A stretch of 64,000 bases of DNA. Origin: Lingula anatina. Its lineage: Eukaryota > Animalia > Brachiopoda. The translations under genes were made by a program, and so were the position numbers. The DNA lies in contig CM120643.1 in NCBI GenBank assembly GCA_051362555.1, forward strand, positions 18,108,848-18,172,847. Reading direction: 5' to 3'. Shown piece after piece: positions 1 to 64,000 of the stretch (positions are counted from its first letter, which is position 1; every line of letters starts with the position of its first letter). The notes below the pieces were generated by a model, which saw nothing but the letters and a program-made list of their open reading frames with translations, was not told the DNA's origin and ran no database searches.

Positions 1-326
1 TGTCCGCATCTTATGTAATTTGTGCGCAATATTTGTCAGGTAATGGCAAATTTTCATATAAAATGTCAATTACGATACGATAAAGAGAGAGCATGAAATA
101 ATAATTATAATGATAATAGCAAAACATCGACAGATGAATTTTTGAACAATTTTACAATGTGGAGCTGTACGATTTTTGAAGTTGTCTCATTTTTATTTTT
201 ACAATTAATACTAAAAATAATTTGCCATACATAGAAAATAAAAGAAAAATGAAAGATAGAAAAAAAACATTAAAAATCTTTCTTCGGTGGAAAAAGGGGG
301 GTGTCAAAAATAACAGAAAACTGAAA

Positions 327-361
327 TCACGTGATCACAACACGCTTTCAAAGATGGCTGC
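327..361 (+). promoter_or_regulatory. Spire proximal promoter motifs (E-box TCACGTGA; YY1-like AAGATGGC overlapping the ATG)
   Basis: Motifs are present in the CpG-rich patch at the start of exon 1. Confidence 0.4.
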
Positions 362-606
362 ACGGAGCGGCGGCGCACGAGAGAGGCTGTCGAAAATCGC
401 CGACAAACTCTCTCTCCAAGACATTTTGGAAGCCTTCAACGCCCCTCTGAACGAAGAACAAGCCTGGGCCATTTGCTTTCAGTGTTTGCAACACTTAAAG
501 AAACACTGGGACGCAGGGAACGCCATTTATATATATGGTCTCCCCTCCGTCTATGTTCACAAAGACGGAACGGTCTCTTGTGAAACTCCGACAACAGGAA
601 AGCAAA
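354..606 (+). CDS. spire: Spire exon 1 (KIND N-terminal part)
   Basis: MAARSGG...[26 protein letters not shown]...; donor GTAAGT at 607, phase 1. Confidence 0.93.
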
Positions 607-3600
607 GTAAGTATATGATTTCATGATGTGTCTTTTCTTCCGTTTGTGACCTTTTGATGAATGTCTGTAGAAGAAGTTGCAGTCTGGCACAGTGGAAATA
701 TATTGCCTGCGTGTTTGGCGACTGTAGAATGACACTAGCAAAATGTCTTTGGGTTACAGTGCGTGTGTATGGCAGTTTGAGATGCAGTGTAATTTACATG
801 CTGAAAATATGAAGTGATATGTTGTCTGTCCGATGAAGATTTGTCTTTTTAAGTGAATATGCCAAATATGACGTAGGAGAGAGAAATAGCAAAGCTAACT
901 GTTATTTCTTCGTCCTGATGTATCTTGGAAGCTTTGAATTTGATCTATGTGCACAGAGTAATTTTTATAAAAAAGATTTCAGCATGTACTATGTATGTTA
1001 ATTACAACAACATTCACAACATCAGCAAGTGTCACTTGACATAAATGTTATAAAACAAGCCTGCTTATTCCACTTAGGGGTGGGTGGTGGGGATCTATGA
1101 TTTTTGTAGAAGTATTTGCAGGAGTGGAGACAATAAATATTAAGCTTAATGTTTTAATACGAAATAATTATAATGTTTGGGGAAATTTTGGTCTTTTAGA
1201 AGTATACAGTGCATACAGTAATTATGTACTTGCATGTGGGCATTGTGGAAAAATCATTTGCTAACAAGAGCAACTTCAGGAATTTTAATTTATAAAAATG
1301 ACGATGGAAAAAGACAAGATTTAGATTGTTCAAGTGCATATGCTAGTAGTAAGGTTGCTCAAGAAAGTGCTGATATTTTTGTTTGACATCAATATTGCCA
1401 GTTGTGCATTGCCATATGCCATGCCGTGCTGGGAGCCAAAATCCATGTTTGCTTACCCTGATAAACTGAAAGTTCATGTTGCTCTGTTCTGATATAAAGT
1501 CAGTAACACAAAGTAGAAAGGATAAAAAAAATATAGGACTGGTTTAGAATTTCAGTAAATGTACATATTACAGCTGAAATTGTTGCTAATGTGTGTGTGT
1601 GTGTGTGTATCTGGATGTTACTGTGTGTTAAAATGTTTTGCTTGTGGTGCACCTGCTTTAGTTAAAAGTATTGATTTTCTTGATCACTACAGATCTAGTT
1701 AAGAATGTGTTTTTCATTATTATAAGATTCTCTTGCAGTTGGAGGAGAGGAATTTTTCCCAACATAAAGGTACTAGCATATGACCCTCCCCCCACCCCCC
1801 CACCCCAAAATATGCAATTGAAAAATATTATTTATATGTATGCCTTATTGATAATGAATACATGTTGTCCTAAAAATGTACTAGTAAGTAAAATGGGTCT
1901 AAGGGATAAATGATCAAATGTAGTTAGGAGCAAGAAAAAACTGGCATTAAAGATAAAATTTACTTATAAACAGTAATGAATTAAAAAAAAAAACACATCA
2001 GCCGACAGGTGGCCTTGAAATAAATAGGTAAGAGTTAGCTTTTTCTTTTAAAAAAACTCACATTTAAAAGGATTTCTTTGCAGCTAGTTCCTTGATAAAC
2101 TAATTGTAAAACCAAGACACTCTACTTGCTCTCATGCACTTCTGATAACTCCCTTAAGAGCAAATACTTTATCACTGATAACATATATAATACAGCTATT
2201 AATTATGTAACACATCCTTTAATTTTGATTGTATATCAGGATAATCAGGGATATTTATGATATTATCAAGGATATTATAATGATAATTAAGGATAATTGA
2301 GGACAAGGGGTGTGGTCGCAACAGGTGTATGAGTAATTTCTATTTGTCAGGTGGACATTGCGTGGATGCCTTTTGATTCAGTCGTTACATTTATTATTAT
2401 TTAAGATAATATTGCAGTAACTTATGAAGAAAAAAGATATATGTAATTTAATTCTCAGTATCTGAAAGCTGAGATGCATGTTGTTATATTGCTTATTCTA
2501 AAATTCTGCCTCAGATCTATTATTTAAGTTAATTGCTTCCTTGACTTGTAGATTTATGATGAGATAGATTTATCAAAATTACTTGACAAATTTTCAAGCC
2601 AAGTTTTCTTTGATATTTTAAAGGGGGTATATTTTCATTTGCATAACTTAATGGAGCAATATTCTTCTTGTTTGTGGAGGTAGTGGTGGTGGGGTATCCT
2701 TAGAGCCTTGCTAACATACTGGACCAATTTTAAAGCACATCTTAGAACACTTGTCTGAGTGATTCTTGGCGATTTTATTTGAGATTTTTGCTGTCTTCTA
2801 GAAAAACCAAGAGGTTAAAAAAAAAAACTAATCTAAACTAAAAAATGATGCTATCATTAATTTACCATGCATGAAACCTGGGGCTGGAAACTCAAAACAA
2901 CAGAAGGAATGGGAGTTGTTGTTCAAGACCAAACATTTTTGGTTTACATACTACTACTAATATTTCAATTCAGGATACATCAGTAGTAGATCCCTGAAAT
3001 AAAAAGTAACTGTAACTTTGGTCTAGAATATTTAACTCAAATTATTTATCTCATAAAATGTTGTGTGGAGTGTTACAGATAATTTTACAGTTTTGACTGA
3101 AAATTTTGGGTTTCAAGCAAAGACCAAGTTTTAGTCAAAAGTTCTAATATAAACCTTGTCCCAGAGATGATTATATCACTAGCAGTATATACCAGTACAT
3201 ATAACATTGAATACATAGGATCCATTTCACACCTCGGCTCTGGTAACATGCATATCATCCATATTTGTACTCTTACGTTTCAAAATGCATTATTGTAACC
3301 ATTTTCTTTTGTGCACAGTGGGTCCATTCTTCGAGTTGAGGAATTTTACGGCCATTTGTTTACTATCACTGGTGTGCTTAGATGGCTGAATGGTTTGAGC
3401 CTCGAGCATCGTGGCTTTGTTACGAAATGTTTTCATATCATTATGGCGGATGGATGTGGTCGAATGGGCCATTTTGGTAGGCATTTTTGAAGCACTGGTG
3501 GGGAAGGGTGATGAATTCTATCACTTTGATCTGTGAGTTTTGTGATTAGACATGGTGTGACACTGGGTGCTTGTTGTTTAGAAGACCTTGTAGGCAGTTT

Positions 3601-4739
3601 AAAGGGGAAATTAATGAATTGAAACAAGTTTGCAGTGTGGTGACAAAGTACCCTTTATAGACCCGTATCAAGTTAAAAATGTTAAAAATTGTATACCACT
3701 TACAGTGCACGTAGGATATGAGATGAAAGATGGTAAAAAAGGGGGGGAAAAACATCCTAAGATGTGCTTTGTTTTATAAGAGACAGTAATCCCAGTGCTG
3801 AAGTAAAATACAGAAATATAAACTTACTAGCATGCTTGTGTTTGAGTTTATTATTAAGGAATAAAGAATACTTAAGAAAATTTAGCCTTTCAGCACTGAA
3901 GAAGGTGACTTGTTATAAAAAACAAAATATTAATTACAGTACAGATAACGTTGATCTTTGCAGTTTGTTGCTAAGAATCTAAATAGCAGTAAAACTCTTA
4001 GCACAGCCGGTGAAATTCTTTCACTGAGATGAAAGAAAAAAAAAAAGCTTGTAGCAGCAAATATTGGATTTGGGAATCTTCCCACACATCTCAAGTGGAG
4101 CAGGGCAGGAGGAATATTTCACTTTCAGTATGGTTACACAAGCTCATCATTTCTGAGGCTTATTATTGATCAGGCTAAAGGAGAATGGCTCAGCTTTCAA
4201 TAAGAAGCTCAGCGTGGCGCAAGTATGCCTATATATGTAATATGTATGCATGGTTGTCATGTTTACACCTAGATAGCTGGTGTAGTCCTGTTTTGAACCT
4301 TCATTAAACATATGCAATGAACAAAAATTAACCTCAATCCCCATCTTGAATATTAATGTTACAAAATCCTTTTTAAGTCAGTTTGTGTGAAAATTATCAA
4401 TTTTCCAAGATTTTCAGATTTTAATGCTTGTTGGTGCGTAAACAGCATTTAAAGTTAAAGCACATTTTCTTTATTGTAGAACAGGTTGCTGAAGGGTAGG
4501 CCACCACAGATCTTAAAATCCCTTATTGAATAAACTTCAGTAATAGATTTGCCAAGTTCCTAAAATCAAAGGGTATTCATAGTCAAAAATCGGCATTGGT
4601 GATTTGATTTCTCTGTGTATATATTTGACCATGAAACTTAAAAATAATATTTTTGCGCAAATGAAGGGAGTTGGCAACTGACAGTAAGAAAGCATAAGAG
4701 GGAGCTGATTGCATTATCTCATGTGGGATCTTGTAATAC

Positions 4740-4773
<34 letters not shown>

Positions 4774-7700
4774 ATCACATATAAATGTGTACCTGGATTG
4801 CACAGAAAACGGGTCATTTTCACATAGTGTAAACCTGCTGTCAACTACCAGTCTTCAGAAGCCCAATAGTCCCACATCAGTGGAGATCAATTCTGTAGAG
4901 CTTAGTCCACAGATTGAGCCACATTCATTATATAATACACATACTCACACACACACACACATTGGTTGCGGAACATTCCTCAAGACAGTGACAGGCGTGA
5001 AATCCTTCACAAGAGGAAATAGAGGCAGAATGAATTGAGTGAGATGTCGTGTAGATAGGGTTATGTTACACTGGGCTTCATAGTCTGATGAACAGTGTTA
5101 TTTGTGACTACTGTATGGGAGCTTGTGGTACCCTGTCTACAAAAATGGAATTAATAAATTATAAATGTTTTGAATTAATTTTACTGGAATTGTCAAAAAT
5201 TTTAAGCACTCCCAACCCCTTCAATAAGGTGGGAGAGAAATATGAGCTTTTTTATTTTTATTTTTGTATTATTGGAATATAAAATAACTGGCATTCATTT
5301 GAGCCAGGGCAACTTTTGAAAGCTTATTTTGATTATCTAAGCAAAGTAAGAAGAAGCAATATTTACAGAATTAGAAGGGCTTTGTATTTTGTGGAAAATG
5401 GAGTGCTCCTCATACACTGAAATGACATAGGTATTGTGAGTCAGTTTCTTTCGGGTGAATGAAGAAGAAAGAAACTTCCACCTTTCTTTAAGTTGACTAG
5501 GCAATATTACACTTTTTACTCATCACAAAACGACCACTTGTTGTGAACTTCTGACCTTGTTTGGAAGACCGGAGAAAAGGCGAGCAATTTCTCAAATTCT
5601 TTACCTATGTGCTAGACAGTTCGTCATAAGTTGACAGCATTTGTGTTCAGAATGATGTAGTTTGAGTGACAAAATGTGACAATTGTACGGGAAAATTACT
5701 CATACCATGGTTTGGAAATTTACATACTAGTAATATGGCAATAGGACTGCAAAATAACTCGTATGTTATAAAATTTAAGATGCTGATTTATCATTTTACA
5801 CCTCTGTAATGCTGTTCAGATGTGTACATTTTTGCTCGATTCATTAAATACAGATGTTGTGAAATAAAAAGGGTATATAACAATAGTTGCAAAAGCTCTT
5901 TTTCATAGTGCCAGTGCTGTAGTAAATATCATGAGTGTAGAGCAGAAGGGGTGGGGTCTTTTTTAAGTAGGATCAAAGTAGGGCATTCAACTGTACTTAG
6001 TCAAAGAAATAAATCATAAGAATAAATAGATGACACATTCTTCTGGCCACGAAAGATATGCAGGTCTTTTCTCACTCCACTATTAATCTTGGTTTTCTGT
6101 CTGGGATACATGATGGAGGAGGAGCACGGCGTGTTTTTAATGACTACTTCCTCTTTTTCTTTCTCTTTCTCTGTCACTCTTTCTCTCTCTGTCGCTCTTT
6201 CTCTCTCACGCTTTTTCTGTCTTGTGTGTGAATGTATGTTTTGGGGGAGGGGTTAAAATATTGTTAAAATATTGTTTAATTGCTTAGCTTAATTGATTGG
6301 TGAATGGTCATTTGCATTTAAGAAAAAAAAAAAAACACCTAGAGTCTATTTATCATACCCTTAGACTGCCAATATGGCTTAATTAATAGAGCCAGGTAGT
6401 ACAATATACAAAATGAGTAGGATCCATTTGATGATATTTTATACAGATCTGATTGTAAATGAGTACATTTCTTTAATGTATCCATCATCATCATGACAAG
6501 ATAACATGTCCAGTTTGAAAACCACAGGCTAAACAGCCACAATTTGTGGTCATAAGTGGTCAGTGTACCTTATCACATGGCCTAGACTGACCGCAAGGTA
6601 ATTTGTTGTAGTGCAGTTGTTATCACTGACACTGGGCACTCTTTTTTTTGTGCATGTGTGTAGGTAAATGCATATACTAGTAAGTGTCGAAGTGTGTGTT
6701 ATTTATGAAAGAGCTTGTGCCTGCGTGTGTGTACACATGCATGCATCTTAGGAGAGAGAAAGAAGTTATACAAGAACAGAAAACTGGCTCATGTTGTAAC
6801 TGGATAATAGAGCCATCTTGAATAAAAAGTCAGCATGAACAAAAGGTGCAACAGTTGTTGTTCTACATCCGCTAACAATCTTTGAGTCCGTGTTTAGCCA
6901 GCAGATACAGACGCAATCTAAGACCCCAGTGCTGTATTTGTGCAGTAAACAGAAGGTGTTTGTAGAGAAATGCTCACCTGTTGGTTAAACTGTGGTATAG
7001 GGTGACATGTTTTATGTCAATGGAGTCTGTTTGCAGATTTGGTTTTTTAAGATATCAAGACTGATTTAATGAGTTTGGAAAGAGGGTGGAGGGAAGTAAT
7101 AGATAGACCCCGAGTCAGCGAGGGTTATGTGGCATACACGAGTGCGAAGCACGAGTGGATGTCACATAACCCTCGCTGACGAGGGATCTATCTTATTTAG
7201 ACCACGGGTCCATTAGCGGGTTATAACACATTCATGCGAGAAGTGTGGTTACGCGAGTTACACCACCTCTGAGTCTTTTGTTCTTTACTTCCACCGTGGT
7301 CTAATGTTTATTCATTTTCAAGTATTTCGTTATTTCCTTGGACTTGTTTTCAGACGGATTGAGTTGATTAAAAGAACAGTTCCACATGTTATGTCATAAT
7401 GTTTGATAAGAATGATTTTAACATCACAAATAACCACTGCTGCTTTTGTTTCTTACTGTTTGAACAGTTTGAGAAGCTCTGTATTTTAAGAAATAAAAAT
7501 ATTTCAGTTATGATAGATAGCTGCTGCTGCTTTGCTTCTTGCTTAGTATTTACATCATCAACATTTGATTGCCTCTCTGCTTCCTGCATCGAGAATTGTT
7601 AATCATTAGTTCGTTTAACAGAGGCTATTTATAGTGAGGAGGTTCATGGTGAATCAATGGCTGCTCGAAATTGTTGTCTCTTAAAGGGACAAAAAATAGG

Positions 7701-8801
7701 ATTAAAAACGCCTTTTTAGTGCATGGATTGCTTCTTTTTTAACTTATCTGAGAACAATTGCTATGGGGAAAGCATAAAATGGCAGGTAAATGGCCTTAAT
7801 CAATATCGAAAAAAAGAATCATATTCACCGTCCACTTTCGAACCCCGGGCGTCAGCCATCTTGACACAGTTTGAAATAACGCGGCTTCTCGACTCAGATA
7901 CGAGATGTAAACAATGCAGACAGCATGTCGTTTCGAAGGTGAGCGTGGACGTGAAGGAGAAGAGGAATTGCTCACCGAATCTTTGCAGGTAAGCGAGTTA
8001 TATTTACCAAAAGTACTTTAAAATGGGAAGATGGCAGTGGAAATCAAAATGTCTGGCAGAGGAAGTTAAAAAGCGTAGATAACTGCTAATAATTAACGTT
8101 TCCTCGCGTAACGCACTCGCAGCCAAATCACTCGCACTGGATACGTACTACTAGTTATATGAAGCGAGATAGTGCACTTTACCCCTGAGGTGTATAGTTC
8201 TGTAAAGCAGGAGGAATACCCTTTTCTGCTCAATGTGGTCATCTACCAGTACTTACAGACTAACCTCACACCATATTCTCGCAGGGGAATCCCATGAGAT
8301 ATACAATGTAACTCGAGTACTAGTGGGGTTAGAGGGTGTTCTTTGTACGGCACGTAACTACGTTAGCTTATTTGTAAATTTAATAATATTGTCAATGAAT
8401 ATGATTATAAGGAATGATTTTTTAGCCTTTCAGAGGAGGAATTGGGTGATACACCCCTTCAAGCACGAGTGAAGAGATCAGGTATGTTAATAATTTTAGC
8501 AGTATAACATGGGCGGATCCAGGATTATTTGAAAGGGGGGGGGGGTCCGCGGATGCAAAGCCGACCCCCCTAGTTGGCGTGGGGTCCTGGGCCTGCTTAA
8601 AACTTTGGTATTTTAGAGGGTGAACAGTGCCATTTGGTACGGTTTAGCACTTTACTGTAGTAAATTAGCTAGTCAAAATTCTAATTCCAAGTGGGGAATA
8701 TTAGTGTGATTTTTTTACATCAGTTCTTTGAAACCATGTGTGATTATGTTATTTCTTCTTGTGGCCTTTATGATTTAATGCAGCTGCAGATATTTAAATT
8801 T

Positions 8802-8834
<33 letters not shown>

Positions 8835-11800
8835 CATAATCAGACTTGCTTCTTTATAATAAGCTGGTTATCATGTAGTGATCATGCCCTCTAATTTGTT
8901 GATTTTTGTTAAAGAATAGTGCTGTTATGATAATATCAATACATTTTTTTCTTTATAACCATTTTATGTAATTTTACTATTACAGTGCCTCAAGTTATGT
9001 CTGGAAAACTCATACCAGGAAGCACTCCAATCTTACAATACTGCATCACTTCAATGTCGGTGTGACAAGTTGTGTAAAAGACTGCTACAAAAAATTTGCA
9101 GCGATGACCACATGATCCACCACCTTTTACCAAAACCGAGTGAACAGTTTTATATTATAATGCCCATGTACATGTATTTAAAGTGACAAGACTGAGATCA
9201 GCGAGAGCCTCAAGGCCTTTATTTTCTGTGCATTGTCAACTCTTCAATAATTTTATAATTTTGTCAAATACATCCAAAGATTCAATTCTAATGCAATACT
9301 TGAAAACTTTTTTAGAATATATTTTATTGTCGAACATGTTTTTCTAAGAACTAGCCCTTTAGTAAATTAACATGTACTATCCAACTGTTATTATTAATTA
9401 ACATATTGTTATGTAGAGATTATGAATGAAATAAAAGTTTAAATATTGAAACATCTTTTATTTATATTTGGCAAAAATACAAGAATAAACAAAGTTTGCT
9501 ACATAAGTTTGGAATTTGGCCAAATCATCTTTATTATTACCTGTCACATGTAATGAATAAGACATACACAGATTCTGTAAGCTAGAATGCATAATTATTT
9601 TCATACTCATTAATGCCATCTTCATAAATAAGCCTTCTATTCAAGCATTCACAAACTTTCACATTGTGCAGTACACATTATAGTATGATAACATTTTTGA
9701 GAGAGACTTATTAATAGCCAGGCTATCATGTTAAGAGTCTGATGTACATGCAGACCCATGAGGACTGCAGATCAACAAATTATCCCCCTCTCTGTCAGTG
9801 TATTGACTCGTGAGCTGTCTCCATGCAAAGGGATGTGTCATAAGAAAGGACCAACCCAACTTACACAAACAAATTGTTTCATCAGTAAGATATTCACACA
9901 TACTTTTCCAAGATGTGCAGGGAATAAATAGAAAGGTATAAATATTTCTTTAAAAAATACAGGCATAGCTTCCCTGCATGAATTCTAAATAATGGCTGAG
10001 TGGAGAATTGAATACAGGCACAAGTGTTCACTCAAACCATTTTTGTAGGTCTTAAAAGAAATGACATGCAGTCATTTGCCAAATACAGAATTTTATGCTG
10101 TAACAAAGTCACAAAACTGCAACTGGTGATCTTACAAAATCTAACAACACACTGGTTTAAAATCAAGTTGAAATCACAATATGCCACCAGTACCATATTC
10201 CATAATACATTTGATGTCATTTAGATTTAAGAAGTAAATGCTGGACCAAAATGGTTTATTCTCAATATCAGGCATATGACTTAGGTTTGGGAGGAAAGAC
10301 CACCTTGATTTCCAATCTGTCTGCATTATAGCATACATGTAAGTGCTAGATGGTTTGAAGTCAGTAGATTATGCTTTGTCACATTGGCAAGATGAGTTCA
10401 CTGAATATATCCTGTAAGCAGCACTCGAAAGTCAGGAAAAGTCTCTCACTATCCAACTCGTCCCCGCTTTGGACCCTCAAGAAAAGTTCATCTTTTTTTG
10501 GTGGAGAGCCATGGAGTTCCTCTTCCATGTAAAAAACTCTTCTTCAGGACATCATACTGGCAGTTGCTCATAACCTTTAGGTCTAAAAAAGCAAATCAAA
10601 ATAATAATAATAATAATTTATTAAGATTGCAACCCAGTGGGTTGAAGTTGTACATAGTGTTAAGAAAATTATAATGAAAATAAAGTGAATATTTGCTTGA
10701 ATAAAACTGAGTTAAAAGACTGCTAATTGAACTTTAAAATTATTGTACTTAGGATAAAAGACAACATAATACTATTGGAAATTTAAAGTGCATACGGAAT
10801 AAAAGAGCATCAGAATCTGTCGGTCTTAAATTGTGGCACTTTGTTACTATTGTTTGATCTTAAAAGACGATTGGATTGATCAATAAAGATGTGATTCAGT
10901 TTGTCAGAGGATTCAGTTATTTTGTAAAAGAAAGTTTTGCACAGATCTCTTCGTTTATCTAAAGTACACATATGCCAGGTTCAGGGTTTCATCATAGTAT
11001 AGGTCAGGGAAAATAATCTTCAAAGCACGAGTTTGGTCAGTCTCTTAGAGTTTGCATTGCTCTATAGTTAGTCCTGGATGCCACACAGGGCAGGCATATT
11101 CTAGAATTGAGTGCACAATACTTTGGTAAAGCTTAGCTCGTTTCAGTTGACGGAGGAAATAGAGTCTTGCATTATGTTTACATTATGTGTTGCCAATTTG
11201 GAAAAAAAATTGATAAAAGATAAATCATGCACCTATATGCCTAATATATGAGGAGTGAATATCAGTTTATTAAAATTCTGCTTACTCTAAAGACATGTTT
11301 TAGTCCCATGTTGGATCATCAGGATCCTTTAATTCCCTCTTCTTCAGCATCTTCCTCCTCTTCCATCTGCACTTCTTCCAGTTCAGGCATACCATAGGAA
11401 AAAGTTACCTTGATACTGCAACCAAAAAAAAAAAAAAAAGCAACTACATAAAATAAGATAATCGAGTTTGAGAAAAATTATGTAAAAACATAACTGAAAT
11501 AAGTATAAAACTCAACTGAAATAAGTATAAATGCCATTTTTCTCAATATGATCACCTTAAATTATCTAGACTGTCATCTTCAACTGCACTAGTATTAACT
11601 ACAGTACAATTTAATTTTGAAGTTTCTTGATCACTTCATATTGGTTTAATCTCCGAAATACTGGTTGGAAGTTAAAATTGTATGATCTAAATTATTACTC
11701 TGGACTATTTAATACATGAGAGATATGTACCAAACATAAACATGCAATATCCCCTTTTTGATTTATTTTTTTTAATGTAAAAAGGAGACAAATCGTCTTT

Positions 11801-14800
11801 AAAATATAATATCAAAATACTACTATTTATTTTCACTTATAGTTGACATGCCATTTAACATTGGGTTAAACTTAGATACAATAACAGCTTCTGCACATTC
11901 ATTTTGGGATTTAGATGCCTAAAGAAATAGCATCTTTGTCATATGTCTTAATTACTGTGGTATGCCTAGATGTTAGAGGCACAAGAAATGTGCCCTCGGT
12001 AAGTCAAAAATTCGCCCTGGTCATTGTAATGTATATGTAATGAGACTAGTATCTCCCACCATGTCCGTTTTTATTTAAACTTTCTTTGCTCTATAAACTA
12101 ACCCAAACCCTGTCAGAGTCGACATATGAGCAACACTTGCAATTTCTGTCATCGATACCACTCATATTAGTTACAATTTCATGGCATATTTTGACAGACG
12201 AGCCTGACAATCGTTAAGATATACAACGAACACACGTAAATAAACATAAATCTCTGTGCTTAATAAATATTTTCACTGGTGTCTTATCTCAAAGATAATT
12301 GTAAATGGTACTCACAAATCCAGTAAATACTTCGCGGCCAGGCCATTCTTCGTATCCATGGCCACCCAAGCAGGTTTTCATCTGCCTTCTTCCTCGCCGG
12401 TGTTTATTGTTTGCCTGTCGTACATTTGCTGATACACTGTTTTACGCATGTTTTTTGTAAAGGCTGTTTCTTTTTTCTTTTTGTTATCTGTCTTCGCTTC
12501 TTCGAAGGACTCCCAGCATAACTGAGCCTCCTGTTTCACGTTGTCCTTTCCCGGCAGCTTGAACTGGTTTTAACTAGGTCGCAATACGAGAATCTCGCGA
12601 GATCCGGAAGTCTAGAGAGCTCAATTATGAAAATGGAGGTGGTTGTTGGTAAACCTCCGCTTAAGCGGAGGTTTTCTTTTTATTGTATTTTCCAAAAATG
12701 TTACAGAGCGATGGCGAGTGCCGGGAATGATAGATTAAAGGTTGGTAAATCGCGGAAAAGTAGTGTTAACCTCGGGATAAATCAGGATAAATCAATTTTG
12801 GCGCGAAAATCCTCTTTTGTGTCCTTTTAATTGCATTAGCGAGTTAATGATGCCCTGGTAATGTCTATTTTTATTGTGAAAAATTGACCTGACCTAAAAC
12901 TATAGGATTTAGGACATTCAGCCTGAGTATGTGTCTATCTTTGACTCATGACTTGGATAGAGAGTTTTTGTCACAATTTTATATATGCACTTACTGCAAA
13001 AGGTGATGTTTTTTTTTTAGTGGAAGTGGTAACAAGAATATATTTTTTGTTAAATTTGGGGAAATTTGGAAATGTTGTAGTTATTGACTTTCTTAGTTAT
13101 ATATTATTGGAATTTATGTTAACATTTATTTTGAATTTTTAGGTAAATTAAGGAATGATGTTAGTAAATAACCTACCATCAATTGAATTCAGAGTGCATT
13201 TGCACATATTAGTTGGTGCTAGGATTATAGACCATGCATTGTCTCCACAGGTCAGTCTATTTACAATTTGACCACCCCTAACAATGATTTGAAAGCCACT
13301 TAAAGTGACAAAAGCTTCATTTTCTGTTAGCCTGTGGTGTCAATAGCTGTACTGGGCGATGCCCACTTAGTTTTGTTACCCTTTGTCATTGATGATGAAT
13401 TAACCCTGAAATTGGAACATTACTGGCCTCCAAGTACCATTCGGTACTACTGTAATGGAGGTTGCCGTAGCGACATCTTTGTAACTTTAGGGATAATTTT
13501 TACTCTCAATTGCGGGATTGACAGCCCCTAATGACCTAAAGTATGTGTGTAATTTTTTAGGCTTTAGTTACCTTTTTTTTCTGTTTATAGCTTTGCTTTT
13601 GGTATTGATAGAAAATATTTTTTTCTTTTTCCAAGGCATAAAAACATTCAAGGTACTATCATTTGGGTAATTTGAAGTTTGACAAGCCCGAAAGTATCCT
13701 ATATAGGATATTCACTGAGGTCCAGATTAAAAATAATATTTCTGCATCCAGAAATTTCATAAGTTTTTGTAGGTATTTTTAGGTGTGATACATCTTGTTT
13801 AATATGTCTGTTTTGTTTTGTTTGGTCAATATTTAGCAGCAGGTTCTGTATTGTTTGTTGGATCTATAGGAATATTAACTTAGTAGTACACACACTTGCC
13901 TGGTGATTAGAGACTGAAAGTGAGTTTAGAGGAGCATATGCTGCTTAACAGCTGATAAAAAGTGGATTGATTATTACAGGCGAGTGTTCAATATGTGGAA
14001 TAGAGCATAGGGCACATCAGAGGATTCACAGTGCCAGATCCAGTTACTGTATCTGTGCATGCTTTTGTAGGCATGTTCACCAGAGAGAAATGGAACCGTT
14101 CCAAAGCATCCAATTGAATTCTACATATGTTGGAGTAGCAGTTTGATCAGGCATTTAGTGGAATAGTCTGAACGCACCTTTTTACAGCTTTACTGCTAAC
14201 ATAAAAAAGTTTTAGTTTGATTAGATGTTTTCTAGATTGATTGTATTCTTTTTCTTTGCTGCTAAACCATAAATCCTCTGGGGCTTGTTTTACAAAGCTT
14301 AAGTTCTTTTACCTAAGACTGCTAAACTTTTATAGCTATATGTTAGTTGAATATAATGCTAGTAGATTAACAATATGAAAAAAGTTTTTAAAAAATGACA
14401 CACTGTAAATGTAGTTGATATAAATGAAGTAACGGTGCAAAAAATAATTATCAAGACATTAATAATGTCCTGAAACTCACTAAAAAAAAATATGAAGTAG
14501 TAGTCCCCTATGATTCATTTGGTAGGCTCCATCACTTGAGGCATGTTAAGTTTCTTAGGAGTCTTTGCTAAGGTTGACTTGATTAAACAGGGGGCCAGGG
14601 CTCCGTAACTTGAAAGCATCGCGATTTGCATCCGAGCGCAAGCATCTCCATTTCATAACTCTGGGATTTACTTGCCCCATATAATAGCCTCGAAATAAAA
14701 GGTGATATCGCTATTTGCAATTTGCAATGCTTTCGAGTTACGGAGCCCAGGTGTTCCGCTGGGGTGGAGCCCTGTTGAATTAACTCATAACAAGATACAA

Positions 14801-15995
14801 GATGATGCTACAGAATCTCAGGCTGGTCTTTTTAAACTGTGTATATATATGCACTGTGTGGGGAGCTTGCGTGATAGTGCTATGTTTTATACTGACAGCT
14901 TTTACTGTTTTGATTACAACCAGGGTTTGCTTTTATGATGTAAAAAATTATTGTGTGGTGATGCACAATGATGTTATTCTCAAGAGTGGGTCGTTTAATC
15001 ACGCAAGGACTAGAACAAAAAAGTACAGTATCATGGTTGATATGTCACTGAAAATGAAAGATTCATGATAAAAGGGGAAATGTCAGAAATAAGGTTATTT
15101 AATTTTTGAAGCATGGTTGGTGAAATGTGAGATGAAAGGTTTGTTATGACAAAGATGAAATGTCAAAAGTATAGATGATTTCTAGTCCGCGACCCTGACG
15201 CTATCTAATATTGCCCCGTCACACTCGACACAATGTTTTCTTACAAATCATTCTCATTGTGAATGAGGAGATCACTCGGGTATCAAATTTTGGTTAGGGA
15301 ACAAAAGTTCTGGATTCTTTGAAGACCAGTGGTGGACACTTCTATAGAAAGTCTAATGAATAGTGGAAATCAAGTGCAAAGGCAAAAGAATTGGTTTTTT
15401 GATCTGAAGAGTTGGGATGGCTTTTGTACTCAGTAGAAACCCCTTGTAGCTTCATTAAAAGTTTGAATGAGACTGTGTCACTTCATTTTTTTGTACTCAC
15501 ATCCCTGGAAGTGCTCAGTGATGAACAGTGATGTTGATTTGAAGCATGGCTGATACTCTTTTGGTATAACACTATTCAAAATAAATTGCTTTTTTTACAC
15601 GTAGAACCATTTTAGATATATCCTTTCCCTTTAAGACATGATATCTTGTGCAAAATTTCTTGCCTCTTGAACAACGCTCTGACAGTCTGACCCCTAAAAT
15701 GGGCAACCTCCATCATCTCTCTCTCTTTCCATAGACTGGAAGTAAACATATATTTGATATCCTTGTCTTATTATCCCTGGTTCAGAATAAATGTGAAAAG
15801 CACTGCAATTGACGTCAACATTGAGATTTTTTTATTGTATATTGGAAAATATGACATTGATGGGTGATAAGTGCTGACTGGAACAATTGCTTCTTTCATG
15901 TGCCCTGTTGTCAATTGATGGTTTTATTGTTTTCTTGGATGATTAGTTTCACCAAAGAAGACATGAAACCCAGCTTGGTATTGTAGTGCAGAGTG

Positions 15996-16034
<39 letters not shown>

Positions 16035-19000
16035 TTTTGCTAGGAGTGTCTAGAATAATTGAAAAACACCAAACAAGCATAGTTCCATGGCTTTTAATAT
16101 TGTTTATTTTCAGACGAAAACCTTAAAGGTTTTTTTGAACTTGCATGATTGGGTAATTTGGTAAAACAGTATGTCCTTCATCTCTTTTTGGTAACTGCAA
16201 TAAGCTTATCAACACATAACAAAAATTAAAGCATTGGTTTTCTTTCTTTCCCTTTATCATTTCTGCTTATGTCTTATTATTACTTAACCAGTTCTGCCAA
16301 GATATTGCAGGGGCAAATATTCTTCTGAGACAGTTTGTTTGTGGTATTGGAGCTACACATATATTATCTATTTTAATTCTTTTAATTTACCATAAAATTG
16401 GAACAACTATTGTAGTCTTTTTTCAAACTTTCATGAAATATGGTGATTGAAAAAATATAAAAATAGTTTATGGCTGTAATCATAGTAGTTTCCTGAATTT
16501 TGGCTATAATGTGATCTGAATTTCTGAGAAAAATTTATATTTATATATTTATTATTTTGTTTTATATAAGAAGAGTTTCTCCCATTTGGTGATATAGCAA
16601 AGAAAATGCAAACATTTGTTCCAAGTCTCTATTGAAAATGATACATTTTAAACACTCCCTGAAGATCAATTTTGTCCATTTCATGATTGCTTAAAAGCAC
16701 TTAATTTGATTATCACTGATCATATACTAGTATATTTCTACTTAATAGTTTAGATAAAAACAGCTTGGCAGATGAATGATTTAGACAGAAAAAAAGATTG
16801 CCTTTGTGATTTGAATTTTACTAAAAAAAATATAATATAACAAAATTGTTTTAAGTTAGCTGTTATCAGTCCCAGAGAAAAAAAATCATTTATTAGTTTG
16901 TGTTTATGCATGTTATGTATGTGTGAGTGCATGTTATGTATGTGTGAGTGCATGTTATGTATGTGTGAGTGCGTGCATATATGTGTACATGCATGTTTGA
17001 TTGTGCCAGATTGAAGAGTATCTAAAAATTACAAAAAAATGAATAAATACATCTCAAAATGAATATTACAAGTATATATAAGTATAACTTGCACAATTGT
17101 CCAGTACAAAATTGATAAAATTACTGAGTAGAAATGGCAAAGATGCCGTGATAGACTTGCACTGAATAACCCGTCTTATCAGGCAGTTGAAAACAGAGCC
17201 TTCCTTCAGCTGTGAGTCGGAAATAACTGTGTAATTTCATCCTGTTATTTTAGTAAATTAACTGAGACATTCTTATTGTGATATGCAGCCACTTTTTACC
17301 TTGTCATCTTAAGATGATTATCAAAATAATTGTGTACTTAATAATTTTTCTTTTTCTATTTTTTTTAGGTACAGAATGTCAGGTATGTATCAAGGATCAT
17401 CTCAAGACTTTTTTAAATGCTTTTTTTTTTAAATCATAGATAATTAGATCACATTAAGAATGGAATTTTATTAATTTATTTATATAATTAAGCTGTGTTT
17501 TCAGAAGTTTTAAAAAAGGTATTTTTGTTATAACAGATTACTTGAGACAGGTAAATGAACAAATGCAAACAATTATAGATGTAAAAACTTGTCAATGTAC
17601 ACGTAAATAGGTTGAATGTCAAGAGAAACTGGAAAAAAAGCATTAAGCACTAAGGTATCAGCTCTTTAGAGTGGCTAAAGCATTTTCTGGCAAAAGTAAA
17701 ATTAAACACCAGTAATGCTTTTTCTCCGTGGTTTCTGTCAAGGAAATTTATATTAAGTCTACTTAACGTTTCATGATAAACATCAATAGTGGTAAGCAAA
17801 TTTGGTTATGGTTTTGGGAAAAAAGTGGTTGGATCCAGACGATGTTATTTTCACAGTTCTGTACCTTATGACCCTGAGATGATAGGGGAGATAATTTTGA
17901 TAAAGCAGGAGAAAAAAAAAAAAGAAAATGTGTGCAGAAGCTGGGGAGCTTGTGCAGTTCAAATAAAAGGAGCTAAAGCAACTCATTGTGGGAAAAGAAA
18001 AAAGTGCACAAAATAATTGGTAAAAAAGGAAAGACCTTTAAGCACAATCATTTTAATTCTAGGTGATGCAAAATGCTATATTGGGCCTTTATAGAATATG
18101 AATGTCAATGTAGCCAGCTAATAATTCATTGATTACAAAATGCCTGAATATTGGAGGAAGTGTATTACTCTTAATTCAAAGTGATGTATAAAAAAGGATC
18201 TTTGAAATTGTCCTTTTCTTCTAAGAAAATTGAATCTATGTTTTTTTTTTTTTTTTCAAAAATAACTGCATGATGTTTCATTTTCTCTCCAGTATTAAGA
18301 ACGTCAAAATGACAAGGATTTTATCTTTGGCAAGTGCTGTTCATTATGTCAAAATGGCGTTATCTTCTAAATTTTTTTCAATAATTTCATAAATTGGTTA
18401 TCCTTAGATCATTGAATCCCTGGGGTTAGTCCTGTTCAGTGCTTTGGACTACGGTTTGCCAGAAAATGAAGAACAACGCTTGAGCCCTCTCTTGGAAAGT
18501 GCCATTGCTCGCATGACAGGAAATGATGCCGATAAAAGCTCCAGTGATGCCGGCCATGATGATGGTTGCCACAGCGATGAGGGTATTGCAGAAGATGAAG
18601 ATGAGGATGGAGGTCAAGGTCAAAGTGTTACATTTCAAGATGTCATACAGGTAGAGTATAGCATTATGGTTTGCCAAGCAAGATTGATTGTGATCCTTAA
18701 AGGTTTACTTGTTATGTAACTGAGACACTTGGTACTGAATTTTTTTGCTCAAGTTACGCAAAGCTTTAAATTAAAGCATGTTCAAGTCAGTTTCAGCCAG
18801 TTGAAAAATGTTTCATTGGATCTGTAAATATAGTTAGAAATATTCATGATGTTTAGATACTCTTTTTGAACTCGTGTTGGCAGTTTCATCTACATCTTAT
18901 CAAAGCAAGCTTAAGGTTTCAAAAAGTTGAGACCTAAACATGTATTTTTTCAGTCGATGTTTCAGCCAAAACAAAAGAAAAAATCTGTTACTCAAGATTT

Positions 19001-22000
19001 GCTCTAGGTGATCGATGATTCAAGTCGTAAGGTAACAGGTTTTGTCGAGTCTACTTTAAGTTGAAATCTTTTTTCTTTTAGGACTGCATCAATCACTTGC
19101 ACAGTCCGGGAGAGGCTGCCAGTCATTACAAGGCAGTGTGCAGAGCTCTGCTGGCGGAGGCTCAAGAATTACTTACCTTTCTTGTCAATATATCTTTATG
19201 TAGAGAGGTAAGTTAAGTGTTAAGACCGATGTGTGTAAAGGGTCAAAATTCAAAGCAATACTGAGAGCTCTGTTGGTGGGGACTCGGGAATTACTTCTGC
19301 CTTTCTCTGCAATATATGTAGGGAAGTAAGTCACTTGCTAGAGCTTTGAGTTTAGATGGTAAAGTATTAATTGGTTTGTAGAGCTTTGGTGAAAGAGACT
19401 TGTAAAGAATTATAAAATATAATGGTTTTTTATGTCATATTTTCATGCATTTGTGGGAAATGTTTTATTTTTTCCAATTTGGAATATCACTTGAACATGT
19501 ACAAATGTTATCAATACAACCTATTCTGTCCATGTATTTTGTAGAAAGTTTGGGTATTTTGAATATTTGCATATTTTATTTAAAAAAGCAAATCAATGTA
19601 AATAAATTTGTAAATTTCTGTATTAGTTGTAGATTCAGTTAATTTGTCATTGCATCAGTTCAAAATGCAGCTTAACACCTTTCAATTCAAAACATGCTTC
19701 TCACTTTTAGATGTCATATTTAGAAACAATTTGTTGTGTTACACATCAGTTGCTGTTTTATTTACTTTTATTTAATTTGCAGAAATTAAAAGCTGAAGAT
19801 GGAGAAGAAGACTTGGAAGATCTCCAGAGGGCTGACTGGGTAGGATTTCATCATCACTAAACAAGAATGGGCATTTCATTAGTTCTTCTTTAGTGTTTTA
19901 TCAGGTCGATAAAGATTTTAAAAAAATTCTTTTAGCAGAAGATTTTAGTATAAACTCAAAAGTCATCCAGCATGATTAAATGACTAGTGGTAAAATTTCA
20001 CAGTACACTACTGTGTGGTATTATAGCAGGCCCTTAGAGTTAAAGATGAAATTTTTAAAAGATTATTGATTAACAAATTGATAAATTGGGGCCGTAGCGA
20101 TAGTCTGAAGGTTCAACAGTCCGAAGGTTCATTGGTCCGAATGTTCACTATATAACCTTCGGACCAATGAACACTTGGTTAAAAAATCTATGAAAATGTT
20201 ACCACTTTTCGAACCAATGAACCTTCGGACCAATGAACCTTCGGACTATCGAGACGCCCCCGATAAATTGCTTCTCTTAAATTCTTGCATTTCTGCAGTT
20301 TAAATGCACTTACAGCAGTCATTAAAGTATAATGTATTTATGAACATACAGTTAATAATCTGTAGAATCTTAAGAATCTGTATAACTTGGGACTCTTTAG
20401 GGCTAGAAATTTGTTCAAGTTATGCATTTAAGTTGGGCAATGTTCATAAGTTTCAGCTATTGTGAAAGAAAACATCGTTTGAAAAAAATGTTCAAGGTGA
20501 ATATTATTCCACAAAAAGTGATTTCTGTAGACAGTTAGTGGCATTTTGTATAATATTTGCATAAATCTGACTTGCAATATTATTTTTTCTTTGTTATTCT
20601 CTAGTATCTTCCAATACCGAAAAAGTCATCATTAATTAAAAAGTGATGCAAATATTAAACAAAATGTGTGTCACTGACGCAACCCAAAGAATTACTTTTT
20701 GTGGAATGCTGTACAAATGACAATTCATTAAAAAATTATTAGTTGTCAAGTCTGCTGTATTTTATTGTATTCTACTTTATATTTTATATTTTTATATATT
20801 TTATATTTTACTTTGTATTTCAATGTTGATAGGCTAGACTGTGGATGCAAGTAATGAAGACCCTGAGAAAGGGAGTCAAGTTAAAAGAAGTGGAACACGT
20901 CAACAAGCCACCAGTGGAATATGAACTGACACCATACGAAATATTGATGGAGGACATACGATCTCGGAGATATACGCTTAACAAAGTTACTGTAAGCATA
21001 TACACCTTAAAAAGGTCTCTACAGACAACTTTTACTGTATTTAATCTTTTCAAAGTTTTAAATACAGTGTCTGCATGTGTGCATGGGTAGGTGCATATGC
21101 ACATTGGTTTTATAATAAAATTAAATAAGGACTTTTTATAGGCTGTAAATAAGACTCACTCTACATAGCCTTTACAGATTTTCGGCTAGATTTTTAATTG
21201 TGTGGGAGTAATTTTAGGGCACTGTAAAGAAAAAAATTGGTGGCCGTATGTTCTGTTAATTTAGAAACTTTAACCACAATCTGGGGTAGGGCTAGCAATT
21301 TTTTTGGCTTAGCCAAATCACCACATTTTTGTCAATTTGTTATCAAAATGGTTATAATTTGGCTAAAACGAGTCAAATCAAGCCCTTTGTCTTTAGTCAA
21401 TTTAAGTCAGTTTTAGCATTTGGCTAAATTGGCGAGTGTTAGCGCTACCCCAGCACAATGATAATTATTAAATTAATTTGGAATGAAATATTTTCTTTAC
21501 AGGCAAATGGGGCCCTCCCTCCCAAACTAAAGCAAAACGCCCATGAGATAATTCTGGATTTTATCAGATCAAGACCTCCGCTGCACCCGGTAAGCACAGT
21601 CAATAAAAAAATAATAATAATAACACGCAAGAAAATGAAATAAAATAAAATAAAATAAAGTAAAATAAAAAATAATAATAATATAAGAAAGATAAAAGTT
21701 GGACACAGATTATTGAAATAAATTATAATGCTTAAATGGACAGAAGCATAGTATTACCTAATATTTGTGAAGAGATATTATTTGTCTCATATTAATTTAA
21801 TGAGAAATGTTTTCATGCTGTGTCATTGATTATGGATGGAAACATTGCTAGTTAGTTAAAAACAAAAATCATAATTAAGTGAACTTGAATAATTGTTTCA
21901 TTTCCAGGTTACAAACAGAAAGCTTGCCAATCCACGCCCTAGGACTCCAGACTTGCATGAACAGCTGATTAGCGAAATTAAAAACCCACCAAAACTCCGA

Positions 22001-23993
22001 TCTACGCCATATGAGGAAGAAGGTAAGATTTGATTGTTTCTGATGATGGGAAGTAGGTTTGAGTGGCTGGTAATTTTCAGGCTGCAAAGATTACAAAAAA
22101 TCATGTTGTACAGAGAATTACTTTTTATTCTAAATATTATTTGAGCAAATACAAAAATGTTGATTAATCAAAACATGCTATCACTTTAAAATGTGTATTT
22201 TTGGCAAAAGAAGTATTTCCTTGATGAAGAAATTTTTGTCTTCACAAGTATCATGTTACAGCTGTGTGATTTTTTTTCAAAAACATGAAGTTTGTCAGAT
22301 CTGAAATGCAGCCACTTTTTTCTCCAGATCACACCGTGTTTTATAAGTTGTTTTTGGTGGTGGTGGTGGTTTTAGTGGTTACTCTGTGAGTTCTATGTCA
22401 CTTATGGTGTCACAAGTAACACATTTGCAACTAACACAATAATAACATGCGGGTGCCTCATCAATTGCTTAACTTGCAGACAAATGTAATGCTTATTTCT
22501 CAAATAACATACTGACAATTAAATGAGGTATCAAAAAAAAAAAAAAAAACCTTGCATATAGATTTCAGAGAATCAAGATTCCTTAAATTGACGAAATTGC
22601 TTTAAGTTCCTGTCATTTTATTGTCAGTGTCAATATTCTATTTTACAAAAAGTGTATAAGCTATTATATTATAACATGAACAGTTATACTCTGCTTTACA
22701 TGTGGGATTTATGTGTGCTTTTTAACAAATGATTTGATGTATCAATATGAATCACTTGTCAATGACAATTACTTACCCAAACTTTGGATTTGATTATTTC
22801 TAAATGTATGCATTGAATGCAAAGTGCATTTAAAATTTAAATGATTTTAATATGCAGTGCTTAAAATTATTATCATCATCCCAGGCATTTCACTAATATG
22901 CCTCAAAAAAAAAAAGAAATAATAATAATAATAAAATAAATAAATAAATTAAAAATAAATTAAAAATAAATAAATAAATAAATAAATTAATTAATTTAAA
23001 TAAATAAGTAAATAAATAAATGAAATAAAATAATAAAGATTGTGTGCTTCAAGTGGTGCAAACAAATAAAAAATAAACACTGAAACTGGTGAAACTAATG
23101 GAATAACAATGCCTCATGACAGAAAACTACAGTAAGATGCTGAAGACATAAGTAGAACATTATGGGTGCAATGTTGCACAAAAATGATCAGTTGAGTAAA
23201 TGGTTCTGAGAAAGAGTAATAAATTGAGACATGATCCATCTTTTTTGTACACAAATACTCAGTACCAGCTCTCTCACTGACAAGTAATGATTTTTTGCAT
23301 AATTCTCAGTAATGTGCAGAGCTTATTGAGCGAACATCCATCAGAAGCATGTGTACTTTTCTTGACAGTGCCTTAAGATGTATGACAGTGATTGCTGATA
23401 ACTTTCAAATGCCAACTGATATTATTGCTTGATGCTTTTTTGTCACCACATGCACACTGCTGAATATTGAAACAAGCCATTAAAAAAAAAACAAGGAAAT
23501 GACAAGAAAACAAACAACACAACTTGACTTTGACTATGTAATGTAAGTTGTCTGGACAGCTATTTTGTCAAACTGATTACTTGCTTAAAGACAAACAATG
23601 AGGTTACGGCACAGCATATGATGAATCCTCCTGGCAATATCAACAGTTTTCCCTTAATTACCAGAGTATAGTTACCATATCCAAAACCTGTTTTCAGGTT
23701 TTATGTTTCCAATTTTTGCGTCATTTGAGTAATAGAGATGGTGAAATATTTTCGTGATGGTAGGATTAGAATTTTGTAATTCCCACTGTAAGTCTTTAAT
23801 ATATGGAAATTGCCAGTAATGCGTAATCATAGAAACTTGATGATGAATGATAGGATATTTTAATGGTGGATGTTTCTTTCTTGGCTGTGTCAGCCAGACT
23901 TAAGGGGTTTAGTGGGGTTTTCTCACTTGCATAGATCATTTCCGTTGTTGGTACTAGCTTCTTACAATTAGTGGTACATAGATGATAACTTTT

Positions 23994-24029
<36 letters not shown>

Positions 24030-27000
24030 AATGCTTATTTATTTTGATAGTAAGCAGGATTTGCCTCATTTTGATCAAGATGATTTTCAGTGTAACAAAA
24101 TTGGAAAAGTGCGAGAAGGGAAATAGATCACTAAATGCTCTTTAAGACATCGCAAGCTGCAGTGTTGAAGTACTAATTAGTGTGATTTAACAATAATGCT
24201 TTGTGTGCTTTATTGGGCCGATTAATTTTGATCCAAGTTGTGCTGACTTGGTTCATTTTAAACTGACCCATTTTATTCTTTCTTTCTGATAATGGCTTCA
24301 TAATCCATGATAGATTTATCACTTGTGATTTTGACATCTCACTGCTTCCTTGCATCACATGGTAGTGTAGTAGCACTCACCGCACATTATAGATGTTAGA
24401 TTTAATGATAGAAAAAAAAAAAAAAAAAAAAAAAAACGATGGAGATGGTTGAAGTAGTTGTGGGGGTGGTAGTGGGTGTATCCATTGATCATCGTTGCTT
24501 GCATTATGTGTGATATAGTTGTTTTTATTGTGATAGATTTGTGTAGCTATGTTGCCATCATAATGGTGATGGTTGTTGTGTGAAGTGTGATAGTTCCTAT
24601 CGTGTTGAGCACTAGTAATGTTACTGTTATTGTTAGTGTTACTTATCAACAGTCAAATTACATGAATGCATTTTAATCATTTGTATTTTAAGATAATATG
24701 TTCATTTTGATAAATTTTTAAGCAATTTAATATTAGATGATGTTTGAGCACTGCTAGCAATGTTTTGCAGTTGCTTTGTTGTTGTTGTTTTTAAAACTAC
24801 CTTTTAATGTTGGATTGATTTTGATTTGATTTCCTTACGTGGTCACATTTTCATTGTTGCTGTGGCTTGCCTGCATTGTACTAAGTGTGACTCCTCTGCA
24901 TTGCATTGCCTCTGCTGTGTGAACAGATTTGAATCGCTGAAAATTTTTTTAAAATTGCTTTTTATCATTGCTGTGAAAACTCGGGGGGCTTTAATAATTA
25001 AGTAGTCTATACCTTGGAAGATTTAGAAACTAGGCTGCTAGAACATATGTGTTGGAGAACATAAGTTCCACTTCTCTGAGAAATAAGCTCATGTCCAATT
25101 TGACAGTCTCTGGTTGACAACGTATCACTTGAAAACAGAATTCTGTTAGTCAGAGGTAGGAACTAAGGATTATTTGTAGAGGGTCAAATTTTTTTTTTTG
25201 TAATTGATGTATTGATGAGGGATAAGGTGTCCCAAAGATGTGCAGCGATCAGGCAGGCCACATATGCAGTGATTTGAGCAGACATCTTATGTTCAGATAT
25301 TTTCATGAAGCAGAACCATTACTGTTCACATTGAATGGGCAGGTCATTTTGAAAAAAAAAAAAAAGATACAAAAAAAAATTGAAAACCATATTAAAGTTG
25401 CTTTTAACCAATCCATAGTTGAAGATGAGGAAAAACCAGCCAAACCAGTACCTTTTGTGCCAAAGACGCCACGAATGAAGACCAAGCTGAATCATTGGCG
25501 CAGTGAGGAGACCATTAACAAATCCATGCAAGATGTCCGTGTGTGGTCAGGGTCACAGACCAGCCTCGCAGCAAATAGTCCTGCCTTTGTCAATTATAGC
25601 CCTGATCCAAATACAATCGACTATCACTTTAAGCTGCTTGTGATTGGTGGAAGTAATGTAGGAAAGTCGTCTTTTATACTAAGATATTCTGATAACAAGT
25701 ACAGTCCTGCCTTTGTGGCGACAATTGGGATCGATTTCCGTATAAAAAATATCAAACATAGAGGGCGTACTGTGCAGCTACAGATTTGGGATACTGCAGG
25801 ACAGGAGAGATATCGCACCATCACCACTGCTTGCTTTCGAGGGACGATGGGGTTTGTATTGATGTATGATATCACGTCAGAGCAGAGTTTCAATATGGTG
25901 GAGGATTGGCTGACCCAGATTAGAGAAAATGCAGATGAGAAAGCCCCTGTTATTATCGTGGGACACAAATGTGATCTTGAAGACAAGCGTGAAGTGTCGT
26001 ATGAATTGGCACAAAAATTAGCTGATGATTTGGAGGTTGATTTTTATGAGGCCTCCGCCAAGGAAGACTACCATGTAAGCCTCGTATTTGACAAACTTGT
26101 AGACAAAATAACTAGAGTCTATAAGCCAAAAGCTCGAAATTTTAATAAAAATACTGTGCGTCTGCCAAGAAGGGCAGTTTCCATCAGAAGATTTGAAAAG
26201 AAATGGACATCAGATGTTGATAAGTGTAAATGCTAAGAATGTGTTAGATGTCACAGACTGTTGAGGTGGTGATAAGTTGTTGTGTTCTGAAGAACCTGCC
26301 AGGGGCATGTACCACAAGTGAACGTTAGCCAAAATTGGTTCAAACTTTGAGAACAAAATTTCAGGCAACTTTGACCCAATGTGAGTTGTTGGTAGTACAG
26401 TTAGACATACGAAACACTTTTTTTTAACAAGCAAGATTTAGTTTTACGTTTCAGGTGGATACTGCTTTATTTCATTTTATTTTAGTGGACTATCAAGGAC
26501 TTGTCTTTAACTGAAGTAGGTCATATTTTTAATCCAAAAGTTTAGACCATTTCCAGCTAAAGCTCTTTTGAAAACGTCCCCCAGGTGTTACTGAGTATAA
26601 AAGTTGAGATTTTTGACTGTGTTCGTAGAACATTGGTTGAGCTTTGCCGTTATGGCCCAAAATGTGTTAGGAGTGACAGACTTAAAGTAGAGATTTTCCA
26701 TTGTGTTCTTACTATGCATTATAGATGAAAGGGTTTGCCAGAAAACATCAAAGTCCCAAGATGCTGCTGACTTTAAATATGAATCTTGCATATGCTTTCA
26801 GCTGATTTTTGTTTATGATTGTTTTTCATGTGTATTTACTATCATAGTAGTATTTTTGTTTTAAAATAGATCTGTCACATCTTGTTTTATCTTCTCCATA
26901 ACATATTGTTTTTGTTTATTGTTGCTAAGTTAGCATTGGAAGTGAATATACATTATTTTACATAAATATCACGAAGATATTTTTCAATTGAATTTTATTT

Positions 27001-30000
27001 ATAATTTTTCTGAAAATAGTAAATATTATTCCATTGTCAGTTTTTTTAAAAACTTTCCTATGGAAGGTTTTGCAATATATAACATTTGTATCAATTTGTA
27101 GACTGCTTTGTTGTTAAAGATAAATGTTTATTTACATAATACTAGCTAGGAAAGGCTACACCCTTGCTATTCCAAATTTGCAATTTTCACTATGCAAGAA
27201 TAGAGGTTTTTTTGAAGTTAATATTTTTACAGCAAATACTTGTTGTATACTAAGAAGATCATTATTTGATACTAGGTATGCTATGCTCAATTTAGAATGA
27301 CTAAACTGCCAAATTTGTGCAGATCTGTTTTTAGTCACATTAAGAAATGAATTTTCTAAAGTCATATAAAAATTAAGTGAGTTAAATAATATTATTATAT
27401 CTGAATCTAAATTGTAAATATGAAATACGATATCAAACAAAATACTCAAAATGAAGACTTTATACAACTGAGAAGTGATGATTATGAATTGAAAAGAAAG
27501 TTTTTTACCCTTTTTGATACTAAGTCTTCCACGGTAAAAAAGAAAATCATGACAGTATCAATGTGTTGTATAGTTCTTAGGTTTAAAATGTTATTGCTCA
27601 TGATATTAGATTTTTTTTCATAGAGCCATTAATCATGATAATGGGTATTTACTTTGACCAAAAACAACAGGGTGTCATGTGATTTGCAAAAAATAATTCC
27701 AAATTAACTTTGGAATTTTGTATTTGCTAATATTATGATTTTAATGTAAGATTTTGCTGAGGTGAACACATGAACTAACAGGTTTGAATTAATTCATATT
27801 TTTTTCATTTTATATTTAAAATGTAAAGGGGAAATCCAACATTTTATTAATCTGTACAGGTCTGATGGGATAAACTAAGTTGTTTTATTACTAAATTATT
27901 TTGTTTGAGTTATTGTTTAACTGAAAGAAATGATCGTCATAAGTTATAAACCAGACTGATCGAACAAAATATGTTAAAATGAAACATGGCTTCCCTTATT
28001 TATTTTTATTCATTTCATTCCAAAGGTTAATGTGTATCAAAATGGTTTTGTATATTTGAATTGAAATACTCTGTGGAATGCACTATGCAATGGATTCTTT
28101 GCATATATCGTTATAATTTCAAAATATTCCTTAAAACATTGTACATGTCTCTGAATCACTTTAATATTTTAAAATGTTTGAGGATTTTTTTGTTAATTAT
28201 TGGGAAGATGTATTTTTTCTTAAAATTTTGTTATATTATTTGCTATTATTATTTTTAAGGGAGATTTCATTTAATTATTATATTACCTTGTTTACTTGTA
28301 AAAGTAAGGTGCAGTTTCAATTAAGACTCATTTTACTAAGTAGATCATGTACAATTTAATATTAAAATGTTATTATTACAATTATAGATTAGTACTTTTA
28401 TCAGTATGAAATATAAATATGTTATTGATATTATTGTAAACATTCAGGCAATGAAACTTCATAAATTATGATACTGTGTCAAACTTTATCACATAATAAA
28501 TCACTGTTAGCCAACAGAATGTAATCTACTTTCCATTGTTTGTCTTGACTTGAACATTAAATTGAATTTTGAATTCAAAGTCTTTTTAATCATTGTCTTA
28601 CATTATAACATTAAATTTTGTTCATTGAGCCTATCTGCCATGTCATTGTGACTTCTCTCTTCTATATATTCCAGCAAGTTTAAAGATGTACTTTTTAAAA
28701 CGAGTAATTATGCTTAAAGTATAGAGGGAGCTATCATATAATGTGAGCGCATCTTACTGGTACGCTGAAAGCATAGTCAAACTGGCATGCTACATGTACT
28801 TGGTATTGGGACATTGGAACTATAAAATTGAGACATCTTCCCTATTTATTACAGAAATATTACTGCCTTTAGAGAACCAGAACTTCCTTTTCTGTGTGTA
28901 CTGGCACACATCAGTATATTACTTCCTCAATATAGTTTGCCTAGGGAAGTTAGCATAGGAATTTGTATTGGGTTGCTGTGGAGATACTTGAAAGTGTGTT
29001 GGTGTAGGGTTGCTGTAGGCGTACTTGAAAGTCAATTGGTATTGGGCTCATGTAGGCAGCCCTCTGGCATTATAGAGTTTACTGCATTATAAAGACCATG
29101 ATATGAGCCTCCCTGGCAGTAATTTACCAGAAGAATGTATTTTACAATGAAGGTAAGGTGTATTAGCCAGAGGAAAGGGAAGTGTGTAATTAAGAAACGG
29201 GTATAATGACAATTAAATTGCAATATTATTGTTATCTTAATTTGTAAAAGATGAGTAAGAATTCTTATTAATTTATGTATGTATAGAGAATAGTGTGCAA
29301 CTTTCTGAATTGCTTAAGAACACGTAGGGCACAGCAATAAGGTGCCTTTTTCATTTCTGATGAGATTTTTATATGTGTGTGTTGGGTTATGCAAAATGAT
29401 TTATTTGGAATGCTTACCTGCTGAATACATTTGTTTTACACAAAAACACCAATTTAAGAGTTGGTAATTATTTAAAAACCAAAGATTGCTTATGAAATAC
29501 TGAGGAATGACCTAAATTACACCTGTACCCCTGCTATTTGCTAGTCTGCAAGTGATGAAATTATTCACGAGTATGTGATAATGGGAGTACCTTGCGGAAA
29601 TAGTTGAGGTGCCAAACTTGTCTGTTCATCTACTGCATTTTATTTTCTCTTCGTATGAAGGAGGCTATGTTTTTATTGGACAAGATGTCTCAAAAATATC
29701 CCTCATACATTTTGATGAGATTTTCAGGATAGACAGTTATTCAGAGGGGGGGAAAGAAGTAATCTTTGTGTCTTTTGGTATTTTAAAAGAATTTGAATTG
29801 CCTTTTGCCTAGCTGAGGGCTGAGCACTTGGGGTGCCCTCTTTTGTTCAGTATTTTAGGTAAAAACTAAAGAAGGAAAGGGTGTGTGTGTGTGTTGGAGG
29901 ATGGGAAAAAAAGCAAAAGAAAATTGAAGAAAGAAAAGACAGATAAGAAAAGAGGTTGGAAAAATGGATAGGTGGAGGAAAAAGCAGATAGGAAAGGTAC

Positions 30001-33000
30001 ATTATAGGGAATTTGAAAAGAAAGAAATGAGGAAAGGAAAAAAGGGGGAAATGCAGTCACTTATTGTAAATTGTTTTCTTTTTAACCCCCAGGAGTCTGA
30101 CATCAAAGTAATATTTACATGTATATTGCTACTTGGTGTGACTTGGATCATGAAATAGATTTAACAATAGTTTCTCATGCAACTTTGAATTAATTTTTTT
30201 TCTTGTGGTGGTAGACTGACACAGTTTATTTATTGTACTTTATATGCAGATGAATGTATAATGAATTATATGAAAAGGAAGTTGGCAACTTTACAGTTGG
30301 ATATAATTCAAGGGAATAAAAATGAGATACTTAAAAAAGACTTGTTGACTCTGCAAATTACCCAGGGGTGTGTGCTAATTAGAAAGCGATCAGTCTGTGT
30401 ATTTACATCTAATTTAAAATAACCAGAGACACAGCAAACTTGTGTTGTGGAAACGGATTTAAACACATTTCACCAATGTCACATTTTATATCTTTCATGC
30501 TTCCTTGTTCAATAAACAAGGTTATTACCTGTTTTGAAGGCAAATAACGGAAGTTTGTTAGGTTTGAGTGAAAGTCATAATAATTTTCTCTTGACTTTTT
30601 GAGCCTCAATCTGTGTGTGCATTGGCTCGTGTCCGTGCATGCATGCATGCAGTGAATGTTTCATAAGTGTGATGGTTAAGTCCCAAAAAGCCAACCAATC
30701 GCAAAACTCAATTTTGACTCGGCTCACACTCAATTTTTGTAATTGTTTCAATGTTTAAGCCAATGTCTGTTTACTACACTGATGCTTATCTTACTGGATA
30801 GCATATTATATAAATAAGGTTTGGAGAAAGAAAATAGTAGGGACACAGTCATACGCTATACATGTATGAACACATCTTCAGTTTTTTTGTCTGAGAAAAA
30901 TGCAAATCACTATAATTTATTATTTAGTGGATAACAAAGGTAGAGGTTTAATTCACATTTTTTAAGTTTCCAGTTGGTGATTTATATCATGAGGTGCACT
31001 GATTATGCACAACAGAAGATGGTATGGAGTGATTGCATGTTAATGGGAATTTTAAAAAAAATTTGGGCCTTTAAATAGATTTTACTGTTAAATATTAACA
31101 GATGAGATGATAAAATCCATTTCCACTTCCTAAATGAAATTTTACAGTATCTGCATGTCATTATAAAATTAATGTAATCTCCTTATGTGAAAAAATTTCT
31201 CATGTGGATTGTATTACCTCATGGTATAATATATAGTAAATGTGTACTGATATTAACTAAATTCTGGATATAAATGTGAATATTGACAACCTCTCTCTCT
31301 GTACGCCATGGCACTGAAGTATAGTAAACTTAGTAAGTAAATAATATACCAAGGTTGAGTGCAGTTTTGAGACGTTCCCCAACCTGGGTCGGCGACCCGT
31401 GTACACAGAGAGTAGCTCATGATGCTAATGTCAAAGATCAGGCGAGGAATCTGCTGCTTCCTTCTTCAAAGCTTAGGCTGGTGAGTACCATAAAGAATAT
31501 ACCTGTTCTAATAAGTCACTTACTGAGCTAGATGTGCATACGCATGGTAAGTTTTATGGTTGTATTACAATATTCTACATTACTTGATATGTATCATAGG
31601 CTTCTGTCTTTAGAATGGTAAGTGAAAAGTAGATTGGATATAAAAGAAAAAGTTAAAGGCAGGTGTAGGGTTTAGAATGACAGTTGTGGTTTAAGTTTTG
31701 AATCTGTGTTACCCTCACGTGATAAGAAGAGAGAGCTGTGATGGGAGGATTGAAGTAGGTATTTTCTTAAGCTGAAACATTGATCTTCTAAATTAAATGC
31801 TCATCATGACTTGAGAAATGTTCATTTTGATAAATTACAGTGTCCAGTTATTAGTATAATACACTATTTCTGTACTAAAGCTTGATCTTGTTCTAGATCT
31901 CTCATCCTTGTGTGAAGAATGTAGCCCTATTTGGGTAGAGTTCAAGAAGTCATCAAATGAGGGTGTGAAGGCTCTCAAAAAAAACTCAAACATATTGTAA
32001 AAATAGAGAATTTGAAATTATAGATAAAAAAAGAGGATGTAATATTAAATTCGGGGTACCAGTTTGACGTATTTAGGATTATTCTAATATACAGTTTTTA
32101 GCGTTTTTCTTTTTTTTTTCAGCTATTATGACATATTTTACAATGTGTTAAAAGATAGACCAACAAGTTTTATACTTGGTGTGTAGATCTATGAATATGA
32201 TACAGTTTATATATCCAGCCAGTCATTTTATTCATATGGACATGAAGTATTTTCTTTTAGTCATTCATATATGAGTTAGATACCAGGCAAATATATCAGA
32301 TGCCTTGTTATTTCCTCATCGTGACTACTTGGGTCATTATCATGGCCATATTCTTTGAACTTGGATTTCGTAATATGTGGTAACTGAAAGGCAACTGTCA
32401 GTCGTGAGATGAGTTACAGTGTGGCTATCTATGGGTTCATTCCCATTAAAACTCTGTCTCCATAGATTGATCCAACTCTGTGGGGACTCCTGCTGAATGC
32501 AATCAGTTCAACAGATAAATGTCTCCTTTTAATTGTTTCCTACCTCTTTGTATGATCACCAGCTTTTTTGTATTCTACTTAATGCCAAGAGGATTAATCT
32601 GTTAATCTGTTAAAATGACTGCATTCAGCATGAGTCCCCATGAAGTTGGGTTGATCTACAGACTTTTAATTTCAAGGGGATATTTCTTTCCTGTACTCAA
32701 AAGAAACACATTTTTGTAGGGCTAAATTGTTTCACCACTTGACGAAAATGACAGTTCAGTAATTTGAATGTCGAAGTTGCAGTGGAGTATCCTAGTCTTG
32801 TGACATTTAGGTGCCTCCTGACCCATTTCACTCTCAGAAAACACCTGTCTGAATTCACACCTCACCTCACACCCAACAAAGAGAGGTATTTAACATTATA
32901 ATGGAACCACATGCCTACATGCCTTGGGCTGTCCTTTAGTATGCCTTTCACAACATCATTACATGTTCCCCTGTATAGAAGTTACAATGAAGTGAAGACT

Positions 33001-36000
33001 ATAGAGGGACGGGACAAATTGGATTAAATGTTTCGAAATGGGGTATTAAGTTCAGTGTTCATTTATTAATAGAAATATTTTGTAGTTTATGCAGATCCAA
33101 TTTTACCAGTGTAGACAATGTTTCAGAGTGACACTTCAGGGTTGGGGGGGGGGGGGGGGGGTTAGTATATTTGTATTTTTATCCTTCATATGAGAGTTTT
33201 ATAGTATATTATAGCATATATAGCATATACTTATATTAATGGTTAAAGTCGTCCCCTGTGTCTGCCAGTACTTTTTAGGGAAGTTATAGTAAGACCTTAA
33301 GGTAGAACATATCCAACATGTGTTTTTGTATCCCGAGATTGACCTGATGAGAAATTAGAGAAATAGCAATGTCCTTAGATAGGGTCATATCATTATAAAT
33401 GATCCATTCATTAGATAAATGTCCAGCCCCCCAACCACTATTAAGATTCATGCATATAATTTGGCTCAGTGTGGTGTTGGAGTCGAGGACTTCTCCTCCG
33501 CCCACTCCAGGCATAAGCTTTCAGTCTGGCATTCTGTATTTTATATTGTATGGAAGACTGAATTTTTTTGGGTCATTGTTTTCTTTCTTTTTTTTTTTTT
33601 TTTTTTTTTTTTTGTCTTTTTTTGTCAGAAATTCACTTAAATAGCAATAATGTCATGTTTTACATTGGTTATGAATTAAGGTTACTTGTCACTTGTTCTG
33701 TTTGTTTGCCATGTAGAGAATTTTGTTGTTTTTTAGATTTAAATCTGTAATTGTGCATTCCTTCTTTTTTTTTTTTTTTTTTGGTCTCTATCCCTTTTTC
33801 TTTCATTTTTCCCTTTGATAATATAGTAGGCACTGTTGTTGCTACCTCTGCAACGTAATCTGTATACACCTGTGTTACAAATTCCTTACCCAGGTGTGAG
33901 AGACATAATAAATGTTCAGAAAACATTAATGACATTTGTGTAGAATGCAGCTGGACAGTGAACCTGTATTCATACACAGATGTTTGCTACACTGAGATTG
34001 TAAAACAGGTAAACATTGTTTAGTTGTCATTTGTCATAAAATATATCAAGGCATGATGCATTACACAGCTGTTGTACAAAACACAAATGGACTGGGACAA
34101 AATACAAACATGTACAGCTAGTTATGAATTTTGTCAGTATATAACACTCAGCTATTATAAACATGGGTTCTTTAGACCAAAGTTAGTGAAAAAATTATAT
34201 GCATCCCAGTGTTTTAGTATGTGTCTTTCAAATCATCTTAAAGTTTCTAATTTTACAAGTAATGGAATGTAAAAAAAAAAAAAAAAAAACTCTGATTTTA
34301 GCTGTTGTTGTAAAGGAAGTATTGTCATGGCAACACATAATATGTATGAGACAGATATTTTAGAAAGGTTCATGTAATTTGGTCTTCATATATTTACCAT
34401 TTGTTTGTACAGATATGTTAGCAGCAAGTATTATAGTATGCACCATCATATCAGGGTATATATGTACAAACAGTAGCTGTGACAGAAAAGAACAGTTGGA
34501 TGTCTCTCAGATGGCTTGGACAGGTGGACATTGTTAGGATGGACACTGAGGAATGCCATTAAACCTGTTTACAACATTGTACATGTACAAGTATTGGTGA
34601 TGTATAGTAAAATATATTGTTACAGTATAAGCAGTGGCATTGGGGTTTATATGTTAATGTCTGTTCAGTTATGGATTGATAAGAAATATGTAAGAAATGG
34701 ATAATTTTGACATACAACAAAAATTGGAAGAAAATATGTATTTTTTCAATCTGTAATAATTGACTACCAGAGTCCACGCCTCCTCCCCCTCCTCACTTTT
34801 CCAGGTAAACTGCTACTTTGTCTGCTGAATTATTTTGTAATTTGCTACAAAAGGAACGAAAAAATGGATGAATTTGTGATATGAAATTAATTTTCAAAAC
34901 AGATGTGCAATACTATATAGCCGACTTCAAAATAATAATAATAATAATAATAATAATAAGTGAGTGGGAAAGCATAGAACAGAACAAAAGAAAGATGGAA
35001 TAAGATATTGGTTGTTTAGATGCAGTGTATAATACCCATCATATTAACTTGTAGCTTATAGTATTTACACCAGAAATAACTAGTAAATGTACTCGATTAT
35101 CCTTGCACTAAATTAACAGATATCCAATTACATTTTGGTATTACACAGAAGAACATGTTCACAATCATGTATGCCACATTAGGACTGGATTGATATCTCA
35201 AAGGAAAATCTATTATATATGAATTCTAGTTTAGGATAGCGCTGCAACTGTTTTTTTTTTCTTTGAAATTTGCCTTGTGACACATTTATAGTCAAATTGT
35301 TTTTGGAAATGACCCAGAACTATCTAATATCTTGTCATGTGAAAAAAAATCCTTGCTAGTTATTTTCAAATAGTTTTTGTGCATTCTTTTGTTTTGCTTT
35401 TGCAATTTGACAAAACCAGTGCCAACCAGTTAAAACCATTTCACAATATGAATCATGACGTGAATATGTTATTGAATTTATTGCCCTCTCCCCCTTGAAA
35501 GTTTTACTTTATTTTTCTCAGACCCTACCTTTAAGTCATTTATTAAGTTTTCATCATCTCATTCCCTTTTTTTGGCTCTTTAATTGTTTATGCTTTGATC
35601 AAGAGTTTATTTGTATTGATCATTCAATTAAGTAATCATGAGGACAAGCTTTGGACTTGGCATTCTGGCACTATATATAAAAAGTACTTCAGAGTAGTTG
35701 ATTTCCAGTCCAGTAAATACCAATTAATTTTCTGAAAAAAAATCCCTGTCAAGTCTTGTAAAGAATACACCATTGTTTTTAGGAGTCATGAGATATTAGA
35801 TTGAATTACTGTAAACAGATATGGCATTGAATTTGTCCACACAAACACGTGCCAGAAAGGAGTAGGCAAAAAATAAATAAATAAATGAAGTATGATGATA
35901 ATACATTCACACTGTCTAGTAAGCAAACACTAGACGAGGAAGTTATAACTATGAAATAAATCATAGCTGTAAAATTAATGAACTTTTACAACCAGGATAT

Positions 36001-39000
36001 TTGCTAAGTAAATTCCACGAAATGTTTGTTGTTTTGAATTCAGAATTAAAGGGGTCACTCGTGTTTGTCTGTTTACCAGAAGACGTTTCAAGGTTAGGAG
36101 TAAAGTGATTACACAGTTTAAAGCATGTATAAACTGAGCTAGTGTAATCTGTGTTTTATGGGCTGAAGAAAGCAGCGAGAAACAAATATTCCAGTTTGTA
36201 CTAGAAGGTAGGCAGTGGTCCAGGTATGTCCATACTAGTAGTATTGTGTAATATTATGGTATTTTTTGTTGAGTTAATAAATTTCATTGCTTTACATACT
36301 AGGCTATAACCCATTGCAAATGTATTATTATATATTGTTATAATTATAAATTTGCAGTTCACCATGGCTGTCAACAAGATGAAGATTTATCCTAGATGCA
36401 AAGTGTGAGCTAAGAAAATAATTATTGGTGAAATATAGCTTTTTTTCTTTTCTTTTGTAATGTGAAACCTTCAGAAATACTACTTACATGTAATTGTGTG
36501 TAAATAATTGGGGTGGTAAAGAAAAAAAGATTCATCTAATATGACACTGTGTATTATGGTCTTCAGACCTGAGTACTGGTTACTAATGTCAACAGTGCTC
36601 ATTGTTGTCCCATACGTATTTGGATAGGCTAAGAATAGATGAGCTTGGGCAACTCCCCAACTCACCTGAGCTACCTGTGGACACACCTGGGCGTGGAGCC
36701 ACAGTGATTCACTCCTTTCTGTTGAGTTAATTGTAGCCAGTTCAATTACTTCAGTCTTGATTGAATTGAGAGTGGGTTAAATTATATGATAGGCCTGCGA
36801 CTATCTGAACTTACACTTTACTATAGAGAGGTAAGCTAAACAAAGGGAAGAACATTTAGAGTGCTAGGCATTGATACAAGTACATTGTATACATACAGCA
36901 TGTACTGGGGTATATGGGTTTGTACTAGACACAGGAGATGTTAGAAGGCAGGTATAAATTTCCAGCTTAATTTTGAGGCAGATATCAGTGTTATGATAAT
37001 CAAAATGTGTAAATTTAGTATTTATGATCATATGTATGATAACAGAATAAGGTGACAAAGGAGGACAGTTGTCATAAAGTAGTGGAATTATCCTAATGAG
37101 AGGGAGTGGACATGGCCACTCTGTTCAGAAGCTATCATGACTATTAGTTTGATGTCCTAAACAGAGAGGATAGTGCATCTCTACTGTCTGGCACTTACAG
37201 TGTTGGATTTTGTTCTTTCTTTCAATGAAGGAGATTTATGTAATGTAATAAAGATTACACAGACAAGAACGGAGAAATAATTACATACCATAGGTGATGC
37301 AGAGCTGATAGTAATCAGTACTCAGTTTGTGCTCACTGTACTACAGGGGGTACACTGTAATATACACATAAATGTTAGTACATTATTTGTGGACCTAATA
37401 GAAAGATTACATTCTGAAAATCTGTTAGTTTGCAAGTCTATGATATAATAAAATAGGTGCACTCTACTTAATACATTATCTGTCTTGAATCTTAAATATT
37501 ACTTTGTAGATCATAAGACATAATAGAATTAAAATAGTCCATAAATCAGAATATCATAAGGATCAGCAAAACGAAATATTTCAATTTGAGAAGCAGACAG
37601 TTATGAAATCCAAATACATGTAGGTGATGATCTGGATTATTTACTTACTTAGCAAGGTTGAGTATACAGGCCTACCCAACTACCAGACTCGGCACCGAAT
37701 GATCCTGAATGCACCGGTAGATCAGACCACACTACCCGTTTTCAAGGTGTGTGTCAGATCGCATTACACAGTATCAGACGCGACACCGCTCTTGCCTAGT
37801 ACGCGATGTGATAGTGACGATTCTCAGCGGGGTTGAAAAGCATTGCATCACCACTTAAAATTTGTTCAGGGTATGATACTGTGTAATGAGAAGATTGAAA
37901 ACGGGTAGTGTGGTCTGATCTACCGGTGAATTCAGGATCATTCGGTGCCGAGTCTGGTAGTTGGGTAGGCCTGGTATATGTGAGAGTCTACTCAGCAGCA
38001 GGGGCTGTATTTACCTGTGGAATGTACTAACAGAAGAAGAAAGAGTGATACTGCAAAATAAGTAAGTTATACTGCAAAATGTCTTGGTTGGCTATGTGTC
38101 AAAAGTCAAAAAGTAAAGTGTTGAATGTGTCTGGCAGTGATAAAACTTGAAATATGAAAAAAAGGAAAGTAGGGTGTATGAAAAATTCATGTAATTAACA
38201 TAGAAGCTACCTTCTTTATTATCCTGAATCTGGAATGTACGGCAAAAATTGTACCAATCATACACATTAAAAAAAATTGGGAGTAAATTACCACACTCAG
38301 TCTTGTGGGATAGGTACAGTTAAGAAAAAAAAAAAAAAAAAAGAAAAAAGACCCAAAATTGGTCTTACAACTAAGGTCTAACTTGCTTAAGAAAGTGGAG
38401 TATATACTCCTATCTCATAAAAAGGAAAAAAAAATCTATTGTTCTCTTCAAACAGGTAGTGCATATTAGTACATGGTTACAGATATATCCCAAATTAAAA
38501 TATATCAAGAAATGTGATCTTAAGTTCCTTAGTGGAATGGATCCCAGGTACAACAATTCAAAACAGGTAGCATATTTATTCTACAGGTGTTGTGCTTTAC
38601 ATAACAGCATTGTTATGGGTCAAAAGAAAGGAATGTGCTCTAAAGCTAGTCTAATAGGAAGATTTACATGTAGGTTCCACATATTCTGGAATGTATTACA
38701 AATCTTTTTGCTGTCCCATATACTAAGTAAAAGTATTTCCTGGTATTTTGTCATTACTTTATTGTATGTGAATCACATGCATATGAAGTGCAGGCAATGA
38801 ATCATACCTGCTGCAGAATTAAAAAAAAAATTTTTATGGAAATGAAAATCCTCAAAAAAGATGGAAAAATTGAGGTTACTATTTTGATCGAGTGAAACTG
38901 TTACAATGATCATAACTTCCCCAATGAACTCAATTCGAAAACTGAAAGAAAAAGAAAAACAAGGTATTAACAGCCTTTTAGATTCTCTTTAAAACACGGT

Positions 39001-42000
39001 TTAGATGGCTAAGGCTGCGTTCACATGAAAAATCTATTTTCTAAAAATCTATTTGCGGTATCTTGTGATTACGGTCTATGCCCTGAATAACCCACGGCGT
39101 AATTACGGGCAGCGCGAGCCAGTTACTTCCAAAGCTGTATTTAATTCTCAGCGCTGCCAGTAATTACTCCGCGGGGTATTCAGGGCACAGACCGTGATCA
39201 CAAGATACCGCAACTAGATTTTTTTTTAGATTTTTAGAAAATAGATTTTTCATGTGAACGCAGCAGAAGTCTAAGTAGCCAGGCTAAACTTTTAGCTCAA
39301 AAACTGACTTTGGATTTTACCAAACCCCAAGTTCCATAAAGCGTGACAAGGGTGACAGTGGAATTTATTGCTGTTTGGCAGACAGTACAGTTTACTGTTC
39401 TCTGGTGACATTGTGAAGGGCCCCGGAGATATTATCAGTATTATTATTATTGTAGATTAAGAGGTCTGATATACTAAGCTTATAGGAAAGGAGAGATGAT
39501 GGCTGGTTGTTTTCCATATATAGTGCTATGAACATATACAAACTGTGGAATTCATACAGAAGGTCCCAGGTAAATAGATATGTGTTGTTTACTGAAAGCA
39601 GTGGATATTTATGATGAGATAAATACTATAATTTCTCTCAAATTTCATGTATTTTTTTCCAAGATTTATGATATAAAGATCTAAGGTATCTATTTGTCAC
39701 TCTGTTACTAAGTTCCCTGTACAGAATATCTGCATTGATTTTTTTAATTAAGAGCATGCATTGGGTTTTAGACATACAGCTGATTACTGGAAGATTAAAT
39801 ATAAATGAATTAGTAAAATTTTTAATTTCATAACAAAAGCATATAGATGTGATCACAGTTTGGTAGGTACTGGTACTCAGATATTGTGTAATATGAAGAT
39901 ACTACGAGTACAATTTTGTAATATAGTGTAGTTTTATGCAACCTATGTAAGAAAATAGCTTTTTCTTGAGAGGTTGAAATGGATACATTTTATGTAAGAT
40001 TGCGAGTGGCTAATGCTCTACTAGGACTGAAGTATATGTACAGGCAATGGCCTCTACCCCCCCCCCCCCCCCCCTCCACGCCCGGTAGTATTTAAATCTC
40101 TTTTTCTTAACATTGTAAGTTATATATGCCTTGTGTCAAAATGGCCCTTCCCGATTATCATCTTCACGCTGGTGATAATACTGTTGTATAATGTATTAAA
40201 ATTTTGCTTGGAGGAATGTGAGGTTATCTGACTGTGTAGATTCTGTAGTTAACTGAGGGTTGACAGGGAAGGGGGAGTGGGGTGGAGAGGGGGGACTGGT
40301 TTACTTGTCATCTTGATAATTAAATTTGTCCCTTTAAAAAGTTTATACATGGGTGTTTTGATTACTTTGATTACTTCAATTTTAAGATATATTCTAAACA
40401 TATGCTCCAGTGAGTTGAATTTTTTTCCTTTCTTTCCTCCTCTCTCCCCCACAAATTTATTAAGGTACATGTCTCAGGTGAAAAAAGATGCAGACATACT
40501 AGTAACCATGCAGCTAGGCATTGTATTAATCAGGATGATGAAGATCTTGATGAAGATTATGTGAAGTGGCATGACTGAATATGTAATAGACAACTGACAT
40601 TAAGAGATTGAAGCTGGTGAAATGTCTCCACAAGATAAAATATGTAGGACTGCACTCTTTCACTCAGTCTGCCATTTTTGATGGAACAGTTTTAATATGG
40701 TGAGATGTTAAGACTTCGAATTTGAAACAGAAATTTTTAAAAAGGTGAAGAATTACATGATTTAAGGGTGAGGATTTTGGCTAGAAATGAATGCAAATGA
40801 TCTCTAATGGTTGGAGTTCAGGCTTCAGATTTGAAATAGAAGTTTTCAATCAGGTAAAATGTTACATTATTATTTGTAGGAAAAGGTATTGATTAAGATG
40901 CAAGTGTCATTTAAATGAATGAATGTAGTTTCTTATTCATCGATTCATCATGTGAAATGTGTTTTAATATGGTCAAGAAGGGGGCAGGCCCATAGCCAGC
41001 AATTTCAAATGGGGGGTTCGTTTTCTGAAAAAGTAGACCTTTTACCATTAAACCTTCATGTACCTAGATCAAATTTTATCCAAAGTGGGCCTTTTCCAGC
41101 AAAAAGGGCGGTTCTTTTGAACTGGCTATGGGCCTGAGGGGGTGAGGTGTACTAGAGGTTGATAAAAAAAGCAGAATGTTTTAGTTGTCACAACAGGTAT
41201 ATTTGTACCATATACTTATGATTGCAGGGTTTTGATTAATTTGATTTAATTTGGTTTTGTTTAGACTGAATGGTTTTTACTGAAAAAATAAAAGAGAAAA
41301 AGGATAAGGACAGTAAATTTTAGGTTTTTTTCTACGTAACTAAAGGCACTTTCATTGTGCAGAAAATATGTTCTTTTCGTTTTACATTTTTTATGATTAT
41401 TGTCTTCCTTTACCCATTTTCAGGTTGAATGAAGGCTATTTTCAAGCAAAATTCCTTATGTGATATTCATTTTGGATTATTATATTTGACCATATTGTAT
41501 ATGTGTAAAGACCAACAGAGGACAGCAGCTCAAAATGTGATAATACTGAGTCGGCAGTAGTAAACAAAAAGGAAATACGCCACCTACAGTAAGGATAACA
41601 AAAAAATTCAGAGCAAAGAAGGAGAGTATAGAAACTTGTAATCATGAAGCTGACAGAGAAAGACATACATGATCTTGCTTCTGAGGGAGTCCATGAGCCT
41701 CCGCAAAATATCGAGCTTTTCGATATCGTCACTGCGCACTTTCACCCGGACATTATCAAAGGCCCACTGGGAAAAAACCTCAAGATGGTTTGCAAGGAGC
41801 TCAATGTCTCCTTTGATTTGGATGTAACTTATCATACTGATGGACCAAAAGAATTTTTCATTCACGGACCTTTTCAGGATATTGTGAAGTCATACCAGAT
41901 TTTGTGCATGATGCACGGACATTTGCTCAAACGCAACGAAAAACAGAGCAAGCATGAAAAGGTTGTTCCCGTAGAACACAGCCGATTGGGAACGCCAGCT

Positions 42001-45000
42001 GGCAAGAAAATACATCATTGTAAGAGAGGATAAGTAATAGGCTGGTTTAGGGAAAGTAGTGTAGAAGGGCTGTACTAATGTTTCTCTAAAACTTTTTTTG
42101 TATCATTTGGCAAATTTGAATTTCAACTCTGTTGTAGATTGGCTGAAAAATTGGTGATGGCAGTGGCGGCAGTTGTCTAATTCTCTCTCTCTCTCTCTCT
42201 CTCTCAAAAACGAGGAAGAAACCAAAAATTAAGATCCTGTAAACAATTTATCAACGGACCAATCCTTGAGGAAATGGATCAGTTTTAAATTTTGTCTTGA
42301 TAGCTTCCTTGTAAATGCCAATGCAACATTATATACACAAGGCATTAACACATTTCATGGTTGCCATCCTTAAAAATACATCTAAATCTAAATGTGGGTA
42401 TGAATTCTTCAAAATAGTGGAAAATCACACAAAATGGATGATAATATTCGTAATGATCACTGACCGTGACCCATTTAAATGATTGATAGCTTTTCAGTGT
42501 CTGGAGACAGAAAAGTAGACTTACAACTTTTCTCAGTGTGTTTTTTAAAATAACCAAGAGAACACTTATGACAGTTTTTAAGATAACCAAAAGAACATTT
42601 TTGACAGTTCTTGAAATTTTTCAATGCTTAAAGTTTACAAACAGGAAGAAATTTGACCATCTGTATTGAATTTGAGTTAGGAAAAAGGAAAAATGCGACA
42701 AAGAATGACAGTGATTTACAATGAAATGGAAAATATGTGTTTCTCCCCTTGAAATTGTTCTACTCTGCAATTTATGTCACAGTTCACTGAGGATAAACTG
42801 ATAAAGGTCAAAAAGGGCCACATGAAACATGAACCAATGTTCTCCCCCAAAAAGTTATTTGTCAAAAATATTCTCTCTCATCCAAGAATGTTACTGACTT
42901 TTGTGAAAAACAACCTTTACAGTGTATGGAAAAAAACTATTTGTTAATGTATTTTGTCTAGCAATAGTGTCCAATCTTAGTATTATGAAAAAAATTGATA
43001 CTAATTAATGAATTAATGAATAAAGAAAAAGGATAATTAATAATATACAAATTAATTAAATTTAATATAAGTTTATGATTGATTTTTAAAATAAATAAGA
43101 ATGTGTGAGCTGTGGTTTATTTTCCATATTTTTGGTTTTATTGAAATAATTATATTATTTTTTCCAAATCAATAGAAGATTGGCCATTGATAATCAAATG
43201 TATTTTTCTCTCATTAATAAAATGTCATGAGGTTACAAAGTTTATATTGATAATATGATACCAGTTAAAGCGAAGTAGATGCTCAGATTTGTGCACAGAT
43301 GCATGAATTGGACTTAGATGCCCTTTGCTTTGTTCTGAATTTTCCACTCGAAAGATTGCCACATCCAGATGAATACTCACCAACTGTGTAAAGGTGTTTT
43401 GTTGCAAAACAAACCCCCAAAATAAATATGTCAGTTTTGATAAAGGTGACCCTGACCTTCACTAGAGAGTTGCAAGTCACTGATGGCACCATTGCCCTTT
43501 TCAACAGAAAGAACTGACCTTGGTCGTCTTTATTATCTGATTGATCTCTGCCCTCGAGACAAATGATAATTTCTCCTTATTTTGAAGCAGGATGTTTTTT
43601 TTAAACAAATGAGTGATTGGTCAGTAGAAAAGTAAGTTCCAAATGACTGCTTGAACAAATATTTGAAGGGCAATGAAAGAAAGAGAAAAAACAAAACCAA
43701 ACGAAAAAAAAAAATTCAGTTGACTATTCCAACTACTGATAAAAGGGAACACAGAGTACAAAATTATGGAATTTATTTTCTTAAACATTACCATGGCTAA
43801 GATCCATAAGAACTTAAAAAAAGTAAAAACGTTTGATTTTATTGTATTGTTTTGATTAGATAAGTGATAGATTGACTTACAATAATAATTTGACATATAT
43901 TTACAGTTTTATCTTCAGAAAGTAGATTATTCTGGCACAAGTCCATGCCTAATGAATGGACTTTGAGTGTGCTCTTCACAGTGTGCAACAGGGGCAGATC
44001 CAGAGATATTTTCTTACAGTCTTCCATATTATATTTGTTGATCCTTCTTCCATCTTTTGACCGTCTTCCGACAAAAAAAAAAATAGATAATGTAAACTTG
44101 AAAATCTGACCGTCTTCCGGAAGACCCAGAAGATGGCCTAAATCTGCCCCTGTGCAATACAAATAAAGTTGAATTATTGACTTAAAATTTGTTGTTTTAT
44201 CATATTATGGTAAAAACTTGAAAATTTTGTCACTTAAAAATTAGTTAATATCTTAAAATACCTGGAACTGACTTGGCCATATTAGGTGACAAGCTTTTCA
44301 AAATTATCTGGAGGCCCATTTTCAAGTTTGATGAAAGTTGAAAAAATTACTTTGGCAGAGAATTGTCTTCTGACAAAATATTCAAGATTGACTAAATTTC
44401 CAAGTTTTTACCATAAAATTTGTTCTTAGTAATAATTTATAATTATTTTTATATATACAGGTGACAGTATACATTTTATTTTCAATTTCTGTTATAAAAA
44501 TGATACTAATGATGTTAAATGTATAATAAAAATTTTTATTGTTTTTTGTAGTGGAAACGTCCAGAACAACAGTGTCAGAATCTGACTGCAGCCCAGCCCC
44601 TACACGTAGACTAATTAAGGCTGATCTCTCCCTTCTGATCACTAGTTCTGTAGAGGTGAGTTTTTTGTAAGTTAATTATGCATGTGCATGTTTGCCCACA
44701 CATACATGTGCACAGACATTCATGAACACACAATCATATATAGTAGAATGAGCATGCTGGCACACACACAATTGCACACAGAGGAATTTACTAGCACACA
44801 CGAATACACATATACACAGACAAATACATTGAATTTCATCTTTCTCTCTCTCTTTCTACATGCACTCAGGCATACATGCGTGAGGGCCTGCAACACACAG
44901 TTTTGTGGAAAATTGACCAATGATCAAGCTTAATGTCATATAGATTTTTGGAGTTAATATTTTACACCCACCCTTGAAATTGCGCATTCCATCTTTACAT

Positions 45001-48000
45001 TCAGCTTGACAGGGATAATGTTGGTCTATAGATATGTATAAATATATCACAGGTGTCCTTAAGAGTTTTCGTATCAGGTGATAAACCCATTATTATTCAA
45101 GTCTGAAGCACCTGATACCATTAAATCTGTAACAAAATGGGGTCTTAATACCTTTCCCTTTAAAATGGGCTTCATTGAGATGCATAGCTTGTGTTTAGCA
45201 ACAAACTTAGCAACAGGGATCAGTTTCAGAAAATAACTGTTGGACTGATAGTTGGTCTACACTAGGGTATTCTTTAGACTACTTCCAGTTAGGCTTCATC
45301 AGTTACTGTAACAGTTATGCTGTAGTAGTCCAATAGACTAACTTCTAATCTAAAACATTTCTTTCTTGACAGAGTTATAGAGATGCTGCAATATTTCTGA
45401 AGGATGGACTCGTACTCATATTATCCTATATTTCAAAGTAGAATAAAATTCATGTCTGGCATTTAGATGAGCCTTAGGTCTGCCAACAGGAGATGAGACT
45501 CAAGGTTTCCATGTTGGGCAGTTTAAAACACTTGAAAATTATGATCATGATCTTGACAGTAGTCCAAATGTAATAAAATGCTTAATGCGTTATTTAATGG
45601 GATTCCTTGTCTGGAATGCTGTGGTCATTAGTGTCAAGTTTGGATGGACATTATATAGGTTGGTTTGAGGTGTCTGGCGTTTGATTGATGTAAAGATGAC
45701 TATGGTTGTGTTTACAATGAGGATGGGTCAGCCCTTCTTGGTAAAACACTTCTTTGCAAACTGTCTGTTAAGCTAAGCTTGACACAGCTTTTTATTTTGC
45801 TCAAGTAAAGTAAAAGTGTTCTGAAATGCAAAGTTATTGATTAAAAGTTTCTGAATTGGGCTATGAATAAATTTAAAGTAATTATCAGTAAAGACTACTG
45901 AAACTATAAACATATTTTATAAATGATCCCTTTGAACAAATTTTGGAAATGTAACCTTGCTAACAGTGAAGTCATGATAGCAAAGTTACTGTTTCAGTGA
46001 CCTTGACAATGAATTTCTTCTTCTTCTAGTTCTTCTTCTTATTATTATTATTATTTTAAGTCTTAAAGTAACCTTGCCCTAACGGTAATGTCACGAGCAA
46101 GGCAATCAACTTTCAATGACCTTTTAATGAACTTGATGTAACCTTGACCTAGCTTGAATAACATCTTTCATTTTACTTCACAGGATGAAGTAGATGATGA
46201 AGACAACGACACTGGATATGATGGCAGCGAGAAAAAATTCTCTAGTCTTAACAGCTCTCAAATGATGCCATGGCAAAAAACAGGTTGGTGAACTTAAAAA
46301 TACACTACACAGGCATGTTGAAATGATATAATTGAATGGAATGTTACTTAAATCATTGAATATAATTAAAAGGATAAAGATATTATTTGATTGCCATTGT
46401 TTTTTCTTCAAGTTGCTCTAGACCTTGCAGTCCAATCAGCCAATGATGTTCCAGAAAGACGTCACAGTATCAGTGTATGTGAGAGCCCCGGGGCCTTGGC
46501 TAAGGTACTGCCCCTGGGCCAAGACCTCTCTCCCATCCCTGCACCCCTCCAGACCAACCAGGACACAATTGTAAGTGACCCTGACCTTTTAGTTGACATT
46601 GACCTTTTGAGTGACCTTGACCTCTCAAGTGCTAGCCAAGAAGGTGATGGGTTTGATGCTATTTCTTTGCCTACTACTAAATCTCTGGATTCTCTGCGCC
46701 GTGAAAGCGTGTGCGCCTGTCGGCAGAGTTGGACTAACTGCATGAGAGGATGTGACTGGTTTCCTAATGCGTTACCAGTGAGTAGCTTTCTTGCTTTGTG
46801 ATAAGCTCTCTTGCTAGCATACAAATCTTTTGTCAAAGGCTTTTGTAATAGCTTCTTTTCCAGCCTAGACACTGTCAATATAATATTTTAGCATAAATGT
46901 GCAGTGGGTTTCCTTGTCCTAATTTGCAGCAGCTGCCATAAGTCTGGCCAGAATTATGCCAAAATTATTTGTCATTGACTATAATACTAACAGATCTTTG
47001 CTGAATAGTGTTCATTTTTTTCTTCCAAAATTAAATCCTTGTGACAAAAAAAAAAAATAATCAAAAAATGTATGCTAGTTTGAGTTTATCTTAGATTTGC
47101 TTCAACTCTAGCTATCTTAATCTAATCACACTCAAACTTCGGTATTCTTTTAGATTAAATGTAACAAATATACTGCTGAAGCACTTCGCTGAGGTACATT
47201 CATTCAAGTGCTCTCTGCACTTAATACTATTTACTAACTATACTCTCAATGCAGTTATGGCTTCATACTTGTTCTCAAAACATACATCTATTAACAATTT
47301 GTGAGATGGGTTTACCTTTGTGTAATAATATGCTCACTGATGCCAGAGATAACAGATGTCTGTTTGCAAATTAGTATTGTATAATAGTTTCTTAGAAGAG
47401 TTTTCCTCACGTTAATTTAGAAAAAATACCACCATTTTTTAGAAAAGGGTAGAGGCTGGGGGTGAAAGATTTCAAGGTCACATTTTTTAATGCAGCTCGT
47501 TACAAATTCTTCAGGGGCAGGTTTCACAAAAATTACCATTCTGTAGCCTGAAATTGGATTAAATATGTGGACAAAAATGTGATCTACTTCACATTGTTCA
47601 AGTTAAATCCACAGAAGTCCACTTGAATAAAGCCCGCATTGGTCTGAACATAAGTTATCTCACCCAACAAATGTTTATATTCACTGTCACAACTAACACT
47701 TTGTCACAATGTCTCACCCAGAACATTGCTGTTGCAGGTCCCCAATCCCATGGAATGTCTGTCACTGCGGATAGATGAAGTAATGCACATCAGGAGTGTG
47801 TTGACCAAGGCAGAACTAGAGTGTCTGTACGGGACTGATATGGACATGTATAACCAGGTGTCCAAGGGGAAGGTGAGTGATGATATATGGGTGCACGCAC
47901 ATGTATTTCTATGTGAACACAGGCATGTGCTCCCCTAGGTCTGCAACTAGCTGAGACCACAGAGAATCTCTATCTCTTTATTAAGGTTTAGAATTGAAGT

Positions 48001-48940
48001 CACTGACGGAAAACTTAAAGATACAAGCACCTGGGCGTGCGCGAGCACATACACACACGTTTAATTTACGCATGACATAAGAAAAATATATGGGCATGGC
48101 AATATCGGCCTATACAAACGTGCATTTTTCTCAATAGCGCATTCACAAATGCAATGCGTTAGTACATGTGTGTGGCTCTTAATTCTTTCAGATCTGTTTT
48201 ACCTGCAGAGTGACAAAGTTTGGCATGTTTGGTCCTTGGGGAGTCAAGTGCAAATTCTGCAAGAGAAAGGTGTGCAACAAATGCAGTAAAAAGGTAGGTT
48301 AGATGTAAAGCATGACCAAGAGAGAATAGAATTTTTACATCATGATAAGTATTTATATGTTTATATTCACTCAGTATAGATTTGTTTCATGACATTTAAC
48401 CAAAGTTGTATTTCTCTCATTTTTAAAAATACAATCCTAAGTGTTATTTAGCTTTGACCCTGGTGATCCAAAATTATAATTTATATGTTTTTTTAAAATC
48501 TAGATTGTATTTTTTAAAAATTTATTATTATTTTTAGATGCGTATTCCCACAGAGCATTTTGAACACATCCCTGTGTATACACTTAGCCCTAGTTCCAGT
48601 AGTCCAGAGGAGAAAGAAGAACAGTTTACTACCAGGTATTCTAAAAGGCATTATAATGTCACAGAAACATGTTTCAATGATCAATTGTTAAAAAGAAAAA
48701 GATTATAATGGACTTTGATAAAAAAAATCCTAGGCAAAGGAGACATTTTGTGCTTGGTAGCACATCATCTCTGTCACAAAATTAAATTATTGAAATTAGT
48801 GATAGGATGGCAAAACAAGAAAAATGATTACTTAGAATTTGCGGAAAAATTATAGAAGAGAAAAGAGTGCTGTTGTGTACCGGCTGGGGTGAAATGCATC
48901 TTATCTGGGGCTTGTTTTACAAGAATTTAAGTTTTATTTT

Positions 48941-48975
<35 letters not shown>

Positions 48976-49671
48976 GGGGGGGGGGGGTGCATTAAATTAG
49001 ATCATCCAATTACTATAAGCTTTTTACTGCATCAGTTGTCTTTCACTTACCACTTGTCAGTAATTGGTTGGCCTATCACCCAAGGAATGTTTTAATGAGA
49101 AAGATCAGTGGAATGCAGTTCAGCCTATTTATAAGTTTTGTTTAGAGATCACAAGTTTAATTTATGTTGTTTATAGTACTAAACTTATTATATAAATCTT
49201 CCTGATTTTTCTAGTACTTACTCTCTGCCACCTTCACCAGTTTTGGACAAAAAGATATTTGACCACCATAGCTATGAAGTACAAAAGGAGAAAAAGTCCA
49301 CGCTGACACGTAAGGTGACCATCATGGACAAAGACAAGGATCATGAGACACGCCGGTCAACACTGTCCAGAATCTTTTCAAATGACAAGGACAAAGATAA
49401 GACCAACCACCACCATCATCACGGCAAGAAACACCTGTCGTTAACAAGAAAGTTCTCCAAAGGTAAAGGTGATGCCTCAAAATTGCAGGGGCCAATGATG
49501 GACGTTTGTAGAGACTGTAAAGAAATGGTGCTCAACGTAATACGTGCTAGTCGGACAACGCTTTCTGCGACGTCATCTTCCACGCCCTCTGCACCAAAAC
49601 CGGCCAACCCGGTATCACGAAAGCCTTCCAGACAGTTTCACCTCGATTTGAAGCCAATCTATAAATTTTAG
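354..49671 (+). CDS. spire: Protein Spire homolog (actin nucleator), 15 coding exons, ~804 aa
   Basis: Exons: 354-606, 17369-17382, 18408-18650, 19082-19207, 19783-19839, 20833-20991, 21503-21589, 21908-22022, 44552-44655, 46184-46283, 46413-46777, 47738-47872, 48192-48293, 48538-48635, 49215-49671. All introns are GT-AG with compatible phases; total 2415 nt = 805 codons. Motifs: KIND ([21 protein letters not shown]; [11 protein letters not shown]), WH2 cluster (LRKGVKLK; [12 protein letters not shown]; [15 protein letters not shown]; [10 protein letters not shown]), [19 protein letters not shown]-type cysteines. Confidence 0.95.
4742..4771. repeat. (GA)n microsatellite
   Basis: Visible directly in the sequence. 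Confidence 0.9.
7101..7304. repeat. Compound palindromic element (possible non-autonomous TE)
   Basis: Perfect 18-bp inverted repeat GTCAGCGAGGGTTATGTG (7114-7131 / 7163-7180) around CACGAGTGCGAAGCACGAGTG, then a second 11-bp inverted repeat TTAGACCACGG (7197-7207 / 7294-7304). Confidence 0.7.
7914..9186 (+). pseudogene. Relic spliced + strand unit in the Kolobok-like element; last exon is an L2/CR1-like fragment
   Basis: Exons 7914-7988 (donor GTAAGC), 8434-8481 (donor GTATGT) and 8986 onwards; the reading frame is not maintained across the junctions. Confidence 0.4.
8986..9186 (+). mobile_element. L2/CR1-clade LINE ORF2 C-terminal fragment
   Basis: [41 protein letters not shown] resembles the SY-EAL...L--RR--LC...H-LHHLLP tail of L2/CR1 ORF2. 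Confidence 0.55.
10230..12567 (-). pseudogene. Relic spliced transposase-like gene inside the Kolobok-like element
   Basis: Exons ~12567-12316, 11415-11286 and 10582 onwards have good splice sites. [14 protein letters not shown]...LAAKYLLD and [15 protein letters not shown] resemble, from recall, Kolobok-type transposase motifs (R-INIG...W...LA-FLLD; IVFESCL-ELF). Stops and frameshifts are present. Confidence 0.55.
12593..12611. promoter_or_regulatory. TCTCGCGAGA palindrome adjacent to an ETS site (CCGGAAGT); promoter-like
   Basis: Exact motifs at 12593-12602 and 12604-12611 in a CpG-rich patch just upstream of the - strand relic gene. Confidence 0.55.
14599..14747. mobile_element. MITE, PIF/Harbinger-like
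   Basis: TIR GGCTCCGTAACT / AGTTACGGAGCC with CAG on both sides (3-bp TSD). Confidence 0.7.
15997..16030. repeat. (TG)n microsatellite
   Basis: Visible directly in the sequence. Confidence 0.9.
16908..16970. repeat. 21-bp minisatellite, 3 copies
   Basis: GCATGTTATGTATGTGTGAGT repeated three times. Confidence 0.85.
17369..17382 (+). CDS. spire: Spire 14-nt micro-exon 2 ((S)TECQ)
   Basis: Long polypyrimidine tract + TAG acceptor and GTATGT donor; converts exon 1 phase 1 into the phase 0 needed by exon 3. Confidence 0.8.
18408..18650 (+). CDS. spire: Spire exon 3 (KIND)
   Basis: [36 protein letters not shown]...; 243 nt, phase 0/0. Confidence 0.93.
19082..19207 (+). CDS. spire: Spire exon 4 (KIND C-terminal part)
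   Basis: [34 protein letters not shown]...; matches the Spire HYxAVCRAL motif. Confidence 0.93.
19783..19839 (+). CDS. spire: Spire exon 5 (putative myosin-V tail-binding motif region)
   Basis: [19 protein letters not shown]; resembles vertebrate LxxLQNADW. Confidence 0.88.
20088..20261. mobile_element. MITE with internal 15-bp repeats and 8-bp TSD
   Basis: GGGGCCGTAGCGATAGTC ... GACTATCGAGACGCCCCC; repeated (A)GGTTCATTGGTCCGA units in both orientations; GATAAATT on both flanks. Confidence 0.8.
20833..20991 (+). CDS. spire: Spire exon 6 (WH2-A/B)
   Basis: [20 protein letters not shown]...[24 protein letters not shown]. Confidence 0.95.
21281..21453. mobile_element. MITE copy 1 (family shared with 63388-63560)
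   Basis: TIR CTGGGGTAG(G/C)GCTA; CACAAT on both flanks; colinear with the reverse complement of 63388-63560. Confidence 0.8.
21503..21589 (+). CDS. spire: Spire exon 7 (WH2-C)
   Basis: [29 protein letters not shown]. Confidence 0.95.
21908..22022 (+). CDS. spire: Spire exon 8 (WH2-D), ends in phase 1
   Basis: [38 protein letters not shown]+G; donor GTAAGA. Confidence 0.92.
23997..24026. repeat. (TC)n microsatellite
   Basis: Visible directly in the sequence. Confidence 0.9.
25419..26236 (+). CDS. Intronless Rab3-like small GTPase ORF nested in Spire intron 8 (candidate alternative terminal exon of Spire, or stand-alone gene from ATG 25475)
   Basis: G1 GGSNVGKS, G2 TIGIDF, G3 WDTAGQERY, Rab3-like [22 protein letters not shown]4 GHKCD, G5 EASAK, C-terminal CKC prenylation motif. 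Acceptor ...ttttaaccaatccatAG at 25417-25418 opens the ORF in phase 1. Confidence 0.92.
32463..32658. mobile_element. Degenerate MITE / inverted repeat with ~55-bp arms
   Basis: TGGGGACTCCTGCTGAATGCA versus TGCATTCAGCATGAGTCCCCA, with flanking partial complementarity. Confidence 0.6.
37667..37973. mobile_element. MITE with ~78-bp near-perfect TIRs
   Basis: CAGGCCTACCCAACTACCAGACTCGGCACCGAATGATCCTGAAT... and its reverse complement; GTATA on both flanks. Confidence 0.88.
39014..39264. mobile_element. Palindromic MITE (Harbinger-like terminus GGCTGCGTTCACA)
   Basis: Nearly the whole 250 bp folds back on itself. Confidence 0.85.
40985..41136. mobile_element. Short TIR element
   Basis: CAGGCCCATAGCCAG / CTGGCTATGGGCCTG; AGGGGG on both flanks. 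Confidence 0.7.
41644..42033 (+). CDS. Small single-exon ORF (129 aa) with a KH-like domain, nested in Spire intron 8
   Basis: Coding-like composition and CpG content in AT-rich surroundings; [23 protein letters not shown]...[17 protein letters not shown] resembles the type-I KH pattern (GxxG loop, then I-x-G-x-x-x-x-V); strong acceptor at 41422-41423 upstream. Confidence 0.55.
   Translation: MKLTEKDIHDLASEGVHEPPQNIELFDIVTAHFHPDIIKGPLGKNLKMVCKELNVSFDLDVTYHTDGPKEFFIHGPFQDIVKSYQILCMMHGHLLKRNEKQSKHEKVVPVEHSRLGTPAGKKIHHCKRG
43989..44152. mobile_element. Short TIR element
   Basis: CAGGGGCAGAT / ATCTGCCCCTG; TGCAA on both flanks; related terminus (CATGGGCGGATCCAGG) at ~8508. Confidence 0.7.
44552..44655 (+). 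CDS. spire: Spire exon 9
   Basis: (V)[34 protein letters not shown]; phase 1 in, phase 0 out; RRLIKA motif as in other Spire proteins. Confidence 0.85.
46184..46283 (+). CDS. spire: Spire exon 10
   Basis: [33 protein letters not shown]+G; phase 0 in, phase 1 out. Confidence 0.8.
46413..46777 (+). CDS. spire: Spire exon 11 (possible alternative in-frame donor at 46505)
   Basis: (V)[26 protein letters not shown]...; ERRHSI motif; donor GTGAGT at 46778, phase 0. Confidence 0.75.
47738..47872 (+). CDS. spire: Spire exon 12 (Spir-box)
   Basis: [28 protein letters not shown]...VSKGK. Confidence 0.93.
48192..48293 (+). CDS. spire: Spire exon 13 (modified FYVE zinc finger)
   Basis: [34 protein letters not shown]. 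Confidence 0.95.
48538..48635 (+). CDS. spire: Spire exon 14
   Basis: [25 protein letters not shown]...; phase 2 out. Confidence 0.92.
49215..49671 (+). CDS. spire: Spire terminal exon 15
   Basis: Contains the last FYVE cysteine pair ([15 protein letters not shown]) and C-terminal [15 protein letters not shown]; phase 2 in. Confidence 0.9.
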
Positions 49672-52600
49672 AGTTGGATGTGGCTGCTACATGGAATTCT
49701 CTGTGAAATGCTTGTCATATAGAGGTTGCCAGAAGTTTCTGATGTAGATTTTGTATAGGGCTGACCAGCTGGCTTTTATTATTCAGGTGCATTTACAGCC
49801 ATATTAGGTTGACCTCTTTTGGAACTACCCACAACATTGATCTTATGATTAATTTAATTGAAAACCTACCAGTGACAGTAAATGTGTTCACTCAGGGGCT
49901 GGCTTCACAAAAAACACAAAAAAACAACTTGTTTTAACTCAAAGACTGAAATGTTTCGTGTGCCGTGACCCCCGACTACCATCATGCCTGCTGGGTAGAG
50001 TTGAAGACCACCTTTAGGGAAAGGAGGGTTAACATTTACTGTGCATGGTTTTAACTGATGTATACTGCTCACAGAAAAAGTTTTCACGGAGTTGAGTTGA
50101 CCCAATGTGACTTTAAACTCACCTGTATTATTCAGATTGTTTGTCTTCAGATGAATATCCTAGAGTAGAGAGAAACAAAATGACCTCTTAGGAAATCAAC
50201 ATATTTAGTCTGTGTTACCATGATGATGTATATATACCGACAGTTTGTTATAATGGCAGTACTATACAGTGTAACATAATGTCATCACATCATTAGATCC
50301 CTTTTAATATCTGTATGTTAGCAACTTTTTACAGTAACTGACAAAGAACTGCTTGACATGAAGCAAAAGAGATTGAAAACCTGGACAGGTTTCAAAGTAA
50401 AACATAATATACACTCAAGTTGTAATTAATACAGGTATTGTGTCTATGATGTAAATGTTTCATGTATGTATGATTTTTGATGTGTATACAGGAAAAATGT
50501 GCTTCCATATTATCTTACAGTGAAAAGCAACAGTGATGATGGTTTATTATTATCTATGATTATTTTAAATTAGTTGGCCTGAAGAGATGTCGTTCATAAT
50601 AATAATACTGGCATGTATAATAAAGTAAGGGTGCTACTCGTATTCCGCCAAGTTAGTTAATAACACTGCGCTAGCAGGGTAAATTTTTGGCAAAAATAGG
50701 GCTAGAAATGTAAATTAATGTATATTATTTTTTTTCCATCTTTGAGATATTCCAAGAGCCATGACCTTTGATTTTGCAAATGCTCTACAAGAGATACAAT
50801 TTCTTTTCTTTTCTTTTTTTGCTTTAAATTTGTGTTATTTGTTAGTAATAATGATATTCTACGTCAAAGGACGGCTCTTGAAATTAAAAACACGGCTGTT
50901 GAGTTTTGGCTCCTGTTTTACCTAAGATATTTGATTATGTAATTATATATTTTTATATTCAATTTGGTTGTGAAGTTTTATTAGGTATATTTCCATTTAT
51001 TTCATATCACTATACTATAAAATGGGTAAAATTATATAGCTGTTTTTGGACAAGTTGACTGTACAGCTAATTTTTGGGGTGTGAATTTAAGTGACTCACA
51101 TTTTAAATAATTAAAGCTTCCTTAGGCAAATGGTACCAGAAGGATAAGGCATTTTGCTATGTATTTGTCTAAAAATGTTCCCCTTGTTTTTTTCTTCAAT
51201 GATAATAGTGTGCAAACTAGTTTGATGACAAAAAATAAGAATATTTTAACACGTTATAATACAATAGCCAAACTTGGTCGTAATTCACATTTCATTTGCT
51301 TCAAGTTGGCAGTAAGTTGTCCCAGGTGCAACTTACAATCCTTAGTAGATCTTGACTTTTAGAAGAAAAAATTAGTCTACTTTATTTCAATATCGACCTG
51401 TAATGGCCCACCGTAGTGAAGTAGTCAAAGATCTAAAACGGTTCCTCTCTTGTCTTAAAAAGGCGCCATGTTTCATTGAAATTAACCACTACTGATGTAT
51501 TGTGGGTAAGAGTAGACTAAATTTCTGAATGTTTAGATCAAGTTTTGGTCGTAAGTTGATTGTGCAATGGACCCTTGGAGATGATATTTCCAAGAAGGGC
51601 ATTATCTCTTGAGGTAAGGTATTAGAAAGTGACATTAAAAACTAAGAACTTGTAACTTGGACAAAGAATAAAGGATGGCCCAAGTATTGATAACTGCAGC
51701 TACATATAATATGTTATAGCTCTTAACTGAACTCCTAGTCTTCGTGGGTAAAAAAAATTCTTTCAGAAAGCTATTTTGAAAATTTTTCTTAAGCCTACAT
51801 TTCCGCAGGTGGTATAAGATGAAACCATAGAGAGAAGACAACCTCCCCAACTTCAGCCCACGCATGCGCGACACAAGCTCGGCCTGCAAGATTTGCAGTT
51901 GGCATTCTTTTTCTACTTCTATGAAAATTGTATTTAGTTTCATCATAGAAGTACAGAAATACAATTTCCCCTTGCAATTGTTTGACATTGGAAGTAGCTG
52001 TGGCATCTGTATTTATATTACGTGTGGGTGCTATGCCATTTCTTCAACATGAGCTTGGTTCGTAGGTTGAAAAGTGATCATATATGTCACCCATGTGGTC
52101 ATAATGAGAAAACGCACAACTTGACATTAGTACAGGCAAGTTACTCTATGTTCTAAATATCTTTACTATTGTTATGCTGCCTAAACCACCACAGATGGAA
52201 GGAAAAGAGGCTAGTAACAGGTTCAAACATTATGATAATCACCACAAGACCCCTGAACCAGGCTCATACAGGAACCGTGCAATGCTATCTACGATACTGC
52301 TCCTGTCTAATGATTTTGTCAAAAGTTTTAGCTTGATAAAAATCGTAGAGGCTACGGAGACCATGAATCTGTTTGATTTTGTTCAATTTCACACAGCCTT
52401 CATCTTCTGTTGCCACAGAACGGGGATTTGCAGGCAATACATGGACACCTCATGGCAATTAATGTAATCTAGGCTTTAATGTGGTACCGTTATGATTGTT
52501 TTTTGAGATTTAAACCATCTGTGAATGTCTAACTGATGATATTGAAGTTGGAAAAAAAAAAAAAGTAAAAAACTTGACAAAAATATATCTAAACTTTATA

Positions 52601-54624
52601 AAACTTGCAATGATCACACTTCAATGTTTATTTTTCTATAACTAATTACAAAGTATAAATTTGAGACCTTGGGTCCACAGATTAAATTGACAAACTGTAT
52701 GAGAAAAAAATAATAAAATAATGAAATAAGCAGATATAAAACATATCATAAAACTAAACAATTCTTATTTATATAGTACCATGTCATTAAATGACAATTA
52801 ACTTGACAACATCTACAAAAGTGTACATATCTGAATCATAAAATAAGATTGTCATTTTTAGTAACATTTCAGTGATGATAATCCTTTACTTTGAATAATC
52901 ACTTTTGAACAAAATCTCCCTTTACTCTATTCACAAGAGTTTTTATACATCCTAATTGATTATCACGACTTAAACATTATTCGATACAAGTTCTTGAAAC
53001 CATGAACAACTTATAGAAAAGATTGTCAAATTTATCCTCAACTGCTGATCAAATTTATCCTCAACTCCTGATCATTTATTACAAATACAAATACATTCCT
53101 ATATAACACATGCATAATATATTATCCATTTAATATAATGCTTGTTTGAATGCATATTTTGATTTTAATGGGAGTGTTGAATAAGTTCATTAACTACATA
53201 ATTTTGAATGCTAAATTTTATCAAAAGTGGTTACTAATGGAATAGCAGAAGTCAAAATTTCGTTTAAGTATTAACTGAGATAAGCAACTGAGAAAAGAAT
53301 ATTTACTATAAAAAAAGTTTTTAAAAAATTCATAAGGTGTCCCAACATGATGTCATAATATCTTTTAAAGCAATTGTAATTATGTAATCACTGAATTTCA
53401 TTGATCAAAACGAAAGCCTGACATCTTGGTTTGAATTTTTAAACAAGTCTTCAAATTTATTACAAAATTTGACAATTGAAACTTAATAACTATTAAGTTT
53501 TTTTTTCATATCTTTAAATTGACCCTGCAAAATGATCCCCCACCATGTGTTGTTTGTGCAATTACTCCAATTTTCTTCCAAAAATTTTAACATTTTGTAT
53601 AAATTTTTGCATTTGGAAACTTTAACCTAATTCACTTGATGAGGGATACTTTCTGGACATTTGTTTTTGAATTTAAATAGATTTTTTTATTTCAATTTGT
53701 TAGAATAATTAAAAAAATTATCATAAAATGCTTGCAGAAGAACCAATAAGAATTCAACAATTATCTTTGGCCAAAGAAACCCTGAAAACATGATTTCACA
53801 AACAAGGAGGTTACCTTTAATATATATGAAAAAATAAGCAGAATTATGATTATAATAACAGTAACTACAATATACAATGTTGATATGTATCTTAAATTCA
53901 CCTAATCACAGACTATTCTTCATTGTTTTAAAGTAGAGTTACAGTCAATTACTGTTACTTTGATATTAACATGATTGTATGTAGATTATGAATAGTTTAA
54001 AAGCAAATGTAAAGGATATTTTACATCTTAACTTCTCTGAGACCTAAGCAAGTAAATGTAAAAATACACCAACCTGACCGATTTGTCACTGTGACAATAC
54101 TACAACATGACTTACCAACAACAGTAACAGCATGGAGTATAAGATACAAAGGCCACTTTGCTGGTTTTAGCACTGAAATCGATGGGCTTGCAAGTCTTCT
54201 GCATTTAAGAGTATTTTACACATTATTCACCACTAATTAATTGTTCACATGTTAATTTTACATCTTTGGTGGATTCAGAATTCTATTCCAGACAGCACAG
54301 GGTGTAGGGTGGCGTGGAATGGGGTGAACTGGTTTTTCTTTCATTAAAAAAATGTGGCACTTAATTTTAGTTGACTACTTATTCTGATGTCAGAATCCCC
54401 ATGACGACCATATAAATATGTTCATAAGCTAACAGTGATTTTTCAATGAAAGCATCAGCTATCAATCGGGGCACAAATGGCAGGAATGATATCATGACAT
54501 TTAAGACTGACATTCTACTTGCGTTACTATTTCAGGAAACGAAATTGAAAAGTTTAAGAGGAGTGTGGTAAACATCACCACAACACCCTCCCATATCTGA
54601 TTATCAGTGGCTTACAGTATTCCT

Positions 54625-55822
54625 TTAGTCCACCTCCATAGAATTATCTCCACTTCCAAAATCGAATAAAGCACGGGCAAGGTCTTCCTTTTCTGCAGCT
54701 AGTGTCTCACAGATACGTTCCATCTTCACTCCCTGTTCGATAACTGTCCTCCCTAATTGACTCATGCTTGACAGGGGAAGATTTGGGTAACCTCTCGTGA
54801 AAAGGAGAACAAGACGACCGAATTTATCGAAACATGGTGAACCTGAAGCTCCATGCATAAAACTTGTCTGTAGAAGCTGCAGATTTTGATTCTCCACTCC
54901 CTCATATGCAGCTGGACCAAATGCAATTTTCCCATTGGTCAGAATTTCTTTAGTTTCAGAATCATCAAGGCTTTTCAATGGGCAACGATAATCTAACTTT
55001 TTAATGTCGCCATTATTGTGTCCAATGATATGCACATAGTCTGTGGTTGCTGCAACTCCCCACCGTGGGGCGCAGTCCAAGACAACCTCAGTTTTGAGTT
55101 TGAGAATGGCCACATCTAGTTCTTTATTAGACCAAACTATATCTGGTTCCAGTCCAAGCCACTCAGTGCTGTGCTGACTGTAAAGATCCTCAAACTGGAA
55201 TGACACCTTGGTCTGAGTTTTATCACCAAGAACTCTGACATCATTTCCTACATCTGAAAAAAAAATAGTATGCGTACATGGGCACTCAATTATATAAGAA
55301 ATGTGATAAAGAATTTCATAATAGATCATATATGAAATTCAATCAGTTATAGTTCACATAAATTATGACTGAGTTCCAGTTTCAGCAGTATCCATCAGTA
55401 TTTGACTTACTCTCATAACTGAGATGGAAACTGGCGAATGGCACTTGCAATGGTACAAAAAAGACCTATACATAGTAATTTTCTGAGCCTTTTTGGACAG
55501 ATAATTTTAAAATACTCTGATAACTGAAGGACATAATGCAACTTTCACGACATTTTTCCTGTATATCGTATGCCTTTAAAGCGATCTTGTTAGTTAAAAA
55601 ACTTACTAAGAAAAATCATTTCTAAAACATGTAGATTGGTCATGATGAACTCCTTTCCCAGCTGAAAACAACTTCCTGTTACACCACAAGGTCCAACAAG
55701 TATCCCCACATATTTGCTATACTCCATGATTTTCCTGAGAAGGCTGATTGTCTCGCTGTTATCTTCATTTTTAGTGAAAAGAGCCGTCATCTGGTGCTTA
55801 ATGTTGCCTTCCTTGTCCCCTC
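54625..55822 (-). CDS. Two terminal exons (55607-55822, 54625-55253) encoding a FAM111-like trypsin (S1) protease
   Basis: His motif GSCFQLGKEFIMTNLHVL, Asp motif ELDVAILKL, IIGHNNGDIKKLD, Ser motif TSFMHGASGSPCFD, IEQG; catalytic triad intact. Confidence 0.88.
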
Positions 55823-58112
55823 CTTTCAAAAGAAGTCAAAAATGCAATGTGTGTGTTTCTATTTTAGAGTGAAAAAAAAAAGCAAATCCAGGATTTTAAT
55901 TAAGAAGTGAAAGGAGGTGGGTGGGCAGTCAACAACGACAATTTAAACTGTTTTTCTTGTGTCATCTGGATCTTTCTTGTGTTGGAAAAAAATAAGGAAA
56001 CTTAAAGAAAAGTGAAAATTGCAAAAAATTATCCTTAAATCATCTTATGCTAAATAAGAAGATAAACAGAAAGACAATTTGCATTCAACATTGTTACTTA
56101 GCATTAGTATCCCCACATGACCTAATAGTATACAGTCGTGCTTCTTTTATTTCTGATTTATCTCATTGTTTACTGAATGCTGAAACTTCAGTCACTTTCT
56201 AAGAGGGCGGGGGGGGGGGGGGGAACAAAATTAAGGCTTTTTACATTTTATTTAGGACAGGAACAGAGGGTTGGGTGGGTGGAGGGGGGAGGGAAGGGAT
56301 GCAGGAAGAGGGGGTGTAGGTGGGGAATACTCACCAATTGGTTTGACATCCATTTCATGCTTGACACATATAACTTGTTTATTGACTTCCACTCTTTGGC
56401 GCAAACAGACATCACAGAGGAATCGACAGCCACAGGTCATGGGGGTAATGGCTGAAATCACATTTGGAATGATACACGGTTGCTTCTGAATATCTTTGGG
56501 GACGCACAGAACATGTTGATTCCTGGACTAACAGATCCGCGGATCAAATATGGCCGACCCACTCGAAAGCATGCCACATAATAGACACTGAACAGATTCT
56601 TGCATGGACTATGCAGCAAACTTTTAAGAGTGTCGGCCATATGTCATCCACAGACCTGTTAGTCTACAGATCAACTTTGGTTGTGAATGCTGCCTTAGAC
56701 AGGATTGCAGGCAGAAATTTCAAATGGAGAATTCTTCTTTTTTTTTGATGGTGTACCCTTTACCTCCATTAGCTGATCCAACTTAAGAAATGGCTTACAA
56801 GCAAGAAAGATCAAATGCTGATTTGGAATGGACCTTTGCAGTCCCTCAGTATCTGCCCTGTCTACAGGCTGTCAGCCAGCTGAGACAGAATACTATATTT
56901 ATAACAATATTTGCTTTCTAATTCTTGCACTGCATTTACACCTGAGGGTAGCCCATTCTGATGTCTCCTCTGATCTTTCTAGAAACATGAAAATACCAAC
57001 TGTGAATCTGGGATTATAAAAAAACCCACAAAAATCAATCCAAAAATCCATTCCCAATTGCATAAATATATTATAAAATATGATCTAAGAGCTGGTACAT
57101 AAAGTTTCATCTTTATCTTCGTATATCTTTAGTGCATTTAATTTCGAGGCCCAATTCCAAATTTAACTGCTGCTAGTTTGGTAAAACATTTTTGGGAATG
57201 GATTCTTGTCACAACTAATGGGAACAACTTATCAAGACAGGATGCACAACACAAAATCACGAAATGTTCAGTTCTGACAAAATAGCTTTTTACCTGATTC
57301 GCTTCAAACTACATATATCCTAGTAAAAGTTGAAATCAACTAATTATAAGTATAATTTACTGTCGCTTATTTTAATGTATAATGATGCCTATTATCTGAT
57401 ATAATGATCATCTCTGGCTTTGTGAGATAAAATACAAAATCACTATTAATAATGTCACGGTACAAAAAATATCAGTTTTGCAAAACTGTGCAAAGTCACC
57501 ATGTTTTGTGTGTCACTTTTGTATTGCTGTCTAAGAGTTAACCCCACCTCAGGCAGAAACTCTTACAATTTCTAGTCTCGTATAACATCATGCAGTGCTC
57601 ACAGCCTCATTATGGCTGATTTCAGTTGACTTCCATTACAGCGGATTATGGTAATTACTAGATCTTTTCAATGGGGGAAAATTGTGAATTTTACAGATAA
57701 TTTCCTAAAATGAAAACACTCCTATAGAGTGGTAGCAACAAAATTAAAGAGCAGGCACTCCTATAGTTCTTTTCTATGCAGTAAAAGCAGATCAAATGGT
57801 TTACAGAAATAAAATTAATTTTGATACTTAAAAATTATGTACCTGAAAATTTGAAAATTTTTCCCCATTGAAAAGTTCCAGTCATTACGGTAAGTAACAG
57901 TACTTACCCACATCCTGTACCAAGCAATACAAGCAATGCCTGGCCTGAATCTTATCATCACGACAGGGCCCGGCATCATACAGGGAACTCCTTGGTAATT
58001 TGGCCTGGAAAAATATGTCATCGTTTTTCAAACAGATTTTTCAGTTATTTTAAATGACTTGGATTTAACATTTCATGAACAAATTTTTAATAAAAAGATT
58101 TGGTTTATGTTT

Positions 58113-58175
<63 letters not shown>

Positions 58176-60578
58176 GTGTGTGTGGGGGGGGGGGGGATTA
58201 ATCATAAAATCTTCTAAGACCAATACTGTAGTCAATTTACAATAATTGGTTAAATATTTTTCCTTATCAAATTTAAAGACTGGTTCAACTTAGAGTGTAA
58301 ATTGACTAGTGGCACCTGACATCTCCCAGAAAATCCATTTTCAAATTTTTACCTTGTAAAGCTTCATCAGTCTTTCACTGACTTCCTGAACTGTGAACCT
58401 ATCATCGGGATCTTTTCTGAGACAGTTGGCAATGATTTGAGCATATTCCTGAGCCACATCCACGGGCCATTCCTGAAAATTCACAGTACAACAACAAGTG
58501 CTTGTTTGATTCCAAACAAAGTTCACTTACAAAATACTAGGTTCTGAATCAACTGGTTTTAAATTAATTTACTGTTTTGAGGACGAAACTCAACTGTCGC
58601 TTTTTTTTTTTCGTCTTACCAAGCGTTTATCCATGATTTTGGATAGTTTTCCTTTAATCTTGGTTGGTTTGAGAAACCCCTCACGGTCCCACTTCTCATG
58701 GATTCGTCTTCTCTTGTCATCTTCCTCCAGAGCTGTCACATTGGTCAGCAGTTCTAAGAACACTGGAACATAGTTTATCAATATTAATAATAATAATATA
58801 CAAGAAGAACCTACACATGCATATACAAAATTATGAAATACACATTTTAAAAACATTTATACTACAAAAATTATTTTTAAAGAATTAAAATAAATGAAAT
58901 ACAAATTTAAAGTTTCCTATAAAATTCAGCAATTTTTTATTTTTAAATAAAATTAAAATGAGCGAGATTCATACCCAATTCAAACTGTTGAGAAAATCAC
59001 AATGTAATATGAACCATTTTTTCAATTTTTTTAAATTTTTATCATGATGAATGAAATTCACCAGTCTCCACTTTTAACATATGTGACTCAAAAATTTAGA
59101 AACTTAGAACTCAAAAACTGGTTCACAGATCCTTGGTAATAAGGTAAAAGTGCTGACATTTCAAGGAAAATAACTACTTTAAATTAAAAAAAAAAAGACT
59201 TATTAAATGTTATTGTGTGACTAAGCCTGCTGTTTAGCTAGCTCATAAACGTTAGACTGAAAGTGGGACATACCAACTCCCTGATCTCAGCATCTTTGAA
59301 AAAAAAAACTATTTTTTTTATTATTGAATAATAAAAAAAGGGATTATACTAACCAACTCCAAGACCATAGCAGTCTGTTTTTTCAGTAGGTGTTCCATGG
59401 CTTAGATAATCAGGGTCCTGATAGCCAAGAGAAAAACGTGTCTCTGTGGAAACAAGAATAAAATTTTCCATCACCTAAACAATCAATGGAAAATACTGTC
59501 AATCTCGCATATAATGGACTGGACTGAGACTTTGAATTCATTACATCATAAGTGAGTTACCAGTTGATGCCAGTCCCTTATTATTGAGGTCTACAGTAAC
59601 TGTATGTTACATACACAATGAATCATGATACGAAAGAATCAAGATATAAATATTTCTTGATAGATTACATAATTTGGCCGATAGATTTATATTACAAAAA
59701 TTCTTATTTTCTGTATAGCATATGAGAAGCTTTTACTCCACAAAATATAACAATACTATAACATTTTTAACTTGTTGCTTCCACTCCATTTTCAGAAATG
59801 ATGACTTTAAAAATACAGCATCTGTAAAATTCACAGTTTTCCCCCCATTGAAAAGATCAAGGAATTACCACCATGATACTTACTGGACTGGGATATGTCA
59901 GATGTATAATGTCTCTTATAAGGCCGGGCAAAGCCTAAATCCCCCAGTCTGGCATTGAGCTGACTATCTAAGAAAACATTGGCTGACTTGATATCACGGT
60001 GATATATGCGGTTTGAGCTGTAACAGAAAAAAAATAAATGAATGAAAACTTTCGTGTTTTTTTTTTCATTGGTGTAAATAGTAAAAAAGAAAATTCCATA
60101 TTTTGCTTCCAACTTATATTTCTCCAGAAGCTTGGGAGTAATTTTCTTTTGAAGCTTGTAGAGGGAATGGGCCAGAAAATTTAAGCTGAATAAATTGAGT
60201 GGACTGAAGCGAGAATCCCTGCAGAGATAGACCAATCATGCTGGATCAATAACTTTTAAACTGAACACAGCCATAAATTCGCTGTTCAAAAACAGTGTCC
60301 AATGTCCCAAACCATTTTGTTTATTTAAGAAAAAAAAGGTTTACCCATCTTCCTGCAAGAACAACACTGCGTTGGCAAGCTGGGCACTGATTCTAAGACG
60401 GTGTTTCCAGTTCATCAGTTCTCTTGATTTCAAATTCTTCTTCAAATCACTGCCAGGCATCAAGATATACACAAGGCATTTTTGGTACCTTGAAATATAA
60501 TAAATTTTCATATAATAATATTTACTGAAATTTAACCAAGCCTTCTTTCTGTTTTTTTTTCTTTACAAACCATGTCAA

Positions 60579-60613
<35 letters not shown>

Positions 60614-63600
60614 ACTGATAAAAAAGTAATGCTGACTGTATAGAGGGGATCTGATGTGGGGAGTGAGGAGGGGAAAACTGAAAGATATAGATCGCATTCA
60701 CAACGAGCTGAGCCATGGCTTTACAAATCCTGGGACTAAATATGGCGGACGTACATGAAAGAAAAACTGCCTAATCTTTTAATAGTCTCTCCGCCTCTCA
60801 CACGCCTCCCCATGTGTCGTCCCAATGGAGCTGAGATTTAATGACCGTACCCCCGCAGGGACGAAGCATGGGGAGGCGTGTGAGAGGCGGAGAGACTATT
60901 AAAAGATTAGGCGGTTTTTCTTTCATGTACGTCTGCCATATTTAGTTCCAGGATTTGTAAAGCCATGGCTCAACTCGTTGTGAATGCGATCATAGTGACA
61001 GCAATGAGTTCCAGCTCCTTAGTGACAGAAATACATACTGTATGTTGGGGTACCAATACATCTTCTTTAAATATAATTGTAACATTAACAAATGTTATGA
61101 GCATCATCCTGCATTAGTATAAATCAAAGTCCTAGAACTCACCCATCTTCACACACTTCACACACGCCCAGAGGGGTCAACAGGTACACATAGTTGATCT
61201 GGGCAAAGTCCTTTTCCTAAATTTAGATTGAAAAAAAAATCTATAAGTAAAAAGAAACACTGCAAATGATTATTTGCCTAACTGGATTTATATATACTTC
61301 ACACCATGACCCATAAACTAAATAGCAAAGATTCATATGTTTAACAGTAATCGTTGAAAGGGGCCTTATACTTACCCTATTATATTCTAGGTCTCCTTGC
61401 TTGCTTCCAAGCTTCAATCTTTTCACTGCCAAATATTTCCCTTTCAGAGGACCATCATATGGATATACACCTGTTACATAAGACTCAATTAGTATTAAAC
61501 AGCAAACAATTCTGTACAGCGAAACAAGCTTTGCCATCCACACCTGTCTATCATTCAATTACTTGAAAATTCCACTAGAGAAATTTATATTCCCATTAAA
61601 AGATATAGTTACTACTAGCAGGCTTTCATCTGCAAAAGTGTCAAATCACAACATGGTAATGAGCATTAAATAAATAGATACAAGTTTCCAAGTGTCAATC
61701 ATAGATGTACCTGTAAAAACGCCCCCAAATCCACATTCCTCATCTGTGGCAATACAGTTTTTTGGTGCAAAATTTTCAGTGATCTTCTGCAAATGTTTGT
61801 ATTCAAAGTAGTAAATGTTTTCTACGTCTGAAAAAATGGGCACAGAGTCCTCTTCTTCAACCTTTGGTTCTGTTGCTGGTGTCAGTGATGATGATGTTAC
61901 TGTAGTTGAATTTTCTCCTCCCTCATTACTGGGCAGTTCTGAGACCCCTCCATTTAGGTTTAACTTAGCATTTTCTGATGGAATCGTTGACCCGCTTTCC
62001 AAATTATCCACAATCCCCGAATCCCCTCCTTGTGAAAAATTAGAAACAAGTTGAATTCCGCTTTGATCTATACTGATGTCTTCTCCCTTTGTATCGCCAG
62101 GAAATTTCACAAATGTCTGGCTTGCATTGTCAGGAGTTGGGGTCAAGGTCTCTTCAAGGTCAAGGTCAGTGGTTTCAATGTCCATATTTGGTGGGTCTGA
62201 TGAGGGAAATTTGTAAGGCTCATCTTCATTGGTTACTGATTGAAGAGTGTTATATGCATCCTCATTGGCTGCAGGATGGTCAGTATTTTGAAATACTTCC
62301 AGTGACAGGTCACTCACGGGACGTTGGTTTGATAAGGTGCTGCTAGGTGTCTCTGGGATACTGCTTATGGAACTCGCAGGACTTTGGGTTCCAGTTCCTG
62401 AATCACTTGGGCGCAAAAATGGGCCACTTTCATCAGAAGACCCTGCAACATGAGAAGAAAGAGTGTGACTAGAATTTTAAAAATCTACAGGTTTATTTAA
62501 CATTAGTATCAATGATTATTCTCAAACTTCAATGCTCTTTGACAGTGCACAACTGCACTAGTCTAGTTATATACATACTTTCAATTCCTTTTGACATGAA
62601 ACAGTTGTACTGTACTGCATTTTTAATCAACAATGTCAACTCAGTTAAACTTCACTACTAATTCATAAAATGAGTTCTGAGATTTCGACATATTTCTAAA
62701 ATGTTGACATATACCTAAAATAATCATTATCTATCTTTTTTCTACAATAAGGTGTTGTATGATAAAAAGCAGTATCTACATAATCAATAAATTGACAATG
62801 TGTCGAAATTGTGATGTTTGTGATGTTGTAGAAAGTGTAGCACTGTCAGACCAAATTGGGGGGGGGGGGGGGGGGGGGGGGGGAGGGGAGGGGGATTATC
62901 TGTTCTACTATCTCCACCATATGCCCCAATCACAGTGTTAGATGATAGTTTGCAATTCCTTAGACAAATCAGTTATTATCTCAGTTTTAAGTATTTGGCC
63001 AATCACTGAAACAATTGTACAATTATCTTTAAGTTATCAAATTCTCTGATGTGTGTTTTAGACAAAGTGTGGCAGTATGAAGTCTGCAGATATCCTCGAC
63101 AACCTACCGCTGAAACTTCTTGGCAGTTGATGCTTTGTCAGTTTATCAATGTAGAATTCACAAGTTTCCTGCAAGTAATATAGTCAAAAAGATTCTTTTG
63201 AGCATTTACCTCACGTTTCCTGTAAGTACGAACATTCAATCAGATTATTACCCTTAATTCATTATTACTTCTATCATTTTGAAAAAAAAGTTCTTTAAAA
63301 AAGAACAATAAATCTTCTTTAAGTTCATGCACAATCAAATAGTTAACAAATAACAGGTTTTAATAGTAATAGCAGGAAGAAGGGAGGCTGGGGTAGCACT
63401 AACACTCGCCAATTTAGCCAAATGCTAACACTGACTTAAATTGGCTAAAGAAAAAGGGCTAGATTTGACATGTTTTAGCCAAATTATAGCCATTTTAATA
63501 ACAAATTGACAAAAGTGTGGTGATATGGCTAAGCGAAAAAAATTGCAAGCGCTACCCCAGGGAGGGAATAATGAAGGGAGGAATGGACTAAAAAAGAATT

Positions 63601-63734
63601 CATCATTGGATGTAAAAGACATTATAGATGTCTTCTCATACTTACCCCAGGGTATTTCTGTATATATCTTTTAATAAGCTTTCTGGTAAATCCCATTTCT
63701 CTCAACCTTTTACTCATTTCATCATCTGCTGGTG
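54625..63734 (-). CDS. Multidomain protein: UBA-like + low-complexity linker + Pelle/IRAK-type kinase + RING-like finger + FAM111-type trypsin-like serine protease (5' end not identified, probably beyond the window)
   Basis: 14 exons in transcription order: 63734-63646, 63168-63108, 62442-61711, 61470-61376, 61216-61143, 60488-60345, 60017-59884, 59443-59354, 58762-58620, 58472-58353, 58004-57908, 56451-56335, 55822-55607, 55253-54625. All introns are GT-AG, all phases are compatible and there are no internal stops (2741 nt). Confidence 0.85.
56335..58004 (-). CDS. Two exons (57908-58004, 56335-56451) encoding a RING-like zinc finger
   Basis: CLYCLVQDVAITPMTCGCRFLCDVCLRQRVEVNKQVICVKH: CxxC...CxC...CxxC...CxxH ligand spacing. 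Confidence 0.72.
58117..58172. repeat. (AT)n microsatellite
   Basis: Visible directly in the sequence. Confidence 0.9.
58353..61470 (-). CDS. Seven exons of the Pelle/IRAK-family kinase domain
   Basis: YLAVKRL; EYNREKD; CLVYILMPGSDL; LMNWKHRLRISAQLANAVLFLQ; IYHRDIKSANVFLD; DLGFAR; GYQDPDY; KTDCYGLGVVFLELLT; CLRKDPDDRFTVQEV. Confidence 0.92.
60690..60991. mobile_element. Young palindromic MITE (~125-bp arms) in a kinase-gene intron
   Basis: GATCGCATTCACAACGAG...GCCTCCCCATG and its near-perfect reverse complement; ATA on both flanks. Confidence 0.88.
61711..62442 (-). CDS. Large exon: Ser/Thr/acidic linker and kinase start
   Basis: ...YYFEYKHLQKITENFAPKNCIATDEECGFGGVFTG; matches the IRAK/Pelle F-x-Y-x-x-L-x-x-x-T-x-N-F pre-kinase motif. 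Confidence 0.88.
63108..63734 (-). CDS. Two exons (63646-63734, 63108-63168) encoding a UBA-like segment
   Basis: DEMSKRLREMGFTRKLIKRYIQKYPG|ETCEFYIDKL; MGF loop typical of UBA domains. Confidence 0.6.
63388..63560. mobile_element. MITE copy 2 (opposite orientation to 21281-21453)
   Basis: CTGGGGTAGCACTAACACTCGCCAATTTAGCCAAATGCTAA...GCGCTACCCCAG. Confidence 0.8.
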
Positions 63735-64000
63735 CTTGAACAAAAATGGGAAAAATGATTCATTAATCTATCCATTTATGAACTAACTTGATCTGTCTTA
63801 TTCTTTTAAATAATTTTCAACATTTCTTCATATCATCAGTTATCATTTTTCTTACTGGCTCTATTTAGTCAATTAGCTATAAATACTAAATGAGTTTCAT
63901 TTTATGCTTTTCTATAATATCAATAACATGATTTTACTCTTATTTTGTTTGGATAAATATAACTCTGTAAACTTACATCCATTTATCAATCTCCCTTTCT

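Follow-up and report, generated by a model that had tools for sequence, protein, structure and literature searches.

A Rab3-like last exon spliced to Spire in Lingula anatina predicts a self-anchoring actin nucleator

Splicing in the brachiopod Lingula anatina joins exon 8 of the Spire gene to a Rab3-like last exon, and the predicted 623-aa product is probably a self-anchoring actin nucleator, held on secretory-type vesicles by its own geranylgeranylated tail rather than through a separate Rab. The locus lies in a 64,000-nt window (contig CM120643.1 of assembly GCA_051362555.1, positions 18,108,848 to 18,172,847); coordinates below are window positions, and all features are on the + strand. 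Judged by sequence, the gene is SPIRE and the Rab isoform is a non-canonical SPIRE.

The nine-exon model adds the 818 nt of the Rab exon to 1054 nt from exons 1-8, giving 1872 nt with GT-AG borders at every intron. Exon 1 (354-606) carries the ATG, the start of the KIND domain and a phase 1 donor. Exon 2 (17369-17382) is a 14-nt microexon within KIND, flanked by AG and GT and matching aa 85-89 of the NCBI model, while exon 3 (18408-18650), like exon 1 a Pfam KIND match, continues the domain and exon 4 (19082-19207) ends it. Exon 5 (19783-19839) is followed by the WH2 exons 6 (20833-20991; WH2-A and WH2-B), 7 (21503-21589; WH2-C) and 8 (21908-22022; WH2-D). A further candidate exon at 8434-8481 leaves phase 1 unchanged, is absent from the NCBI model and was rejected. 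The exon 8 donor (GT after 22022) and the Rab exon acceptor (AG before 25419) are both phase 1, and the same donor serves canonical exon 9. Conceptual translation gives 623 aa with a single stop, ordered KIND-WH2x4-linker-Rab-CxC and ending in CKC. The junction, the in-phase frame and the product length proposed in the initial annotation are all correct on this rebuilt model. The coding part of the alternative last exon (25419-26236) holds the linker, the intronless Rab3-like domain, CxC and the stop, and its likely 3' UTR (26237-27300) shows patchy + strand RNA coverage to the end of the mapped stretch; the earliest ATTAAA/AATAAA hexamers 3' of the exon are at 28361 and 28495.

Pfam places KIND (PF16474) at aa 19-204 (E=1e-53) and Ras at aa 423-583 (194 bits), and detects no EF-hand. 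WH2 has no Pfam match at E<=1e-4; the four repeats were identified from alignment with vertebrate Spire1. The Rab isoform shares aa 1-351, comprising KIND and the four WH2 repeats, with the canonical Lingula isoform X1 (XP_013411067.1). Tiling isoform X1 onto the window, together with alignment with vertebrate Spire1, places canonical exon 9 at 44552-44655, with a phase-1 acceptor, and the other canonical exons at 46184-49671, which encode the Spir-box, FYVE_2 and the stop. Exon 9 likely holds the myosin-V GTBM because it carries a basic-hydrophobic-acidic array like that described in PMC11231147. GTBM, Spir-box and FYVE_2 are all encoded from 44552 onward and missing from the Rab isoform. The initial annotation had proposed a swap of the Spir-box and FYVE; both are indeed lost, but the loss is wider and takes the likely myosin-V-binding motif with it. 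The Rab isoform instead has a linker (25419-25612, aa 352-415) that is predicted to be disordered (pLDDT<50) and has no significant BLAST or phmmer similarity to the Spire C-terminal half, to Lingula Rab3 or to any other protein fetched, then a Rab G domain (25631-26113) delimited by Pfam Ras, alignments and fold prediction. The closing CKC (26225-26233), directly before the stop, is a predicted double geranylgeranylation site under the CXC rule (PMC5902221), and both of its cysteines align with the C-terminal cysteines of Rab3.

RNA reads confirm that exon 8 is spliced to the Rab exon, beyond a chance agreement of phase. Nine RNA-seq runs were chosen by species label, and four of them, from three studies, were mapped. 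The 22022/25419 junction reads that were to be sought are present: 17 Rab exon reads, in three of the four runs and two of the three studies, are preceded by the end of exon 8. In runs X4, X7 and X5, the loose read ends before 25417 match the exon 8 end in 8, 5 and 4 reads, and coverage at 25426 is likewise 8, 5 and 4. The last two bases of these ends fit both sides of the joint, so the joint is placed at 22022>25419. RNA is on the + strand in three stranded libraries. Expression of the Rab exon is low, at about 1-5 reads per million records, and the short reads tie it to exon 8 only, not to the KIND exons.

Read variants show the Rab exon coding sequence to be under purifying selection, with 24 synonymous and 5 replacement changes (pN/pS 0.056, p=3e-12) and no indels listed. 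Purifying selection extends to the linker (7 synonymous, 2 replacement); the G domain and tail carry 17 and 3. Coding constraint, which the initial annotation had suggested examining in 25419-25474, ahead of the first internal Met, is seen over the whole linker, but that segment alone has 1 synonymous and 1 replacement variant, too few for a test. The NCBI model, from another haplotype, encodes the same product with 4 aa differences. The few reads and the single species could suggest an error of assembly or annotation, or a dead Rab pseudogene reached by noisy splicing; with the junction in three runs from two studies, the frame intact in two haplotypes and across read variants, and so low a pN/pS, this account is largely refuted and scarcely credible.

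The selected product might instead be a stand-alone Rab, initiated at Met 25475 or later or transcribed from its own promoter, with the fusion a means of promoter supply or a tolerated by-product. In-frame Met codons do occur early in the Rab exon, the pair of variants before the first of them fits such a reading, and run X1 has no junction read, although X1 (16 reads mapped) has zero coverage over 25388-25555 and is uninformative on the junction. Against it, no 5' partner other than Spire exon 8 is found among the loose ends listed for the Rab exon, none of the four runs has any read depth over 25304-25387, the bin that immediately precedes the acceptor, and the frame is open from the Spire ATG through the Rab exon. 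Of 7754 hits of near length, the 120 best include no stand-alone version of the fusion Rab. An intronic 5' start, which would have undercut the fusion, is thus unsupported, and the stand-alone Rab is very improbable.

By sequence the domain scores highest against Rab3 (211-220 bits, vs <=180 for Sec4/Rab8 and <=158 for Rab27B), and the predicted fold (pTM 0.60) finds its best PDB matches in Rab3D/Rab3. The domain groups with Rab3 on a long branch (support 93/88; 89 in a second tree), and not with CRACR2A, in trees that contain no Rab27 rows. In AU tests, also without Rab27 rows, two alternatives are not rejected, one that joins the domain to the Rab8 group (p=0.36) and one that makes it the sister of Lingula Rab3 (p=0.51). 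The branch is ~30x the median end branch, G-domain identity to Lingula Rab3 (XP_013381633.1 / XP_013381632.1) is 58%, and 31 of 117 Rab3-conserved columns are altered. By these comparisons the domain is a fast-evolving Rab3 relative, and it would be better described as Rab3-derived than as a true Rab3 member, the effector-selecting residues having changed.

The nucleotide-binding motifs are largely retained: G1 GxxxxGKS (with changes), the G2 Thr, G3 DTAGQ with its catalytic Gln, and G5 SAK, along with the switch I core (F, T, GIDF), an 11-residue segment and CxC. G4 reads HKCD rather than NKxD, with the His codon at 25964-25966. Among the fetched Rab domains, 203 of 206 motif matches have Asn at this site, and the two with His are the fusion protein itself. 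This substitution may reduce nucleotide affinity. Switch II has YY>CF and the alpha3-beta5 loop W>D and N>K, at positions held in 54-55 of 55 Rab3 rows, and the YSWDN-type loop of Rab3 is lost. The switch II Tyr pair has a role in REP/GDI binding, which YY>CF could weaken. Because G4, the Tyr pair and the loop, all kept or nearly kept in the 55 compared Rab3 proteins, are altered, the label of vesicle-identity switch for the Rab half is unproven.

The same changes could mean that the fusion is real and lipid-anchored but that its Rab half is a degraded switch, serving as a prenylation handle or GEF sink on a constitutively membrane-bound nucleator. The altered G4, G1, switch II and loop and the long branch point that way, while the strong purifying selection on the G domain and tail and the intact G2, G3 and G5 point the other. 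Rab39, moreover, naturally has His at G4; a literature search returned no passage on a Rab with natural G4 His, and none of the 5 alignments listed to solved Rabs has one. We regard a degraded switch as unlikely. That the protein is a natural effector-GTPase fusion, in which a functional prenylated Rab cycles on vesicles under GEF/GAP/GDI control and lays actin tracks free of myosin V and FYVE autoinhibition, is quite possible, and we hold it tentatively.

The Rab isoform might also act on canonical Spire, either by docking on the Spir-box/FYVE_2, to form a heterodimer with eight WH2 repeats and one myosin-V site, or by competing for formin as a regulator. SPIRE FYVE_2 is reported to bind Rab3/Rab27/Rab8-type GTPases through switch 2 (PMC11231147), dimerised Spire is described as nucleating better (PMC5021521), and one promoter region serves both isoforms. 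Switch II and the effector-selecting loop, however, are the very parts that are altered, which makes such action rather improbable. Complex prediction for the Rab domain with the canonical Spir-box/FYVE_2 scores 0.76 against 0.57 for one control, a difference for which no discrimination is claimed.

The Rab exon probably began as a retrocopy of Rab3 that Spire took up as an alternative last exon. The two isoforms of Lingula Rab3 differ solely in a single internal block, which implies introns in the likely parent, and the Rab exon has none. At this divergence a poly(A) remnant or target-site duplication would hardly be expected to persist. Ordinary Rab3 is retained on another contig. Isoform-specific matches (4 vs 3) leave the donor undecided between the two isoforms.

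We favour the self-anchoring nucleator, which would have arisen when a copy of Rab3 mRNA landed in Spire intron 8 and a phase-1 acceptor allowed it to be spliced in. Canonical Spire is inhibited by a KIND-FYVE fold-back; the Rab isoform would have no such fold-back and hence no canonical autoinhibition. The full-length protein would be prenylated by REP/RabGGTase at CKC. Its KIND domain would bind the tail of the FMN/Cappuccino formin and its WH2 repeats would nucleate actin, built at the membrane without direct myosin V recruitment for want of the GTBM. The Rab domain would still bind guanine nucleotide, control would shift from autoinhibition to GEF/GAP/GDI-driven membrane cycling, and the effector-selecting surface of Rab3 would be released to diverge. 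Mammalian SPIRE1 is reported to bind RAB3A and RAB27A via the domain replaced in the Lingula isoform (PMC11231147). KIND-WH2 alone is described as cytosolic in HeLa cells (PMC5021521) yet rescues spire mutant flies in a Capu-dependent manner (PMC2034408), which suggests that the Spire half is a working module without an address.

NCBI already lists the fusion protein, as the automatic model XP_013411068.1 ('spire homolog 1 isoform X2'). The initial annotation had taken the chimera to be undescribed; the model is not named as a fusion, and a literature search found no paper describing XP_013411068.1, but the protein itself was on record. A search for the KIND+WH2+Rab architecture among 197 fetched Spire proteins returned Lingula's own as the only one with both halves, no second species was found there or elsewhere in the search, and none of 24 odd or long Spire proteins scanned with Pfam carries any other added domain. 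Other brachiopods may share the fusion.

Spire on vesicles normally needs a recruitment chain of FYVE-membrane contact, Rab binding, myosin V and formin. If the proposed reading is true, the Rab isoform collapses this chain into a single polypeptide, a natural construct with which to ask if tethering to a membrane is enough to activate Spire, and if Spire actin works without its own myosin-V link. It would also lend independent evolutionary support to cooperation between Spire and Rab3-type GTPases outside vertebrates, and offer a clear-cut example in which a copied gene has taken the place of the very domain that once bound its family. Its reach is limited by a single species to date, low expression and a sequence left unremarked in a public annotation.

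The isoform resembles several known systems in part. It matches canonical animal SPIRE (KIND-WH2-GTBM-SB-FYVE_2) in KIND and four WH2 repeats, but has a linker, Rab domain and CxC where the latter has GTBM, Spir-box and FYVE_2. Drosophila Spire D, which works with Capu in vivo, is also a natural form with KIND and four WH2 repeats but no C-terminal half; as described, it has no GTPase or lipid anchor (PMC2034408). In mitoSPIRE1, SPIRE1 exon 13 likewise confers a new membrane address by alternative splicing, although that 58-aa cassette is reported to leave GTBM, SB and FYVE in place, whereas the Lingula terminal exon swaps them for a GTPase (bioRxiv 10.1101/2020.06.19.161109). The large Rab GTPases Rab44, Rab45/RASEF and Rab46/CRACR2A also carry a C-terminal Rab after other modules, and Rab46, like Lingula Spire, has isoforms with and without it; their N-termini are described as EF-hand and coiled coil, in contrast to an actin nucleator with a Rab nearest Rab3 (PMC8303950). 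Relative to the Rab3 subfamily, the fusion Rab shares the CxC end and much of the G domain, but differs in its altered conserved columns, its Spire partner and its intronless exon. TRIM5-cyclophilin A and jingwei are reported as intronless copies spliced into a host gene, supplying a new C-terminal domain and then evolving fast (PMC5470649). Lingula shares with such chimeric retrogenes the splicing to host exons in the transcript; it differs from those described in PMC5470649 in that retroposition is only inferred and that the captured family normally binds the domain it replaced.

A fusion of the nucleator Spire to a Rab3-like GTPase is real, expressed and under selection in Lingula anatina, and is undescribed in the literature searched. 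The window sequence bears out the 623-aa product of the initial annotation: eight Spire exons (1054 nt) and 818 nt of an alternative last exon (the Rab exon, 25419-26236, +) give 1872 nt with one stop. The donor after 22022, closing exon 8 (21908-22022), and the acceptor before 25419 are both present as claimed, and the Rab-exon frame runs open for 271 codons from 25421 to CKC-stop. AG/GT flanks all eight upstream exons, and a 14-nt microexon (17369-17382, +) lies within KIND between introns of ~16.8 kb and ~1.0 kb. Pfam places KIND at 19-204 and Ras at 423-583; WH2 has no scoring Pfam match in the 623-aa product, and its four WH2 motifs were assigned by aligning to vertebrate Spire1.

RNA reads support the predicted exon 8-Rab exon junction. 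Four of nine listed runs were aligned to 24800-27300, with ~6-25% of each run read, and loose ends before 25417 occur in runs X4 (8 reads), X7 (5) and X5 (4), from two of three studies. Their consensus reads as the last bases of exon 8, placed at 22002-22020, with two further bases compatible with either side of the joint. Depth at 25426 (8, 5 and 4) equals these junction-read counts, which may represent fewer than 17 molecules, as mates of a pair can overlap. Run X1 contributes 16 reads, none covering 25388-25555. A promoter or 5' UTR of the Rab exon's own, which would have told against the fusion, was not seen: depth is 0 across 25304-25387 in all four runs, and no other 5' loose ends for the Rab exon are listed in the aligned region. 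In runs X1 and X4, intronic background at 25052-25303 comes to roughly a single read pair. All three stranded libraries yield + strand RNA, and no internal joints or indels in the Rab exon are listed among the aligned reads. At 1.3-4.8 reads per million records (our division), expression is low, and the short reads tie the Rab exon to exon 8, a linkage that stops short of KIND. All 31 reads of X7 are just 95-99% like the window and show numerous synonymous differences private to that run; a fairly diverged animal thus shares the junction. In the 3' UTR region, loose read ends at 26498 and 26563 (X7 3 reads, X5 4 reads) carry short motifs without a match in the window and are probably allelic insertions or deletions.

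Differences among the reads point to purifying constraint. Within the coding exon fall 29 of 38 listed differences, 24 synonymous and 5 replacement (pN/pS 0.056, p=3e-12), counting those above the tool's read threshold with several animals pooled against the window allele and the two changes in codon 594 taken separately. The linker is itself under coding constraint (p=5e-4), with 7 synonymous versus 2 replacement; counts for the G domain plus tail are 17 versus 3. Ahead of the first internal Met there is one of each, too few to inform.

The fusion already exists in NCBI as an automatic model, since XP_013411068.1, top of 768 matches when longer proteins related to the Rab part were sought, matches the window product. 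This 623-aa KIND + Ras protein is named 'protein spire homolog 1 isoform X2 [Lingula anatina]', a name from which the GTPase is missing. It differs at 4 positions and therefore comes from another haplotype. Canonical isoform X1 (735 aa) shares its first 351 residues with the fusion and then resumes at 44552 through 49671, placing the Rab exon inside the 22.5-kb intron 8; both alternative acceptors are phase 1. Among 500 proteins fetched (the best 120 of 768, of 2092 and of 7754 matches, and the best 150 of 73,360 representatives), 197 resemble the N-terminal half of Spire and 304 resemble the Rab domain; the Lingula fusion alone matches both, and no second KIND-WH2-Rab protein is present. A second fusion would be expected within the best 150 of 73,360 because it should outscore single-domain matches. 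Given clustering, word filters and few brachiopod proteomes, the search shows rarity, not absence, and the fusion is found in one species so far.

The Rab domain is closest to Rab3. Among solved structures, Rab3 leads by sequence (211-220 bits; Sec4/Rab8 <=180, Rab27B <=158) and also by fold in a predicted model (pTM 0.60) whose linker and tail are disordered. Identity to Lingula Rab3 is 58% across the G domain. In trees built without Rab27 or Rab26/37 sequences, the domain falls with 25 Rab3 rows (support 93/88), and its branch measures 1.56 where the median is 0.051. When the AU test was applied to a 24-row tree, neither a sister relation to Lingula Rab3 (p=0.51) nor a Rab8-group placement (p=0.36) was rejected. 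Against 55 Rab3 sequences the domain retains 86 of 117 conserved columns. G2, [12 protein letters not shown]5 and the two C-terminal Cys are intact; among the altered sites, G4 has His for Asn and switch II has CF for YY, and the alpha3-beta5 loop differs too. We take these altered positions to be contacts for effectors and REP/GDI. Rab39 also has His at G4. The chief rival to the reading favoured below, a degraded switch that would act as an anchor alone, seems unlikely.

Lingula Rab3 has two equal-length isoforms (XP_013381633.1, XP_013381632.1) differing solely in one internal block of ~40 aa, likely mutually exclusive exons that alter an effector-selecting surface. This block spans the alpha3-beta5 loop and G4, and the Rab3 gene itself lies outside the window. 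The parent would therefore have introns where the Rab exon has none, and the exon likely arose by retroposition.

Canonical SPIRE is laid out as KIND-WH2-GTBM-SB-FYVE_2, with RAB27/RAB3/RAB8 bound by FYVE_2 (PMC11231147). Spir autoinhibition through back-folding, myosin V recruitment by the GTBM and a cytosolic KIND-WH2 fragment are described in PMC5021521. In Drosophila, the isoform Spire D, with KIND + 4 WH2, can rescue spire mutants in a way that requires the formin Capu (PMC2034408). Exon 9 carries the basic-hydrophobic-acidic array expected for a GTBM and likely encodes it, so the Rab isoform would lack GTBM, Spir-box and FYVE all at once. The proposed swap of Spir-box/FYVE thus stands as to those two modules, both absent, and understates a loss that takes the putative GTBM as well. 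Prenylation of CXC termini runs through REP and RabGGTase, and GDI carries out the recycling (PMC5902221). We lean towards a working KIND-WH2 nucleation module that would acquire a lipid anchor and nucleotide switch of its own, its nucleation uncoupled from myosin V.

Intron 8 holds a second nested ORF (41644-42033, +; 129 aa from ATG, GC 0.43). A language model places it mostly near KH-domain clusters, at a best score of 0.84 that is no more than a lead, and its sole Pfam match is a weak UPF0262 below cut-off; it is possibly a KH-like gene. At a good-looking upstream acceptor (41422-41428, +), joining exon 8 in phase 1 adds one Gly, then a stop, which would give a candidate Spire D-like KIND-WH2 isoform; the site could instead mark an exon in the 5' UTR of the KH-like gene. 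A 237-aa stretch (54625-55338, -) with a putative trypsin-like peptidase domain, matched by Pfam Trypsin_2 slightly short of the threshold (E=8e-6), supplies the final exon of a gene that runs towards Spire. Protein-kinase motif exons at 59831-62476 (-; HRDIKSANV and DLGFAR by eye), presumably IRAK/Pelle-like, may form one gene with this downstream peptidase exon, a candidate kinase-protease architecture.

The initial annotation knew of no described Spire-Rab chimera, and the literature searched agrees. A full-text search returned no paper combining Spire, Lingula and Rab, and none on a Spire-Rab fusion was found, bioRxiv supplements and subscription papers lying outside its scope. Neither Lingula nor brachiopods occur in the main text and text supplements of a 2024 SPIRE evolution paper, its CyMoBase alignment being outside scope. 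The search turned up no nucleator joined in one protein to a relative of the GTPase that acts upstream of it; each ingredient is precedented. Vertebrate alternative exons of Spire are described in a 2019 preprint (10.1101/591974) and in the preprint on mitoSPIRE1, the SPIRE1 exon 13 isoform. For single ingredients of the Lingula fusion, the precedents are Spire isoforms that are truncated or retargeted, large Rabs that occur both with a Rab domain and lacking one (PMC8303950), and chimeric retrogenes (PMC5470649).

What the first reader, a model, noticed from the sequence alone, without database searches (positions are those of the whole stretch)
54625..63734. Unusual innate-immune-type fusion: UBA-like + IRAK/Pelle kinase + RING + FAM111-like protease in one ORF
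Seen: 14 exons splice into one continuous frame. The kinase C-lobe exon (58353) joins in phase to the RING exons (58004, 56451), and these join in phase to protease exons with an intact His/Asp/Ser triad. Established: Pelle/IRAK kinases normally carry an N-terminal death domain and no catalytic tail; FAM111A/B are trypsin-like proteases with antiviral and DNA-protein-crosslink roles. Inference: a lineage-specific signalling protein combining ubiquitin binding, phosphorylation, possible ubiquitin ligation and proteolysis, perhaps a self-contained immune sensor-effector. I do not recognise this architecture as characterised.
Basis: partly seen in the sequence, partly recalled or inferred. Interest (0 to 1): 0.8.

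Follow-up and report, generated by a model that had tools for sequence, protein, structure and literature searches.

The report
Kinase scaffold with swappable protease tail
RNA reads show that this brachiopod gene splices an IRAK-type kinase, a RING-like zinc finger and a FAM111-type protease into one protein, and relatives in brachiopods and amphioxus carry a caspase in the same place, so it likely acts as a caspase-style immune switch whose protease is predicted to turn on when the CARD domain at the start of its database model clusters.

Summary
The fusion is real. Fourteen AG/GT exons give one 912-aa frame. RNA reads span 12 of 13 junctions, including the three decisive ones. The frame is 98.9% identical to residues 261-1172 of Lingula anatina LOC106174184, whose model adds an N-terminal CARD beyond the window. 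Kinase catalytic residues and the protease triad are intact. It recurs in Lingula paralogues and in amphioxus, with all eight zinc ligands kept in 10 of 10 rows. The tail after the RING varies: FAM111-type serine protease (two Lingula genes), classical caspase, or a divergent caspase-family peptidase. None of 142 other FAM111-like representatives has a kinase. The protease is predicted to dimerise through the FAM111A-type helix (0.69, best control 0.02; possibly from memory). Best reading: CARD clustering switches on a dimer-dependent protease, as in initiator caspases. RING ligase activity and ubiquitin binding are unproven, and no immune role was tested. My ten paper searches found no description; the main Lingula immunity paper was not held.

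The parts
63646..63734 (-). Exon 1 in window: first part of the second of two UBA-like helical repeats (full-length residues about 261-289). The CARD and the first repeat lie upstream of the window.
   Evidence: Pfam UBA_BIRC2-3 E 0.00098, 19.6 bits, below the 27.2 cut-off; three helices at pLDDT about 70
63108..63168 (-). Exon 2: end of the UBA-like repeat
   Evidence: junction to exon 3 in reads
61711..62442 (-). Exon 3: long Ser/Thr/acidic low-complexity linker, then the start of the kinase with an altered glycine-rich loop
61376..61470 (-). Exon 4: kinase N-lobe with catalytic Lys570 (codon 61423-61421)
61143..61216 (-). Exon 5: kinase alpha-C helix with Glu586
60345..60488 (-). Exon 6: kinase hinge with Tyr617 at the gatekeeper position
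59884..60017 (-). Exon 7: HRD catalytic loop (Asp666, codon 59995-59993) and DLG motif (Asp684)
   Evidence: Pkinase E 2.8e-8
59354..59443 (-). Exon 8: kinase activation segment
58620..58762 (-). Exon 9: kinase C-lobe
58353..58472 (-). Exon 10: end of the kinase C-lobe; phase-0 intron to the RING
57908..58004 (-). Exon 11: RING-like finger, ligands Cys844 and Cys847
56335..56451 (-). Exon 12: RING-like finger, ligands Cys859, Cys861, Cys865, Cys868, Cys881, His884. It ends at a phase-1 intron, at the point where family members' tails diverge.
55607..55822 (-). Exon 13: FAM111-like protease N-terminal helix (911-927, predicted dimer interface) and catalytic His956 (codon 55631-55629)
54625..55253 (-). 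Exon 14: protease with Asp1010 (55116-55114), Ser1100 (54846-54844) and the stop codon
   Evidence: Trypsin_2; FAM111A is the best solved relative, E 4e-10

Best explanation
The gene is spliced into one kinase-RING-like-protease protein, and it likely works as a death-fold-recruited protease switch of innate immunity or cell death: the CARD of the database model would cluster copies on an upstream CARD platform, and this is predicted to dimerise and so activate the FAM111-type serine protease, the job a caspase does in its paralogue and in amphioxus relatives. Shown: the spliced fusion; intact kinase and protease catalytic residues; a conserved eight-ligand finger; the same kinase-RING unit followed by three different peptidase tails. 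Predicted: the protease dimer through its first helix. Inferred: CARD-driven clustering; trans-autophosphorylation of the Pelle-type kinase in the cluster; ubiquitin-chain sensing by the UBA-like repeats; a regulatory role for the RING-like finger; cleavage after Phe (FAM111A's preference), including possible self-cleavage at Phe907 between RING and protease. The CARD-less isoform would be a form that cannot be recruited.
For: Splicing. Purifying selection: 26 of 41 listed read differences are synonymous, against about 29% expected (p 5e-6). CARD in the full-length model (E 2e-7) and in both Lingula paralogues; a Death domain in 3 of 6 amphioxus members and in the hemichordate member. The tail after the RING is a classical caspase in P0157/P0277 and P0160, a divergent Peptidase_C14 in P0161, P0162, P0163 and P0170, and Trypsin_2 in P0001 and P0004/P0147. 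FAM111A is dimer-dependent through its alpha-1 helix (PMC10920703, passages). The window's match to it starts in that helix. The dimer model scores 0.69 against a best control of 0.02, with runs agreeing in at least 67% of contacts and pLDDT at least 79, interface 911-927. The mark was reached by 21 of 30 microbial pairs and 0 of 23 single chains, and by 7 of 16 animal pairs. FAM111-like proteases fused directly to PYRIN, CARD or Death occur in 4 of 142 representatives. Bacterial death-like domains carry either caspase or trypsin effectors (PMC8195603, passages).
Against: No substrate, partner or challenge-induced expression was tested. The dimer pass may come from memory of solved FAM111A; only 1 of 7 eukaryotic pairs without an older solved relative reached the mark. 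A model of the isolated domain says nothing on whether dimerisation depends on the CARD; FAM111A dimerises on its own. The CARD exons lie outside the window, so their link rests on the database model, and an annotated isoform lacks the CARD. Short reads join neighbouring exons only, and in runs X6 and X2 the protease exons are several times deeper than the kinase exons, so a shorter protease transcript is not excluded. The 41 differences are the best-supported rows the tool printed, not a full list. The paralogue P0004 has an OTU domain where this protein has UBA-like repeats, which points to ubiquitin signalling as much as to death.
Confidence: 0.5

Rival explanations
1. A non-lethal signalling hub like MALT1 or RIPK2: the kinase, UBA-like repeats and RING-like finger build or read ubiquitin chains for NF-kB-type signalling, and the protease trims regulators or cuts itself off to end the signal.
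For: The kinase-RING unit is the conserved part and the tail is the variable part. The paralogue has an OTU domain in the UBA-like position. The hemichordate member ends at the kinase. Atlas leads show kinase+RING and kinase+U-box clusters in other eukaryotes (scores 0.83-0.86, leads only).
Against: The finger lacks the Arg that follows the last ligand in many E3 RINGs and, in Lingula, the Pro before it (alignment; the rule is recalled). A peptidase tail is kept in 9 of 11 aligned members, and the triad is intact. The hemichordate record may be cut short.
Confidence: 0.28
2. A FAM111A-like genome-maintenance or antiviral protease that is brought to ubiquitylated DNA-protein crosslinks or viral proteins by its UBA-like repeats, with the kinase as a regulator.
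For: FAM111A is the only convincing solved relative of the protease. Its roles in replication and antiviral defence are stated in PMC9798293 (one of six parts read).
Against: No UBL pair or PIP box was detected; PMC9798293 places the UBLs in vertebrates and the PIP box in mammals. The CARD and the caspase-tailed sisters point to death-fold signalling.
Confidence: 0.12
3. A recent, weakly selected exon-shuffling product or read-through, with the protease a passenger or a separate gene.
For: The protease begins at a phase-1 intron. The combination was found in Lingula only. Protease exons are deeper than kinase exons in two runs.
Against: A paralogue only 33% identical keeps the same CARD-kinase-RING-protease order. 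Junction reads occur in three studies. Synonymous differences are in excess. The kinase and RING exons have no stop codon before the protease.
Confidence: 0.05

Closest known systems
IRAK4 / Pelle kinases (RLK/Pelle family)
   Same: The best solved relatives of the kinase are plant RLK/Pelle kinases (E 1.6e-30) and IRAK4 (E 2.2e-23); the first listed kinase outside the family, NEK2, scores 2.4e-12. A death-fold domain sits at the N-terminus.
   Different: CARD instead of a death domain; about 420 residues between CARD and kinase; DLG for DFG and an altered glycine loop; RING-like finger and protease after the kinase. Orthology to IRAK4 was not tested.
FAM111A/FAM111B serine proteases
   Same: Trypsin_2 domain, His-Asp-Ser triad, N-terminal helix, predicted dimer through that helix.
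   Different: No UBL pair or PIP box; fused behind a kinase and a finger, which none of 142 other representatives is.
Initiator caspases and MALT1 (death fold + dimer-activated protease; recalled mechanism)
   Same: Death fold at the start, protease at the end, activation likely by clustering. The paralogue P0277 is CARD-kinase-RING-caspase.
   Different: The protease is a chymotrypsin-fold serine enzyme, and a kinase and a finger lie between the two ends.
Kinase-prodomain caspases of Macrostomum and annelids (PMC11463336)
   Same: A kinase in front of a protease in a lophotrochozoan.
   Different: Described as species-specific. The part of the Macrostomum sequence shown in the supplement lacked this family's motifs by eye. 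The three Lingula accessions are absent from the supplement.
Plant U-box receptor-like cytoplasmic kinases and other kinase+RING/U-box proteins
   Same: Kinase followed directly by a RING/U-box-fold domain (Atlas leads).
   Different: No death fold and no protease in the listed Pfam sets; scores under 0.9; no homology of the finger was shown.

Membership tests
RLK/Pelle/IRAK kinase family | Kinase domain closest to IRAK/Pelle/RLK kinases | tested here: met
   The best solved hits are RLK/Pelle kinases and IRAK4; the database hits outside this family are plant RLKs
RLK/Pelle/IRAK kinase family | Catalytic Lys, alpha-C Glu, HRD..K..N, Mg-binding Asp | tested here: met
   K570, E586, H664, D666, K668, N671, D684 are invariant in 11 of 11 rows; DLG for DFG and an altered glycine loop; activity not measured
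IRAK proper (IRAK4/Pelle orthologue) | N-terminal death domain of the DD class | tested here: not met
   CARD E 2e-7, no Death hit at E<=1; amphioxus and hemichordate relatives do have DD
IRAK proper (IRAK4/Pelle orthologue) | Groups with animal IRAK1-4/Pelle/Tube in a tree | not tested
   No animal IRAK sequence was among the stored proteins; the tree has plant kinases only as outgroup
RING finger | Eight zinc ligands in RING spacing | tested here: met
   C-x2-C-x11-C-x-C-x3-C-x2-C-x12-C-x2-H, kept in 10 of 10 rows that reach the region; ligand 4 is Cys and ligand 8 is His, a variant
RING finger | RING fold | tested here: inconclusive
   Model of the paralogue P0157 finger, pLDDT 74. Foldseek: no hit at E<=0.001, but the top ten rows are all RINGs. 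VIA best Z 4.2, rmsd 2.9 A over 52 residues, MUL1 RING. Pfam zf-C3HC4_3 E 0.23 on P0277 only.
RING E3 ligase | E2-binding surface with the linchpin Arg after the last ligand (recalled rule) | tested here: not met
   Glu885 follows His884, and no aligned member has Arg there
RING E3 ligase | Ubiquitin transfer from an E2 | not testable with these tools
   Needs an in vitro assay
FAM111-like serine proteases | Trypsin_2 domain with intact His-Asp-Ser triad, closest to FAM111A | tested here: met
   Asp and Ser columns are kept in 70 of 71 rows, His in 57 of the 58 rows that have a residue there
FAM111-like serine proteases | Dimer through the N-terminal alpha-1 helix | tested here: met
   Prediction only: 0.69 against best control 0.02, interface 911-927; may be from memory of solved FAM111A
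FAM111A/B orthologue (vertebrate type) | Two N-terminal UBL domains; PIP box in mammalian FAM111A | tested here: not met
   No such hit; a RING-like finger precedes the protease. Invertebrate FAM111-like proteins also lack UBLs (PMC9798293)
UBA domain | Three-helix bundle with MGF loop that binds ubiquitin | tested here: inconclusive
   Pfam below cut-off; three helices at pLDDT about 70; a two-repeat profile scores 8.1 bits on the hemichordate member, but 1 of 20 shuffles scored higher
Caspases / paracaspases | Peptidase_C14 catalytic domain | tested here: not met
   Absent from P0001; present in the paralogue and in amphioxus relatives

The most novel reading that the evidence does not exclude
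An undescribed, bilaterian-old family of 'death fold - Pelle kinase - RING - protease' proteins in which the last module is an exchangeable cartridge: classical caspases, divergent caspase-family peptidases and FAM111-type serine proteases have replaced one another at the exon boundary after the RING. In brachiopods a FAM111 protease then stands in for a caspase as the executioner of a kinase-licensed death or immune complex, which would make death-fold-triggered proteolysis an ancestral job of FAM111 proteases.
Probability: 0.35. Interest if true: 0.85.

Novelty: new variant of a known kind. Interest (0 to 1): 0.68.

Why it matters
In vertebrates IRAK kinases, RING ligases, initiator caspases and FAM111 proteases are separate proteins. 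Here one scaffold, shared by brachiopods and amphioxus, joins a death fold, a Pelle-type kinase, a zinc finger and a protease, and the protease has been exchanged between two unrelated folds that are both switched on by dimerisation. Lingula holds caspase-tailed and FAM111-tailed paralogues side by side, so it can be tested directly whether a FAM111 protease does a caspase's work. It also bears on what FAM111 proteases did before they gained UBL and PIP modules.

Tried and rejected
No whole genome is held, so upstream exons and the paralogues' intron positions could not be read. No RNA holder was listed by index; raw-read runs of the same species label were laid instead. A single-sequence AlphaFold2 model of the whole protein was poor (pLDDT 36) and was used only for the CARD and UBA-like helices. 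Pfam gave no RING hit on the exons or on P0001. The Atlas gave no usable hit for the finger and only leads under 0.9 for residues 515-1172. The wide structural search could not be run. Two separate gains of the serine-protease tail: the kinase tree separates the two Lingula trypsin-tailed genes (96/90), but the AU test does not reject a single clade (p 0.152). The protease tree is unresolved (61 of 71 rows kept, 10 short rows left out). The number and direction of swaps are therefore open. No earlier scan notes exist. Paper searches found no description; one search was uninformative, and the locus name occurs in 0 papers. Gerdol et al. 2018 on Lingula immunity is not held and could mention the gene. 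A short kinase-like frame at 60970-61113 was rejected as an exon because reads skip it.
Full report
Observation. The region was read on the minus strand. Fourteen exons with AG acceptors and GT donors join into one frame of 912 residues and a stop. Eight RNA runs of the same species label were laid on the region, at 6-26% of each run and a likeness cut of 90%. The kinase-to-RING junction is seen in 20 reads (5 of 8 runs) and the junction inside the RING in 54 reads (5 of 8). The RING-to-protease junction is seen in 41 reads (4 of 8), plus 58 reads on rows shifted by 2-3 bases with the same net intron length. Twelve of the 13 junctions are shown; the first was not among the printed rows. In the stranded libraries exon reads lie on one strand only. 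Of 41 exonic differences printed in the two read tables, 26 are synonymous, against about 29% expected without selection; these are the best-supported rows only and may mix populations. The fusion is therefore real and under selection.

Identity. The last exon finds one long protein, P0001, named by its sources as LOC106174184 of Lingula anatina. The window's frame equals its residues 261-1172 at 98.9%, with ten substitutions and no gap, so the window holds another allele or a very recent copy. The full model adds a CARD (E 2e-7) beyond the window; isoform X2 lacks it. The kinase's closest solved relatives are plant RLK/Pelle kinases and IRAK4, and its catalytic residues are invariant in the family alignment. 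The protease's only convincing solved relative is FAM111A, with triad H956, D1010, S1100.

The finger. Residues 844-884 hold eight Cys/His in RING spacing, with Cys at ligand 4 and His at ligand 8. All eight are kept in 10 of 10 aligned rows that reach the region. Pfam does not recognise it on P0001. A model of the paralogue's finger (pLDDT 74) has RING domains as its top Foldseek rows, none at E<=0.001, and its best VIA score is only Z 4.2. It is best called RING-like. The Arg that follows the last ligand in many E3s (recalled) is missing, so ligase activity is doubtful. The two UBA-like repeats are tentative.

A search with RING plus protease over 1.84 billion representatives gave 144 hits; only P0001 and a Lingula paralogue, P0004, match across the finger. 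P0004 is CARD-OTU-kinase-RING-protease, 33% identical over 706 columns. None of the other 142 has a kinase. Four of the 142 carry PYRIN, CARD or Death domains, and others carry Mab-21, HEPN or Roc-COR. A search with kinase plus finger (lengths 644-2051 only; 120 of 252 hits listed) gave nine animal rows among plant kinases. They include a third Lingula gene whose longer model is CARD-kinase-RING-caspase (P0157/P0277, 47% identical). Six are amphioxus proteins with the same kinase and finger, followed by a classical caspase (1), a divergent caspase-family peptidase (4) or a short record end (1); three of them start with a Death domain. One is a hemichordate Death-kinase that ends at the kinase. 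A profile of the finger hits 17 of 284 stored proteins, all of this family and including the rows it was built from. The divergent tails show no significant pairwise match to the classical caspase tails; their motifs look metacaspase-like to me (recalled). No mollusc, annelid, echinoderm or cnidarian member appeared, but the word-seeded, length-limited search cannot show absence.

History. In a kinase tree the ten animal rows form one side against 18 plant kinases (100/99), which does not test their relation to true IRAKs. The caspase-tailed Lingula gene falls between the two serine-protease-tailed ones (96/90), and the caspase-tailed amphioxus protein falls among the divergent-tailed ones. 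A single clade of the serine-protease-tailed genes is not rejected (p 0.152), and the protease tree is unresolved. Tail exchange is certain from the architectures; its number and direction are not. In the window the tail starts at a phase-1 intron right after the finger, where the family's alignment also diverges. This fits exon shuffling (inference).

Mechanism. FAM111A needs a dimer, formed by its first helix, to be active; it prefers Phe at P1 and cleaves itself after Phe334 (PMC10920703, passages). The window's match to FAM111A starts in that helix. Residues 893-1162 are predicted to dimerise through 911-927, score 0.69 against a best control of 0.02, contacts agreeing at 67% or more, pLDDT at least 79. 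The mark was reached by 21 of 30 microbial pairs and 0 of 23 single chains, and by 7 of 16 animal pairs; the pass may be from memory of FAM111A. By spacing, Phe907, Leu920 and Met924 would match Phe334, Val347 and Val351 (inference). Initiator caspases are also dimer-activated through death folds (established knowledge). That two unrelated dimer-activated proteases occupy the same slot behind a death fold suggests that the slot's job is proximity-triggered proteolysis. I therefore read the protein as a CARD-recruited protease switch in immunity or cell death (0.5), with the kinase and ubiquitin-related modules as regulators. A MALT1- or RIPK2-like signalling hub is the main rival (0.28). No partner, substrate or induction was tested.

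Literature. Ten searches found no account of this gene or family. PMC11463336 (passages and supplement searches) reports kinase-prodomain caspases in Macrostomum and an annelid as species-specific and does not list the three Lingula accessions. PMC2575513 (passages) describes amphioxus 'shortcut' caspase fusions, with no kinase-caspase in the passages shown; its supplements were not read. PMC8195603 (passages) documents bacterial death-like domains with caspase or trypsin effectors. PMC9798293 (part 3 of 6) covers FAM111 evolution without such fusions in that part. PMC6321704, PMC9573974 and PMC12373286 (passages) added nothing on this family. Gerdol et al. 2018, the Lingula immune survey, was not held and remains the most likely place for a prior mention.

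Verdict. The parts and the death-fold-plus-protease logic are known. The four-module scaffold with an exchangeable protease appears undescribed in what I could search. New variant of a known kind; interest 0.68.

Noticed in passing
window 180-626 and 18408-18719 (+), probably running to about 49671: KIND-domain exons (Pfam E 1.6e-16 and 2.3e-18) of a large neighbouring gene that looks like Spire (name recalled); it converges on the finding's gene.
   Followed up: partly
window 25226-26236 (+): An intronless Rab-type small GTPase frame (Pfam Ras E 1.9e-57) inside the span of the KIND-domain gene; possibly a retrocopy or nested gene.
   Followed up: partly
window 60690-60991: Inverted repeat with 134-nt arms, 96% complementary, in the intron after exon 5; reads of both strands pile on it, as for a dispersed MITE-like repeat. 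Smaller ones lie at 56515-56675 and 57646-57893.
   Followed up: partly
protein P0004 residues 241-362: The paralogue has an OTU domain where this protein has UBA-like repeats; its catalytic Cys motif is present, but Tyr seems to stand at the usual His position (motif recalled, not tested).
   Followed up: no
proteins P0006, P0087, P0134, P0053, P0114, P0099, P0074, P0117, P0123: FAM111-like proteases fused to PYRIN (Ptychodera), CARD and Death (amphioxus P0087, P0134), Mab-21/cGAS-like, HEPN and Roc-COR domains: the domain behaves as a mobile immune effector in invertebrates.
   Followed up: partly
proteins P0161, P0162, P0163, P0170: Amphioxus members end in a divergent caspase-family peptidase with no significant pairwise match to the classical caspase tails tested; the motifs look metacaspase-like (recalled).
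   Followed up: partly
window 54911-54914: A compensating one-base insertion and deletion in runs X7 and X8 keeps the protease frame.
   Followed up: no
window 41632-42033 (+): A 133-aa protein-like frame with no confident Pfam family; gene assignment not worked out.
   Followed up: no
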